A DNA stretch of 64,000 bases from Eledone cirrhosa (taxonomy: Eukaryota). Positions 1 through 64,000 of this stretch are shown in pieces. Under the pieces are notes generated by a model. The model had not been told where the DNA came from, made no database searches, and saw only the letters and a program-made list of their open reading frames with translations. The first letter of the stretch is position 1; the number at the start of each line of letters is the position of its first letter. The stretch spans positions 59,086,001 through 59,150,000 of the forward strand of contig OZ024741.1 in the NCBI GenBank assembly GCA_964016885.1. The letters are read 5' to 3'. Both the position numbers and the translations under genes were made by a program.

Positions 1-689
1 TGTTTTGTTTTTCCAGTTGGGAAACTGACATAATAGCTTAAAAAGAATCCAATTATTTGTGATATTTGCCGTGTTAGAAAATAATTGCCACCGTCTTCAA
101 AGATTACGAATCATTTCCCACTTGAAAGAAATACAGGCGGAACAATGATGGAATACTTAAAAGTTGTTCTAATGTTGGGAGTGTTTGTGTATGGTTTTCA
201 AGGGTGTCATTGATTTTTATGTTTTGTCTAATGTGGTATGTATCTGGTGGGCATGGTTAAGTGTAGGTTTGCGGTTTATGTTTGCTTGAGTTCATGGATA
301 GCATTGGTTTGATGGGGATTTGTTTGTGTTTGAAACAATAGTCATAGTTATATCAATATATAAAATATTATAAAAATAATATAAATAAGCATCAATACTG
401 AAAAATGATATAAAATAAATAATATATATAAACAACAATACTGAATATTAAAAACAAAATAATAATATATAAAAACAATATTACTGGAAAATATGAAAAT
501 AATATGAAATAAATAATAAAACAGTAATTAGGAATATTGAAAATAATTAAAAGGTTATACAACACAAGAATACATTATAATAAATAAAAATTATCTTAAG
601 TGGTTAAAAGAAATTATCAAATTTATTTTTAGCTAATGGCAGCTAAAGGTAGAACTGGATCACAATGAGTAAGACTGCACTAATTTGAC

Positions 690-842
690 ATCCATGAACA
701 CAGCATGGTGGTTGTATTGTTAAATACTTTGCATTGCAATCATTACGGTACGGGTTCAATCCTACTGTGTGGCATCTTGGGCAAGTATTATTTACAATAG
801 CGAGGTAAATTGGGTTGACAGAAACTGCTGTAAGCACATTCT
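690..842 (+). mobile_element. degenerate tRNA-derived SINE
   Basis: B-box-like GGGTTCAATCC followed by GGCATCTTGGGCAAGT...ACAGAAACTG; similar to 40675-40840 and 61325-61470. Confidence 0.5.
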
Positions 843-853
843 ATAAATGTGTG

Positions 854-884
<31 letters not shown>

Positions 885-984
885 GTCATCATCATCATCA
901 TCAGGACCAAAGATGTGAGGTATTCACTGATGCTGAAAAAAAGTAGCCTAGAAATGCCATTATGAGAAATGGCTGAATGAAGAG

Positions 985-1310
985 AATGCATGGAAGGGAG
1001 ATAGTCTGCCCCAAGTTACCAAACAGAGGGACTAGCCATAAGAGTCAGCAGTAACATTGTAAGGCAATTAAGAGGGTAGTTACTGAAATGTTGAAAGCAT
1101 CTGGGATGGTGAGTCACACCCTAACCACCTATTTCATAAACCATGTAATACAAAATGGTGCTATACCCAATGACTGGCATAGCAGCATCATTATCAACTG
1201 TTACAAGTGCAAAGGTGATGCATTAGGCAGAGGAAACTATAGAGGCATCAAGTTGATAGATCAGGTCATGAAAGTTACCAAAAGAGTTATTGCACAGTTG
1301 ATTAGTGAAA
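985..1310 (+). mobile_element. RTE-clade LINE RT fragment
   Basis: EMLKASG...IPNDWHSSIIINCYKCKGDALGRGNYRGIKLIDQVMKV, homologous to 7528-7857. Confidence 0.9.
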
Positions 1311-1922
1311 AAACGTTTGTTGTGAGCAGAGGTAGTAGCTTCCTGAACTTGTTCTATCCTGTTCTCATCATAGATACTATACTCTTAGACCAATCTCTTC
1401 CACTGCTAACTAGATCTCCTAGGTAATAGAAGCTCTCAACTGCTTCTATAGATCCTTCATAAGATTGGAAAAAGTTTATTTCATTGATATTCTTACTACT
1501 AACTATCCCTGTGCATCTCTTACTTATAAAGTCTACTTTTTCTGATTGTGTACCCAAGATTTCCATTTGCATTCACTGTATAGAGATTTGACCTACTCCT
1601 TTTCAACATATCAAGCAAGGCCACTTCCCTGAAGAGATTAGGGTCTCATCTCCTTTCATACTCAGTAAGACTTTAGCTTTTCCAAAGTTTACTCTAAGCC
1701 ATTGCTGTTTCCAAAGCTGGAGTTTCTTTTCTATCTCTTCTGCAAATTTGGCTATGGAAACTTGGTCAACAGCATATAGGAATTCCCATGGTCTTCCAGT
1801 TTTAAACTCTTCTGTTATGGCTTGGAGAACTATAATAAACAGGAGTGGGCTGAGGATCGAACCATAACGGACACCAACCTGCACATTGAATTCCTACTAA
1901 ACACATTACTTACTCTCACTTT
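1311..1922 (-). mobile_element. RTE-clade LINE RT fragment, inverted relative to the preceding piece
   Basis: VGVRYGSILSPLLFIIVLQAITEEF...FLYAVD (YADD-like), VESFYYLGD. Confidence 0.9.
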
Positions 1923-2654
1923 AGGAGAAGAGAGATAGGAATGAAGTTATGGGTGTATGGCATGTGTAGTGTGATTTGACAGGGTGATGAGTTGATGGAA
2001 GAGGTGATTGATAGTATGGAGGAGAGGGGATGTTGTGGTGGGAATGTGGTCAATTGTGTGTGTGAGAGGGGTTAGATAGGGGAGTGCAGTGATGGAGAAA
2101 ATAATTAAGGGGTGGTAGTGGAGGGGGCACAGGGGTAGAGAGAGTAGCTAGTTGTATGTGATAGTAAGGACATCTAAGGCCTTAGAAAGGGGAGAAGCTA
2201 AGGAAGGATACTGGAGGGGGCTTGCAGTGATAGTGAGGATAGCTACTGGGGAGTGCTATTGGACGGAGGGACACAGAAATGGGTCAGGTCATATTGTATG
2301 TTTGTGGCAGGGTTTTCACCAGCACAACATAGTGTCAACCTTCGTGGTCCTTTGATATCTCTGTTGTGAGGTTTAGTTTCTTAAGGTCGGTCTTCATTAT
2401 ACCTTGTCCAAAATCTTCCTGAATCTGCCTTTTCCATGGATCCCAACCACTGGTATTTCTCTCCATATATTTTTGCAACTGCTATATATATATTTGAAGG
2501 TAGATAAGGTTTTGTTTATGTATAACCAGAATGAATATTTAAACAAAAAAGCTGCTTACTAGAGACGGTATCCTTTGAATCATATATCATAAATATCCAA
2601 GCAGGCAAATATGATATATAGGACCAGAATAGATCACTGATAATATAAGATGTC

Positions 2655-3950
2655 GGTGTGAAGAGATTATGAATATGTTTCTGTGTTTATTATAAATTGT
2701 CTACATATGCTGACTACAATAGACATTGTTCAATCATATGCAATACTTAATTATTTATTACACTTCATCAGAAAGCCTATAGTAGTGGAATTCAACTGTT
2801 CACTATGAGGTAGAATTCAGTAATGAGATTTTCGTTTAAGAAAATGTAAATAAGTTAAAAATTGCATGAAATACAGTCAGTTAGTGTGATAGTAGAGAGA
2901 GGAGGGAGTGGGGGTAAAGAGTTTCACACTATCATTCCATATGCTATGATGTGGAACTTATAGATGAACACTTTCATCCAACACACAAATTCCATAAAAT
3001 ACTAAATAGAGACATGATCCGACTATCATATTCCACCACAGCTAACCTGGGCATTTCATTATGAAATTGAATAACAAACGCTTCCGCAGGTATAGCAATA
3101 CCAACAGCCAAGGGAAACCCAGACATAATCTGAACCTTCAGCAACATCCGCAGCCTCCAACACTGAGCAGACCAGCACCAACAAATACCAATGCCTCTTC
3201 CACTTTATGTGCACATATAACATTTTCCTGTCCATACCAGAATGAAAGATGCTCCTGTGAACTATGTTTGGTGGAAATAATTAAAATAGTGACTGGCAAG
3301 GACCTTCTAAATTCCCGGCAAGATAGGATATTTAATTGCAATCACAAGGTTCTAAAAATCTTTGCTAAATACAAACTGGATTAGAACAAGATTTGATCCC
3401 TAATACCTAGGTTTTACTATATCCTATTTGGTACATTTCCTGTGGCATTCAAACTTTTCACACCCAATGGATTTAGTAATATTCAAAACAATCCCATTTT
3501 CTTAATTCCTTTCCTCCTTACCCACTCTAGCCTTCTCTTAATCTCTGCCTTATCTTTCTCTGCCCCTCTCTTTATACCTTCTCTACCACCATATATGGTA
3601 AACATCAAAACCTTCACCTACAAGAATAATTATTCCACATCACAGTACATGGAATGATAGTGTGAAACTATTTACCCCCACTCCCTCCTCTCTCTACTAT
3701 CACACTAATTGACTGTATTTCATGCTATTTTAAACTTATTTACATTTTCTTAAACGAAAATCTCATTACTAAATTTTACTTGGTAGTGAACAGTTGAATT
3801 TCACTACTATTGGCTTTCTGATGAAATGTACTTAATAATTAAGTATTGCATATGATTGAACAATATATATTGTAGTCAGCATATGTAGACAATTTATAAT
3901 AGACACAGAAACATATGTCAAAGCAAATAAATTCATAATCTCTTCATGCC
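2655..3950 (+). mobile_element. old Penelope-like (Naiad-like) element with inverted pseudo-LTR arms
   Basis: Inverted arms 2655-2956 / 3633-3950; internal remnants HKFHKILNRDMIRLSYSTTANL and CSCELCLVEIIKI...LLNSRQDRIFNCNHK (GIY-YIG C-terminus). Confidence 0.8.
3813..3924 (+). ncRNA. type I hammerhead ribozyme motif with long stem II
   Basis: GCTTT-CTGATGA-(83 nt)-GAAA-CATATG-TC-AAAGC; stem I GCTTT/AAAGC, palindromic stem-loop III, GUC site. Confidence 0.75.
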
Positions 3951-5314
3951 ATTTTATTTTTCTTGGTGCAATACTTGTTTATATATATATATATATATAT
4001 ACACACACGCGCACAGTCTTTGTCGGAGCAAGGTACAGCATGGCCAATTCTGGCCAGATTTGTCTCCCAATGTGGATGATCCATCTAACCCATGCAAGCA
4101 TGGAAAAATGGATGCCAAACGGTGATGATGATTATGATGATCTTGATTGAAGAGAATGTAATTTGAAAGTGTTGAGCAAGATATTTCATTTTCAGTTCAT
4201 ACATACATTCACACATACATATATATACTGTCTAATCCTTGTTAGTAGAGAAAGTGAATGCTAAAATATGCAGCTGATGTTAATGTATACGTACATCCAT
4301 CCATCCATATGCACATTCATACATACATACACATACATACCTACACACACACATATACATATACACACACACACATACACAAAGAGAAAAACGACTATGT
4401 AAATACTCACTCCATTTCCTCTATCTGTTAGTGTACTCAACACTTTTTAACTTATGTGTTGCAATAAAGATATAACTCGAAAAACAACAGTAAAAAACAT
4501 ACATTAAAATGTTTTTTTAAATTTAAATTAGTTTAAATATCGAATCCATTTCTGCCTATTGATTGCCTGCCACCAACTGTGATACTATTAACTCTATAAC
4601 ACTAACGATCTTGTTCATTTTTTAGCGAACAATCTCTAGCATTATACAATTTATTTTACAATTAAACCACCACTGATTGAGTAGTGTAGATTATTTTTCT
4701 AACAATTCTATTTTAAAAACTCTAACTGCTACTATTAATTAGACAAGAGTTGAATTAGAACAGCATATCTTTCTTTAATAATGAAGCAGAAGGTTGAAAC
4801 TCTACAGGCAGAAATTATCAGATTTTAAGAATGAACAGTCCACGACAAGACATTTACTTGTTGAAAATAGCAGAGAATAAAATAAAAAGTAGGAAAGCCA
4901 CAAATTAATACCTAACATCCTGTAATATTATAGCAAAAAATATCTAAAAACAATTTTGTTAATTCAAATGTTTATTGTATCTTTACTACTGGACAGATTG
5001 TTGTGAACATTTTCAGTATTAGAGTAAAGACTTTTATTTTTAATGTGATATAGTTATAGTTATAGTTTTGTATTTTTCAGGAATATCTTACTAGTGCGGT
5101 TTCATGTGGTTTGTCAATTCAAATATGTATACTAGTGGACAGAGTTAATATTAAAACATCAAAAACAAATATGCCAGTCAATATCTTAAATACTTATTAT
5201 CATGATATGTCCTGAAATTATAATTTTCTTCCATTCAAAATAGAGGTGTATATGGTAGCATATATAACATATTTATGTATAATAAACCTATGTATATATG
5301 TGTTTATACATATG

Positions 5315-5675
5315 GCAGAATTAGAGAAGAAATTGAAAACCTGGGAGCATAGCTTATATGCAAAAATGTCTTAAAATCAACTTGGCAAAAACTAACATCC
5401 TAGTATGTAGAAAGTGAAACAGGCCCCTGATCCCTTCAGAGAAATGGCCTTGTTCAGTGTACAGGAGAGCAGTGGATAGAAATTTCATCATATGTCCCAA
5501 ATGCAAACTATGGGTACAAAAGATATATACAGTAGTGGGATCTCAGACAGGCTAGAAAATAATCGTAGGTTTTATATGTGATCGATTCAAAGCAGCAGTA
5601 ATCTGCAAGAGCTCACAAGAAACAAGATCCTTTAAATACTCAGAGAGCTCCGTAGAATTAGTTGATAGCTTCAAG
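5315..5675 (+). mobile_element. highly degenerate RTE LINE fragment
   Basis: AELEKKLKTW, SEKWPCSV, ELVDSF remnants collinear with 6772-7395. Confidence 0.6.
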
Positions 5676-6209
5676 AACACAAAATCATTGCTGAATACAT
5701 CAGTGCAGAATACATCAGAGGAAAAATGAATAGAGATGGACTAGCTATAAATAGAGAAGGAAGGGAGAGAGGGAAAATAAAAAAAAATATGTGTATGAAT
5801 TATTATAGAGAGGGGAGAAAGAAAGAGTAAGTTAAAGGTGAATTCATGACTTAAAATTTATAAAGAGATTGGTAAAAAGAAAACAAGAATGAAACTGAAG
5901 ACAAATTATGAAAGAAAAAAAAGATAAAGGCTTATATTTTAAAGGGAAATAATCTGCTATGTATAATTCTTTGAAAATAAAAAAAGGAAAACAAATTCAA
6001 TGTTGAAAGATATTATAAAGTACATGGATGAGTAAATAAATTTTAGATATAGGAATTGTTAAATTATTTAAGCAATTTTGTGGTTAAGAATGAATAATTA
6101 GTATGGTCAAATAATATTATTCATAGTTATAACAATTATTTAAATTTGATGAAAAATTTCAATTCATATAAAAATACATATAAAAGGTAACAGTGATATA
6201 TGATTTGAA

Positions 6210-9125
6210 TCATCATCATCATCATCATCATTTTACGTCCGCTTTTTCCTGCTTGCAAGGATGGGACGGGTCCTATTCAGCACAGCATCTCTCCACTTGT
6301 GACGGTCCTTCGTCATCTCCACCATGAGCTTCAGCGATCTGAGGTCTGCTCTCACCACCTCTGCCTATGTTTTTCGTGGTCTACCTCTACTACGTATTCC
6401 TTCAACTGGCATTTCCTGGCACTTCTTCACCCATCGGTCATCCTCCATGCGCATCACATGTCCATACCATCTCAGTCTCCTCTCCCGCACACTACAATCT
6501 ATCCCTCTCAAACACAGTTTCTCTCTCAACACATCCACACTCAGTTGTTCACGCACATTGACATTGCACATCCAACGGAGTATGTTTGCCTCATTTCTCT
6601 CCAGCCGTCGCATATCCTCTGCAGTTGCTGCCCATGTCACACTACCATGCAGCATCGTGCTCCTCACACAGGCATCATATAACCGGCCTTTCGTATGCAG
6701 AGAGAAACCCTTCTTCGTCAGTAGAGGAAGCAGCTCCCAAAACTTCTTCCAACCCGTCCTTATTCTAGATACTATGGCCTCGGAACACCCCCTCCCATGC
6801 TAATCTGATGTCCTAGGTACCGGAAGCTATCAATCACTTCTATAGCACCCACCTGCATTTGAAAAATGTGTCTATCAATGTGACTTCTACTGTCAAATTT
6901 CCCTGTACATCTACTGCATACGTATTTCTCCCTACCTGTTAGTTTTCCTGCTATCCGACTACATCTTTTGTGTAGCCAAGATCTGCATTGTATGCATTTT
7001 ATAGAATTTATGACAGTTCCTTTACTGCATATCGAAGATGGCCATTTCCCTGACAGAATCAGAGTTTTGTCCTCTTTTCTACTTATCAACACTTTTGTTT
7101 TAGCTATGTTTACTCTCAGTCCTCTTGATTCCAACTGCTGTTTCCATAGCCAGAATTTATTCTCTAGCTCCTCTACTGATTCTGCTATAAGCACCAGATC
7201 ACCAGCATAGAGAAGTTCCCATGGGCAGCCAGTATTAAACTCCTCTGTTATGGCTTGGAGGACTATAATGAACAAGAGAGGACTGAGGACAGAATCCTGA
7301 TGTACACCTACTTGTATCTGGAATTCCTCACTAAACTCCATTCCTACCCTCACTTTACTGACAGCACCTCTGTACAAAGTTTTCACTGTCCTCACAAGCC
7401 ATTCCTCAGCACCTAGTTTCCTTAGGGACCAACAGATGACAGATTGGGGTACCCTATCAAAGGCCTTCTCTAGGTCAACAAAAGCTGAGTATAGTGGCTT
7501 ATTCTTCTCTAAGAACCTCTCTTGTAATTATCTCACCAAGAAGAGGGCATCTGTTGTACTTTTCCCAGGCACAAAACCAAATTGCATCTCATCTACTTTG
7601 ACCCTTTCTCTAATTAGTTGTGCTAATATCCTTTCTGCCACTTTCATAACCTGATCCAGCAGTTTTATACCCCTATAATTGCTCCTCTCCAGACCATCCC
7701 CTTTACCTTTGTAGCAATTTATGAGAATACTGGTGCACCAGTCTTTGGGTATCACACCGCCATATATAGCCTGATTGATGATACGTGCAACCAGTTTAGT
7801 ACCTACGTCCCCTGATGCCTTCAGCATCTCAGCCCGACTGTCCAGCAGCCTTACCATTTTTCATTTCCTTAATCGCCTCTTGGACCCTATATTCGTCAAT
7901 CTCAATAGCTGGTCACTCTGTCGGATCTACTGAGAGTAATTTCTCTCTGTCCTATTCGTTCTCCACATTCATTAGTCTCTCATAGTGACATTTCCAGGAC
8001 TCCTTTTTCTGATCATTTGTGACACTAAGTACACCGGCGGCATCATTCCGGACACATTTATCTCCAACAACATCCTGATTTGCATTGACACACTGCCTTA
8101 CCATGTGGAACACTGCACGTCTCTGATCTTCCCATAGCAGAACATTGGCAAACCTCCTACTCTCAGCCTCCCTTCATGCTAAGTACACCTGACGTCTAAC
8201 TTCCTTCTTAGTATATCCTTTTTCCAAGCCTTCCATGCTAGTCTTTTGTCTCTAATGGCCCTATATACCGTGCTGTTGCACCACCAAGTCACTCTCTCTC
8301 TGGTTGGAGCTTTGCACCAGCCACAAGTTTCATCAGTAGCCTGCAGTAAGTTGTCACGTAACAAATTCCAGTTCTCACCTATGTCATACAACTCTAAATC
8401 GTCTTCTTTTTCGTCATACACATCTTGAATGGCTTTCCTAAATTTGTATTTTAGTGAAAGGTATTTTAGCTTCCAGACCTTTCTTCTCCACACCTTCCTG
8501 TATGTCTCATTCCGTCTCTTGCTTACTGAGATATCACTAACGACTAACCTATGCTGTGGTGTACATTCTTCCCCAGGGTATGCCTTGTTATTTGACACCA
8601 TCTGCCTATCCCGCTGCCTAGTAAGAAGTCAATCTGGCTTATATGCTCGCCTGATTTATAGGTTATTAGGTGGTTAGCAGGTTTCTGGAAGTTAGTGTTG
8701 CAAATAGTTAAAAGCAGTCTTTCTCCTCTTTACCTAGGCCTGCCTGGGGAGCATAGGCAGAGAGGATTGTCAGTAGTCTCCTGCCTACAACTAATCTAAA
8801 CTTATTCTATTATTAACTCAAACTACCTCTATTGTCTTATCGATCCATCTCTCAGGAAAATGCCTACTCCTGCTAACCCATCATCCTTACCTACCCAGAA
8901 AAGCTTATAACTAAGATGTTTGCTGAGCGACATTAGCTATAACCTGAAAAGAAGAAAAGATCAACATCAACGATAACTACTGAGCTGCAGGTTTGATGTC
9001 GGAGTTAACCCAGTTTCCTGAGATGCCCTCTCCTAGAAGAATGCCCTGACAAGGGCTAGGGTCCTTTACTCCCAGTGGTTTAACTGTGCGATCAGGTATC
9101 CAGCCCGATTATTTCTATGTCCCCG
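6210..9125 (-). mobile_element. RTE-clade LINE with internal deletion, frameshifts and stops
   Basis: APE remnants (8430-8930), RT (NYRGIKLL, QFGFVPGKSTTDA, LLYAGDL), C-terminus RRLRWYGHVMRM...RGRPRKT, (CAT)n tail at 6210-6231. Confidence 0.95.
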
Positions 9126-9149
9126 CACAAAAAAAAAAAAAATAATTAT

Positions 9150-9310
9150 AATAATAATTGTTTCTATTTTAGTACATTACTGGTACTTTATTTTATCGAC
9201 CCCGTAAGGATGAAAGGCAAAGTGAACCTCGGCGGGATTTGAACTCAGACCGTAAAGGGACGTAACTATGCTGGAAAGCATGGCGTCCGACGCTCTACCG
9301 ATACTGGTAC
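9150..9310 (-). mobile_element. tRNA-derived SINE
   Basis: Reverse complement carries B box GAGTTCAAATCC and body TTTGCCTTTCATCC...GATAAAATAAAGTACCAG, seen many times in the window. Confidence 0.85.
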
Positions 9311-9397
9311 GACACACACACACTCACACACACACCAACACTCATGCGTATAAACACACACACGCCACTCACTTACATACACACACACATATATATA

Positions 9398-10050
9398 TAT
9401 AAAGTGAAGTTGGGCGTTGTTTGTTTGTTTGGTGTCCCGAACTTGCAGGCTACACCGTTCATCTGATTTTCATGAAACTTGACCCGTAGATTGGAATAGG
9501 CTACTTGAAATTTTCGAAAAATCAATAATCGGGCCCCCAGAAGTCAAAAATCGATATTTTCAAAAATCGTCCGATTTCGATGAAACTCGACGCAAGTGTG
9601 TATTTTAATCCGGGGATGAACGTGGGCTACATTAAATTTTCGAAAAATTGATAATCGGACCCCCAGAGGCAAAAATCGATATTTTCAGAATTCGTCCGAT
9701 TTCAATGAAATTTGATATTACCAAGGTTGAAAAAATTCAGAAAGTTTTTTTAAACTCATAAATCATGCGTTAAATGAGACCTTTAAGAGTTAGGGCAGAC
9801 AATTATTCATAGTTTAATTATCAATGGCGCAATATTGTGGAAATATGCAAATCTACGCCTTTCTTTATGGGAAAATGGAAGGCTTTACAAACAGATATTC
9901 AGGGTTCTTTGAGTAGAATTCTTAATTCTTAAATAATTGTACAGTCAACAAAATATACGACAGAATGTTTTTCATCTTTTTTTCAAAAATCTTTCCATTT
10001 CAATGAAATTTAATGTGTATGTATTCGAACACAAGCACTTTTAGTTTACA
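9398..10050 (+). mobile_element. non-autonomous Helitron-like element (5' part)
   Basis: TATATATAAA + (TTTG)n start and repeated CCGATTT..ATGAAA motifs as in 32140 onward; internal ~115-bp duplication; 3' end unclear. Confidence 0.5.
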
Positions 10051-10079
10051 CCTGGCGCAATCAAAATCAATTTCATATG

Positions 10080-10310
10080 CCCATATAAGCACGCACAGAC
10101 TGTGAGTTACGCGCGTTATTGATTAGACGGCCTGCCTATACCACGAGCAGTATGTTTTCTCAACGATAGATACACAAACAGGTATGCACGCACGTGCGAA
10201 CCGCCTTTTTCTCTTTGTGTGTATCCGCTTTTTGTGAACAACAATAAATCCGGCCGTCTCACTAAATGGACCTTTACAGAATTTGCCCACTTACTTATCG
10301 GTGAGTTAGT
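10080..10310 (+). promoter_or_regulatory. CpG-rich promoter / first-exon-like segment
   Basis: Local CpG enrichment, CACGTG, pyrimidine tract CCTTTTTTCTCTTT, donor-like G|GTGAGT at ~10300. Confidence 0.25.
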
Positions 10311-10606
10311 GCTTATTTATTTAGACTACTTGCATGCTATTTCAGTTAAATTTAATTCATTTTTCGCCTTCCTTAAATTTAAAAATCTCCATTGGGACTA
10401 GAGGATTGTCGACATCTTAACGTTAAACTTTTCATATTCCCCCTTATTGAAGTGCAAATACAGTATTATCCCTACATGCACACATATATATGGATTCACC
10501 GAACATTTATTATAATGCTCGGTGTGTTTGTAAACAAACATCCCGAATTAAGCCGTAGAGTGTCTAGCAACCATCGTTGTTATTTTGTTCAACACTGACA
10601 AAGGAA

Positions 10607-10647
10607 CGCTGTACTAGTTTCAAGCTTATTAGCTATCGTCAGCAACG
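10607..10647 (-). ncRNA. minimal type I hammerhead ribozyme motif
   Basis: Minus strand: CGTTG-CTGACGA-TAGCT AATA AGCTT-GAAA-CTAG-TA-CAGCG. Confidence 0.75.
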
Positions 10648-10943
10648 TATACCTTCCAGCCAGATGATTGAACGTCTGAAAGTATATACTTTCCTTATGC
10701 ATATTAACGGCTGAGCAGCCTAATTTGCATATCGAGTGAGTTAATCGGCCGGACGCACCGAAAACGATAAACGGAAAAAATGAAACGAAATTTCATTTCT
10801 CACTCTTAGTACGGCTGTTACTTAAATATAAGTATGTATACGTACATACATATATGTATACAGACGTACATATATATATGTGTGCATGTATGTATATATA
10901 TATACATACTACTGTACGTCTGTATACATATATGTATGTACGT

Positions 10944-11003
<60 letters not shown>

Positions 11004-11033
11004 AGATCAAAAGATGGTTAAAAGAGTTCCATG

Positions 11034-11104
11034 TATTTTATTATGCGCATTTCAAAAACAAATATCATCATGCAATAACATTTGCGTTTTCGTCAGATAA
11101 AATA
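11034..11104 (-). ncRNA. type I hammerhead ribozyme (inverted-arm copy)
   Basis: Reverse complement of 14348-14418. Confidence 0.88.
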
Positions 11105-12244
11105 GGGAGACATGATATGAAGGTTAAAACACACTTGTGAATAGTGCAGTATAAATCAACATATGAAAAGTAGTTTTAGATTGATGTGTAATATTATGAA
11201 AAAAATTGAGGGGGGGGGGGGGTGGAAAGGATGAAAAAGAGGAGGAGATGAGAGTAAAAAGTGAAGGGGGAGGAGTATAATGAGGAAGGATGAGATAGGA
11301 GGAGAGATGGGTGATAGAGAGAGAGAGGTAGCTTTTATAACTGAGAAAAATATATTGTTTTACATAGAGAGGTTGAAAAACCGTTGGAAGATAATATATA
11401 AATTAAAAGAATTTGAAAATTAACGAAGAGAAAAATTTTAGAATAATGTTAAATTAAGGTATGTATATTTAAGGGTTTAATAATATGTGCGATGAAAAGA
11501 AATTGTTAATATGTATTAAGAATAATATTTAAGGGTTTAATAATATGTGCGATGGAAAGACATTGTTGATATGTATTATTAAAAAATAAAAAAATATAGC
11601 AATAGTAATGTAATTAAGGATATATTGTGAAAGAAGTAGAAGAGTGGATGAATAAGTGTAATATGTATAAGTTAGATGAGCATGAAAGGGAGAAAAAAAT
11701 AATGAATTGAGGATGAATATTCTAACGTCAAAAAAATGTTTATGTTTACGAAGGATTTTTTCAAGGTGATATGAAGTAAGAATATATTGTGCTGAGTAAT
11801 AATTGTTTCTACGTTAGGCACAATGATAATTGAGAAGTATCTAGGAAGAAAAGGTACAGATTAGAGGTTAGAAATTAAAAGAAAAAGAAAAAAAAAGAAA
11901 AAAGGAAAAAAGAAAGAAAGGGAAGTGATAAATAGGAGTGATATAGAATAAGCAACTGGTATTATATAATGTATAATAAATAACATTGAAATAAGGTAGA
12001 AAGATGGGTATATTTTTAATGAAATATATATGTATATATATGTGACTTTGATAAAAGGATTTTAAATTGATAAAGTATTAGATATTAGCTGTATACTTTA
12101 TGGAATGTTCTGTGGAATTTATGCAAGCAGAGAGAAAACAAGTCAGTGCGTCTATTTATTATAGAATCTAAATTAGATATAATGGTAAATTTTTCACATA
12201 AACAGAGATTGCATGTCTTGGATAGAGAACTATTCAAGTATGTT

Positions 12245-12560
12245 TGTTTATTTTTCTTATTCAATTTGTTGAACCAGCCAATCACTTCAGAAGTATCAAA
12301 CCATAAATTTAAGTTCAAAGAAGAGCAATTAGAACGAACCTGTGTGATAATTCTATCCAAGATGGCTTTGCTAACAACCCCAGATCTGATTTAGAGGGGG
12401 CGATTAGTCTAACAGGTAGTTCAGTACGAAAATTGTTTTTGTGATCCTTGAGATTTATCCTCGGAGTTCTTGGGAGGAATGGTTCAGTCTTTTTTCCGAT
12501 GCCAAGTTTTGACATAATCTCAGAAGCTTCAAAGTTTATGGATTCTAAATCTCTGTTAAT
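12245..12560 (-). pseudogene. Penelope-like RT N-terminal fragment
   Basis: INLKDHKNNFRTELPVRLIAPSKSDLG...NLWFDTSEVIGWFN. Confidence 0.85.
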
Positions 12561-14347
12561 AATAATATTCCTAAATTATTCTTTAGTGCCTTAAATAAAT
12601 GCTTCCCTCCCTCACATATCTATAGTAAAATATTTAACAAACACACTATAAAATTTTCCTCCAACATTATCTCTAAACACAACAATAAAATACTAAATCT
12701 CTTCCTTCCAACACTGAATATCAATAATAGTAATAGTACTCCCGACGTCATTGTAAACTCTAGGCTAATTTCTGCAAACCCAAATACAACGTCAAATGCA
12801 ACTTCACTAAATGTTCTTAATCCCATTCTAAATCAAGAAACTATTATTCCTATCGTAAATGACTTCTCCAATCCAATTCCTTCTATAGATGACACTAGAT
12901 CACTTGTTAATAACTCTGTTAATCTCTCTAATCGCAATTGCAATTGCCCTGTTAAAAATAAATGTCCTCTCAACAACCATTGTCTTGAAAAAACTTAATC
13001 TACGAATGTAAAGTTATAAATGACACCAATTTCTTTACCTATTTTGGCTCCACTTCCACCTCCTTTAAAGCTCGTCTTTATAATCATCATTCGTCTTTTA
13101 AATACCAACTTAAAAGAACCAACACGGCACTCTCAGAACTCATATGGTCCTTGAAAGAGAAAAATATTAACTATAACATCTCTTGGAAGAAGGTTTGTTC
13201 TGCTTCTCCATACTTGAATAGTTCTGTATCCAAGACATGCAATCTCTGTTTATGTGAAAAATTTACCATTATATCTAATTTAGATTCTATAATAAATAGA
13301 CGCACTGACTTGTTTTCTCTCTGCTTGCATACATTCCACAGAACATTCCATAAAGTATACAGCTAATATCTAATACTTTATCAATTTAAAATCCTTTTCT
13401 CAAAGGCACATATATATATATATACATATATATTTCTTTAAAAATATACCCATCTTTCTACCTTATTTCAATGTTATTTATTATACATTATATAATACCA
13501 GTTGCTCATTCTATATCACTCCTATTTATCACTTCCCTTTCTTTCTTTTTTCCTTTTTTCTTTTTTTTCTTTTTCTTTTAATTTCTAACCTCTAATCTGT
13601 ACCTTTTCTTCCTAGATACTTCTCAATTATCATTGTGCCTAACGTAGAAACAATTATTACTCAGCACAATATATTCTTACTTCATATCACCTTGAAAAAA
13701 TCCTTCGTAAACATAAACATTTTTTTGATGTTAGAATATTCATCCTCAATTCATTATTTTTTTCTCCCTTTCATGCTCATCTAACTTATACTATTACACT
13801 TATTCATCCACTCTTCTACTTCTTTCACAATATATCCTTAATTACATTACTATTGGTATATTTTTATATTTTTTAATAATACATATCAACAATTTCTTTC
13901 CATCGCACATATTATTAAACCCTTAAATATTATTCTTAATACATATTAACAATTTCTTTTCATCGCACATATTATTAAACCCTTAAATATACAAACCTTA
14001 ATTTAACATTATTCTAAAATTTTTCTCTTCGTTAATTTTCAAATTCTTTTAATTTATATATTATCTTCCAACGGTTTTTCAACCTCTCTATGTAAAACAA
14101 TATATTTTTCTCAGTTATAAAAGCTGCCTCTCTCTCTCTATCACCCATCTCTCCTCCTATCTCATCCTTCCTCATTATACTCCTCCCCTCCACTTTTTAT
14201 TCTCATCTCCTCCTCTTTTTCATCCTTTCCACCCCACCCCCTCAATTTTTTTCCCAATATCACACATCAATCTAAAACTACTTTTCATATGTTGATTTAA
14301 AACTACACTATTCACAAGTGTGTTTTAACCTTCATATCATGTCTCCC

Positions 14348-14418
14348 TATTTTATCTGACGAAAACGCAAATGTTATTGCATGATGATATTTGTTTTTGA
14401 AATGCGCATAATAAAATA
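14348..14418 (+). ncRNA. type I hammerhead ribozyme
   Basis: TATTTTAT-CTGACGA-16-bp stem II-GAAA-T GCGC A-TA-ATAAAATA; 8-bp stem I, AUA site after 14410. Confidence 0.9.
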
Positions 14419-14542
14419 CATGGAACTCTTTTAACCATCTTTTGATCTTATATATTATTTATACTCCAGTCCTACAAACTGTAGAGTGCTACTTATCCGA
14501 TATCTGCATTGCTTTATTGTACTACAATAAAACTCACCTCCT

Positions 14543-14613
<71 letters not shown>

Positions 14614-14623
14614 AACCAGTAAG

Positions 14624-14717
14624 ACCCCGACAGCTGAGCTCAAGCCGTTTCGACGGCTAATTCTGGACTAAATGAAAATTTATCCTGGTATTTAAATAGC
14701 CGATCTTCTCAAGGGGT
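14624..14717 (-). ncRNA. hammerhead ribozyme, U3-A8 core variant (inverted-arm copy)
   Basis: Reverse complement of 18240-18333. Confidence 0.8.
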
Positions 14718-15716
14718 AATTCCATATATGGTCAAAGTGATTGTCAAAAATCAGTAGTAATTCTGTGGTTGCAAATTAGTAGGGGAGATGGTGGCTAAAC
14801 CTGCCTGTAGGAGAAGGAGGGGAGGGGGTGGAGTAGACCCAATCAAGCGTTAGTAGTGCCAGCTACAGCTGGGCATGAGGTCAAAGAAGATACAGGGGAG
14901 AGGGAGGGGGAGGAAGTCGGAACGGTAGGTAGAACAATGGGGGGTAGAAATATATAGGAAAGAAAAAATACCGAGAGTGAAGAAAAGCAAATAAGTGTAA
15001 AGAAAAAAGTAAAGTAAATTAAATTCTACGACCTAGGTCTCTAGCTATTGTTAGGCTAGAATGAATAAATAAATAAAGAAAGAAAGAAGTAAAGAAAGAA
15101 ATAAAGAAATAACGAAATAAGTAAAAGAACTAGGTGGGACGGAATAGGCAAGGACCCTTTTAAGAGGTATAAGTACGTAAATGATACGGTGACGGGTCAA
15201 CAAAAGGGGCCAGAATACTAAAGAGACTACCACGAAATAAACAATAAAGGTTTCCATCCCGGGCACAATGCCAGCAACCACCCAGTGCAGCAAAGTGAAC
15301 TTGTACGAGATAATAATTCTGAGTCCCGAAAAATATATACTAATGCTAACTCTAAAAGATCTAAAACAAGCTACATGAAAGTTCGTACGAAGTAAAGGTA
15401 GAATACGGAAAAATAAATTCAGAATCCACCCCGCCCAAAAGAAAAGCGAAGAAAGAAATACTGAAACGAAAAAATAAGGCATAGGTGCCACTAAGAAATA
15501 TAGAGGGCACAGAGAATAGTGGGAGCGGTCGGAAAAAGGGGACAAGTATCCGGGGTCTAAACCAACTGCTATAAAGGGCGGAGTCCGCCAAATCTATCAT
15601 AGACTAGGGGAGGGGGTGGGGGTACTAAGGCTACAAGGGGCCAAAGGGCAGCCTCGGGTGGGCGAGAAAAGACGCCGACAAAGGAGAAGAGCTGGGGTAG
15701 AAGGACTAAGGAGAGA

Positions 15717-17122
15717 CAGTTCGACATAGAGAGCTACTATGCTTCAATCACCTTACCGCTACTTACTGCCGCATTGGACTTCGCCGAAACACTTGTGCCC
15801 ATCACTGACCAGGAAAGAAAAATCATCCTTCACGCCAGGAAGACAGTCTTACTCTTTGACGACTCTAAATGGATAAAAAGAGCTCCCGACTCACCCTTCG
15901 ACGTCAGCATGGGCGCCACGGATTCGGCGGAGGTCACAGATCTTATAGGATTATTCCTAATAGCCAAACTCACTGATATGTTTCCTGCATTCGGTGGTGG
16001 ATTGTACCGTGATGATGGACTCCTTACCCTTAAAGGGTACAACCCCAGTAGTACAGATCGGGTCCGGAAACAATTAATCAGATTCTTCCGCGACTGGGGA
16101 TTTAAAATAACCCTACAAACGTCCCTGACCCGAGTAAACTTCCTGGACGTGACCCTCGACCTCGAAAACGACCTGTACTACCCATACAGGAAACCTAATG
16201 ACAATCTGCACTACATCCACCGCCGATCAAACCATCCTAGGAACATCACAAACAACCTGGTCAAAAACATCTCCCTCCACATATCCCGTTTGTCAGCTAA
16301 TGAGCGGATATTCGATGAACATGCGCCTTATTACAACCAGGCCCTCAGGCGGAGTGGTTTCCGGGAGGAAATATCCTACTGTCCAGCTCCCATTAGCGGA
16401 ACCAGCAGGAGACACCGCCGCTCACGCAATGTAACATGGTTCAATCCTCCCCACAACGCAGAGGTGACAACTCCCATCGGGAAACTATTCTTTAGGCTCA
16501 TTGAAAAACACTTCCCATTACAACACCGCTACCACAATCTAATTAACAAAAATACCATCAAACTCTCTTACAGCACTACACCAAACTTCGCACAAAACAT
16601 CGTCTCCTCTAACAACAAAAAACTCAACCCCGATGGCAGAAATAACCTAAATAGCAGTGGAGAACCGACCAGGAGGTGTAACTGCCCGGATAGATCTATT
16701 TGCCCACTCGACAATAGATGCAGAGACCGTAATGTGATCTACCAGTGCAACGTGAGGACGGATACCTCCAACAAAGCCTATATAGGACTTACCGCATATG
16801 ACTTCAAGACCCGGCTATACCAACATAGACATACCTTCCGAAACCCGGCCCGAATCACGCCACTACACTTTCGGGCAACATATGGGACCTCAAGGACAAC
16901 AACATCACCTATGATCTCACTTGGAGATTACTGTCCAGAGCCAATTCTTACACGGGAGGACGCCGTCCGTGCAATTTATGCTCGGAGGAAACCTTACAAA
17001 TGCTGTTTTCGACGGACCAACTCCTAAACAAGAAAGATGAACTGGTTACTGCATGTAAACATAGATTGCGTAGGACTTACCTCGCCCTCAAACCCCATAA
17101 TGACCCGGGGGGGGGGGGGTAG
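15717..17122 (+). pseudogene. Penelope-like RT / GIY-YIG endonuclease polyprotein, 5'-truncated, one frameshift at ~16851
   Basis: FDIESYYAS, FDVSMGATDSAEV, GLYRDDGL, NFLDVTLDL, CNCx5Cx5C linker, VIYQC...YIGLT..FKTRLYQH, then WRLL...CNLCSEE...LLNKKDELVTACKH. Confidence 0.95.
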
Positions 17123-17162
17123 ACTAGGGCTATAACACCCCACTTGCCGATTTTGCAATGGG
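17094..17162 (+). other. possible decayed SECIS-like stem-loop
   Basis: CCCAT/ATGGG helix I, ATGA.../GA quartet, GGGGT/ACCCC helix II with expanded poly-G, apical AGA rather than AAA. Confidence 0.3.
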
Positions 17163-18239
17163 TAACCCCTGCTTGCCAAGGGAGACGTAAGATCTTCTTT
17201 GTATTCTTTTATCGCTTCCTTTATTTCCTTCCCCCCTCTCTCCTTAGTCCTTCTACCCCAGCTCTTCTCCTTTGTCGGCGTCTTTTCTCGCCCACTCGAG
17301 GCTGCCCTTTGGCCCCTTGTAGCCTTAGTACCCCCACCCCCTCCCCTAGTCTATGATAGATTTGGCGGACTCCGCCCTTTATAGCAGTTGGTTTAGACCC
17401 CGGATACTTGTCCCCTTTTTCCGACCGCTCCCACTATTCTCTGTGCCCTCTATATTTCTTAGTGGCACCTATGCCTTATTTTTTCGTTTCAGTATTTCTT
17501 TCTTCGCTTTTCTTTTGGGCGGGGTGGATTCTGAATTTATTTTTCCGTATTCTACCTTTACTTCGTACGAACTTTCATGTAGATTGTTTTAGATCTTTTA
17601 GAGTTAGCATTAGTATATATTTTTCGGGACTCAGAATTATTATCTCGTACAAGTTCACTTTGCTGCACTGGGTGGTTGCTGGCATTGTGCCCGGGATGGA
17701 AACCTTTATTGTTTATTTCGTGGTAGTCTCTTTAGTATTCTGGCCCCTTTTGTTGACCCGTCACCGTATCATTTACGTACTTATACCTCTTAAAAGGGTC
17801 CTTGCCTATTCCGTCCCACCTAGTTCTTTTACTTATTTCGTTATTTCTTTATTTCTTTCTTTACTTCTTTCTTTCTTTCTTTCTTTCTTTATTCATTCTA
17901 GCCTAACAATAGCTAGAGACCTAGGTCGTAGAATTTAATTTACTTTACTTTTTTCTTTACACTTATTTGCTTTTCTTCACTCTCAGTATTTTTTCTTTCC
18001 TATATATTTCTACCCCCCATTGTTCTACCTACCGTTCCGACTTCCTCCCCCTCCCTCTCCCCTGTATCTTCTTTGACCTCATGCCCAGCTGTAGCTGGCA
18101 CTACCAACGCTTGATTGGGTCTACTCCACCCCCTCCCCTCCTTCTCCTACTTGCAGGTTTAGCCACCATCTCCCCTACTAATTTGCAACCACAGAATTAC
18201 TACTGATTTTTGACAATCACTTTGACCATATATGGAATT

Positions 18240-18333
18240 ACCCCTTGAGAAGATCGGCTATTTAAATACCAGGATAAATTTTCATTTAGTCCAGAATTAG
18301 CCGTCGAAACGGCTTGAGCTCAGCTGTCGGGGT
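18240..18333 (+). ncRNA. type I hammerhead ribozyme, U3-A8 core variant
   Basis: ACCCC-TTGAGAA-GATCGGCTA...TAGCCGTC-GAAA-CGGC TTGAGCTCA GCTG-TC-GGGGT; GUC site after 18328. Confidence 0.82.
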
Positions 18334-18424
18334 CTTACTGGTTCCTATTACCCACTCTACTACCTCTAGTATTGAGTACTTTGGTGCGTTATGGTCCACC
18401 TGGTTCCTTACCACATTTCCTTCG

Positions 18425-18475
<51 letters not shown>

Positions 18476-18476
18476 A

Positions 18477-18509
<33 letters not shown>

Positions 18510-19768
18510 CACACCGGTGTTGTTGATTGTTGTAGATGTAGACGTTGGGTTGAAATTTGGTCGTAATAAATATAAATATTAATACAATGTATAGATTTAC
18601 ATAAACATAATCTAATATACATATATAGATATAAATACACAGATATAAAGATATATATATGCACATTTAACCTGTACTAGCGTGGAAAATAAATGTTAAA
18701 TAATGATAATGATGATACATACATTCATATACACATAAACCATGGCCTCGCAAGCTTTGTCTTACTAGTTTTCCATGAATTATAAATACAACATTTTTTA
18801 ACAATTTTGACAGATTGTTGCGTTTGTGTGACAGACAGACTAAAAAGAATGTACAGTTATTATGATATAGATTCTTTCCAAATTGATATAACCTATGTTG
18901 TCTAAGTTTCAATATCGTCATATGTCTTCTGTAACTGTACAAGTAGATTCATCAATTACCTACAGTATAGGAATCAAATTGATAATTTATATATAATTAG
19001 TTACCACAGCAACCATTTTCTATATGATATTATCAAAATCAACTTCAATTTTATTTTAGTATAACATCTTTTAATTTCACTTCAATTGTTAAGTACTTGA
19101 CTTCAAACACTAGAGATAAGGTAACTTTGAGAGGTATCACTGGCAAACACAAGAATATTGGAAACAGTTCTTCAGTTATTCACAATTTATGAATATTACC
19201 AATACTGTCTTCGTTATATCATCATCATCGTTTAGCGTCCATTTTCCTATGCTTGCATGGATTAAACAAGTCTGGCCAGATTTGACCACACCATACCTTG
19301 CCCCAATGAGGACTGTAAATTTGACCAGGTATTTTACAGCTGGATGCCCTTCCTAACACCAACCACATTTATATATATATATATGATTAAGAATAGGTTT
19401 TCAAAGAGGAATGGAAAATGATCACAGTTAAATAAGGTGTTCAATGCATTTTTAGAGAAGACACAAATCTATATCATGCAGAAATAACTTCTACATGACT
19501 AGAAATTTTGTTTAATTGAAATTATCAGAAAAGGATTTTCTTGAGGATTTTAAATGAATGAAACAATCCTAGTCTTGTAAAAATCATTTCTATACAAAAT
19601 AAATTTGTACGCATACGAAATTGCTTTTCTCACTATTTAACATATTAGTGTGCACTCTGTTTTCATTTGGGTTGGTATCTTAAGGATTCTAACTTAATTA
19701 AAACATCGACTGAGTAGGAAAACGATCAAAGATTTTCAGTCCTATCCGATGACTTCGTCTTAGAGTTA

Positions 19769-19853
<85 letters not shown>

Positions 19854-20274
19854 CTGATCAATATAAATCTTGGTGCAAAAATACCAAAAACAGTGTGTAC
19901 TCATAAAAGATAATGGATACAAGATTATATATATATATGCAATATGCATGATGAATATGTTTCTCACCAGAATAGCTCAATGGATGTTTGTCCAGACCAT
20001 TAATAATTCAAATTAATATATATACTTTTAGGTAGAAACGTTCCACCTCAAAGTATATACTATTTCCTAAATATCATATGATTTTTATATATATGTACAA
20101 AATATTGTGTTTCTCTAATGATATATGGCTATATACATATATTTTCTAATTTGAATTATATATACTAGCAGAAAAACCGCCTGTGTGCGGTTTTCTGCTG
20201 GCATATGTAGTGTGCATATTTGTATTATACGCAAACATATATATATGTAAATTGAAAAGTAAATCGACAATATC

Positions 20275-20885
20275 TTCTTCGCCCACTTATTTCTGAAAGG
20301 GTCGTGGGGCAGAGTCCTTCTCAAACACTCCTTCCAGCAAGTCTGTCAGAAGCAAACATCTCTAACTGATCCAGCTGGATCCCAAAGCGAGACCAGCTAA
20401 GGTCATGGATGTTATGCAACTATCTTGCTTAGGGTCTACCTCTAGGTCCCTTGCTATTTGGTTTTGCCTGTAAAATGTGTCTAGCGATTCTTTACTGAGA
20501 CATTCTAACCACATGCTCATAATATCGGAGTTGTGATCTCTCAATTTGGAGAAGTAGCGGCTCTACCAGGAGTGACTCTCTGGTCTCTGAGTTATGCACT
20601 TTATCGAGTAACGTTACTCCAAAGACTCTTTCGATGAATCCCATTTCTTTTATTTGCAATTGTATTCTTTTGGTCATTACTCAAGATTCATGATCCTCGG
20701 TAAGAGTTGGCAGGAACACCAGGAAGATAGCGAGTTTGGCTTTTAGACCCTTCTTCTGAATGCTGAGGCTGGCGCATTACTGCATCAGCTTTTGCAATTC
20801 TTTCACTTAATTCACCCTCCTGTATTCTATCACTCATGAACACGGCTCCAAGATACTTGAACTTCTCTAACTGCTTCAGTAGAAC
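20275..20885 (-). mobile_element. RTE LINE (second family, Rex3/Expander-like) 3' fragment
   Basis: QLEKFKYLGAVF; EMGFIERVFGVTLLDKVHNSETRESLLVEPLLLQIERSQLRYYEHVVRM. Confidence 0.85.
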
Positions 20886-21097
20886 GCCATGTATATAAAT
20901 TTGAGGGACTTCTGTCTACCCGTCCATCACACAATGTGTATGTGCGTTTGTGTGAATGTATATGTGTGTAAAAGTCAGGAAAGGGATACACACATATATG
21001 TCTCTAACTTAAAAACAGTAACACACACACGTCTCTAATTTAAGAATGCCGACAAAATCATGCGCGCGCACATACACACACACTGTCCCATTACCAC

Positions 21098-21780
21098 ATA
21101 AGAGCGTTGGCCCGAGCAAACATCCCCTCAATTTTGGAACTGTCTGGGTTGTCCAGAATTGATGGGAAAAGACTTGACGGTCTTACTCTATGCTCCTGGT
21201 CAAGAGGCAGGTACCTTACTCTTTTGCTTCTTCCCACATCCTGGATGCGGCGGTAAGGGCGAGAGCTACAGCATCCGCAGCTGAACGGAACAAAATCCTA
21301 AAATACTGTGTTCTGTCAGCTAAATACATTATCCAACCTGTGGCGTTCGAGACGTTTGGGGGAGCGGGCTACTGACAGCGAGGTTCTTATCTTCACTGGT
21401 GGCTCGCCAAACAAAGGTAACTGGTGATGCTCATGAAGGCACTTGGTTGTTGAAGCACCTCAGCCTTGCCATCACCCCAGGTAATACTGTGAGCGTGCTG
21501 GCTTGCCTCAAAAATTATTAGAGAGGTTTCCCAGTGCTTCTCGATATATTGTTATCTTTTGCTCTGGTACGATCTCGTACCTGCCTTTTGTTGATGTGGT
21601 CTAAGATGTGAGTATTACGTGCTTGTGTATTTTTTCTCTTTCTTTTTTTCCTTTCCCTTTCCTTTGTATATATTATATTTGTTAGTGTTTTCATTCTGTA
21701 ACCTTTATATTAAATTTTTATACAAATGAATTTAAAAAAAAGATTTTAACTGTGTTATTAATAAATAAATAAAACATTAT
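21098..21780 (+). mobile_element. CRE-clade non-LTR retrotransposon 3' end (restriction-like endonuclease + 3' UTR)
   Basis: IRALARANIPSILELSGLSRIDGKRLDGLTLCSWSRG...AERNKILKY...PVAFETFG...LSLAITPGN; U-rich UTR and (AATA)n end. Confidence 0.85.
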
Positions 21781-23289
21781 ACTTGTATTACCCTCCCATT
21801 TCCAATTCACCGAACGCTGCAATCATGACTGTATGTGTGTTTGTGTAAATGTATATGTGTGAATGTGTGTTTGTGTAAATGTATATGCGGGAAAGTATGT
21901 CCGTGAGCGTTTATTTTTATAAAATCAAGAACAACATACACACACATCAGCGTGTTGAAAACAATCCAAATCGCTTCATCTTTCTCTTTCACTCTCTCTC
22001 TCTCTCTATGATATACCAGAAGTATTGAAATTTGAATTTTTTAAAAGAAGTGTCTTGAACTATGCAATAATATTTTTAATATATGTTTAATCATGTGTTA
22101 CGAAATTTAGTAGATAAATTATGTAATATCCATTCATTATTTATTCAAATTAATCAAACTTATTTTATAAACTGGATAAAAAATTATAATATATTCTGGA
22201 TGCAGTCCCGCACTCCTTTCTTTATTATAGTTAAGATATATATATATATAGTTCAGGTGATTCAGTAGATTTGTGACTTACTGATGACGGAACCAATATT
22301 AGCACTCTATGCTATAGCAGAATTACGAAGAACAAAACAAGGTTTCACATTAAGGTATTTATTGATTAGATTCAGTTATGCACGTTTCACAGATGGGTGG
22401 CTCAAGGTCCATATTTGTGTTATAGACCTGACTCCATCCCCAATCTGCTCATCAGACTTGGTAATCAAGAAAAACTAGAAATTCATCTCAAGGCATCCTA
22501 GCTCAAATGGTGTATATATACGTATATACACCACTGCATACACAGACATATTTACATATACATACACACGGGGAATCTCACTCGCCTGCACACACACAAC
22601 ATGCTCACTCACAACCATATGCACTGTACATGTACACACACATACTCACACACTGACTCACAGACACATGGGGTCATGGTGTCAATGGGATTCAAACAAA
22701 AGGTCTGTAGCCGGCCAAAGCCACACCGCAACATCACCATCCCCATCAACTACAACAGCAACCACAACAACATCAATCATGTTAACTGGATTTAGGTCAA
22801 ATACCATTTATCTTTTTATTACTGTGTTGAGCTGGCTACCACCAACAACAACCACAACATCAGCACCAACACACCTGAATAAAATTGTTGAAGGAGGTGC
22901 TATTGGCATGAATATTAGTGGCAGCAATGGTTGTAGAGTAAGAAGTAAACAGATACTGATAAATGGAGATGATGCACATATATGTGCATACACAGCAACC
23001 GAATGAATGCATACATTCATGCATACGTTCATATTCTTAAGCAAGCTCATATACTATTACACAATATGAAGAATGGGTACATACACACCCACACATTCAC
23101 AGACATAGTCACCTGTGCACACTGACACACACATGCACACTTCCCCATACTCACCCATCCTCTATTGAAATGCTATCATAGCATACATGGGAAACGTGAA
23201 ACATAAACTATGAAAGATGAGACAAGAAAGAAATAAGAAAAACAGCAGGTCTTCCTATCAATAGATGTGCAATTGTCCATGTTGTAGTT

Positions 23290-23600
23290 GCATGGACCAA
23301 GTTCAGGTTGGTAAAAATTGGGCCTGCTGGTTCATACAGTTCATTATTACTTCAAACTGCAAGTTAATTCCAGTGCTTTTCAGTTTTATTATCTCCACAC
23401 ATTCCAATAGATAGAGCTAACACTGCCTTCTGCCCTGTGTGTACGGAGATGCATATTTGAGGATCTTCCACTTCATTTTGAAGTTTCAGTTCTCATCATA
23501 CACACTTGACCAGACTTGTGTAGTTGTAGTACCAAGATTTAAAGTATGTACAGGTGGATCCAATATAGGTGAACGCTGTGTTTTTATCTGTGGAGTGAAG
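23290..23600 (-). mobile_element. degenerate Penelope-like GIY-YIG fragment
   Basis: AFTYIGSTCTYFKSWYYNY...KWKILKYASPYTQGRRQC*LYLLECVEII. Confidence 0.7.
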
Positions 23601-26235
23601 AAAGGTAGACAAAATATTAGTACAAAAGTAAGAACAGTGTGTGTGCAGTTGAAATATTTACACCAGATGTTGCCATCACACTGAGTCCAACAATAAACCT
23701 ATCAGAGAGTGACCATTATTTTGACAGCTTGAGATCTTTAAATAATTGTTCTTGAAAATGTGGAAAAGTGTGAAATATAATATCTATTTAGAAGATTAAT
23801 GAATTTGACGTGTGAAATATCTTTCATAAATAAAACCAGGTAGAACCAACATAAAGTAGATTCAAGTGCTTTTGTATTAAATGTAATTAGGATAGCAAAG
23901 CTGCAAGAAATATATGGATTCACATGAGATTAATTTGTTAAAGGAATTATTAAACCAAACAGGAGCTTAAGCTTTTACAACAAATTGACTAATATTTGCC
24001 ACAAAGCCCCAAGAATAGGAAGCATTTAGAAGATATCTGCCTTACTAATCCCCCAATGAAACCAGCTCAATCTAATTTATACATAATACTAGCTTAATGA
24101 TTCTAAATTCCAACACTACAGAGATTCAAACCTTTACAAAGATCTTATTTAACAAGCAAGTTGTTTAGAAAGATTTAACTTACAACCTTAATATAATACA
24201 TGATTACTTTTAGGACTGTGGAGGGGAGTATTAGTCATCATTGCTGCCAGAACAATTTGAATAGATTCAGAATTGAATATTGGTAATCGAACATAATGGT
24301 TTCAGTTTCATTTCAGAAACTCATATTTGTTTTACTTTTGAATCTAATTTAGAAAAGAATTTATTTTAAAATAAACCAAGAGAAGTAGAGTTGTTACTCT
24401 TTAGCAATTAGGCTATAAATACTGCCAGCCTGAGTGCAATGAAGCATAACGGTCACGCTCAAGTGGTCACTAGGCAAAGCCATGCTTATTCATTCGTTAA
24501 AAGTGTTCCTGAAATAACTAATGAAGCTGAAAATGCACTTGAACGTAAATTTGTTGAAACTCAAAAATACCCAATAAATATCAAATTTACTTTTCAGACA
24601 TACACAACTAAAGGTAGAAAATAGTAATTTTTTCTTTTTGTAGATGTCAAATAGAAATGACTGGTTTGTAATATTAACAGATTAAAAAATGTGACAAACA
24701 AAAAAACAAAGACTGGTGTTATTTTTTAAGTTTGTTTTCACAATAAATATTAAGATGGATTAAAAGATAGTTTTACTTTGCTTGAAGCATTGTAGAATAT
24801 GAAAAATGTGTTGGAAATTTTAGAAGCCTCTACAATGTGAATGGAGTTGAGAATATTGAGGTAACAAAGTTGAATAAGAATAAAAGATAGACAAAAATGT
24901 CCGTCAGGATCAAGCTAGGTTTGTCCTGGCCCAAGTGAGACTGGTGGACAGAAACACATGGAGCAGGACACTAAGGAGCACTGTCAGGCAGGATCCACCC
25001 CCTACTTAAGGATTAATGTGTCCTGCATAAACAAACACTTGATGATGATGATGAACAGTAACAGAGAAGAAAAAATAAGAGAATCTTGGCAATACTTATT
25101 AGTTCCATATATTTTGGATAAGATAACCATTTTCAGTATTCACAGAAGAGGTGTAAGAAACCTCCTTATTGTTTGTGATTGGGCCAGAATTGAGAGGACT
25201 ACATGCATAGGGAGTGAGTGTGCAGCACACCATAGAGACTGTCCTTCCTACTATAGTTCACTCATTACCAGCAGCAGTGGTGACAGGTGCTAGTGGCAAT
25301 AATAGTTGACCCACATTAATTATACGTATTTGTTAATTCCACATGGTTTATTGGTTACGGTGTTCAACTCATGATCATAGTCATGAGTTTGTTTTCTAGT
25401 GGTGCATTTTCTCTTTGTATAAGACACTTTATCTCACGTTGCCCCAGTCAACTCAGCTGACAAAAATGAATTGTACCTGTATTTTAAAGGGGCAATCATG
25501 TCTCACATTGAATCATTATCATCATCATCAGCATTTAATGTCCACTTGCTAACAAGGTTATGATAAGTCTTCACAAACAGTCATTGCTGAAGCAGGACCA
25601 CTGACCACCCAGATAGGCCAAGGATTTGCATCTCACTTACACATGGACATATATTCTACCAAGTACATTTTATTATGACATCAGCACTTGTGAAGTTGAC
25701 ATGTCTTTGACACATTTGAATGGTCCTCCTAACCCTTTGTTTGGTATCCCCCTGATAATTACTTTAAGAGTGAATGTGTCAGTGGAATGCTCAGCTAAAC
25801 CACTTGCAAGCAGGCTGTGAAATAGCCAAGGTAGGACATCTCTAAGTATCCTTATGAATATAAGTTGATATATGACAACTGTATTGTGTTGTGTTGCTGT
25901 TGTTGTCATATCCTGTTATTACAGGATATGACTGTTGTGCTGTGTTGCTTCTACTGCTGCTGTTTTGTTGTTTCTTTTGCTGTTGTATTTCTACAGTTGC
26001 TGTTGTTACTGTTGTTGTTATTAACACACAAATACATCACTATCATTATATATGGCTGTTATGGTGTTGTTCTTGTATTGCTCATCATCGTATAATGTCT
26101 ATTTTCCATGCTAACATGGGTTTGACGGGTTGTCCTGTTAGAGGCAAGTTGGGTCAGATGACCCTGTCTTGCTCATATAGAACTGTTTCTAGCTAGGTTT
26201 CTACAGCTGGATACCCTTCCTAATATCAACCACAT

Positions 26236-26483
26236 TTACAGTGTGGGCTGGGTGCTTTTTTGTCATGACACCCATACGGCACTTTACAGTGTGGGCTGGG
26301 TGCTTTTTGTCATGACACCCATACGGCACTTTACAGAGTGGGCTGGGTGCTTTTTGTCATGACACCCATACGACCACTTTACCATGTGGACTGGGTGCTT
26401 TTTGTCATGACACCCACATGACCACTTTACAGTGTGGGCTGGGTACTTTTTTTGTTGTGTCACCTACACAACCACTTTACAGT
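26236..26483. repeat. ~47-bp minisatellite, about 5 copies
   Basis: TTACAGTGTGGGCTGGGTGCTTTTTGTCATGACACCCATACGGCACT repeated; a single-copy relative lies at ~40990-41045. Confidence 0.9.
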
Positions 26484-26807
26484 GTTGTTGCTTTTGTTGC
26501 TGCTGCTGTTGTTGTTGTTGTTGTTGTTGTCAACACACACTGTTGTCATTACATGATATGGCAGTTATGTTGTTGTTATATTGCTGTAATAGCTGTTACA
26601 GTTATTGCTTTAGTTGTCTGCCATTACATGGTATAGCCATTATGTTATTGTTGTTGTCAACATACTCCCGCTCTTATTCCCATTATCTGCTACAACAGTC
26701 ATAATCAATTTACCTTTCTTTCTACACAAATGTTTATTTTACTCTTCTTTAGCAAATATTACCATTTGACTAGAAGAAGCCATCACAATTAGCAATGTCA
26801 TCAGTGC

Positions 26808-27324
26808 TTTGATTGTTGTTGTTGATGTTGTTATTGCTGCAGTTGTTGTTGTTGCTGCTGCTTGGTTGTTTTTGTTGTTGTTGCTGCTGTGGTTGTTTTT
26901 GTTGTTGTTGTTTTTGTTGTTGCTGCTGCTGCAGTTGTTTTTGTTGCTGCTGCTGCTGCAGTTGTTTTTGTGGTTGTTGCTGCTGTGGTTGGTTTTGTTG
27001 TTGTTTTTGTTTTTGTTGTTGTTGCTGCTGTTGTTGTTGTTGTTACTGCTGCAGTCGTTTTTGTTGTTGCTGCAGTTGTTTTTGTTGTTGTTGCTGCTGC
27101 GGTTGTTTTTGTTGTTGCTGCTGTGGTTGTTTTTGTTGCTGTTGCTGCTGTGGTTGTTTCTGTTGTTGTTGTTGTTTTTGTTGTTTTTGTTGTTGCTGCT
27201 TCTGTAGTTGGTGTTGTTGTTGTTGTTGCAGTTGTTATTGTGGTTGGTTTTGTTGTTGCTGCTGCTGTGGTTGTTTTTGTTGCTGTTTCTGCTGTGGTTG
27301 TTTTTGTTGTTGTTGCTGCTGTAG

Positions 27325-27372
<48 letters not shown>

Positions 27373-27840
27373 TTGTTGTTGTTACTGCTGCTGTTGTTGT
27401 TGTTGTTGTTGTTGTTGTGTTGTTGTTGTTGTTGCTGTCGTTGTTTTTGTTGTTGTTGCTGCTGTTGATGCTGTTGTTGTTGTTGTTGTTGCTGCTGTAG
27501 TTGTTGTTGCTGTAATTGTTGTTGTTGCTGCTGTAGATGTTGCTGTAGTTGTTGTTGTTGCTGCTGTAGTTGTTGTTGTTGTTGCTGCTGTAGTTGTTGT
27601 TGTTGCTGCTGTAGTTGTTGTTGTTGTTGCTGTAGATGTTGTTTTTGTTGCTGCTGCTGTAGTTGTTGTTGTTGTTGCTGCTGTAGTTGTTGTTGTTGTT
27701 GCTGTAGATGTTTTTTTTTGTTGCTGCTGTAGATGTTGTTCTTGTTGCTGCTGTAGATGTTGTTCTTGTTGCTGCTGTAGATGTTGTTCTTGTTGCTGCT
27801 GTAGATGTTGCTGTTGTTGTTCTTACTGCTGTAGATGTTG
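26808..27840. repeat. degenerate (GTT/GCT)n trinucleotide array with higher-order units
   Basis: About 1 kb of GTT/GCT/TTT/GTA triplets with recurrent 21-27-nt units. Confidence 0.95.
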
Positions 27841-29084
27841 AATGGGTAGTCCTATCATGTAGTTATTTCAATTAACTGAGATGATATCACCTCTTAACTT
27901 ATTAATTGAAAATATAATGTATATAATTCACTATATCACATCTTAACTTATTAATTGAACATGTTACAACATACATAAGTCTGTACACTACTTGTCCACA
28001 GCCAGCTTGAGTTGCCAGTCTATGATCCATTGCTGCATTATTGTGTCCAGGTCTGATTGCAGGAAAGATCTATAGTGTTCAAGATCTGTCCTTTTTATCT
28101 CAAGGTAGTAGGGAATTGGTCCTAGTTGTCATTTGTTTTTGTTTTCTATTATTGTTATATCTTCAGAGATGTTCCCTTTCCTTTACCCTGTAATGTTTGC
28201 CATCACAGCAAGAGCACCCCACAGGAATTTTGACTACCACAGTACTTGACTGTTACTTCATCAAATCAACAAGGGCACCTCTACGCAGCTAATAAAACCA
28301 TAAAGATACAATAAAACCATAAGGAAGATAAAATTAAATGCAATGAAAAATATATTTAAAATACAATTTAAATACCAGGAAAGTACAATTAAACACAGAA
28401 AATACAATTCCACCTCAAAGAAAAGACAATAATACCACAAGAAGAATACAAGTGTTTCTAGTAATAATAAGCTTACAGTAACAAAACAACGTCATGAAAT
28501 CTAATGCAAAGGAACACATCTGACTACGAAAGAACAAAATAAATCACACTACGACATAACTAGCTGTTACCGGAGATAACAAATATTGAGGCATTTAATC
28601 CGATTTCATAACCACTCTACCAATTCCATGGACAAGATATTAAAGGCATTGCTGAGGGACACAGCGTGTAATACCCAGCTCACAGAGCTCTATCCTAGGA
28701 CGGGATGCTCTCCTCTAAAGAGTATATAGAAGTGGAAATTAACATTTCTGTCTGGGATATAAATATTTGTTTACATTTTCGCATACATCTCAACGATATT
28801 CTCAATGGACGCACTTACAATATTTGAACATAACTGAACCGTCGTACCATTTAATTTACATAAACTCACAATTTCTGATTTTACTGTGGATTTACCCATG
28901 CAAAATATTACACAAACTCACAGCCTTAAATTTTCAGCAGCAGCATCAGAATGAAATGAACATCAAGAGGAACAACAACAACAACTTCAACTGCCACCAC
29001 CATCACTGCCACCATCCACCATCACCGCCACCTCCATCACCATCACCAGCGATCGGGCCTTAAGAAAACAACAACTATAATAAT

Positions 29085-29225
29085 AGTAATTATTCTGTTC
29101 TTGGCATGGGGCAGTGATTGTCCCAGCACATTGCTGGTGCCTTGTTTTGTCGGCTCCGTGGGGATAAAGGACAGGGTTGACCTCGACGGGATTTGGGTCC
29201 GGAGCGTGGAGTGCCGTAGCTCTAT
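29085..29225 (-). mobile_element. tRNA-derived SINE copy with A-to-G hypermutation on the + strand
   Basis: Aligns to 9150-9270 and to the reverse complement of 51890-52025, with about 20 A>G changes. Confidence 0.85.
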
Positions 29226-29449
29226 GCTGAACAGTAACACACGGCTTCAATTATACAAACTCTTTATACGAACTCTTTCGTAAGTCAACAGTTGAACCCC
29301 CTGAATTCACTCCCACCTCCTTTGTTTTTTGTTTTTTTTTGTATATTCATCCATTCACTCATTCATTTGCTAACATTCTACCTTCTTGTGTCTCCCCCTC
29401 CATTCATCCACTTCTTTTCTCCATTGTCTTCTTATGCCTCTATATCTGA

Positions 29450-32052
29450 TATAGGTGAGCTATGAGGCCCTTTTACCAGCACTTTCCCTTCCACCCACAC
29501 ACACCAGCCACTTACCCCCGATGCCGCACGGTGCCTCAGTCCCCGGCCCCACGCCCCATCCCCCCAAGCCGACACCTGCAGCACTTGCAGCACCACTAAC
29601 AGATGGAAGAGGGGCAGAACTGTTCGGGGTGTGGCTGCTTCCACCACCTCACCTTTGTTGGCTTGACATGTCGAGCCTCCAGTGCCCTTGCAGCGTGGAG
29701 ATGCAGGAACTGCTCTTCCCCTCGTCTGCCCAGCTACGACCGTCTGGCACACCACCAGATGAGACAGCGAGCTTGCCTGACGCCCAAGCCTCGCTGGTCA
29801 ACATTGCTTGGCTCAGGCGGCTCCGGAAGATTCCACTCAGGATCCCCAAAGCGACCCAGGTGCCAGTAGCCGATGCCCTCGCCTCCTTGATTGAGAGTGC
29901 CCTGGACTCCAACCGAGCCATCGACTGGGAGCGAGTCTTTTATTTCGCCCCACTCGCTCTCGTTCTCTCCAGCTCTGGCGCTGACGGGGTCGGCTGGTCG
30001 ACAGCAGCTTTTGTGAAGGCCAATGTTTTGTCCTTTGGGCAATCACCCATTCCAAGCGTGCCTAGGGACGCCACACACCCTACCCTTGGGTAACCCCAAT
30101 CCTCCACCCCTGAGGCCAGCGCCAAGCATTTGTGCGACCGCGTAAATGCTAAATTAATCATGTGTGATGTCTCAGCTGCAGTCAGAGTGGTTGCCTCAGA
30201 GGACACTGTCCTCCAACCACCGGGGAGGTCCTGGCTGCCCTGCGACTCAAGCACCCTGTGTCACCCGCTGATCTCAGACCCATACCCCCACTTGCTCCTT
30301 GTGGCTTCTGATGCAGACATCATGTCCGCCATCAAGTCCTTCCCAGCTAGCAGCAGCGGAGATGCTGATGGTCTCCGACCAGGCCACCTCAAGGAGCTGC
30401 TATTCCCTCTCTCTGCTGAGGCCAGGCGCCGCCTTCTGAGTGCAATTGTGGCACTCACCAATAGGCTCATCCATGGCACCCTGGACCCTCACACCCGAGG
30501 TCTATTTTTTTCGGCTAGCCTCACTGCTCTGAGGAAGAAAGAGGGTGGCATACGCCCCATTGCCGTGGGCAATGTCTTCCGGAGGCTGGCTGCCAAGGTG
30601 GTCTGCAGGTCCATAACACCTGAACTGGGTGAGGAGTTGAGTCCGGTGCAACTGGATGTCGGCATGTCTGGTGGCTGTGAGGTGGCCGCACATGCAACGA
30701 GGGAGTTCTTCAACAGCTGTCCACTGGAACCGGCATCCAGGGACTCCAGGCACCTCATTGTCAAGCTTGACATGAGGAATGCCTTCAACTGCTTACACCG
30801 GGACCATCTGCTCGATGCCTGCCTCAGCCGAGCCCCCTCTGCCTACCTGCTGGCCTACCTGTCGTATGGAGCCCTGAGCATGCTCCTTGCTGCTGATACG
30901 GTCATACCGTCGGCCACTGGGGTCCAACAGGGTGACCCTTTGGGACCCCCCCCCCTCCTGTTTGCCCTTGGTATAGACCACATCGCCCGCAGTATCACGG
31001 CCCCTCTCAATATCTGGATGATGCTACATTGGGCGGGCCCATACAGACTGTCTGCCATGACCTACAATCGGTGGTTCCTGCCCTGGCAGGAATCAGCTTC
31101 CAGGTCAACTCGGCCAAGTCAGAGGTGGTGAATGTTAGCCACGATGCTGAGAGCTTTGCAGCCTCCATCTCGGACATGCGGTCCATTCTCCACCAGGTAC
31201 AGGTGACCCCTAAAGAGGATGTCCTCATCCTCAGGTCACTGATCCACCCGCCGGCCATCAACTCCACCATCAGGTCCAGGCTTCAACAACTCCAGACTCT
31301 CACAAGCCGACTGGGCTTGATCAACGGCCACCCAGCCCTCTTTCTGTTGAGGAACTGCTTCACCATGCCGAAGCTCCTCTATACCCTTTGCAGCGCTCCG
31401 TGCTACACCCACACACTTCTCCTCGCTGACCTCGATACTTGTATCCGACAAGCAGCCGAGGAGATATGCAACATTAAGTTTGACGATAGTGGATGGCAAC
31501 AGGCCACTTTACCTCTCAGGTATGGCAGCCTTGGCCTCTGGTCCCCAATCTCACTGGCTTTGCCGGCATATTTTTCATCAGTAACCTCGTACTGCATCCT
31601 CGTCAGCAGGGTTCTTCTAAACACAATAGACCCTCTGTATTCAGAAAACGTGAGGCCGCCTGTGAGACGTGGGACCAGCTGGGACTTAGCCCAGTAGACG
31701 TCCCTCCTCCTTCTCCCCCTGTTGACGTCAAGTCCCCCCAAAGCACTTGGGATGCCATCCAGTGCAGCCTGGCCTCAGACAGGCTCAGGCGCCAGCTCAA
31801 CCAGCACCGCCTTGCATGTTTTCATGCGGTCTCCAAACCCCACAGTGGTGCCTGGCTCCATGCCTTGCCCTCCTTCTCCACTGCCACGCAGCTAGACAAC
31901 AATAGCCTGCGCATCGACGTTTCCTTGAAGCTCGGCCTCCAGATCTGCGAGCCACACCAATGTCGCTGCGGATCCACCGTGGACTTTTTCGGCCTCCACT
32001 CACTTCCTGTCACCACAGTGCCGGCCGCCTTCCACGCCATGCTGCCCTCAAA
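29450..32052 (+). mobile_element. CRE-clade non-LTR retrotransposon, frameshifted, 3'-truncated before the endonuclease
   Basis: DGLRPGHLKE, KKEGGIRPIAVGNVFRRL, KLDMRNAFN, GVQQGDPLGP, LDDATL, QATLPLRYGSLGL, SGAWLHALP, CRCG...GLH..SC zinc knuckle, RH. Confidence 0.9.
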
Positions 32053-32139
32053 GGTCACGTTCATTCCATATTTAATTATGGTCGGTATGTTTATGTTTTG
32101 GACATTTATTTATATACCGCTGTTATGTGCTCGTCATTA

Positions 32140-33429
32140 TCTATATATATAAAACTGTGGTTGTCTGTCTGTCTATCGATTTTTGGCACACATCTCCTCT
32201 TAGAATCTCTCACGGAATTGCACCGAAATTGCTATACTTGTACATTGAGCCCTAGCGAAGACATCGGAAAAAAAATATTTCAAATTGACCCACCCTATGT
32301 GACGAAATCGAATATAATGTATCGATTTTTGAGCGTAAGTTATCAGTTATTTCCCTTTGTTCTGTTTACATTGAGCGTCTTACGTAAAAAATTACGCTGG
32401 CTTTCTCAGCGTTTAAAATGACATTAACACAATACACGAACAGTTGTCGAGCCAGCAAAATATTGACCTGCAAAATTCATCAGTTCGAACACTAAGCTTC
32501 CGTTTTGCTTCATTTCCATCTAAAAGCATTTTAAAACAATATTTTTACTTGAAAACAAGTCTATTTAAAGACTACGTAAAACAAGCAAATATTTCGTCGT
32601 TAGGCGTGCAGACAGACAGTCGTGCAGACAGACAGTCGTGCAGAGAGGTGATATACGCGTGCAGACAGATAGTCGTGCAGAGAGGTGATATAGGCGTGCA
32701 GACAGACAGTCGTGCAGAGAGGTGATATAGGCGTGCAGACAGACAGTCGTGCAGAGAGGTGATATAGGCGTGCAGACAGACAGTCGTGCAGAGAGGTGAT
32801 ATAGGCGTGCAGACAGACATAACTGATAATTTGGTTACGCTAATGTTTTTCTCTGCGTTGCCGTGTTTACATTTTCGATCTTTGTTAATAAATAACCAGT
32901 GCAGTTTCTATCCCCAGCATCCTCTTTTGTTATAACATTCGGGTTATCGTTATGTTTTCTTAACTTCATAAGGCATATTGTTGGTTGAGGGAATATTAAT
33001 CAAAAACACCACATGCAAGTCTGCACAGTAGACACTACAGTTTTTAAGCCAAGAAAGAAACTTAACATTGTAACTTTAACACAGCTACTGAGCGACCCCG
33101 AGCAACGCCGGGCTTTACTGCTAGTAACTGATAATTTGGTTACGCTAATGTTTTTCTCTGCGTTGCAGTGTTTACATTTTCGATCTTTGTTAATAAATAA
33201 CCAGTGCAGTTTCTATCCCCAGCATCCTCTTTTGTTATAACATTCGGGTTATCGTTATGTTTTCTTAACTTCATAAGGCATATTGTTGGTTGAGGGAATA
33301 TTAATCAAAAACACCACATGCAAGTCTGCACAGTAGACACTACAGTTTTTAAGCCAAGAAAGAAACTTAACATTGTAACTTTAACACAGCTACTGAGCGA
33401 CCCCGAGCAACGCCGGGCTTTACTGCTAG
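32140..33429 (+). mobile_element. non-autonomous Helitron with tandemly duplicated 3' end
   Basis: A|TCTATATATATAAA start, (GTCT)n, hairpin CCCGAGCAACGCCGGG and CTAG|T ends at 33124 and 33429. Confidence 0.88.
32603..32818. repeat. 37-bp minisatellite inside the Helitron
   Basis: GGCGTGCAGACAGACAGTCGTGCAGAGAGGTGATATA, about 5.5 copies. Confidence 0.95.
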
Positions 33430-33864
33430 TATTAAATATATATATATAGGTACAGCTATTAGAATACTTCTTAAGTTATTAATTGAGAATATTATCATAT
33501 ACATAATTCTGTACAACACCTTTTAACTTATTAATGCATTCCACCTATAAATACATGTTCCCTTAATGTAATTCTCAAAGGAATTCAGCATGACACATCA
33601 TGTAACAAGGTTGACTCCTAGAATTACAGTAAAATGTAAAATAAAGTAACTTGTTTGTGTATCAAGTGCTTAACAATGACACACAAAGCACTTATGTACA
33701 TAATCATCTGGTTTTTGCATTGGACTTGGAAAACTATAAGTTTAATAAATATGAGATTGTTTACATGGTATCTGGCAGTTCTAGTGAATCCTTAAATTCA
33801 CAGTTGTATAAGAATATAGTAATATGATGCTTACAGGATGAAAACACAAACACATAATATATAC

Positions 33865-34302
33865 CAGGAGTGGGCAAACGTTTTGGGATCAGGGCCACAT
33901 TGACTGGGTCATGAACTCCAGAGGGCTGCACCATTTATTATTGGATATAGTGTGCCAGTAACCGTACTTTTCTTCAGTTAGAATTTAGAAAATATAAAAT
34001 ATAAACTGCATCGTTCATCATCATCATCATCATCATTTTATGTCCGCTTTTCCCTGCTTGCAAAAATTAATAAAATGATTAAATACAAAAATCTCAAAAC
34101 AAAATTTTCTTTTAATTTGTGTCTGTACAACACAAAATATACCAGAACAAAAACGTAACTAGATCTAGTCTCAGTTTAAGTATTATATACGAAAATTTGT
34201 TGATTTTTATTTTTTTATTAATTTGCCAAATGCTTCTATGGGCTGCACAAAACTCTTTGGTGGGCCTCTTTTTGCCTGTGGGCTCTAGTTTGCTCACCCC
34301 TG
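33865..34302. mobile_element. hAT-family MITE containing a tiny RTE tail insertion
   Basis: TIR CAGG.GTG.GCAAAC, 8-bp TSD ATATATAC on both sides; (CAT)n + 30-bp RTE 3' end at 34015-34063. Confidence 0.88.
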
Positions 34303-34998
34303 ATATATACAAATATAAACACATAAAAGATAGGTTTGCAAATTCTTGATCTCATTTCTTGTGCAATGGAGTCTATTATTTTTATAGTAGTAACTTGGGA
34401 AAGCAATCTATGTGGATTGTCTGAGAGATGTCTTCTCTTGTGAAAATGGGTATAGCTTTCATTATGTAAAATCTCCTCATTTCTCTCAGTTTGGAGGCAC
34501 TTATTTTCATGGTACTCCCCGTTTGGGATTTTAGAGGTTGTCAGGTATGTTAAATGGTCCATAAAGGTTGTATATCAGATGTATAGACAGCCAAATACTC
34601 AGTCACTGCACAGAGCAGAGGACGAGGACTGCAGATGTCCTTTTACACTACTAGCAGGGCAAAAGTAAAAAAAATATATTCTTCTATTTCACACTTACGT
34701 AATTGAACTTTCTGAACTAAAACATATATCACCAAGGATTTAATCCAGCATTCTAACATCTCAGCCAATGAGTTTATTTTACAGTAGTATTTTTACTACT
34801 GTAAAAGTTGTAATATCAGAGTAATTTTTCTGTAGAATTCTTATCCTTAATTTTTTATATTTAGTATTTCCTAAAGAATAGACCTAGAAAATACTATGTT
34901 CAATTTAACATTTTTTAAAATTATATATTTGCTTCAGAAAATCCAGCAATACTGTAAAACATGTTCAGAAGCTTAGTAATTCTGTATATTATTGGTTT

Positions 34999-35226
34999 AT
35001 ATAGATAAATATAACACAGAATATATACCTGCCAAGAGTGAATATATAAACCAATAATTGTTTCTACTTTAGGCACAAGGCCAGCAATTACCCAGTGCAT
35101 TACTGATAAAATAAAGTACCAGTAATGCACTGGGTAATTGCTGGCCTTGTGCCTAAAGAAGAAACAATTATTGGTTTATATATTCCTTCTTGGCAGGTAT
35201 ATATTCTGTGTTATATTTATCTATAT
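34999..35226. repeat. near-perfect inverted repeat, 107-bp arms, 14-nt spacer
   Basis: 34999-35105 is the reverse complement of 35120-35226 with about 3 mismatches; includes a SINE 3' tail. Confidence 0.95.
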
Positions 35227-35559
35227 GGTCAATTTTTGCATACACACATACACACTCAATTATATCTATCGATATATTCAGTTTTGGCATATATATATAT
35301 ACATATTGTATTATATTGTGTATATAGTCTGTTTTGGCACACACACATATATATATATATATATATGATGGACGTTAAATGAAGATGATGAGATGATATA
35401 TATATATATACTAAAGATATGATGATGATGATATTCTAACTGTTGAAGAACCTTTTGTAGTACACATAATATTTCTGTGAAGGCAATTTTGTGCTTTTAT
35501 TGCCCTTTTTTTCCATCTCATCCTACTAATTCATTTAACCCTCAGTTAAGATTATTATA

Positions 35560-35910
35560 ACATTAACTTATTGCTGGATCAGCTCAAGTATTTATCTCTC
35601 TTGGTTTACTTTTAAAATTTTACTGACTTCTATGGACTTATCTAATGCATCTATAATATTTCTTCCTAACCTTTACCTTCAATTGTATGTGTTGTTCTCT
35701 GGTCCTGTTGCATAATTCCTCACTAACTGTGTGTTCTTGTCTAATTCTTTGATCTTTGTTTCGTTATTTACTGGCTTTTATTAGATTTCCATTCTTCATT
35801 TGTTCCTTGGTGCATTCCTCTAAATCAAATTCCATGCCAATATCTTTACTGAATCCTTGCAATGTATGTAGCAGTCTTTCTATCCGGTTGTTATCTGTAG
35901 CAAACAACTT
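35560..35910 (-). mobile_element. R4/Dong-like non-LTR retrotransposon RT fragment
   Basis: LFATDNN...FSKDIGMEFDLEECTK...KVRKKYYRCIR. Confidence 0.7.
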
Positions 35911-35970
35911 ATTCTTGCGAAACCTAGATAATAGAAGCATTAGCTTCTATACCTCAGTTCTCAGTGAGTA

Positions 35971-36020
35971 AACATCACTGAGGATGGATCAACGACCCTG
36001 AAATACTAGAATATGACATT
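35971..36020 (+). ncRNA. decayed type I hammerhead motif
   Basis: AACATCA-CTGAGGA-TGGATC AAC GACCCT-GAAA-T ACTAGA A-TA-TGACATT. Confidence 0.55.
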
Positions 36021-36070
36021 CTTACACTGTTACTAAGGTAATTTTGATGTTGTGTTGAGTCACTTGAATA

Positions 36071-36334
36071 TTAACCCTTTCATTACCATAGTTCTAATGA
36101 AAGACACTGCCTATGATTTTCAAATATTTCTTTAAATAAACAAAACTTTTGGAGAAATTAGTAAAATGACTCACTTTCTTGTTATCAAGCTGGTTATTGG
36201 AACATAACTTAACAAAGTTTCTCACATAAAGTTATGATTGAAGTTTTTAGAGAAATGTAAACACTTTAAAATAAGCAATTTTGTATTTATAGAACAAGGG
36301 GTAGTCTCTAGTTGTTTGTTATCTAAAGGGTTAA
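36071..36334. mobile_element. TTAA-flanked (piggyBac-like) MITE
   Basis: TTAACCCTTT...AAAGGGTTAA; relatives at 39021-39406 and 60450-60882. Confidence 0.8.
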
Positions 36335-38466
36335 AGTGAAAAATAAATAAATAAGCATTTGAGAAGACTCAGTCAAAACTGAACATGAATGTGTCATAAA
36401 ATGGTATCAGAATGTACTAGAAAACTAACAAAATATATTTAAGGACAGGTGACTTATACAGTAAATAAAACTATGTGAAACAAAATGGCTGAGAGAGAGA
36501 TTTAACTACCATGACTAGAGGGAGATAGGAGTAAGATGAGATGTACGTATACAAACAGAACATAACATCAACAACAACAACAAAGAAATATAAGAGACAG
36601 AAATATAAAACACTAAAGGTCACTTATTGATTCCTCATGCATATCTCCAGCCTTTATCTTTTCTAAGTATCTTTAATCTTTGTATGTTATCGATTTCACG
36701 TCATTTCCAGAGTCTTATGAAGACGCCGAGATCCTTTAAGACATCTTTGTTCAGCGTCTCATTCTGGTTGCAAGTCTTTTATTTTGGCTGCAGTTCTTGA
36801 CAACCGCCACACAACACTTCTTTTCCTTCTCTTTCTCTCTCACTCTATTATAGAATTTCTTTTAAGGTCTCCAGTTTGATTCTTGTTCTCATTGATAAAG
36901 TGCAGGAAAGTGAACTTACATTTGATACAAAATGAAAAGTTTACTGACTGATGGATTTTAAATTGCGAGAGAGGCGACATTCGGGCTGGCTGGCTTAATA
37001 ATAATAACATTCCATAGTTTAGCTTGAGAATAACCAGCTCAGTAAGAATGAAAGTGCAACTGTTACAAAATAAAGAAAAACAAAATAATGAACAAAAAAG
37101 AGAAACATTATTAGTATTTTGTCCTTGAACACAATGGCCCATTGGGAAAAGGATGAATTAGGTGAGAGAAGGAATTGAGGAGGTGAAGTTGGAGGGCAAA
37201 GTGAGTGTGGGAGGAATTGTAATGGTGTGTTATAACAATGGAAGTAACACAATGATGTCAACGGTGATCACAATGGATGATACTAATGATGAAACAACTT
37301 TTAATAATGGATGGTGTTGATGAAGACTATATTGATAATGATGGTAATAGGGATGGTGGGGATGATATATCTACAAATACTATATATATATATCTATATA
37401 TATATATATATATATAAACAGATCTGTATAATAGATATGTGTCAATTACTATCAAGAAAAATAAAGTTGTAGAAATCTACTGATTGCTGTCTGTGTTGTA
37501 TTTGCAGATGTGGTGTTGTTCTGCTACTGCTGCTGCTGCAGTTGTTTAGCCCCAGGACAGCTCCGATTGAGCAATCATTCCTTCAAAGACATTCCATCCT
37601 TGACCATCCCTTCTTTGTACTTGTTTCAAGCACAGTGTAACTCAGATTATACTATCTAATGCAGGGTTCTCAAAAATGCAGCCTGCATACTACCTTTCTA
37701 TGGCCCATGGCAGACAATTTTTTTTCCCTGTTTTAATAATATTTATAGTACAAATTATTGTGATTTACCCAGGAATAAAATAGAAACAAAAAAAAACCCC
37801 TGGAATTTATCAAAAGTGAAAATGGAGAAAAAGGAATTTAAAAAAAAGTAGAAATGGAATTAAGGAAAATTTGAAACAGAAAATTTGTCCCCTACATTTT
37901 GTATTAATATCACATATCCCATTTATTACCATATGTGTATTAATTTTGATGAAATAAAAAAAGCAGTCTATTGGCTGTAATGCAGATTAGCATTATAACT
38001 GGTAGAAATCATATCTGCTCATTCATCTCACTTTTGGCTCTCCTCCGGGACATAACGGCGCTTTTAAGTCCTTGAGTTTGAGACCTTTGATTGAATATGT
38101 AATTCTTTTTTTCAATTTTGTAAAGAGTTACTTAGCTGGTCTATTTGGCAGAGTCAATTGAGCATTGTATATTTGTTCTGGTTTTCTACTTTCTGAGTTC
38201 AAATCCTGCCAAGGTCAACTTTACTTTTCATCCTTTCAGGGTCAATAAAGTAGCATCCCAGTGCTGGTGCAGCCCTCTCTCATTCCAGCCGTCAAATCCA
38301 CCATCACCTACACCTATGTACCTATGCGAGAAATACATTTTACACAGCTATTGCATTAAATATATATTCTAGGCAAACCATATATACATTAAATCAGAAT
38401 GGATGCAGCAAAAACCTGTTAGATTATACTCACCAGAGTACTCAATACTTGGGGTAGTAAAGTATG

Positions 38467-38589
38467 GTAATATAAAGCATTCGGGATCCTGACAGATGAG
38501 CTCCTGACATTTCAACAGCATTTGTGTTCAGAAATAGCTGTTGAAACAGCAGAAGCTCAGCCATTGGGGTCCCAAATCCTTCATATTAC
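38467..38589. other. imperfect ~120-nt hairpin
   Basis: GTAATAT...GGGATCC...TGAGCT...TTCAACAGC / GCTGTTGAA...AGCTCA...GGGTCCC...ATATTAC. Confidence 0.7.
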
Positions 38590-38611
38590 TTCACATTATA
38601 TACACCGCTCT

Positions 38612-38800
38612 AGGGTGGTGGTTTGGCAGTATTGGTAGAGCATCAGACACCATGCTTTGTACTATAGAGTTATCACCCTTTACGTTCTGAGTTGAAATCC
38701 TGCCGAGATTAAATTTGCCTTTCATCCTTACAGGGTCGATAAAATAAAGTACCAGTAATGCACTGAGGTAATTGCTGGCCTTGTGCCAAAAGTATAAACA
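38612..38800 (+). mobile_element. tRNA-derived SINE, near full length
   Basis: A box TGGCAGTATTGG, B-box-like GAGTTGAAATCC, conserved body and tail. Confidence 0.85.
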
Positions 38801-39020
38801 TTATATAATATATACACTATATATGATATTGGCATCAGTGTCATCACAATTCAATTTTTCCAGCTGAGTGGGACTGGAGCAAAATGAAATCAAGTGTCAT
38901 TTTCAGATGTTCAACACATTACCTAGTTCTAGAATCAAACTCATGAGCCAAACCTCCTAACCACTAAGCTATGCCCTTTCACCATGGGCCTGTGTAGGGG
39001 TGCAAATGGTACAGTGTTAT

Positions 39021-39406
39021 TTAATCCTTTTCATTACCATATTTCTTATGAAGAAACTGCCTATGAATTTCAATTATGTTTGAAAATAATCAAGAATTTG
39101 GAAGGATTTAGTAAAATAACTAACCTTCTCATTATTAAGCTAGTTTTTGGAACATAACTTCATGAAATTTCTTGCATAAAATTATGATGGAATGTTTTTA
39201 GCTAAATATAAATAACTTCCTCAGTGTTAGTGCCACGATAAAATGTTCTATGTGGCAACATGTCCAACCCTTGTTGACAGGGAAGATTGATGTTAAATAA
39301 CGATGATAATGATGATGATGATGGTGGTGATGAACATTTTAAAACAAGCAATTTTGTATCATAGAACTAGGAATGGTCTCAAGAGGTTAGGTATGAAAAG
39401 GGTTAA
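39021..39406. mobile_element. TTAA-flanked MITE with internal insertion
   Basis: Homologous to 36071-36334; ~130-bp insert ending in (GAT)n. Confidence 0.75.
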
Positions 39407-40464
39407 GTCATTTCGTGTAGCTTGCTTATAGTTTGTACTGAATGTGATAAATTGTAGGTGACAGATGAGATTACAACACAAGAACTGTGCTAATCAATGA
39501 AATAAGCAGCTAGCTTAAAGCCAGTTCTAACTAATTAAATAATAAAATAGGTTGAACAATGGAGTTGTTTGTTGATCAGAGGAGAATAGCTAAGTGCCGA
39601 CTAATATGCTAAAATGGATTATATAAACCCACTTTCTCGTGCATTTCTTCAATTATTAATTGTGCGATTTGAATTCTAATTGACACTGGATAAAACATCT
39701 AATGACCTTCAGATAATTTGCTTTGTTTAAAGAGTAATTAACAAACTTTTGTCTTCTGAACTATGAAAGTCTTACTTACACAAACACCTGATGTTTGTAA
39801 ATATTTATATTCAGTCATTTATCTGATCTAGCCAAACAATTTTCTTGCTGTCAACATAAAATGTTCTGCACTTTTACAATCTAACTATTGTATAGGGCTA
39901 TAAACTGCTGATGGAGTCAGTTGGTTTTGGACACAGCTGAGTACTTCCAGAGAAAAAAAAGGAGAGAATATGAGATAGAAGGATCAACCCTAGTACTAGA
40001 CTGGTACTTTACATTTCAACTTATGACAGTCAAAGATGATTGTGGCAATATTTGAACTCGGGGCACTGAAAGCTGAAATGAATACATTAAAGCATTCTAT
40101 CCAATGCACTAATGACTCTGCCAATTAGCCTCAATTATTTTATATATCATCACAATCTATGTAGCTTTATATGAACCATGCTTACATGGGTTGGATTGGT
40201 CTTTTCCAGTACAGATTCACTCCACTCATTTCATTCTTCTCACATTTCCTCTGTGAGATTCAGTGATTTCAGATCAGCTTCCCCAATTTCTGCCCAAGTC
40301 TTACTTGGTCTTTCTCTATTGCAGCTTGCTAAAAATTATGGAGCATCCATTATACTATTGTTATGGTTTTTCAAAGTAGGTTCTGTGATATAAATTCATT
40401 TGATATGAATTAATTATCACTGTTGGTTTAATGTTGTTCATGTAACTCAGGATGCTATCTAATT

Positions 40465-40495
<31 letters not shown>

Positions 40496-40650
40496 GAGAA
40501 TGGAAAACGAAAAATCAATGATTTTTTGGAACTCAATTTATTGTGTGTTACAATTGTTTCCCTGGTGAACAGCTCGAGGTGCGATCCATGTGTGGATCTA
40601 CCTGACTCTAGTCTTGCAGGTTCCTCGGACATGTCTATTGATTTCAGATC
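40496..40650 (-). mobile_element. ~155-bp hammerhead-containing mini-insert flanked by (TA)n
   Basis: HHR 40545-40632 on minus strand: ATGT-CCGAGGA-A-CCTG...CAGG-GAAA-CAATTG-TA-ACAC; homologous to 59091-59256. Confidence 0.75.
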
Positions 40651-41273
40651 ATATATATATATATATATATATATATAAAGGCTGTGTGGTGGTTAAGGAG
40701 TTTACTTCACAACAACGTGGTTCTGGGTTCAGTTCAGCTCTACAGCACCAGATCAAATGTTTTCTAATATCCTTGGCTTGACCAATATCTTGTGAGTAGA
40801 ATTTTTATTAGACAGAAACTGCAGAAGTCTGTTGTAAGTGTGTATACATGTATATATATATATATATATATATTTTTCATTTTTTTCATTTCATTTTACG
40901 TCCACTTTTTCCCTGCTTGCAAGGGTGGGACGGGAACTGATTCTGGCTTGATTTCTACAGCTGGATGCCCTTCCTAACACCAACCTCATTTACAGTGAGT
41001 GCTGGGTGCATTTTTTGCTGTGGCACCTCCACGACCACTTTACAGTGGAATGATAGGGACCCCAGTCCCTATTATCTCATTTCTACAGCTGAGTAAACTG
41101 GAGCAACGTGAAATAAAGTGTCTTGCTCAAGGAAACAACACATCACCCGGTCTGAGAATTGAACTCACAACCTTTCGATTGCAAGGCCAATGCTCTAACC
41201 ACTAAGCCATGTGCCTATATATATATATATATACACACATACAATGGGCTTCTGCAGTATATATTCACATGTA

Positions 41274-42521
41274 TACGATGCGCATCAAAAAAAGTATCCG
41301 ACTTTATTTTTTCCCTCGAAAATGTCACCTTGCACCCAAATCCTTTGGGTGGGAGGTGACACTACCCTTCTTGCATATGCGTGAAAATGTTCACACTGGT
41401 AGACCACGCCAATTCCCAGCTGTTACACCTAGAGTACAGATATGTAGTGTGTGCTCGTCAGATTTTTGTTTCCATGCAAGATGACTGAGCACATCAAGCA
41501 GAGATATTGCATCAAGTTTTGCCAAAAGCTTGGTGATACTCAAACCATCGGCTTTGGCGATGATGCCATGGACAAAACTCAGTTCAAGGAGTGGTACAAC
41601 TGCTTCAAACATAGCTACATCTCAGTGAATAATGAGGCATTCAGGCAGGTCATCCACAAGCTGAAATGTGGAACTGATTGAGAAGGTTTGGCAAATAATT
41701 ATGGAAGACTGTCGTGTAACAATGCAGGAAATTGCTCATAAAGTGGGAATAAGCACAGGATCAGTGCATTCTAGTTTAAAGGAGAATTTGTGCATGCAAA
41801 GAGTGTTGGTGAAATTCGTCCCCAAGTTGTTGGTGGAGCAGCAGAAGCAACTCCGCATGGAAATCGCTCACAACATGCTGGACTCTGCAAACCACAATCC
41901 AGACTCCATGAAGACTATCATCACTGGTGATGAGACATGGGTTTATTGTTATGACCTGGAAACTAAGTTCCAGTCCTCTCAATGGAAGTATGTTATCACC
42001 ATGGCCCCCAAAAGCACAACAGGTTCGCAGCAACGTGAAGGTAATGTTGACCTGTTTCTTTGACTCTTGTGGTATTTTTCATCATGAATACACGTCACAA
42101 GGTCAAACAATTAATAAGGAATCCTACCTGGAGGTTATACGTCACCTCTCTGATACTGTGTGGTGAAGAATTGACAACTTCACCATGACAATGTGCCTGG
42201 TCATTCTGCTCACATAATACAACCTTTTTTGGTAAGGAACAACACACCACTTGTTCGACAGGTTCCCTACTCTCTTGACTTGGCACCATGTGACTCCTGG
42301 CTCTTCCCTAATCTGAAAACAATGTTAAAAGGGAAGGTATTTGAGTCACGAGAGGAAATTATGAGAAAAGCGACTGCAAAACTTCATAGCATTCCAGAGG
42401 TGTTACCAGCAGTGACAGAACCGCTGGGAGAGTATTTTGAAAGCAATTAAATAAAATTTGTGAAATGTACAAACATTTTTTTTATGCCCAAAGGTTGGAT
42501 ACTTTTCAAACGCACATCATA
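41274..42521 (+). mobile_element. mariner DNA transposon, full length but degenerate
   Basis: ~28-bp TIRs with TA ends; QRYCIKFC, KFVPKLL, IITGDETWVYCYD, HHDN, PYSLDLAPCD (DD34D). Confidence 0.95.
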
Positions 42522-43771
42522 TGTATGCGTATGTGAGACAGAAAGTGTGTGTGTGTTTATGTTCATGTTTATGTGTTCCATAACGCAGTGGTTTGATAAA
42601 AAAGAGATTGATAAAATAAGTACCAGACTTGAAACAAAAAATGTATTTGTGTTGATATGATTGACTGAATCAAGGTTGTGCCCCAGTGTGACCACAGTCT
42701 AATGGCTGAAACCAGTAAAAGAATACAAGAATTACAAGAATACATGGAATGAAGCCTTGGTGTATTTTAGTTATATTGATTGACATCCTCATTACTGCTT
42801 GACAACATTGCTAGATCAGTTGTTTGAGTTTTATGATTATTATTAACTTGTAACGGAGATTCTTCTATTGTTAATCACAAGTGAACTAAGTCTGAGGCTA
42901 ATGGATATGAGATGGATCAATGAAGTCAACTTTAATTGAAAAATTTTGATTGATTCAATTAATAGCCATATCAATCATAATACTATGAAAGATAGCTTAT
43001 CGTTTCTTGCCTTGCAGTAGCTGTATACAGTATTGGCTCTTTATATCTTTATACATCTTTAGAGTTGGTCTTAGTCACAATTCCAATCCTATCTCTTTTG
43101 TGTGAGGCTAACATAATCATCGTTTTCTTTTTTAAATAAGATGTAAGAGCATATCTTCCTAATGTATATTATACTAGCACTACATTCAAATTTTCAATGG
43201 AAGTAAGGGTTGAATCTCTGTCAGTTCGGATGATGTGTATTCCATTTGTGTAATCAACAAGACAGGTGGCTCATTAAATTAATGTGAAAGTGCTTAGCAT
43301 TCCACAGACACGTGTACCTTTAATGTAATTCTCAGTGAGATTCAGCATGATTCTATGCGGAACAAAGGCTGGCCCATTGACTCACAAGTACAATTCATTT
43401 TTCCACCTAATTAAAGTTGAGTAATATGGAATAAAGTGCCTTGCTCAAGGACACAACACACCACCACTAATAAAACTCCCTATCATGAGACAAATGCCCT
43501 AACTACGAAGCAAGCAATGAACCTTCATATCAGTTGGAAGAGAAAACATATCAATACTTCAGTTTGGTTTACTATTTTTTTTCATTTTCTACTTTGGTGC
43601 TGCTCCAACTCTTCATTTTCCAGTTTTTATGGCATATAAAAGATTACAGAGACGAAAAATAGATTAGTTTCAGTAATGGTCAGCAACAATGACAATAAGT
43701 GAAAAAGTGTAACACTAAATAAATATTGAAAACTGTAACTAACAGCAGTATTATTGTGATTTATATATATA

Positions 43772-46700
43772 TGTAGTGACCTACATTCCGCGGGCTCACA
43801 TACATGCTATTTGCATGATTTGGCTCAGCTCAGCCAATCAGCGCCAGTAGAAGAGAATGTATCCCTACGCGCCCTAAGGGAAAAATTCCCGCGTGGATTT
43901 GAGAAATTTCTCTCTTGCACGCTGACTTCGAAAAGGTAAACACCTAACTTTCTTTCGTCGTGAAATCACTAGCCAACATGTAACAACAACTTAACCACGA
44001 CCTGGCAACACTTCAGCCAGTAGACCGTGCCTCCTCCTTCGTTTGTTTTATCTCTCTTGGCATGCCAGCTATTCAGCTCAACCTTATTAATAATAATCGT
44101 TGTCGATATTCCTAACATCTTACTACAAAACTGTTACCACAGCAATGCTTTAAATGTGATATGGAAGGATTCCTTCCAGAGGTATTATCACAGCAGCAAC
44201 AGAACCTGAGACTTACAGCCTAACCTTAATTCTTCGTGGTGATACATCTACTCTTAAAACCATCCTGTTAAAACTGGTGACCTTCGACGCAGGAGTATTT
44301 CGGCATGAAATGTTCCTTTACTATATATATATACATCAACCCAGTATTCTGTTAAAACTGGTGACCCCGAAAAAATGATAGGATCTGGTCTTGTGTGTAT
44401 ATAGAAAAAAGAAAATTAATTAGCAGTATTTAACAAAAACAAATTTTAAACACGAACACGAGGAAATTTCAAAATGGCTACCAACAAGTCCTCCGCAACT
44501 ATCAACAATTTGCAACCCGAAAGAACAAAAGAAGGAACATGCGGACATACTTTTCGTTGGGACACACTTTCTTCCACCTAACGTGGAATTCGGACACAAA
44601 TTTTCTCCGACAAACAACAAAAAACAGTTTCTCCAACGAACAATAACATTTTTCTACACCTCACGTGTTGTATCACCTAAATGTCTCACCTTTTTCTCGC
44701 TTACTCGTTCAACCAAGTTTTTTCCTTCTTCTTCATCAATCACATTCACAGTGAGAATCAAGATGGCCGACAGCTGCTTTCTTCTTTCATTTTCAGCAGC
44801 CATCTTGTCTTTCTCATAATTTTCCCGCGCAAAAGAATTTTTTTCAAGTTCAATTACCTTGTACCAGCACGTGTGTAGTGCACAAATCTCGACTTAAAGG
44901 GATACACACGCTTTGCTATTTCTTTTCAAAGACTTCACCAGCCCAAGCTATTTTTTTGCGACACTACAATGTCGTAAATTGGCGTTAGTTACTGTGCATT
45001 TATCCTGCATGCTCGTTTCAATGGTCGCAATTTCAACCGCAACACTGACCATCAATTTTAGCTGTTACTTCTGACACTTTGCGCAACACATTCTGGGATC
45101 TTCTAGCTGTGAATAAATTGTTTCCCTTGAAACAATTTCAAAAAGGTTACAATGACAACATTGGTTCACCACCAACCATAGACAACGCATGGTGAATTCG
45201 ACTTCGATTCTACAGAAGATTTACTGTGACTTTGCTTTGATAACAACAACAACAACTCTACTAGCTTCCTGGTAAGAGCGATCCCAAGGAAATTTCAAAG
45301 AAAAGAAAAAGCGAACTTTTTGTTAAAAAAAAACAATTTTTTCTTTCTTTCTCTTTTTACAGGCAATGTTCGGACATTTATTCTTTTAAAACTGTATTAT
45401 ATGAAAGTTCTTTTTTTATCATTATATATATGACTACACCCACACATTCTTTGCTGTATTACATGCCTGCATATGCACACACATTTCTTTGACACACACC
45501 AACATGTTGTTCTTAGTATATCATATTCAAACGTCGTAAAATTCTGCGAGATCCCTTCTCACTTTGTGGAGACACCAAACATGCTGTCGACATTTTGCAG
45601 CTTGATTCACCTGAACTCAAACAGGCACCGCAACACGAGAATGCTAATTGCAGCTGGATTCAAACAGTTCGCATCTCGTTGCATACTCATCGTCCATAAC
45701 AATCTCCATCTTGTTACTTTACCCGACTCACTGGGAAAACAACAAATAGAACTGGACCTGTCAGCATTTCCACCATTTCTATGGATTCGCCAGAATTATG
45801 GAATTTACATTTCAACTACTACCCACCTACAGATTCAACTTGCTTTTTTCTTTTCAAAGCAACCAGCCATTTTTTCCTGGCTGCCTAGCACTTTCGGCAA
45901 TACATCTGGGAGGCCGACATTTTCTTGCAAGCACTGGTAAACTACCATAACAGCTTCACCCACAGCTACTGGTACAGCACTTACCATTAACATTTAATGC
46001 AAGAACAGCAACTTCGCCCATGTCAGACTTTATCCGTTTTCTGTTAGACCCTTGGTGGTCACGTATAAACTACAAAACAGCTAGTCATTTGACACAGCGG
46101 CTCAACACGGCCCTTAGCGCCTCATTTTTCTGTTCAATTATTTTTCACTGATGTGCTCTTTCAGCATTTTTCCCTATAATAATCTGTATCGTCTTACGAC
46201 TAGAGAGGGAGTATTGTGGTGACCTACATTCCGCGGGCTCACATACATGCTCTGTGCGTGATTCGGCTCAGCTCAGCCAATCAGCGCCAGTAGAAGAGAA
46301 TGTATCCCTATGTGCCCTGAGGGAAAAATTCCCGCGTGGATTTGAGAAATTTCTCTCTTGCACGCTGACTTCGAAAAGGTAAACACCTAACTTTCTTTCG
46401 TCGTGAAATCACTCGCCAACATGTAACAACAACTTAACCACGGCCTGGCAACACTTCAGCCAGTAGACCGTGCCTCCTGAACTCTTAATTCGTTTGTTTT
46501 ATCTCTGTTGGTATGCCAGCTATTCAGCTCCACTCAGCTCAACCTTATTAATAAATAATGTAAAACAAGCAAAGTCGTTGTCGATATTCATAACATCTTA
46601 CTACAAAACTGTTACCATAGCAATGATTTAAATGTGATATGGAAGGATTCCTTCCAGAGGTATTATCACAGCAGCAACAGAACCTGAGACTTACAGCTTA

Positions 46701-46832
46701 ACCTCAATTCTCCGTGGTGATACATCTACTCTTAAAACCATCCTGTTAAAACTGGTGACCTTCGACGCAGGAGTATTTCGGCATGAAATGCTCCTTTACA
46801 ATATATATACATCAACCCAGTATTCTGTTAAA
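43772..46832 (+). mobile_element. non-autonomous Gypsy LTR retrotransposon (CsRn1-like, tRNA-Trp PBS)
   Basis: LTRs 43772-44356 and 46215-46832 starting TGT, PBS TGGTGACCCCGA, PPT AGAGAGGGAG; 1.85-kb interior with no long ORF; inserted in (TA)n. Confidence 0.88.
44359..44370 (+). promoter_or_regulatory. primer-binding site complementary to tRNA-Trp 3' end
   Basis: TGGTGACCCCGA immediately after the 5' LTR. Confidence 0.85.
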
Positions 46833-46844
46833 TATATATATATA

Positions 46845-47530
46845 TGAAACATGTAGGGAAAACTACGTATGCAGTAGATGTACAGGGAAAGTTGGCAGTA
46901 GTAATCGCAGTGATACACATTTTTCCAATGCAGGTGAGTTCTATAGAAGTGGTTGATAGCTTCTGGTACCTAGGTGATCAGATTTGCATTGGAGGGGGGT
47001 GTTCCGAGGCCATAGTTTCTAGAATAAGGATGTGTTGGAAGAAGTTTAGGGAGCTGCTTCTTTTGTTGACAAAGAAGGCTTTCACCCTGCATACGAAAGG
47101 CCGGTTATATGATGCCTGTGTGAGATGCGCGATGTTGCATGGTAGTGAGACATGGGCAGCGACAGCTGGAGAGAAATGAAGCAAGTATGCTCCATTGGAT
47201 GTGCAATGTCAATGTGCGTGAACAACCAAGCATAGATGAGTTGAGAAAGAAACTGTGTATAAGAGGGATAAGTTGTGGTGTGCAGGAGAGAAGGCTGAGA
47301 TGGTATGGACATGTGATCACTGGGTAAAGAAGTGCCAAGAAATCCCAGTAGAAGGAATTCGCAGTAGCGGTAGACCACAAAAAACATGGGCGGAGGTGGT
47401 GAGAGCAGACCACAGATCGCTGAAACTCACCGAGGAGATGACGAAGGGCCATGACAAGTGGAGAGATCTGAATAGGACCCGTCCAACCCATTCAAGCAGG
47501 GAAAAGCGGATGTAAAATGATGATCATGAT
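46845..47530 (+). mobile_element. 5'-truncated RTE LINE
   Basis: VVDSFWYLGD...GRLYDACVRCAMLHGSETWA...RLRWYGHV; ends AGGGAAAAGCGGATGTAAAA(TGA)n. Confidence 0.93.
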
Positions 47531-50500
47531 AAAAAAATGTTTAACCAAGTGAAATAAAAGAAAGGAGCATATTGTCAGATCATACTAAGAAAACAATGCT
47601 TCAAATGGTCTTTCCATTTTTGATACTATTTGTTGGTTGCAACTCCTGACAGAATTAAAGAGCCAATTGTTAGGTCAGATAAAGTAACAATGTTTCCATT
47701 AGTCTTTCCATTCCATCTGTTGGTCATAACTCCTGGCAGAAGGAAGCAGAATTTAAAGCTAGAACACACTGAGCCAGATCAGATACTGTAACTAACGATC
47801 CACTGCACTTTGGCTTGAATATTATTTATTGACCTCAAAAGGATGAAATCCAAGCTGTCCTAGACAAGATTTGAACTCAGAGTACAGTAGCCTGGGACAA
47901 ATATCAAGGCATTAAATCAGATGTCTTAATGACTCTGTGAGTCTGCTGCTTTTTTAAACATATGAAGGTGTAGAAATATATGAAAAGTTAACAGGTGATC
48001 TCTGATCAATGGCTTTATGATTCTGTGTACCTCCAACAGTAAATAGACCCAATGTATGCTGTATTGCCTGGTGTATTAGACACACTTTTTTACCCCAAAT
48101 ATCAATATCAAAATCTTAATATGTTCTATACACTGAGTATGAATAACACTTGCCCAAGATGCCATGCAGAATGATTGTAAATCAAATTCTTAACTGCTCA
48201 GCCATGCTGCACTCATGATACAGATATATAAACTAAGTAAACTGTATCTTCGAAAGAGTTGAAGCCTAGTCTTATTGATGAGTATCATTCCATTGTAGGG
48301 CTGAGTTCAAATTTTCAAGAGTGTTTAGAAAAGGGACCAAAGGAATCATGAAAAGAAGTAGTGCAGACTCTTTGTGATGTCTTCAAAGTATCAAGGAATT
48401 AACAAGAAAGAAAATAGGGATTAAGTTGATATCCCAAAAGAGATTTGTTTCCTCATTTTACTTTACTTCAGGGAAAACAGAAATAAAAAGCAATTTCTGT
48501 TGCCATGAAAATAGGAACAAATTTAAATAGTAATATAAAAATATTAAGGGAAAAAATATTTATATTGAATTTAAACAATGTTACATTAACGTAAATTAAA
48601 TCTTGGTATTTTTAACAATTTAAAAACAAAATCTTTTATCATCATTGGAATTTTTTCTTTCCCCATACTCTACTTTCAACAGGATCTCTACAATTTAAAA
48701 AGAGGAAATTACAAAGGTAGAATGTAATTCCAAAGCAAGAATAATACACTTTAATCGTGTGAAACCAATGTTGAAGTATTAAAATAATGCACTTTAATAC
48801 TATAAAAGCCCCCATAAGCCCTTTACATGATGACAACATGAAGATTATTGGTTGAAAATCGATTTAGGATGTTTTAGATTTTGTTTACATTTTTGCATTC
48901 CATCGTCTTTCACCAGAATTTGTATTAAAGATATACTTAACTACTGTATTATTTTAAATCTCAGAGCACTTAACTGCAAACACATCTACACTATTTCATT
49001 TTTTTGCGCCTTTGTTCTGTTGTTGAGGTTCTAAATTCACTTGGCATTATTTAGGGGTCAGATATACTCAAACACTCTGTAAGGTGGTAGTGTTGGTGCC
49101 ATAGTAAAATGCACCTACCCCACTCTGTAAAGTGGTCTCGAATACACCCCCCCCTTATTAATTTTTCAAATTTTTTTTCCACTCCCACCTCCACTTATTG
49201 AATTTTTCTAATCTAGCTATTTTATTTTAAGTGTTAGCACTCCTGAGATAATTAATTTTTATACATTAAAATACATTACACATGACAAAAAAAGTACATT
49301 ACTAGAAGTCTGATATGTTATAAAATAAATAGGATGGGTTAGGATCTCAATATTAAAGTAAACAACTAATTCTGGTTTTTAAAAAATCAATGGAGACAGC
49401 CTAAAAAATCTACCGAGCCCCCCCCCCCCCCCTTCGTTTTTTCAACCCCTTGCATTTATCAAATACTTCCGAATTTCCAATTATTTTCAAAATGATATGA
49501 AATATATAAGCAGCGCATTTCATTAGAAATAGAGAAACAAAAGGGTTGCAGCTAGTTTGAACAGAAAGAGGTGAGAGAATTCTGGCCAGATATGGCCAGT
49601 TTAAATGCTAAAGGGTTAAGGTAAACATGTCTGTGGAATACTCACCCACTTACTCTATAGTACAAGATGGATTGTATCTAATTCACAGAGCCAACTTTGC
49701 CACATACACTGTGTTATTCTGAATTTCCCTGATAACTACATTAGGGTACACATATTTGTGGAATACTCTGTCAATTTAATGAGTTGGCCATTTCATTGAA
49801 TGAACAAATAAAACACTCATCATTAAAACTGACACTTTAGTTTAAGAGCGTGTTAATTGTTATCAATGTTCTTATTTCAATGTTTAGTAATTATATTGAT
49901 AAACACAACTCAAGTGTTGTTATTAGAATTTATGACTATCATAATTTATTGCAATTTAATAACATTTATTAATGAACGTTACTTTGAACCTAAATATATT
50001 ATTTTATAATAATTATTTAAGTTTTACTATCATTTTTAATTTAATGGCTATAAAATTACATTATCCAAACAACTAAAATCTTAACCAAATAAGTAAAAAC
50101 ACATGGTTGTCGATAAATCGACTCTAATGTAAACAAGCACAGATAAACACTGCTGTTACTACAAGCTGTAACAATGGAAAAATGAAAGCCAAATAGACTC
50201 CATAACTAAAGTATACACACACAGGATGAATAAACAGTAGCAAAAATCTATAATAATAAATGAGAATTTCTGTACATGAATCCGTATGGATTTCTGGCTT
50301 TGGGAAATATAAATAAATAAACAAAAAACCAAATATATCGTTGCAAGTTTGTAAAAAATGTTGCTTTCTATTATAGGATTTCTACTTTAGGAACAAGGCT
50401 AGCAATTTGGGGCGACTCCAATATTTGACTAGTGCTTTATTTTATCGACTCCTAGAAGGATAAAAAGCAAAGTCTGCTTCAGTGGGATTTTAATTAAGAA

Positions 50501-50619
50501 TGTAAAGGGCTGTAACTAAATACCACAAAGCATTTTTCCGATGCACTAATAACCCTGTCAATACACAGTAAATAGGAATTTCTGTTTTTGTTCAGATAAC
50601 TTTCTGCCTTCGACAGATA

Positions 50620-51270
50620 TACTAGGGTCATTTGAAAAGTTCATAAGCTGACCAAGATGCTCTCATGGAATGACCAAATGAGGTTTATTTTTCAACATAG
50701 TCCCTGGAAAGAAACAATGCAGTTATTAATAAGAAGAGTTGAAATTAATGCATGCAAGATTTCACAGTCAGTCTATAAACTTTTCCGCTGACTCTCATAT
50801 GTATTAGATTTATGAATTAAAGTAAGTAAACTGCAAAACGAGATATGCCATTGCAAGCCCGTATTGTTCTCCCGCCACGAACGAAATTTTCCCATTTGAT
50901 TATAAATGATTAATTACACTGTGTACTCCTGGAATAGAAACTATGGAGTATCCAAGGGTTGATAAAAAATTGATATATTTAAAAATCAGTACAAGTTTGA
51001 ATCTCATTGAAGGTACTGGGGCAGTTTCAATCATGTTTCTGTTTATTACTGGTTCATATCTCATGCTTACTTAATTACAAGGGTTGGCTAAAAAGTTCAT
51101 AGGCTGACTCTGAAGAACTGACGCTAGAGCTGTGAAATCTTGCATTAAATTCAAATCTTATTAATAACTGCATTGTTTCTTTCCAGGGACTATGTTGAAA
51201 AATAAACCCCTTTTTTGTTATTCCATGAGAGTATCTTGGTCAGTCTATGAATTTTCAGCCAAACTTTGTA
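50620..51270. mobile_element. two copies of a mariner-type MITE in inverted orientation
   Basis: 50620-50799 and 51076-51270 are reverse-complement homologues; TA ends, TIR core AAAAGTTCATA.GCTGAC. Confidence 0.8.
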
Positions 51271-51669
51271 AGATGGGGTCACCATTTTGTAGAGAATAAA
51301 TATCAAATTAAATAAACTGCAAGATGGAATATGGAGGTTTGTATAATTTACATGTAAAGATGTTTTTCCCTTTTCATATATTTGTATACACTGATTAGGT
51401 ACATTGTGAAATACACATACTCACAGAAAGCTGCAGTATTTTTGCTAGTTTTTTTTATATTTTCCAAATTCAAGTGTAGATTTTGACAGATTTATGTTTT
51501 TGTTTAAATTTGCCATTTATTTTTCTTTATTATTTTTTAAATCAATATTTTATTTGATTTTTGAGTCCTATAATTTCATTGGCAAATGAAAAATGATTAT
51601 TCTACTTTTGTAGTATTTATAAACATTTTGATAATAAATCAAAATATACCATTATTATTATGATTATTG

Positions 51670-52205
51670 TTTTATGTTCTGAGTTCGAATCCCACCGGGA
51701 TTAGCTTTACCTTTCATCCTTACGGGGTTGATAAAATAAAGCACTGGGGTTGATTTAATTAATTTTCCCCTCCCCCAAAATTGCTGGCCTTGTGCATATA
51801 GTACAAATCATTATTATTATCATTATTTTAAATATAGGGCAGTGAATTGGCAGTATTGGTAGAGGGTTGGACGCCATGCATTCTAGCATAGTTACGTCCC
51901 TTTACGGTCTGAGTTCAAATCCCGCCGTGGTTAACTTTGCCTTTCATCCTTGCGGGGTCAATAAAATAAAGTACCAGTAATATACTGGGTAATTTCTGGC
52001 CTTGTGCCAAAAGTAGAAACAATTATTTTAAATATTGAGTTCAAATCCTTCCGAGGTTAGTTTTGCTTTTCCTCCTTATGGAGATGATAAAATAATGTAC
52101 CAGTAATGCACTGGTGTCAATTTAATCGAATTGCTGGCCATGTGACTAAATCAGAAACCATTATAATTAGGGTGATGGATTGGCAGAGTTGTTAGAGCAT
52201 TGGAG
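51670..52205 (+). mobile_element. head-to-tail cluster of four SINE copies/fragments
   Basis: B box + CTTTCATCCTT.CGGGGT..ATAAAATAA body three times, plus a head fragment. Confidence 0.85.
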
Positions 52206-52329
52206 AAATGATTAATAATTGTTTCTACTTTCCCTTTCTTTTCCAAAAGTAGAAACAATTTTCATCATTAGTTTTAGTTTTATTGCAAGCTTAAACTGTA
52301 TTGCTGAGCTGGTAGTGTTGTTTGTATTG

Positions 52330-52720
52330 TATTAAAAGTTCTCTGTGTAATATGCTGTAGCTAGTAGTACTATATATTGTATATATTTAAAATATATGGA
52401 CCATGGACATTTGGTTATGTATCTGCCTGTGAGTTTTTTATCATTCCCAGTGCACCTATTATTATATTATTTTTTATAGATATATTGTTTTCTGTGGGCA
52501 TTGATACATCAATTAGGAGGCGTTTCTTTTCATTGTGGTCTTTTACTACAATATTTGGTCTGTTAGTTTTGATCTCCTTGTCTCTGTGAGTTGGTATATC
52601 CCAGAGTCTGGTTTCTTTGTCATTGTTTGACACCTTGTCTGTTTGTACCACCTTTTTTTCTGTTGGTATTTCATTACACTGGCATAACCTCCAGTGTATG
52701 TAAATCCCAACTCTGTTATA
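52330..52720 (-). mobile_element. R4/Dong-like restriction-like endonuclease fragment
   Basis: LWDIPTHRDKEIKTNRPNIVVKD...LLIDVSMP..NNIS...IIIGALGMI. Confidence 0.8.
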
Positions 52721-53817
52721 TTGTTATTGTTGTTGTAGTAGTGACTGGGCAGTCCACAGATATATGTACTTTTAAGATAATTCTCAGGGAGATTCAGCAT
52801 AACTGTGTGTAATAAGACTGGCCCTTTGCATTACAGGTATAGCCCATCCAATAGGATTCCAAACAGTTTCCATCCACCCACTCATAATATATGGGTCAGC
52901 TCAAGACAATAGTGAATAACACTTGTCCAAGATATCCCACAATGGGAGGAAACTTAGGACCTAAAGATTGCGAGGCAAACTCTTTAATTATTTAGCTATG
53001 CTACATCCACTATAGTAATAGTAGTAGCAGAAGCAACAACAACAGCAGTAACAACAACGATAGCAACACCACCATGAACAAAATCAACAACAACAATGAC
53101 AATAGCAGCAGCAGCAACTTTTAAGTCCATTATAGAAAGATAGAATGCATTGTATGTTTAACTGCCTATGTTAGTTCTGAAGTATGATAGTTCGGTCAAC
53201 ACATTTATAATGCCACTTTAAAATGTAATGCTGATATTACAGAAGATAAGTGCTTTCATAAAATGTTTTTTTTTTCCTTTTGTGATGTAATTATATTTAA
53301 TGGAACTCGTCCCAGAAAGCTATTTAACAAAGTTAAAAATGAAAAAAAAATGGAAAAAAACTAAAAGACCTCAAAGCTTTGAAAGGAATAATTGAAGAAC
53401 TATTTAGAATATTTCAAAGAACTATGTTAACAGAACAACAACAACAACAGCAAACATCTTAAGGCCATTTCCCATGCTAAACAGGGTTTAACCTTGCAGG
53501 CTCCATGGCAAGTTCTATTTACTCCATCTTGTTTTTCTGAAATAGAACAAGATCAAAACAAAGATGTGATACAGAGGAGCAAGAATAGTTATTAGGAAGG
53601 TCACAGAATGTGTGCCGAAAGAGCTTTTACAATCAAATAAACAACCATCTGGTTACTAAACTAACCTAGAAATGGATTAGTTAACCAACTAATAATAAAG
53701 CTGAAGTGAAACTCAACAAGTATATGTGTAACATGAACCTATCAAAGTATAACAGTATCTGTTTCAACACACACTTTCATATCAAGAATCTTGCAAAGCA
53801 AATACAAAAATGAAATA

Positions 53818-54291
53818 TACGAAAGTCCGGTTATATGATGCCTGTGTGAGGTGCGCGATACTGCATGGTAGTGAGATATGGGCAGAAACTGCAGAGGACA
53901 TGTGACGGCTAGAGAGAAATGAGGCAAGCATACTCCATTGGATGTACAATGTCAATGTGCGTGAACAACCAAGCATGGATGTGTTGAGAGAGAAACTGTG
54001 TTTGAGAGGGATAAATTGTAGTGTGCGGGAGAGGAGACTGCGATGGAATGGACATGTGATGCGCATGGAGGATGACCGATGGGTCAAGAAATGCCAGTTG
54101 AAGGAAGACGTAGTAGAGGAAGACCATGAAAAACATGGGCGGAGGTGGTGAGAGCAGACCTCAGATCGCTGACGCTCACGGTGGGGATGATGAAGGACCG
54201 TGACAACTGGAGAGATACTGAATAGGACCCGTCCCACCCTTGCAAGCAGGGAAAAGCGGACGTAAAATGATGATGATGATGATGATGATGA
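53818..54291 (+). mobile_element. 5'-truncated RTE LINE
   Basis: Closely similar to the 3' end of 6210-6700; (GAT)n tail. Confidence 0.93.
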
Positions 54292-54834
54292 TATATATAT
54301 ATATATGTACTGTATATAATCAAGTAATAGTCAATCTCATGTAAAAGCCGACTACCTATTTTTGGCACAAAATCTGAAATTTTCCATAGACCTCATATAA
54401 AAGTTGACCCTAGTATTTCACAGATAACAGGTCAACATTTATGGGCCAAGGTATCATCCTGTACATAGTAGAAATAACACTGTTACAAATTATTTTGATA
54501 TTTGCCTTATCTTTTGTGGCCTTAAGCTACACCAGGGTTGTTCAACTTGGGCTGTACTACTCACTATTGGACGTTTTGAGATATTAGATGGGCAGTGTCA
54601 TGACTAGTAACAAATCAATAATGTGTGAAATAGCATATTTGAAAAACGTTTTTTGAATTTTATGTTTGGTAGGAAGAGGCATGCTTCTCTCACTTTAAAA
54701 TAGGCTAAAATGGGTAATAAGCAAAAAAGGTTGAATACCACAGATCTACATTGAATTTATAAAAAAATAAAAATGCAACAAAGAAATTAGTAGTCACTAA
54801 TCTAGCTATGAAGAAGACAACATTTTCGGTGGAG

Positions 54835-55501
54835 ATTGTTAGTACTTTATCCAAGAAATTTGGCTCAATTTTGAATCTTTTAGCAAAGCCTGATAAATTT
54901 CCAACAGGTTCGCATTTTGCTCTACAAACAGGGTGTTTGGGCACTAGTTTTGCACAAATTTTTTGCATGTGCAAATGTTCTGTTAAAATTCTGTGAACTG
55001 CATTTTTATCCAAGCCCGTTTCTTCTGTAATCATCCTAACACTTAATCAGAGATCTTTTTCAATCACCGCTCTCACCACTTCCATATTTGGTTCATTTTG
55101 TTGACGAAATTAGCCTTCCAGAATGAGGTTTGTTTTCAACATTTTCTCAATCCTCTTTGAAAAGAATATGCCACTTAAAAACTTTACTTCTCAATAAAGT
55201 TACATCTCCATAAGCTTGTTTTGAAGAATTAAATGTTTCGATGGCAAATTTGTTGAGTCTTACACAAAATTTGATTGCATTCTGTTGTTTGAAATTTTCC
55301 TGTATCGCAAACATAACAGAGGTTATAAACACATCTGTACTTAAACAGCAATAAGTCATGACTGACTCAATCGATCATGTTGAAAAAAGTATGTACATGT
55401 AGCCAAGGTCATAACCAACACACCTATATACATCAATGCGGTGCTGCATTACCAAGTCATACATAGGAAAATCAGTACCCTTACTTTTGGAAGAAACCTC
55501 G
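54835..55501 (-). mobile_element. mariner transposon 5' half
   Basis: QQNAIKFCVRL...AYGD...VFKWH; VHRILTEHLHMQKICAKLVPK; TIR-like CGAGGTTTCTTCCAAAAGTAAG. Confidence 0.88.
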
Positions 55502-55899
55502 AAATAACACTTACACCTTTAATAAAACATATCACTCTCCATCTATATTAATAATATAAACATAAATACATAAGTACACAAAAACTACACCTTAACAAAA
55601 AAAACAAAATATTTACTACAATCATCCATTTATACATAAACACAAACAAATAAGACACTTTAACAATTATAATTACAGTTGCAACGTAAACACATGAGTT
55701 GCTCTCTTGAATAACAAAAACACAAAATTATTATTACATCATGATTAACTCCCTTACACTTGAGATCTCATGTAAATGATGTCGGCCATATTGGTAATGC
55801 CTGATAGATCAGCAATACTAGCACATATGCGATCTCTAAGGCCTATGCAAGAGTAGACTTTGAAACCTTAGGTAGCATGCAGCAGTGTCGAGAATTTAC

Positions 55900-55947
<48 letters not shown>

Positions 55948-56832
55948 GTATGTATATGAGAGAGAGAGAAGAGAAAGAGAGAGATCCATGATTTCTTATT
56001 TAGTGGTGTATGGTAAACAATAGGTAGGCAATACCACACATCTTTAGAACAGCCGTGCAGCCATACAGCAAACAACAGAATTAATGTAAAAAATGCAAAA
56101 GCTAAATTTATTTTATTATAGTAAGTTAATATGTTATAGATACTCAAACACATTCATTAGTAAAGAACCAGTTTTCAAGAGTCACATATTTATTCATCTT
56201 TATTGTGTCAATCCCAAATCAGTTCAATAGATCATCCACTATAATCACGGAATCTAACAATTGATTGATTACTAGTAACTATGGGGCGAGTTATTGATCT
56301 ATTAAATGGGTCATATTAAAAGCCTGGTTTAACTTAATGTACCAGTGATATCATGATTCACTGATACCCTTCCAATGACAATGACAAATTACTATTTTGT
56401 ACTCGTTAAAGGAAAAGCCATTAAGATTTCCATTTTATTAAATGGCCTGTATGTTAACGTTTCACCTGATTTGGTTTGTATAATACATCATATAACCTTA
56501 TTTTATAAATCTTTCAAGGTGTCTTTATAACAAGACAACTCCTTGGTCAGACTGTTTTAGCTTTTTTGTTTATTTAAAAAATACTTTTGCCGTTTTGAAA
56601 TGAAGAAATCAAATGGACAAACAAGAGAAATGATATCAAACTATTTCTACTTCACTATCATAGCTTTTAACACTTAATGTCCTGCACCGCATGAAATCAA
56701 ATTAGCAAAACATTCTTGTAAAGTACAAAACAGCATTATGACTGCATCACATTAAATATTAAAATGTTTTCTCTAATAAGACAAATTTTCACAATGATCT
56801 GCCCATTAGTAAAGATACTATAAACATTTTAA

Positions 56833-57229
56833 TTAACTCTTAACACCCTATAATGATTTACCAGAAAATGTCTAAAAATGATTTTGTTAATTCAAATCAT
56901 TTTGTCTGCTTTTCATGCTGGCATGAGTTTGATGGGTTGTCATGGTCCAAGAGCAGATGAGTCGGAATGACATCATTTTGCTAATAGATTCCATATTTGG
57001 CATGGTTTCTATGAATGCATGCCTTTATCAATATCCTTTTTATTGGTGGACAGATTGTTGTGATAATTTTTGGTGTTAGAGAAAAGACTTCAATTTTTAA
57101 TGTGATGTATTGTAATGCTGTTTTATACTTTTCAAGAATGTTTTGCTAATGTGGTTTCATGTGGTACAAGAAATTGATAATTAACAAACTTGTATCTTCT
57201 GCTAAATTATTACAGGATGTTAAGATTAA
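56833..57229. mobile_element. TTAA-flanked MITE with SINE-like insertion
   Basis: Imperfect ~35-bp TIRs; body homologous to 4905-5110. Confidence 0.65.
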
Positions 57230-57397
57230 GAGAATGTCCAAGAAAATATAAAGTCAGTTATAGACTTTTTATCACCATTCCTAATTTAAATACTGCAATT
57301 CTTCCAATTTCTATGTTATCTGCGATAATAGAAATTTTACATACGAGTTTTGATTTACTTTGACAAACGAAAAACCATTAGAATTATTAGCATTGTA

Positions 57398-57444
<47 letters not shown>

Positions 57445-57835
57445 CATCATCACCATTATCATTATTATTATTATTGCTGCTGCTGCTGCTGCAAATAACA
57501 GCCAAAGTTAACATTAACAAAGCAAAAAATGGACAATTCCCCAACCCCCTACGTTTTCTTTTTTTTTTTATTATTAATACAGATATCTTTTGTGGTTTCT
57601 AACAAGAACCAAGATATAACCAAAATACATACCTGCAATGTTTCCAAGCAGTAATCGTTATTTGGTTTTTACTTGAAGACTTTCCTAGCTAATCATAACA
57701 AAGGAATCAATATGAGGTTGTGAAGGTAATTTGGGGGGAAATGGGAAAAATATCGATTATTTGTAAATTTCAAATGAAACAGGTGTCCATGAAAACACAG
57801 AACATGCTGAGTGTCTTTTATATGTATATGTTTGT

Positions 57836-57880
57836 GAGTGTATATATATATATGTATGTATATCATCATCCATTTTCCAT

Positions 57881-57917
<37 letters not shown>

Positions 57918-57946
57918 GTATGTATGTATATCATCATCCATTTTCC

Positions 57947-58017
<71 letters not shown>

Positions 58018-58053
58018 TATACATATATATATATATATATATATATATTATAC

Positions 58054-58111
<58 letters not shown>

Positions 58112-58225
58112 ATCATCAATTTTCCCTGATATATATATGTATGTATATATATCATCATCCGTTTTCCCTAATATATATATATACATTTTTATATATATCA
58201 TCATCAATTTTTCCTGATATATACA
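57836..58225. repeat. compound satellite: ~25-bp motif alternating with (TA)n
   Basis: TATATCATCATCCATTTTCCCTGAT, 5 copies separated by variable TA runs. Confidence 0.9.
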
Positions 58226-59022
58226 CACGCATGGATATTGATCAGGTGGAAGAGAGGTGCTTGATATCAAACATATATTATTCAATATAAGACACTCTGT
58301 ATGTGTCCCTGCCTGAAAGCCAAATTCAATCATTTCCCCCAAAAAACAAATCATCTGATTGTTAGCTTTTTGTATGTTGAATGGATTCTTTTCGTCTTTT
58401 ATATACCTCTTCCTTTTTTTGTGGAGAGGAACTAAAAAATATATTGAATAACTAGAGAACCTGTACTGGCAATAACGTTGAACATATTTAATTTTTGGAG
58501 TTCACAATATATACCAGAATTACTGGAGAGGTGAACAATCATTTGAACTGAGAAATTTGTGTTTTGATAAATTAATGATTTGCATTAGAGAAACCCCATA
58601 GTTTATGCTCATTGCTGAGATACTGAAAGTCATATATATGAGGATTACTGGATATATGAACAATTATACAAACTGGGAAATTTGTGTTTTGATAAATTTA
58701 GGGCTTGCATAAGAGAAAACCTATAGTTTTTGTTGATTACTGATGTGAAAGTTATTGTAGCAGCAACATGACTGAGATAGGAAGTATATTGGGTGTATGC
58801 TTGTGCATGTGTATGTTTGTGTGTGTAAATTTTAAAGATTTACAGGTGGAGATATATATAAATAAATACACAAACACACATGGTGCATTATTATGGTTGA
58901 TAACTCAATATTTTATTCTTTGGTTCAGAGCAGCATAGTACTTCTTATATCCCTAAGTCTCTCAGCCTCTCTATCCTTTATACATGTATAAATATATATA
59001 TATATATATATATAGAAGAATT

Positions 59023-59090
<68 letters not shown>

Positions 59091-59094
<4 letters not shown>

Positions 59095-59255
59095 GAAACT
59101 CTGCTTCAAAGGATTGAGATGTGTCTGAAGAACTTGCGATTTCAGAGTCAGGTTCGATCATCACATCGATCGTGCCTTGAGCTGGTCGCCAGGGAAACGA
59201 TTGTAATATGTCTAATAAATTTTCGTCGCACCACTGATTCTCCATTTCTTATGTG

Positions 59256-59256
<1 letters not shown>
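59091..59256 (+). mobile_element. ~165-bp hammerhead-containing mini-insert flanked by (TA)n
   Basis: HHR 59117-59213: AGATGTGT-CTGAAGA-A-CTTG...CAGG-GAAA-CGATTG-TA-ATATGTCT followed by AATAAA. Confidence 0.82.
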
Positions 59257-59286
<30 letters not shown>

Positions 59287-59857
59287 CACACACATATACA
59301 TATATAGATACACATACACATATATATATACACACACATATATACATATACACACACACATATATATTTATTAAAATAACAGATTAAAGTTTAAGCAAAG
59401 GTACGTATATATTACCTGTATGTTTTGTGAAGGTACTTATACTTTCTCATACGTATATTTGATTGTATATGTTATGGCGTATATTTTTATATATTCTGGT
59501 ACATATGCTTTTGGTTATGTGTATACGTGAGTTTTGCGTCTGTGTGAGTATGCGGGTTCGTACGTATGTAGGGTGTGTGTATATGTGTACTTTGTGTTTT
59601 GGTTGACGTACGTCTCCAAACATATGTGTATTTACATGTAGGTATGTGTGTGCGCTTGTTATATACGTATTTATTTATTTATATACGTTTATTTAATTAT
59701 TTGTATACACACACACACATATATATGTGCGTGTATTTGTTTACATATGGCGAGTGTTTTCGCGTATGCTTGTGTATGTATTTTTAATTTCAATTACCTC
59801 TGTATTTTATTTACTTTATTCTTAACTCTGAAGCCGAGAATCATTCGGTTTCCTAGT

Positions 59858-60125
59858 TAGAATTTTAGTCTACGACTTCAGTTATACCATTTACGTGGTT
59901 TTGTCTTTTGTCTCACCGCTCCACATATGACGTATTATCTTCGTTTTTTCCATTCATTGCCAGAGAACGTCTCTATGAACCACCTAATAGAATATTAGTC
60001 TACGACTTCTTTTATACCATAAACGTGGTTTTGTCTTTGCGTGTAATTGTTTTTCACCGCTCCAAATAGTGACGTATTATATTCGTTTTTTCCCGTTCTT
60101 TGCCAGGGAACGTTTCCACGAACCA
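59858..60125. repeat. diverged ~130-bp tandem duplication
   Basis: TTAGTCTACGACTTC...CACCGCTCCA...GACGTATTAT present twice. Confidence 0.85.
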
Positions 60126-60203
60126 AAGTATCGTCTTCCTGTCTTCCTCCGGTTGCAACGTTTTTTGAAATATTCACTTCTGCGTTCACAGATTGACTTT
60201 GTT

Positions 60204-60254
60204 AGTTTCAGAAGATCCCGTTAAGGGTGAAAGCAGTGATTCTTTGCTTAAACT
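60204..60254 (+). ncRNA. decayed type I hammerhead motif (U4A)
   Basis: AGTTT-CAGAAGA-TCCC GTTAA GGGT-GAAA-GCA...TGC-TT-AAACT, then AATAAA, ~100-bp tail and (TA)n. Confidence 0.55.
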
Positions 60255-60361
60255 TTAATCTGTTATTTTAATAAATATTTGCTCTACGGTTCTTATATAT
60301 TTGATATATTTTTATCTTTATCGAGCCCTCTTTGGATTTTAGTCTTCAAATTTATTATTAT

Positions 60362-60428
<67 letters not shown>

Positions 60429-60602
60429 TGTATATATGTATGTGTGTATATTTCTAATGAAATACACTGCCTGTGATTTTCAAATAATTTTGAAAATAAT
60501 CAAGAATTTGATCATATATCTTTCTCATTATTTATTTGGTGTTTGAAACAAAGATTCTTACATAAAACAACAATGGAAAGTTTTCAGATAAATATAAGCA
60601 CT

Positions 60603-60818
60603 TTAACCCATTAGCATTTAAACCAGCCATATCTTGCCAGAATTCTCTCACCTCTTTCTGTTCAAACCAGCCATAGCTGCCTGCTCATACTTATGTTAAG
60701 GTATTGTTCTCAAAATAAATAATATCAAAATCTCATAGCTTCAATATTATGTGAGATAAAGTGTTTACTGTGAAAATACAATTGTAAATATAGAGTAATG
60801 GAAATGCTAAAGAGTTAA
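60603..60818. mobile_element. TTAA MITE nested in another TTAA MITE
   Basis: TTAACCCATTAGCATTT...AAATGCTAAAGAGTTAA; relative at 49540-49619; the host element resumes to 60882. Confidence 0.75.
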
Positions 60819-62754
60819 AACAAACAATTTTGTATTGTAGAACTTGGGTCTGTTTCAAGCAGTTTGGTATCAAAAGGGTTAAAATATCAAAATCTTCACA
60901 GTCTCATTTTCAGAAATAGAATGTCCACACTAGTGGTGTATTGGTTATCTGCTTAGCAGTGATAGTAAGGTTTCATGGGAGTGGTAGTAAATATATATAT
61001 ATCAGACTTTTGTGTGATAGACAGCCTGGGTGTAAATCTTATTTTAATGATGTAATAAATAGTTGATGTGTTTGCCATAAAAGAGTATTTGAGAAGAAGC
61101 CTTCCTAGAATTAATGATTTTGTTTGAATACTAAAATAATTATTGATATGGCAATCACTCTAATATTCTCTCCAATATCCTTAACATATATCACTTTTTC
61201 TATTTCTCACTCTGTGTATTTAATTTCAATATCTACTGTGTTAAACGAAGCAAGTTAAATGGCATTAGGGAAAGTAGATATATCAGAAATGTAATGAGTT
61301 ACCTATATAAACAATTTTACAGATGCTGGTATGGCTATGGGATTAAGGAATTCGCTTCACAGCCATGTACTTCTGGGTTCAGCCCTCTTGTATGACAATT
61401 TGTAAAAATGCCATCTATGGTAGCTTTGGGTTGAATGGAATTTGGTAGATGGAAACTATAGAAGTCTGCTGTATATAAGAGTGTGGGAATGTATGGAAAT
61501 AAGATGTAAAATATAACTCCGGTTCATCTGATGTGTAAGTGCTTGGTCTGTGATGACCTGTCCAACCTTTGCTAGCAGAGAAAATGGATGTTAAATCATA
61601 TGAGTGTCTGTGTTTATGCCTCATAACTTAGTGGTTTGACAAAAAGAGATTGATAAAATTAATACTCATGTTGGTATAATCAACTAAATCAAAGCAGTGC
61701 CTCAGCATGGCTGCATTCCAATGATTGTAACCAGTAAAAGAAGAAAGAATACCATTATTTCTACCATTATGTTTACACTTGCTTTCTTCCTCAAGATATG
61801 TAATTTGAGTTACTTTACAAAAATGTTTTATTGTGAATTAGGAAATGTATAATAACTAAAAAAAATGAAATAATTTATTGTTGAACAGAATGCATAAAAA
61901 AAAGGATAACAGGAAGTGAGAAAAAAGTAGGGAGAGAAAAATTAAATAATGAAAATATGGGAAAGTAGATTAGGTAGTATATCTTGGCAGTACCCTGTAG
62001 ACAGAATAGTATTGCCGTGGAGAACAGCCAGTAATATCTGACACATCAGCTATTCCACTTCATGGGGCTCTTCTATCCTCAGGTGTGATGCACTCTACTT
62101 AATTTTGTGGAGAAAAACGGCAGTCTGGGGACCAGGATTTATTTTACACCTAAAGTGTAATAGCTTTAGAACCTTCCCCTTCCCTGTTCATAGCTGTTAA
62201 CAATTCCTACTTTACAGATGCTCTCCTTCCTAAGTAAATAATAATATTTCTATAGATCTAGCAAAATACTGTATTCCAACTGCAAACAATTCATTTTAGT
62301 TTTGTAATAAAACTTGAGTATTCTATTTAACGTTCTATTAAGAGAGGGCCCCTTACCTATCAAATAGTAAATAGTATTTATTCCTCATTGACAATAAGGA
62401 TGAATATGTTATTAATACAACATTGAAATACACCAATTGTTCACACAGCATTGCTATAACATTCTCCTATTCTCAACAATTCAGTTCATTGTTATTTCAG
62501 TATGATTTGTTAGTAAGTTACCAATAAATCTTTTTAAAAGAATGCTAACTGAATGATGGAATAAATTAGTATATTAATGGAAAGATGCAATAAGTTACTA
62601 TTTAGAGTATGGATGAACAAGAAATAATATTCCATTACAAAACTATTATATTAACAGAATGTAATCAGAGATAATTATAGGATGAAATTAACTGAGGAAA
62701 ATAGTTTGTAAATCGACATCGAAAAACCCAATTAACACAGAGGTGGAGGATAAT

Positions 62755-62930
62755 GGTTTCTGATTTAGGCACAAGGCCAACAATTTAGGGGAAGGGGAAA
62801 GTCGATTATATCGACCCCAGTATGTGACTGGTACTTTATTTTATCGACCCCGGAAGGATAACTCAGAACATAACACTATGCCACAAAGCATGTTGTCTGA
62901 CGCTCGACTGATACTGCTAATCCACTGCCC
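62755..62930 (-). mobile_element. tRNA-derived SINE with internal deletion
   Basis: GGCACAAGGCC...CTGGTACTTTATTTTATCGACCCC...AACTCAGAAC. Confidence 0.8.
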
Positions 62931-63044
62931 TACAAAGGTGGAGAATAGTATCAGAATCTCAAGAGCTAAACTAAGCATAAAATTGTTTTACACATGTCAA
63001 ACTATTTGAAAATCAGGAGGGCATCTCACCCGAGGGAGCAGTCC

Positions 63045-63520
63045 TATGTGGTTGAATGGCTGATGTAATGGGTTATACTGGTTGTTCTTTGTGGCAATAT
63101 TTTTGCCATCTTGTCCTCTATGCAGTGCAAGATAATACTATCCAAGCAGAGGTTTAGGGTTTGTCCCATGAGGTTGAAAGGATGATGTAGCAGATGTCAC
63201 TGATGTTCTCTGTAACAATGATTTTGCCATCTAGTTGACCATGGGGTACAGCTGCTAAGATATATTACCAGCTAAGAGTATAGAGTTTGTCTTTTGAGGT
63301 AGAATGGCTGATGTAGTTAGTATCCTTGGCTGTTCTCTGTGGCAATGCTTTCCCCCATTTTATCCACCATGAGGTGCAGCAGCTAAGATGTACTGTCTTG
63401 CCATGGGCAAAGAGTTTGTCCCTTGATGCTGTGGATTTTGTTAGCTATTCTCTGTGGCAGTGTTTTCCTCATCTTGTCTGCGGGGTATACCATCCAACTA
63501 AGAATTTAGAGTTTGCCCCT
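63045..63520. repeat. diverged ~122-126-bp tandem repeat, about 4 copies
   Basis: Recurring GAATGGCTGATGTA...TGTTCTCTGTGGCAATG...CCATCT...AGAGTTTGTC. Confidence 0.7.
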
Positions 63521-64000
63521 CCCTATTTGTTAACCTTCTTTTATAGTTTATTCCTACCTCCCACTTCTTATATTTTCCCCTATTTTTCTCTCTTCCCTTT
63601 TGTAAATACATACAACTGCATATGAAATTTTGACTAAATAAGATACCAGCAATACACTTTCCATTGTTTCAAGTTTAAACAACTGTCGTCTTGTTCTCTA
63701 GTATGCTGTTATTGATGTTATTGTGATATTATAGAAGTCAATACATGCAATAACACTGAAGCCATTTGATTTAGACCTTAACTATTGATTTATCATTGTT
63801 CAGAGGACAAATTGTAAAGCAATCGATTAAGAATAATAAAGTTTCTCAAGGCAGACACACACACACATTCTTATCTCATCCTCAACTTTACCTAATTTGA
63901 TAAAATCATTCCCCGTTGAGAATTGAAGCTCTTATGCTATTTCATTTTGGCATTCCACATCCTATCTTATGCCATAAATTCCTTTATATTATTCTCTTTG

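Follow-up and report, generated by a model that had tools for sequence, protein, structure and literature searches.

We analysed a window of 64,000 nucleotides from Eledone cirrhosa (assembly GCA_964016885.1, contig OZ024741.1, positions 59,086,001 to 59,150,000), and coordinates below count from its first letter. We read the locus as two Hydra-clade Penelope-like retrotransposons, Element 1 (E1) and Element 2 (E2), that inserted independently into a single (TA)n tract, both truncated on the 5' side and both in head-to-head form. As such it is ordinary, comprising two dead copies within one microsatellite. Each element has one arm that stops at a short (tailless, S) end and one that continues through a tail to a long (tailed, T) end. 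The features are as follows (RT, reverse transcriptase).

10949..10993, no strand: (TA)n target tract, left flank (TA tract overall 10870-11003)
10994..12242 (aligned from 10989), minus strand: E1 inverted arm with the last ~150 bp of the ORF, the 3' UTR and the hammerhead motif, stopping at the S end
11033-11104, minus strand: hammerhead motif inside the E1 inverted arm
12243..12550, minus strand: E1 inverted RT N-terminal fragment, 308 bp (family unit 547-858)
12551..13366, plus strand: E1 ORF remnant, frameshifted, with thumb, CxCX5C linker and GIY-YIG endonuclease (CxxC and CxH motifs, without CCHH)
13209..14459 (aligned to 14463), plus strand: E1 direct arm (ORF end, 3' UTR/pseudo-LTR)
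14348..14419, plus strand: E1 type I hammerhead motif with canonical core, predicted cleavage after 14410
14460..14541, plus strand: E1 tail from S end to T end, first bulged hairpin at 14463-14487
14542..14611, no strand: (TA)n tract common to both insertions
14612..15716 (aligned from 14609), minus strand: E2 inverted arm (3' UTR, hammerhead motif at about 14621-14720), stopping at the S end
15717..17102, plus strand: E2 ORF remnant with RT core, thumb, CxCX5C linker and GIY-YIG
17237..18348, plus strand: E2 direct arm (3' UTR/pseudo-LTR)
18240..18333, plus strand: E2 type I hammerhead motif with U3-A8 core and long loop II, predicted cleavage after 18328
18349..18425, plus strand: E2 tail from S end to T end, first bulged hairpin at 18354-18377
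18426..18509, no strand: (TA)n target tract, right flank

The arms of E1 (10989-12242 and 13209-14463) are 97.3% identical, with 21 mismatches and 13 gap columns in 1261, and those of E2 (14609-15716 and 17237-18348) are 98.9% identical, with 8 mismatches and 4 gap columns in 1112. The alignment bears out the fold-back plan of the original prediction, in which both elements consist of an inverted arm, an ORF remnant, a direct arm and a tail between (TA)n flanks. The two pseudo-LTRs had been called unrelated, and BLAST found no match between them. The original prediction, which placed an ORF remnant between the arms, missed that E1 consists of three pieces: the 308-bp RT fragment (12243-12550) is part of the inverted side and connects to the inverted arm via a ~1.5-kb jump along the element. 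The E2 remnant is truncated 5' at RT motif A and has a frameshift within the endonuclease. Tails are present in both elements, although at 78-83 bp in E1 and 77 bp in E2 they are slightly shorter than the 80-90 bp predicted. Beyond hammerhead stem I the arms continue for about 40-44 nt in E1 and 15 nt in E2; the prediction gave 15-40 nt for the inverted arms.

Both pseudo-LTRs carry hammerhead motifs with predicted cleavage, as expected of Hydra elements. By manual inspection, the E1 motif has a CUGANGA core and a palindromic stem III; that of E2 has a U3-A8 core, its minimum free energy fold is a three-way junction, and position 7 is freely variable across E2 copies. Folding z-scores of the hammerheads are unremarkable (-0.67 and -1.18), and none of the z-scores of hammerheads or tails is significant. 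No hammerhead in E1 or E2 reached the Rfam gathering score, and the Pfam search gave no match on either element; because both databases lacked matches on these elements, neither was counted as evidence.

Judged from their motifs and from a hairpin shared with published consensus sequences, E1 and E2 are Hydra-clade Penelope-like elements. Craig et al. (2021; PMC8557442) describe Hydra elements as having a single ORF, a C-terminal GIY-YIG endonuclease, DKT, a CxCX5C linker, CxxC and CxH without CCHH, a hammerhead and (TA)n insertion, and their table includes a member from octopus and, in one entry, an inverted copy truncated on the 5' side. E1 and E2 share with that clade the order of RT then GIY-YIG, DKT, RWx, CxCX5C, the absence of CCHH, the hammerhead and (TA)n. 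Natural full-length copies of E2 (L068, L084) and E1 (L102, L111) have one ORF in which a C-terminal GIY-YIG domain comes after RT, and RT lies upstream of CxCX5C in 109 of 109 homologues having both. Both families have DKT in place of DKG, as do 113 of 120 homologues; this was read from other family copies, the region being missing in the window copies. In the aligned N-terminal RWK column, the third residue differs (RWR in E2, RWI in E1), and RW[KR] was found in 114/120 homologues. Both window remnants have the CxCX5C linker and CxxC plus CxH around a conserved E and N, with no CCHH, and a pattern search found paired cysteines between GIY and YIG in 0/120 homologues. Units here are 3.6-3.7 kb, compared with under 3 kb in PMC8557442, tails are 77-88 bp compared with the 30-40 bp stated there for other clades, and E2 departs from the clade description in its U3-A8 core.

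The Penelope-like identity proposed originally is supported genome-wide, but the assignment to the Naiad clade failed. Naiad elements resemble E1 and E2 in (TA)n targeting, inverted copies and a one-sided tail, and they are present in cephalopods. Their N-terminal endonuclease, DKA, CCHH and lack of canonical hammerheads (PMC8557442) have no match in E1/E2, whose C-terminal endonuclease, DKT, RWx and CxCX5C, with hammerheads present and CCHH absent, rule the clade out. The Neptune and Nematis clades, with a CX2-5CxxC linker and a CCHH endonuclease, were rejected on the CxCX5C linker and the absence of CCHH. A non-LTR retrozyme, which consists of non-coding head-to-tail tandem units with a hammerhead in each (10.64898/2026.07.22.740005), was ruled out since the locus has coding remnants in a head-to-head arrangement.

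We surveyed element ends across the genome. Two discrete ends, 70-88 nt apart, occur in six families, and the consistent arm ends and TA targeting that had been anticipated are both supported genome-wide. TA adjoins 245 of 277 S or T ends but 10 of 51 5' ends (duplicates still included). Exact T ends number 22,549 and exact S ends 7,441, a ratio that is not meaningful because the patterns cover different subfamilies. In sampled stretches of the genome, from which all pair-type counts come, the two ends of an insertion were almost always unlike: pairs of one tailed and one tailless end numbered 159, versus 3 like-ended pairs, across six families and in either orientation. E1/E2 chains with two outward 3' ends (n=104) comprised 90 unlike pairs, 1 S/S, 0 T/T and 13 with an end at neither site; a position-ordered sample held 33 unlike pairs, 1 T/T and 1 doubtful S/S; and four further families had unlike ends in 36/36. 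In the position lists, two pairs that looked like T/T proved to be separate insertions (L180, L194). The inverted arm lacks the tail at this locus, as predicted, whereas across families the tail sits on either side, and where an arm exceeds 1.5 kb, the long arm carries the tail in 21 fold-backs and lacks it in 14. Two observations count against double priming: a genuine T/T fold-back (L165), and many insertions with one element end only, including 20 single-ended E2 chains in the position-ordered sample, at least 4 of them with a missed short arm.

A bulged hairpin lies 2-7 nt beyond 11 of 12 end sites; the T end of family F6, without a canonical hairpin, counts against double priming. The hairpin is doubled in 30/50 related metagenome loci versus 0/50 in each of two controls, and in these loci the pairs beyond the 2-nt bulge covary. 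The motif also occurs twice in the published Hydra-1_Ajap consensus. The main text of PMC8557442 does not mention hairpins or stem-loops and gives no count of unlike ends, and we found no printed description of twin hairpins and double priming in Hydra elements.

Together with the reading of the locus as two independent insertions, we consider it likely that fold-backs arise when the two target strands, once nicked, each prime reverse transcription at one of two fixed sites on the element RNA. The palindromic (TA)n target would be nicked on both strands by the GIY-YIG domain. One hairpin would position each of two RT active sites, probably on the same RNA, and at each site a target 3' end would be extended after annealing to a small number of TA-like bases. 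Synthesis of the two cDNAs would halt at variable points, or would move to another place on the RNA as in E1, and microhomology or templated-insertion repair would link them end to end. The tail would then be the stretch between the two start sites, and the fold-back an integration by-product rather than a selected double-stranded-RNA device. We lean slightly towards the broader proposal that a clade-wide pair of bulged RNA hairpins seats two reverse transcriptases on one RNA, each cut (TA)n strand starting cDNA at its own fixed site. A homodimer prediction for residues 1-480 of an E2 copy, made without an alignment, scored 0.00 and counts neither way.

In a weak test of exact microhomology, clean asymmetric junctions had at least 2 nt in 5/8 cases versus 17% by chance, with 13/21 junctions unscorable or carrying insertions. 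Across 27 fold-backs, E2 arms diverge by a median of 0.70% inside one insertion versus 2.17% between insertions, and arms of the same insertion have 90 rare alleles in common. Those of E1 differ by 1.82% within and 1.91% between insertions (16/27, mostly short arms), which counts against double priming, and arm likeness could alternatively stem from gene conversion or assembly polishing. Stalling of a tail-primed RT at the S site is not supported, as tailed arms show no pile-up there (5/115 end at 3480-3489).

We weighed double priming against other origins of the ends and arms. The ends might be set by the endonuclease instead of by RT initiation, with the hairpins, as RNA or extruded DNA, guiding a staggered pair of cuts, spaced by about 80 nt, through which a tandem or inverted intermediate is resolved, possibly involving two separate RNAs. 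Craig et al. attribute the tail to such resolution (PMC8557442), the Drosophila virilis endonuclease required the tail for recognition according to work cited in PMC11167929, a single cut per strand would likewise yield unlike ends, and the palindromic stem III of the E1 hammerhead resembles those of hammerheads that function as RNA dimers. We nevertheless regard this as unlikely, given that RT start sites of the anole element in vitro coincide exactly with genomic ends (PMC11167929), that TA-like microhomology at the element ends fits priming, and that the G-T pairs in some hairpin stems fit RNA. Self-priming, proposed by Arkhipova et al. (2013; PMC3846280), would have one cDNA or antisense RNA fold on a small palindrome and be copied back into the inverted arm. 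Many symmetric junctions do fall on short palindromes and the arms reach equally far in 40 of 90 unlike fold-backs, yet palindromes are equally needed for annealing two identical cDNA ends. The tailed arm reaches further in 25 and the tailless arm in another 25; a copy of the first cDNA can neither extend further 5' nor acquire a missing tail, so simple DNA fold-back cannot produce the latter cases. The RT piece on the inverted side of E1 has no counterpart on the direct side, and self-priming leaves two fixed, hairpin-marked ends unexplained. We consider it improbable, and for asymmetric fold-backs it is already disfavoured.

The arms, at 1.1-1.25 kb and 97-99% identity, make it geometrically possible that read-through duplexes serve as ADAR or Dicer substrates, and Penelope elements give small RNAs in rotifer and Drosophila (PMC3846280). 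Within such a duplex the hammerhead would pair with its mirror copy and so could not fold. It is very improbable that the fold-backs are retained as double-stranded-RNA sources with a host function: their shape is a routine integration product with thousands of copies, the arm differences are scattered and private with no editing footprint or A/G bias (E1 2/21, E2 1/8), and no host gene was found among the long ORFs of the window, in a search covering these and not short exons. An origin of the inverted arms in assembly errors or long-read chimeras is hardly credible. The junctions of E1 and E2 themselves were not among contigs or RAD reads, data unable to show absence, but the arm ends fall on sites fixed across the family, and the differences between the arms are scattered, an argument of the original prediction that the 21 and 8 mismatches uphold. 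Raw Illumina reads from three samples contain the S end, running into (TA)n, as well as strand-switch joints belonging to other copies.

For Penelope-like elements, the literature already describes inverted arms and one-sided tails, of which the original prediction had noted the inverted pseudo-LTRs and the tails, and also (TA)n targeting. Penelope and Poseidon elements share with E1/E2 head-to-head inverted pseudo-LTRs, a tail on one of them, and junctions with palindromes and microhomologies; PMC3846280 explains these features by self-priming on an antisense template, and the longer tailless arms here argue against that. A biochemical parallel comes from another clade: for Poseidon PAc of Anolis carolinensis, Frangieh et al. 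(2024, PMC11167929) report nicking and extension of both strands of an AT-rich target in vitro. Reverse transcription there starts internally at two sites that bound the tail, within or close to a stem-loop. One AC-rich stem-loop is described there, compared with twin hairpins here. The PAc start sites lack homology to the target, the enzyme showed no strand difference in vitro, and the study does not show that each strand uses one site; we counted these target-unrelated starts and the lack of strand difference against double priming for Hydra. In LINE-1 twin priming, the second priming site is variable and upstream, and hence the arms barely overlap. In the elements studied here the two sites are fixed, with about 80 nt between them, and one stretch of RNA is copied twice. 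The likeness to LINE-1 twin priming (PMC2837659) is that both target strands prime one RNA, producing an inversion joined with short homology.

Penelope-like elements are the closest mobile relatives of telomerase, and the origin of their inverted repeats and one-sided tail was posed as an open question in PMC8557442. The near-strict rule of unlike ends, with a small covarying RNA signal before each start, opens this question to testing in the in vitro assay already established; obligate double priming, if true, would account for the one-sided tail and inverted pseudo-LTRs of Penelope-like elements generally. Rule and signal together also provide a simple marker of true ends for thousands of copies. 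The side-by-side position of E1 and E2 follows from (TA)n targeting shared between families, and 41 of 400 sampled ends face the end of another family.

Both predicted fold-back elements are present in the assembly, and the arms of each were aligned pairwise. The elements and their families are called E1 and E2. (TA)n lies at the left flank, at the right flank and at 14542-14611, where it separates E1 from E2.

Features of E1 and E2 in the window
10989-12242 and 13209-14463; E1 arms, inverted and direct; 97.3% identity, 21 mismatches, 13 gap columns
14609-15716 and 17237-18348; E2 arms, inverted and direct; 98.9% identity, 8 mismatches, 4 gap columns
14463-14487; plus strand; first hairpin of E1
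18354-18377; plus strand; first hairpin of E2

As predicted, the pseudo-LTRs of E1 and E2 have no mutual BLAST match and tails are present, with lengths of 78-83 bp (E1) and 77 bp (E2) rather than 80-90 bp. A third E1 piece had been overlooked: 12243-12550, minus strand, encodes an N-terminal reverse transcriptase (RT) fragment and aligns with 547-858 in a full-length copy, where 2332 marks the start of the arm and 1638 that of the direct part. The E1 family (window 12549-12998; L102, L111) carries an asparagine-rich insert of ~60 residues between thumb and linker, comparable to N-rich inserts known from rotifer Penelope elements. In E2, the insertions at L087 and window 15717 differ in their inverted arms and share a 5′ truncation point at unit position 846; several others end 5′ at 804-844, partly an effect of the query used.

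We took natural full-length ORFs from 58 stretches of 9.9 kb each. Genome searches found the young E1 and E2 families at 96-99% identity in their own genome; E1 and E2 are 41-42% identical to each other. In both, the RT precedes GIY-YIG, with DKT, RWR or RWI, CxCX5C, CxxC and CxH present and CCHH absent, and 109-118 of the best 120 homologues carry the same motifs. This set matches the Hydra-clade diagnostics in the excerpted text of Craig et al. (PMC8557442), and from motifs and domain order we classify E1 and E2 as Hydra-clade Penelope-like elements. The original assignment to Naiad is wrong, because Naiads have an N-terminal endonuclease and no canonical hammerheads. The same excerpts describe a 5′-truncated inverted copy, a tail often at only one end and microsatellite targeting, and those of PMC3846280 describe two inverted pLTRs of which one is tailed. 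The Hydra clade and fold-back architecture are thus already known, and E1 and E2 are new as members. We did not find the near-strict rule of unlike ends or the twin hairpins, both presented below, in the literature searched.

Every one of six Hydra families of this genome (E1, E2 and four more) has two discrete ends, a short tailless end (S) and a long tailed end (T), the tail being the stretch from S to T; genome-wide sampling thus bears out the expectation that arm ends are consistent across copies. The first sample of 154 loci yielded 108 E1/E2 chains with outward 3′ ends on both sides, and 104 were kept after removal of likely duplicates (L117, L131, L051) and a spurious match (L073). These comprise 90 S+T, one S+S (composite, L079), no T+T and 13 with an end at neither site. 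A subset picked by RT sequence, blind to the ends, gave 44 S+T and one S+S (L079) before removals. The second sample, 40 stretches at tailed ends in listed order along one contig (C1), gave 33 S+T, one true T+T (L165), one doubtful S+S (L170, without a TA flank), four with one end undefined and 20 that have a single end; among the 16 of these that show T alone, BLAST had missed a short S arm in at least 4. In the four extra families, located with a distant protein as query, the S-to-T distance is 70-88 nt and all 36 pairs are S+T (one duplicate locus removed, one pair uncertain). Across all samples, 159 end pairs were unlike and 3 like. The predicted tailless inverted arm holds in the window; in the families the tail occurs on either arm, with the long arm tailed in 21 cases and tailless in 14. 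A genome-wide count of exact E2 junctions gives 7,441 for S and 22,549 for T, against 0 for reversed controls. Tail-only insertions with (TA)n on both sides also occur (L179:5909-5985, L162, L176, L180).

Eleven of the 12 ends are followed, 2-7 nt on, by the start of a hairpin composed of RCTC, a short stem-loop, a 2-nt bulge and GAGY; the T end of family F6 is the exception. The second hairpin is missing from the window because it lies just past the T end; it is visible in full-length copies. Among 77 related metagenome loci, 59 were listed with a match reaching the protein start, 50 of them with at least 150 nt upstream. Two hairpins, spaced 44-79 nt apart, were found in 30 of these 50, compared with 0/50 on the reverse strand and 0/50 inside the ORF. 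Past the bulge, the three stem positions show Watson-Crick pairing in 53, 34 and 36 of 62 units, where shuffling leaves 29.8, 19.7 and 16.0, a comparison that ignores relatedness and includes a few units mis-started by the search pattern; alternative bulges of 1, 3 or 4 nt showed no Watson-Crick excess. The published Hydra-1_Ajap consensus opens with two copies of the motif, and the words "hairpin" and "stem-loop" are absent from the main text of PMC8557442.

According to the excerpts of PMC11167929, nicking and extension by the anole enzyme affect both strands, and two internal starts bound the tail. The simplest joint reading is that each target strand would prime one start, each start being placed by one hairpin. 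The ends carry TA-like microhomology: in E2 it measures 3 nt at S and at T alike; in E1 it is ~7 nt at S, and 5 nt with imperfect matching at T. The second arm might instead be a back-copy of the first cDNA, which can yield neither a longer tailless arm, seen in 25 of 90 fold-backs, nor the extra RT piece of E1. The excerpted texts of 10.64898/2026.07.22.740005 and PMC13282606 add nothing on the integration mechanism.

We favor a single template for both arms of an E2 insertion, as arm comparison suggests. In 27 E2 fold-backs (four older or gapped loci left out), arms of one insertion differ by a median of 0.70% versus 2.17% between insertions, with 24 below the between-insertion median; 90 rare alleles are common to both arms, and private changes make up 149 of the 169 differences. 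The window arms differ by 0.52% within versus 2.41% between insertions (E2) and 1.12% versus 3.28% (E1); the signal is weak for the E1 family overall (1.82% versus 1.91%). Two RNAs of one source, or gene conversion, would produce the same likeness as a single template. Inversion junctions often have few-base overlaps, palindromes or repeated templated inserts, as would be expected for the joining of two single-stranded 3′ ends, although an exact test could score just 8 of 21 asymmetric junctions (5 with at least 2 nt of microhomology, against 17% by chance); the other 13 were unscorable or had insertions. Repeated templated inserts (L061, L016, L033, L044, L090, L093) are reminiscent of end joining by polymerase theta or of template jumps by the RT.

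Each of three samples has ~2,000 raw RAD reads that pass from the element into (TA)n at 18348; joints at which the strand switches are also present for other copies, some from a single start. Neither RAD reads nor contigs showed the junctions of the window itself, so what is confirmed is the class of insertions, of which this locus is a typical member.

No hammerhead in E1 or E2 matched Rfam at the gathering score. The E1 motif (14348-14419) has a canonical core and a palindromic stem III; the E2 motif has a U3-A8 core, its three-stem junction is the MFE fold, and, as expected, copies differ at its position 7. The covariant U3-A8 pair and dimer-type stem III are already known for these elements from the excerpts of PMC4209133. 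Folding energies did not exceed those of shuffled sequences, and the motifs are predicted ribozymes. An older E2 subfamily (L004, L005, L007, L008, L012) has an apparent C3 with A8, a core mismatch, whereas the young subfamily has U3-A8. A read-through transcript would form the proposed duplexes, candidate ADAR/Dicer substrates, with the hammerhead trapped inside. Differences between the arms of E1 and E2 in the window have no A/G bias, and a double-stranded-RNA role is not needed to explain the fold-back shape.

The majority of copies are miniature fold-backs (e.g., L014-L030, L155-L194), stubs of ~190 bp in E2, with arms ending inside the hammerhead, and of ~430 bp in E1. The two arms share one stop hotspot, which in E2 lies within stem II/loop II of the hammerhead (reached by 44 of 115 tailed arms and 51 of 95 tailless ones). 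Because their junctions differ between copies, these miniatures seem to arise anew at each insertion and not to multiply as a unit, although they might pass for MITEs. One locus (L118) holds at least six head-to-tail units of an internal ~1.5-kb E1 ORF piece without a pseudo-LTR.

The side-by-side placement of E1 and E2 proved not to be special: of 400 sampled ends from the six families, 53 have a second Hydra end facing them at no more than 150 bp, in 41 cases one from a different family, the window's own 2 included. A third Hydra fold-back of ~1 kb (59364-60367, family F5) has its S end left, its T end right and (TA)n tracts on both sides; short remnants of families F6 and E2 lie at 19538-19582 and 38428-38519.

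The window's long ORFs with Pfam matches are other transposon debris. RVT_1 and helix-turn-helix matches fall at 6209-8628 (minus), 29455-32152 (plus) and 41665-42063 (plus), presumably decayed LINE-type RT elements and a mariner-like transposase helix-turn-helix remnant. Further inverted repeats, including a 228-bp palindrome, lie at 2673-3916, 34999-35226, 50633-51257 and 56676-57175, and 26813-27821 and 32621-33431 hold a 1-kb (TTG)n tract, a 37-bp array and a 305-bp tandem duplication.

Follow-up and report, generated by a model that had tools for sequence, protein, structure and literature searches.

Short hammerhead inserts in (TA)n tracts of the Eledone cirrhosa genome as probable 5'-truncated ends of two PLE families with a preferred break point

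In this study we asked what kind of element has left two short ribozyme inserts in a stretch of the Eledone cirrhosa genome. The window, which is the whole 64,000-nt stretch analysed, carries at 40496-40650(-) and 59091-59256(+) two sequences that consist of little more than a hammerhead domain, and these could be either a small mobile family of their own or the remains of something larger. A sequence-only reading of the window had described the two inserts, here copy A and copy B, as diverged homologues bounded by TA repeats, and both descriptions hold. Each copy is embedded in TA repeats, and a search against the window aligns 66/85 nt of them (78% identity, E 4e-13). Their global alignment scores 135, against 48+-7 and a maximum of 78 in 500 shuffles. 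The features of the two copies are listed below, and positions such as -116 are counted throughout from the predicted cut after GUA.

40496..40654, minus strand: copy A, very probably a 5'-truncated 3' end of PLE family A (91% over 158 nt against the 3' end of the long copy L208)
40622..40628, minus strand: 5' strand of the copy A hammerhead core, CCGAGGA, a U4C variant (sequence comparison)
40561..40621, minus strand: long stem II region of copy A with apical GAUC hairpin (alignment and pairing counts)
40549..40560, minus strand: GAAA and short stem III of copy A with palindromic CAAUUG and the predicted GUA cut site (sequence; both stem III pairs in 42/42 copies)
40537..40542, minus strand: AATAAA of copy A, a putative signal (sequence)
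40651..40677, no strand: (TA)n target beside the 5' end of copy A (repeat content)
59090..59256, plus strand: copy B, very probably a 5'-truncated 3' end of PLE family B (86% over 176 nt against the 3' end of the long copy L112)
59125..59131, plus strand: 5' strand of the copy B hammerhead core, CUGAAGA (sequence comparison)
59132..59193, plus strand: long stem II region of copy B with apical GAUC hairpin (alignment and pairing counts)
59194..59205, plus strand: GAAA and short stem III of copy B with CGAUUG and the predicted GUA cut site (sequence and pairing counts)
59214..59219, plus strand: AATAAA of copy B, a putative signal (sequence)
58979..59091, no strand: (TA)n target 5' of copy B (repeat content)
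59256..59350, no strand: (TA)n/(CA)n run 3' of copy B (repeat content)

The landmarks of copy A on the minus strand are the core at 40628, GAAAC at 40560, GUA at 40549 and AATAAA at 40542, and those of copy B on the plus strand are the core at 59125, GAAAC at 59194, GUA at 59205 and AATAAA at 59214. Both copies show a type I hammerhead layout with a two-pair stem III, a palindromic C(A/G)AUUG loop III, GUA and AATAAA, and the extended stem II with its hairpin is found as it had been described. About 62 nt separate the core from GAAA, including the GAUC hairpin, each pair of which is formed in 36-40 of 42 aligned copies. This pairing alignment comprises the two window copies and 40 of the 59 long copies with an intact core, and our core statistics come from the 175 copies with a readable core out of 281 domains collected. 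The CUGAnGA / GAAA / NUH core with stems I-III that marks a type I hammerhead is present. The GUA site is found in 172 of the 175 copies. The layout reported for copy A thus stands, and its core carries the U4C change that the sequence-only reading did not mention. U4C occurs in 39/175 copies, including those of the young family A, and in an older subfamily at least six distinct copies, read by eye, carry U in place of A6; conservation of the core is thus not strict.

The inserts had attracted attention through an extra A between A9 and stem II, described as conserved and as an insertion known from a viroid hammerhead. The A is present in both window copies, but across the 175 copies the base at this position is A in 63, C in 58, U in 52 and G in 2, and an unpaired base between 9 and 10.1 is described in the text of PMC4209133 as a general trait of metazoan PLE hammerheads, which leaves the A neither conserved nor special. 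The CAGG strand, which forms a clean 4-bp helix in both window copies, is present in 11/175 copies. Two registers of stem II are both possible, and the one with a mismatch at its foot fits better: it gives 95.4% paired cells in the 42 copies, with a U-A/C-G change in 16 of them, against 91.1% for the register used by the sequence-only reading, whose first pair is broken in 24/42. The best-fitting hammerhead register has three pairs with changes on both sides and slid controls are 21-62% paired, a pairing support that comes from few independent subfamilies. A paired G10.1-C11.1 was not found, these positions being paired in 7/42 copies in one register and 18/42 in the other.

Neither window copy has the hammerhead as its lowest-energy fold, and neither is more stable than its shuffled versions (z -1.14 and +0.35). 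An Rfam search at E<=1 returned only microsatellite-driven microRNA matches and no hammerhead, and a relaxed search of the window for hammerheads, in which 4-bp stems still had to be perfect, gave zero matches, which shows this search to be too strict since it missed both copies as well. RNAalifold favours a rival helix in which the core pairs with the 3' side of stem II. This helix is 96.9% paired, and both of its strands have changed at U4 and at the base following A9, figures to be read with the fact that it was derived from the alignment that scores it and that few subfamilies underlie it. Depending on the subfamily, either the hammerhead or the rival fold lies near the minimum in per-copy energies. 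We suggest that the core-pairing helix may be a lead to follow, and do not present it as an established result. We rejected a coding role for the ribozyme domain: although a reading frame runs through it without interruption, in both families an in-frame stop precedes MEKF, the start that homologues share.

Searches of the 3.0 Gb genome in 1796 contigs show where the domain belongs. The flanks of the 60 best matches share 5' extensions of up to 1.1 kb. For family B, a query taken 1.5 kb upstream of one copy led to loci that run into GIY-YIG and then RT, and in 20 loci extended to 10 kb the shared 5' starts step outwards from about 1.4 kb to beyond 4 kb; this set is biased towards length because it was picked for carrying the upstream segment. 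For family A, the upstream walk reached L208, which has the same order of parts, and the long copies of A and B share 75% identity over 919 nt of RT. The link to an ORF-bearing master, suggested in advance as something to search for, is thereby provided by long relatives with RT and GIY-YIG in both families. A query with the 5' part of the RT recovered the other junction as well: ribozyme domain, 80-nt tail, then the ORF start MEKFQY. The long relatives therefore read as a ribozyme domain with its 80-nt tail, the ORF, 1.7-2.2 kb of non-coding sequence and a further ribozyme domain. On the 3' side, copies end at either of two points, about 50-55 nt or about 135 nt beyond the predicted cut site. 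Pseudo-LTRs with a hammerhead, inverted 5'-truncated partners and an optional tail, which belong to the PLE trait set, are all present.

The ORF has the motif order MEKF..RWR..DKT..RT..CxCX5C..GIY-YIG. No intact ORF was seen, every long copy that we read being broken or truncated, and in L112, L098 and L208 the RT and GIY-YIG are broken but collinear, in the order kept by intact homologues. Pfam matches to GIY-YIG are below the cut-off (E 0.004 and 0.01) and the RT fragments have no Pfam match. A protein search returned 51 relatives, the best being 44% identical over 97% of the query, and the three that we inspected (P0001, P0008 and P0011) share the motif set. The parents have the DKT motif, a C-terminal endonuclease and, near the N-terminus, RWR at the expected position of RWK, where P0008 and P0011 have RWK and P0001 has RWR. 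When the parents are compared by eye with the text of PMC8557442, their linker CNCRVGEECP / CNCRVGTQCP fits CxCX5C, CKLC..E..N..CRH gives CxxC and CxH around E and N, and the GIY-YIG core has a single Cys and no CCHH. At 4.4 kb or more from the DKT region to the 3' end, the parents exceed the length of less than 3 kb that is typical, though not strict, for Hydra. Their motifs fit the Hydra clade, an assignment made by motifs and not by a tree with named Hydra sequences. We conclude that the inserts are very probably the 5'-truncated 3' ends of two sister PLE families of about 4.5-5 kb with Hydra-clade motifs.

The lengths of the copies form a range of 5' truncations. The genome holds 1815 exact matches to a 31-nt degenerate motif that covers both families, which sets a minimum for the copy number, and none to a control. 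We sampled 60 copies in genome order by a 3'-terminal motif, 30 of 414 B matches and 30 of 189 A matches; some of these are the two partners of a single insertion, and for three A copies, whose sequence begins at the search motif, the start position is censored. Their 5' ends span +19 to beyond -450, and 12/60 reach -150 or further. An inverted partner is found in 28/60 and a tail in 23/60, and 0/60 start within 3 nt of the cut site. With a rougher method, 92 copies from the first 100 core-motif matches listed extend over 40 to 1459 nt; 80 of these were re-measured, 12 being removed by length and duplicate filters. Copies of long ORF-bearing elements thus stop at all lengths, from within the ribozyme to more than 4 kb upstream, the very observation that had been named as refuting an independent family. 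Of the proposals in the sequence-only reading, extremely truncated Penelope copies is the one that our results bear out, and 'ribozyme-only' describes the two window copies and not the family, which has long ORF-bearing relatives.

The main alternative is that the 165-nt unit is a non-autonomous element in its own right, SINE-like or a retrozyme, itself transcribed and mobilised in trans. Several observations point this way. The 5' ends are uneven and pile up sharply at -109..-120 (22/60 and 31/80 copies), as they would in a short independent family, and this counts against the truncation reading. Moreover, 11/22 copies at this hotspot stand alone with neither tail nor partner, as the window copies do, and truncated ends exceed ORF starts roughly 25-fold (2493 and 1763 against 81 and 92) when counted as first-look candidates, which are not copy numbers; the 2493 (B) and 1763 (A) come from DNA searches in which 40 of each were scored. 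On a tree of 225 domains (122 short, 90 long and 13 intermediate, unlabelled) the short and long labels change 61 times against about 68.5 when shuffled, and 15/500 shuffles are as low, which amounts to slight clustering. Yet every subfamily on this tree contains both short and long copies, so that the short ones have no clade of their own. Tails are found on 5/22 hotspot copies of the 60-copy sample and on 26/99 of a mixed selection, in which 62/99 end in a dinucleotide run; copies with a tail were made from RNA that continues towards the ORF and not from a tail-less stub. The ends of the unit do not match the cut site (0/60), and no poly(A) tails were seen in the flanks inspected. Against a retrozyme in particular, close pairs within 700 nt in 226 loci are inverted in 43 cases and on the same strand in 2, so the tandem arrays that had been looked for are nearly absent, and tandem hammerhead repeats define retrozymes in the available text of PMC7229834 and bioRxiv 10.64898/2026.07.22.740005. 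The reading is therefore largely refuted already and we consider an independent element very unlikely. Since the clustering is slight and the tree poorly resolved (4/222 branches strongly supported), small stub-derived lineages could hide within it.

Mobilisation by Naiad, or descent from it, has practically no chance of being right: it shares the (TA)n targets and its remnants are recorded for Octopus in the consulted part of the PMC8557442 supplement, but Naiad has an N-terminal endonuclease, DKA and no canonical hammerhead, and the different domain order of the parents, with C-terminal endonuclease, DKT and Hydra-clade motifs, refutes such an origin.

If the inserts are truncated PLE ends, their preferred break point asks for an explanation of its own. 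In the samples of 60 and 80 copies, the next 12 nt downstream of the hotspot hold 5 and 8 5' ends and the next 12 nt upstream 0 and 3 (binomial p about 4e-7 and 1e-7 for the hotspot against the two flanking 12-nt bins). About six in ten of the copies that reach -109 stop by -120. The hotspot is stronger in B (15/30) than in A (7/30), and its distance is the same in subfamilies whose local sequence differs. Copy B, with its 5' end at -116, lies on it, and copy A, with its end at about -103 to -106 and an edge that is ambiguous by about 4 nt within the TA run, falls just short, so that the start point said to be common to both inserts is partly real and belongs to a genome-wide hotspot in one case only. 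A report of a truncation hotspot in PLEs was not found in the open-access literature.

The repeats upstream of the ORF behave differently. There are 45 distinct ORF-start loci, 24 of which have an upstream repeat that reaches -109, and by eye only 2/24 stop by -121. Terminal copies stop at the hotspot in 53/86 cases (Fisher p 4e-6 for the contrast). At least four copies occur in both of the samples that make up the 86, and the ORF-linked repeats are older as a set, their count within the matching subfamilies being 1/13. It follows that the hotspot is not a general block to an enzyme that has run a long way, and that long templates do not start there.

One explanation, to which we give close to an even chance, is that the 5' end of an RNA is fixed at about -116 by transcription start or processing, and that reverse transcription starts internally, runs off this end and yields a short copy, like a strong-stop product, that integrates. 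A fixed end would account for an upstream edge that is hard (0/60 in -121..-156) with a ragged downstream side, for the start counts (24 at -116, 20 at -115, 14 at -114 and 12 at -112) and for a position that is constant across differing subfamilies, in each of which it lies at or within 1-2 bases of a pyrimidine-A step. Short duplicated pieces and switches to the inverted copy at the hotspot junction, and a ribozyme domain that adjoins the ORF on its 5' side, are also in its favour. The difficulty is that the ORF-linked upstream repeats should then begin at the hotspot too, which 2/24 do compared with 53/86 of terminal copies. A fixed RNA end survives only if the long copies derive from a different RNA that begins further upstream, and the simpler proposal that all transcripts start at -116 is contradicted by the 2/24. 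An untemplated G was not seen by eye at the junctions.

Another explanation, a real possibility though short of likely, is that the enzyme stops at -116 only if it began in the same folded domain, where a closing helix or a bound protein blocks it. This accounts for the contrast between 2/24 and 53/86. When 181-nt copies are folded, the hotspot and the 3' end often pair, and averaged over 190 windows -120 ranks third among the partners of the 3' end. In longer context, however, the 3' end pairs best with the hotspot in 0/60 copies, and most of them give the hotspot a pairing probability close to zero, so the closing helix is weak and we only weakly keep it as the cause. That the hotspot is due to something else altogether is unlikely. 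A 3' splice site was considered and rejected, as AG is missing from this position in the commonest B subfamilies and inspection by eye showed no joined exon.

Taken together, these results suggest how the inserts might have arisen. The element's own protein would likely cut the (TA)n tract and copy only the last 160-170 bases of an uncleaved RNA. In the text of PMC11167929, Poseidon cuts AT-rich DNA, begins reverse transcription internally at two sites that define the tail and uses uncleaved RNA as its template. By analogy with Anolis Poseidon in that text, the two 3' ends seen here would mark two sites at which reverse transcription starts internally, and insertion would not require cleavage by the ribozyme. 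At the hotspot the enzyme would either run out of template, at the 5' terminus of a short-leader RNA with a 3' end unable to prime long copies, or halt because it had initiated within that domain. The two window inserts would then be dead by-products. A bolder version, which is tentative and rather doubtful, holds that hundreds of hotspot copies are integrated run-off from the 5' leader of the element RNA and mark its transcript start, most insertions coming from internal initiation near the 5' end, and that the hammerhead is kept mostly off by the rival core-pairing helix, with changes that compensate at U4 and at the position following A9.

The two sister families are new, the kind of element is already known and no new class of mobile element is needed. 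Truncated PLE ends are common and the inserts are therefore ordinary; the exception is the preferred break point, whose cause we infer. A sharp truncation point in terminal repeats and not in ORF-linked ones is a clue to how these elements begin and end reverse transcription, which is still poorly understood. Long-stem hammerheads such as these are missed by Rfam and would likely be missed by standard descriptors too. That subfamilies with an altered core have nonetheless spread is relevant to the question whether the ribozyme is required in the first place.

Among the systems with which the inserts can be compared, non-LTR retrozymes are also short, non-coding and PLE-related with a type I hammerhead in the text available for PMC7229834 and bioRxiv 10.64898/2026.07.22.740005, where they are head-to-tail repeats cut to monomers and circles. 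The copies here are solo or inverted, and they differ from retrozymes also in passing gradually into full elements and in having ends that do not fall at the cut site. Anolis Poseidon, as far as PMC11167929 describes it in the text consulted, is closer: it has copies with or without a tail from two internal start sites, which would also apply here, a hammerhead near the ORF start and no products that start at the cut site. It belongs to a different clade. Unlike in Poseidon, the ORF here likely starts about 190 nt downstream of the cut site and the tail measures about 80 nt, and the fixed 5' stop seen here is not reported for it in that text.

The minimal hammerheads of metazoan PLEs resemble those of our families in being type I, with a long helix II and a short palindromic helix III suited to dimers, and in occurring mostly as single truncated copies with some close pairs on opposite strands (PMC4209133, in the text available). 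Stem II is several times longer here, and the G10.1-C11.1 pair that is conserved in that description is absent, its place being taken mostly by A.G, C.A, A.A or U-A. The available text of PMC8557442 and PMC4209133 describes inverted partners, tails, (TA)n targets and widespread single truncated hammerheads as traits of PLEs.

The closest comparison is with the Hydra clade as PMC8557442 presents it in the text available to us, which includes Hydra-1_Obim. The differences are a length of about 4.5-5 kb with 1.7-2.2 kb of microsatellite-rich 3' non-coding sequence, against 1.1-3.0 kb in recorded Hydra elements, RWR in place of RWK, a core-GAAA spacing of about 62 nt in place of about 12-25 nt and U4C in the young family A; the hammerhead sequence of Hydra-1_oBim also differs from those of our families. 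As here, stem II of many recorded Hydra hammerheads carries at its foot one additional base on either strand. Common to both are a single ORF with C-terminal GIY-YIG, DKT, CxCX5C and CxxC/CxH around the catalytic E and N, as well as (TA)n targets, a 3' hammerhead, inverted 5' partners and tails.

In the aligned ribozyme-domain copies (alignment A1), columns 46-59 pair with columns 104-116 in a predicted rival helix that would sequester the catalytic core. This helix shows compensating changes at the core position U4 and at the base that follows A9. An older sister subfamily is represented by the upstream repeats, the ribozyme-domain copies 5' of the ORF start, at ORF-linked loci (L390-L393, L406, L413, L415 and L417). 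The core of these repeats reads CCGUCGA or similar, which combines U4C with a change at A6. The repeats nonetheless keep the ribozyme's 3' half, a pattern which suggests that the older subfamily spread without a working core.

The window itself contains two Penelope-like (PLE) insertions with inverted arms, together with other repeats and transposon remains:

6209-8628: LINE-type reverse transcriptase (RT) fragments, with partial copies at other window positions
10989-14463: second Penelope-like insertion, with inverted arms of 1.26 kb, 97% identical
12549-13366: endonuclease fragment enclosed by these arms
14609-18348: further Penelope-like insertion
15603-17027 (+): RT and C-terminal GIY-YIG endonuclease domain with the CxCX5C linker motif, between the inverted arms of 14609-18348
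26813-27821: (TTG)n array of 1 kb
29455-32152: broken non-LTR-type RT ORFs in a GC-rich block
32621-33431: tandem repeats with 37-nt and 305-nt units, after the broken ORFs
34999-35226: near-perfect inverted repeat (228 nt, 94%)
41152-41209 (-): tRNA-like match, at 28.1 bits slightly below the Rfam cut-off of 29

The 1.1-kb arms of the 14609-18348 insertion are 98.9% identical to each other, and by this measure we regard the insertion as fairly young. Its 3' repeat holds only a hammerhead-like remnant, read by eye near 18245-18335. The inverted repeat at 34999-35226 is likely a small inverted-repeat transposon, and its microRNA matches in Rfam are sub-threshold. The tRNA-like match lies upstream of a repeat (40934-41047) that recurs at 26180-26291, and probably represents the tRNA-derived head of a SINE. 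A putative mariner-like transposase fragment lies at 41665-42063.

Elements of the sister PLE families A and B are often inserted within or beside other PLE copies in the same TA tracts (flanks of L098-L117; L050; L228), including A adjoining B. Short hammerhead-bearing stubs with sequence unlike either family are also nested in (TA)n, at L057 (oriented 350-470) and L119 (about 560-620), and one family of such stubs has numerous inverted partners. This genome holds several families of short hammerhead-bearing PLE ends.
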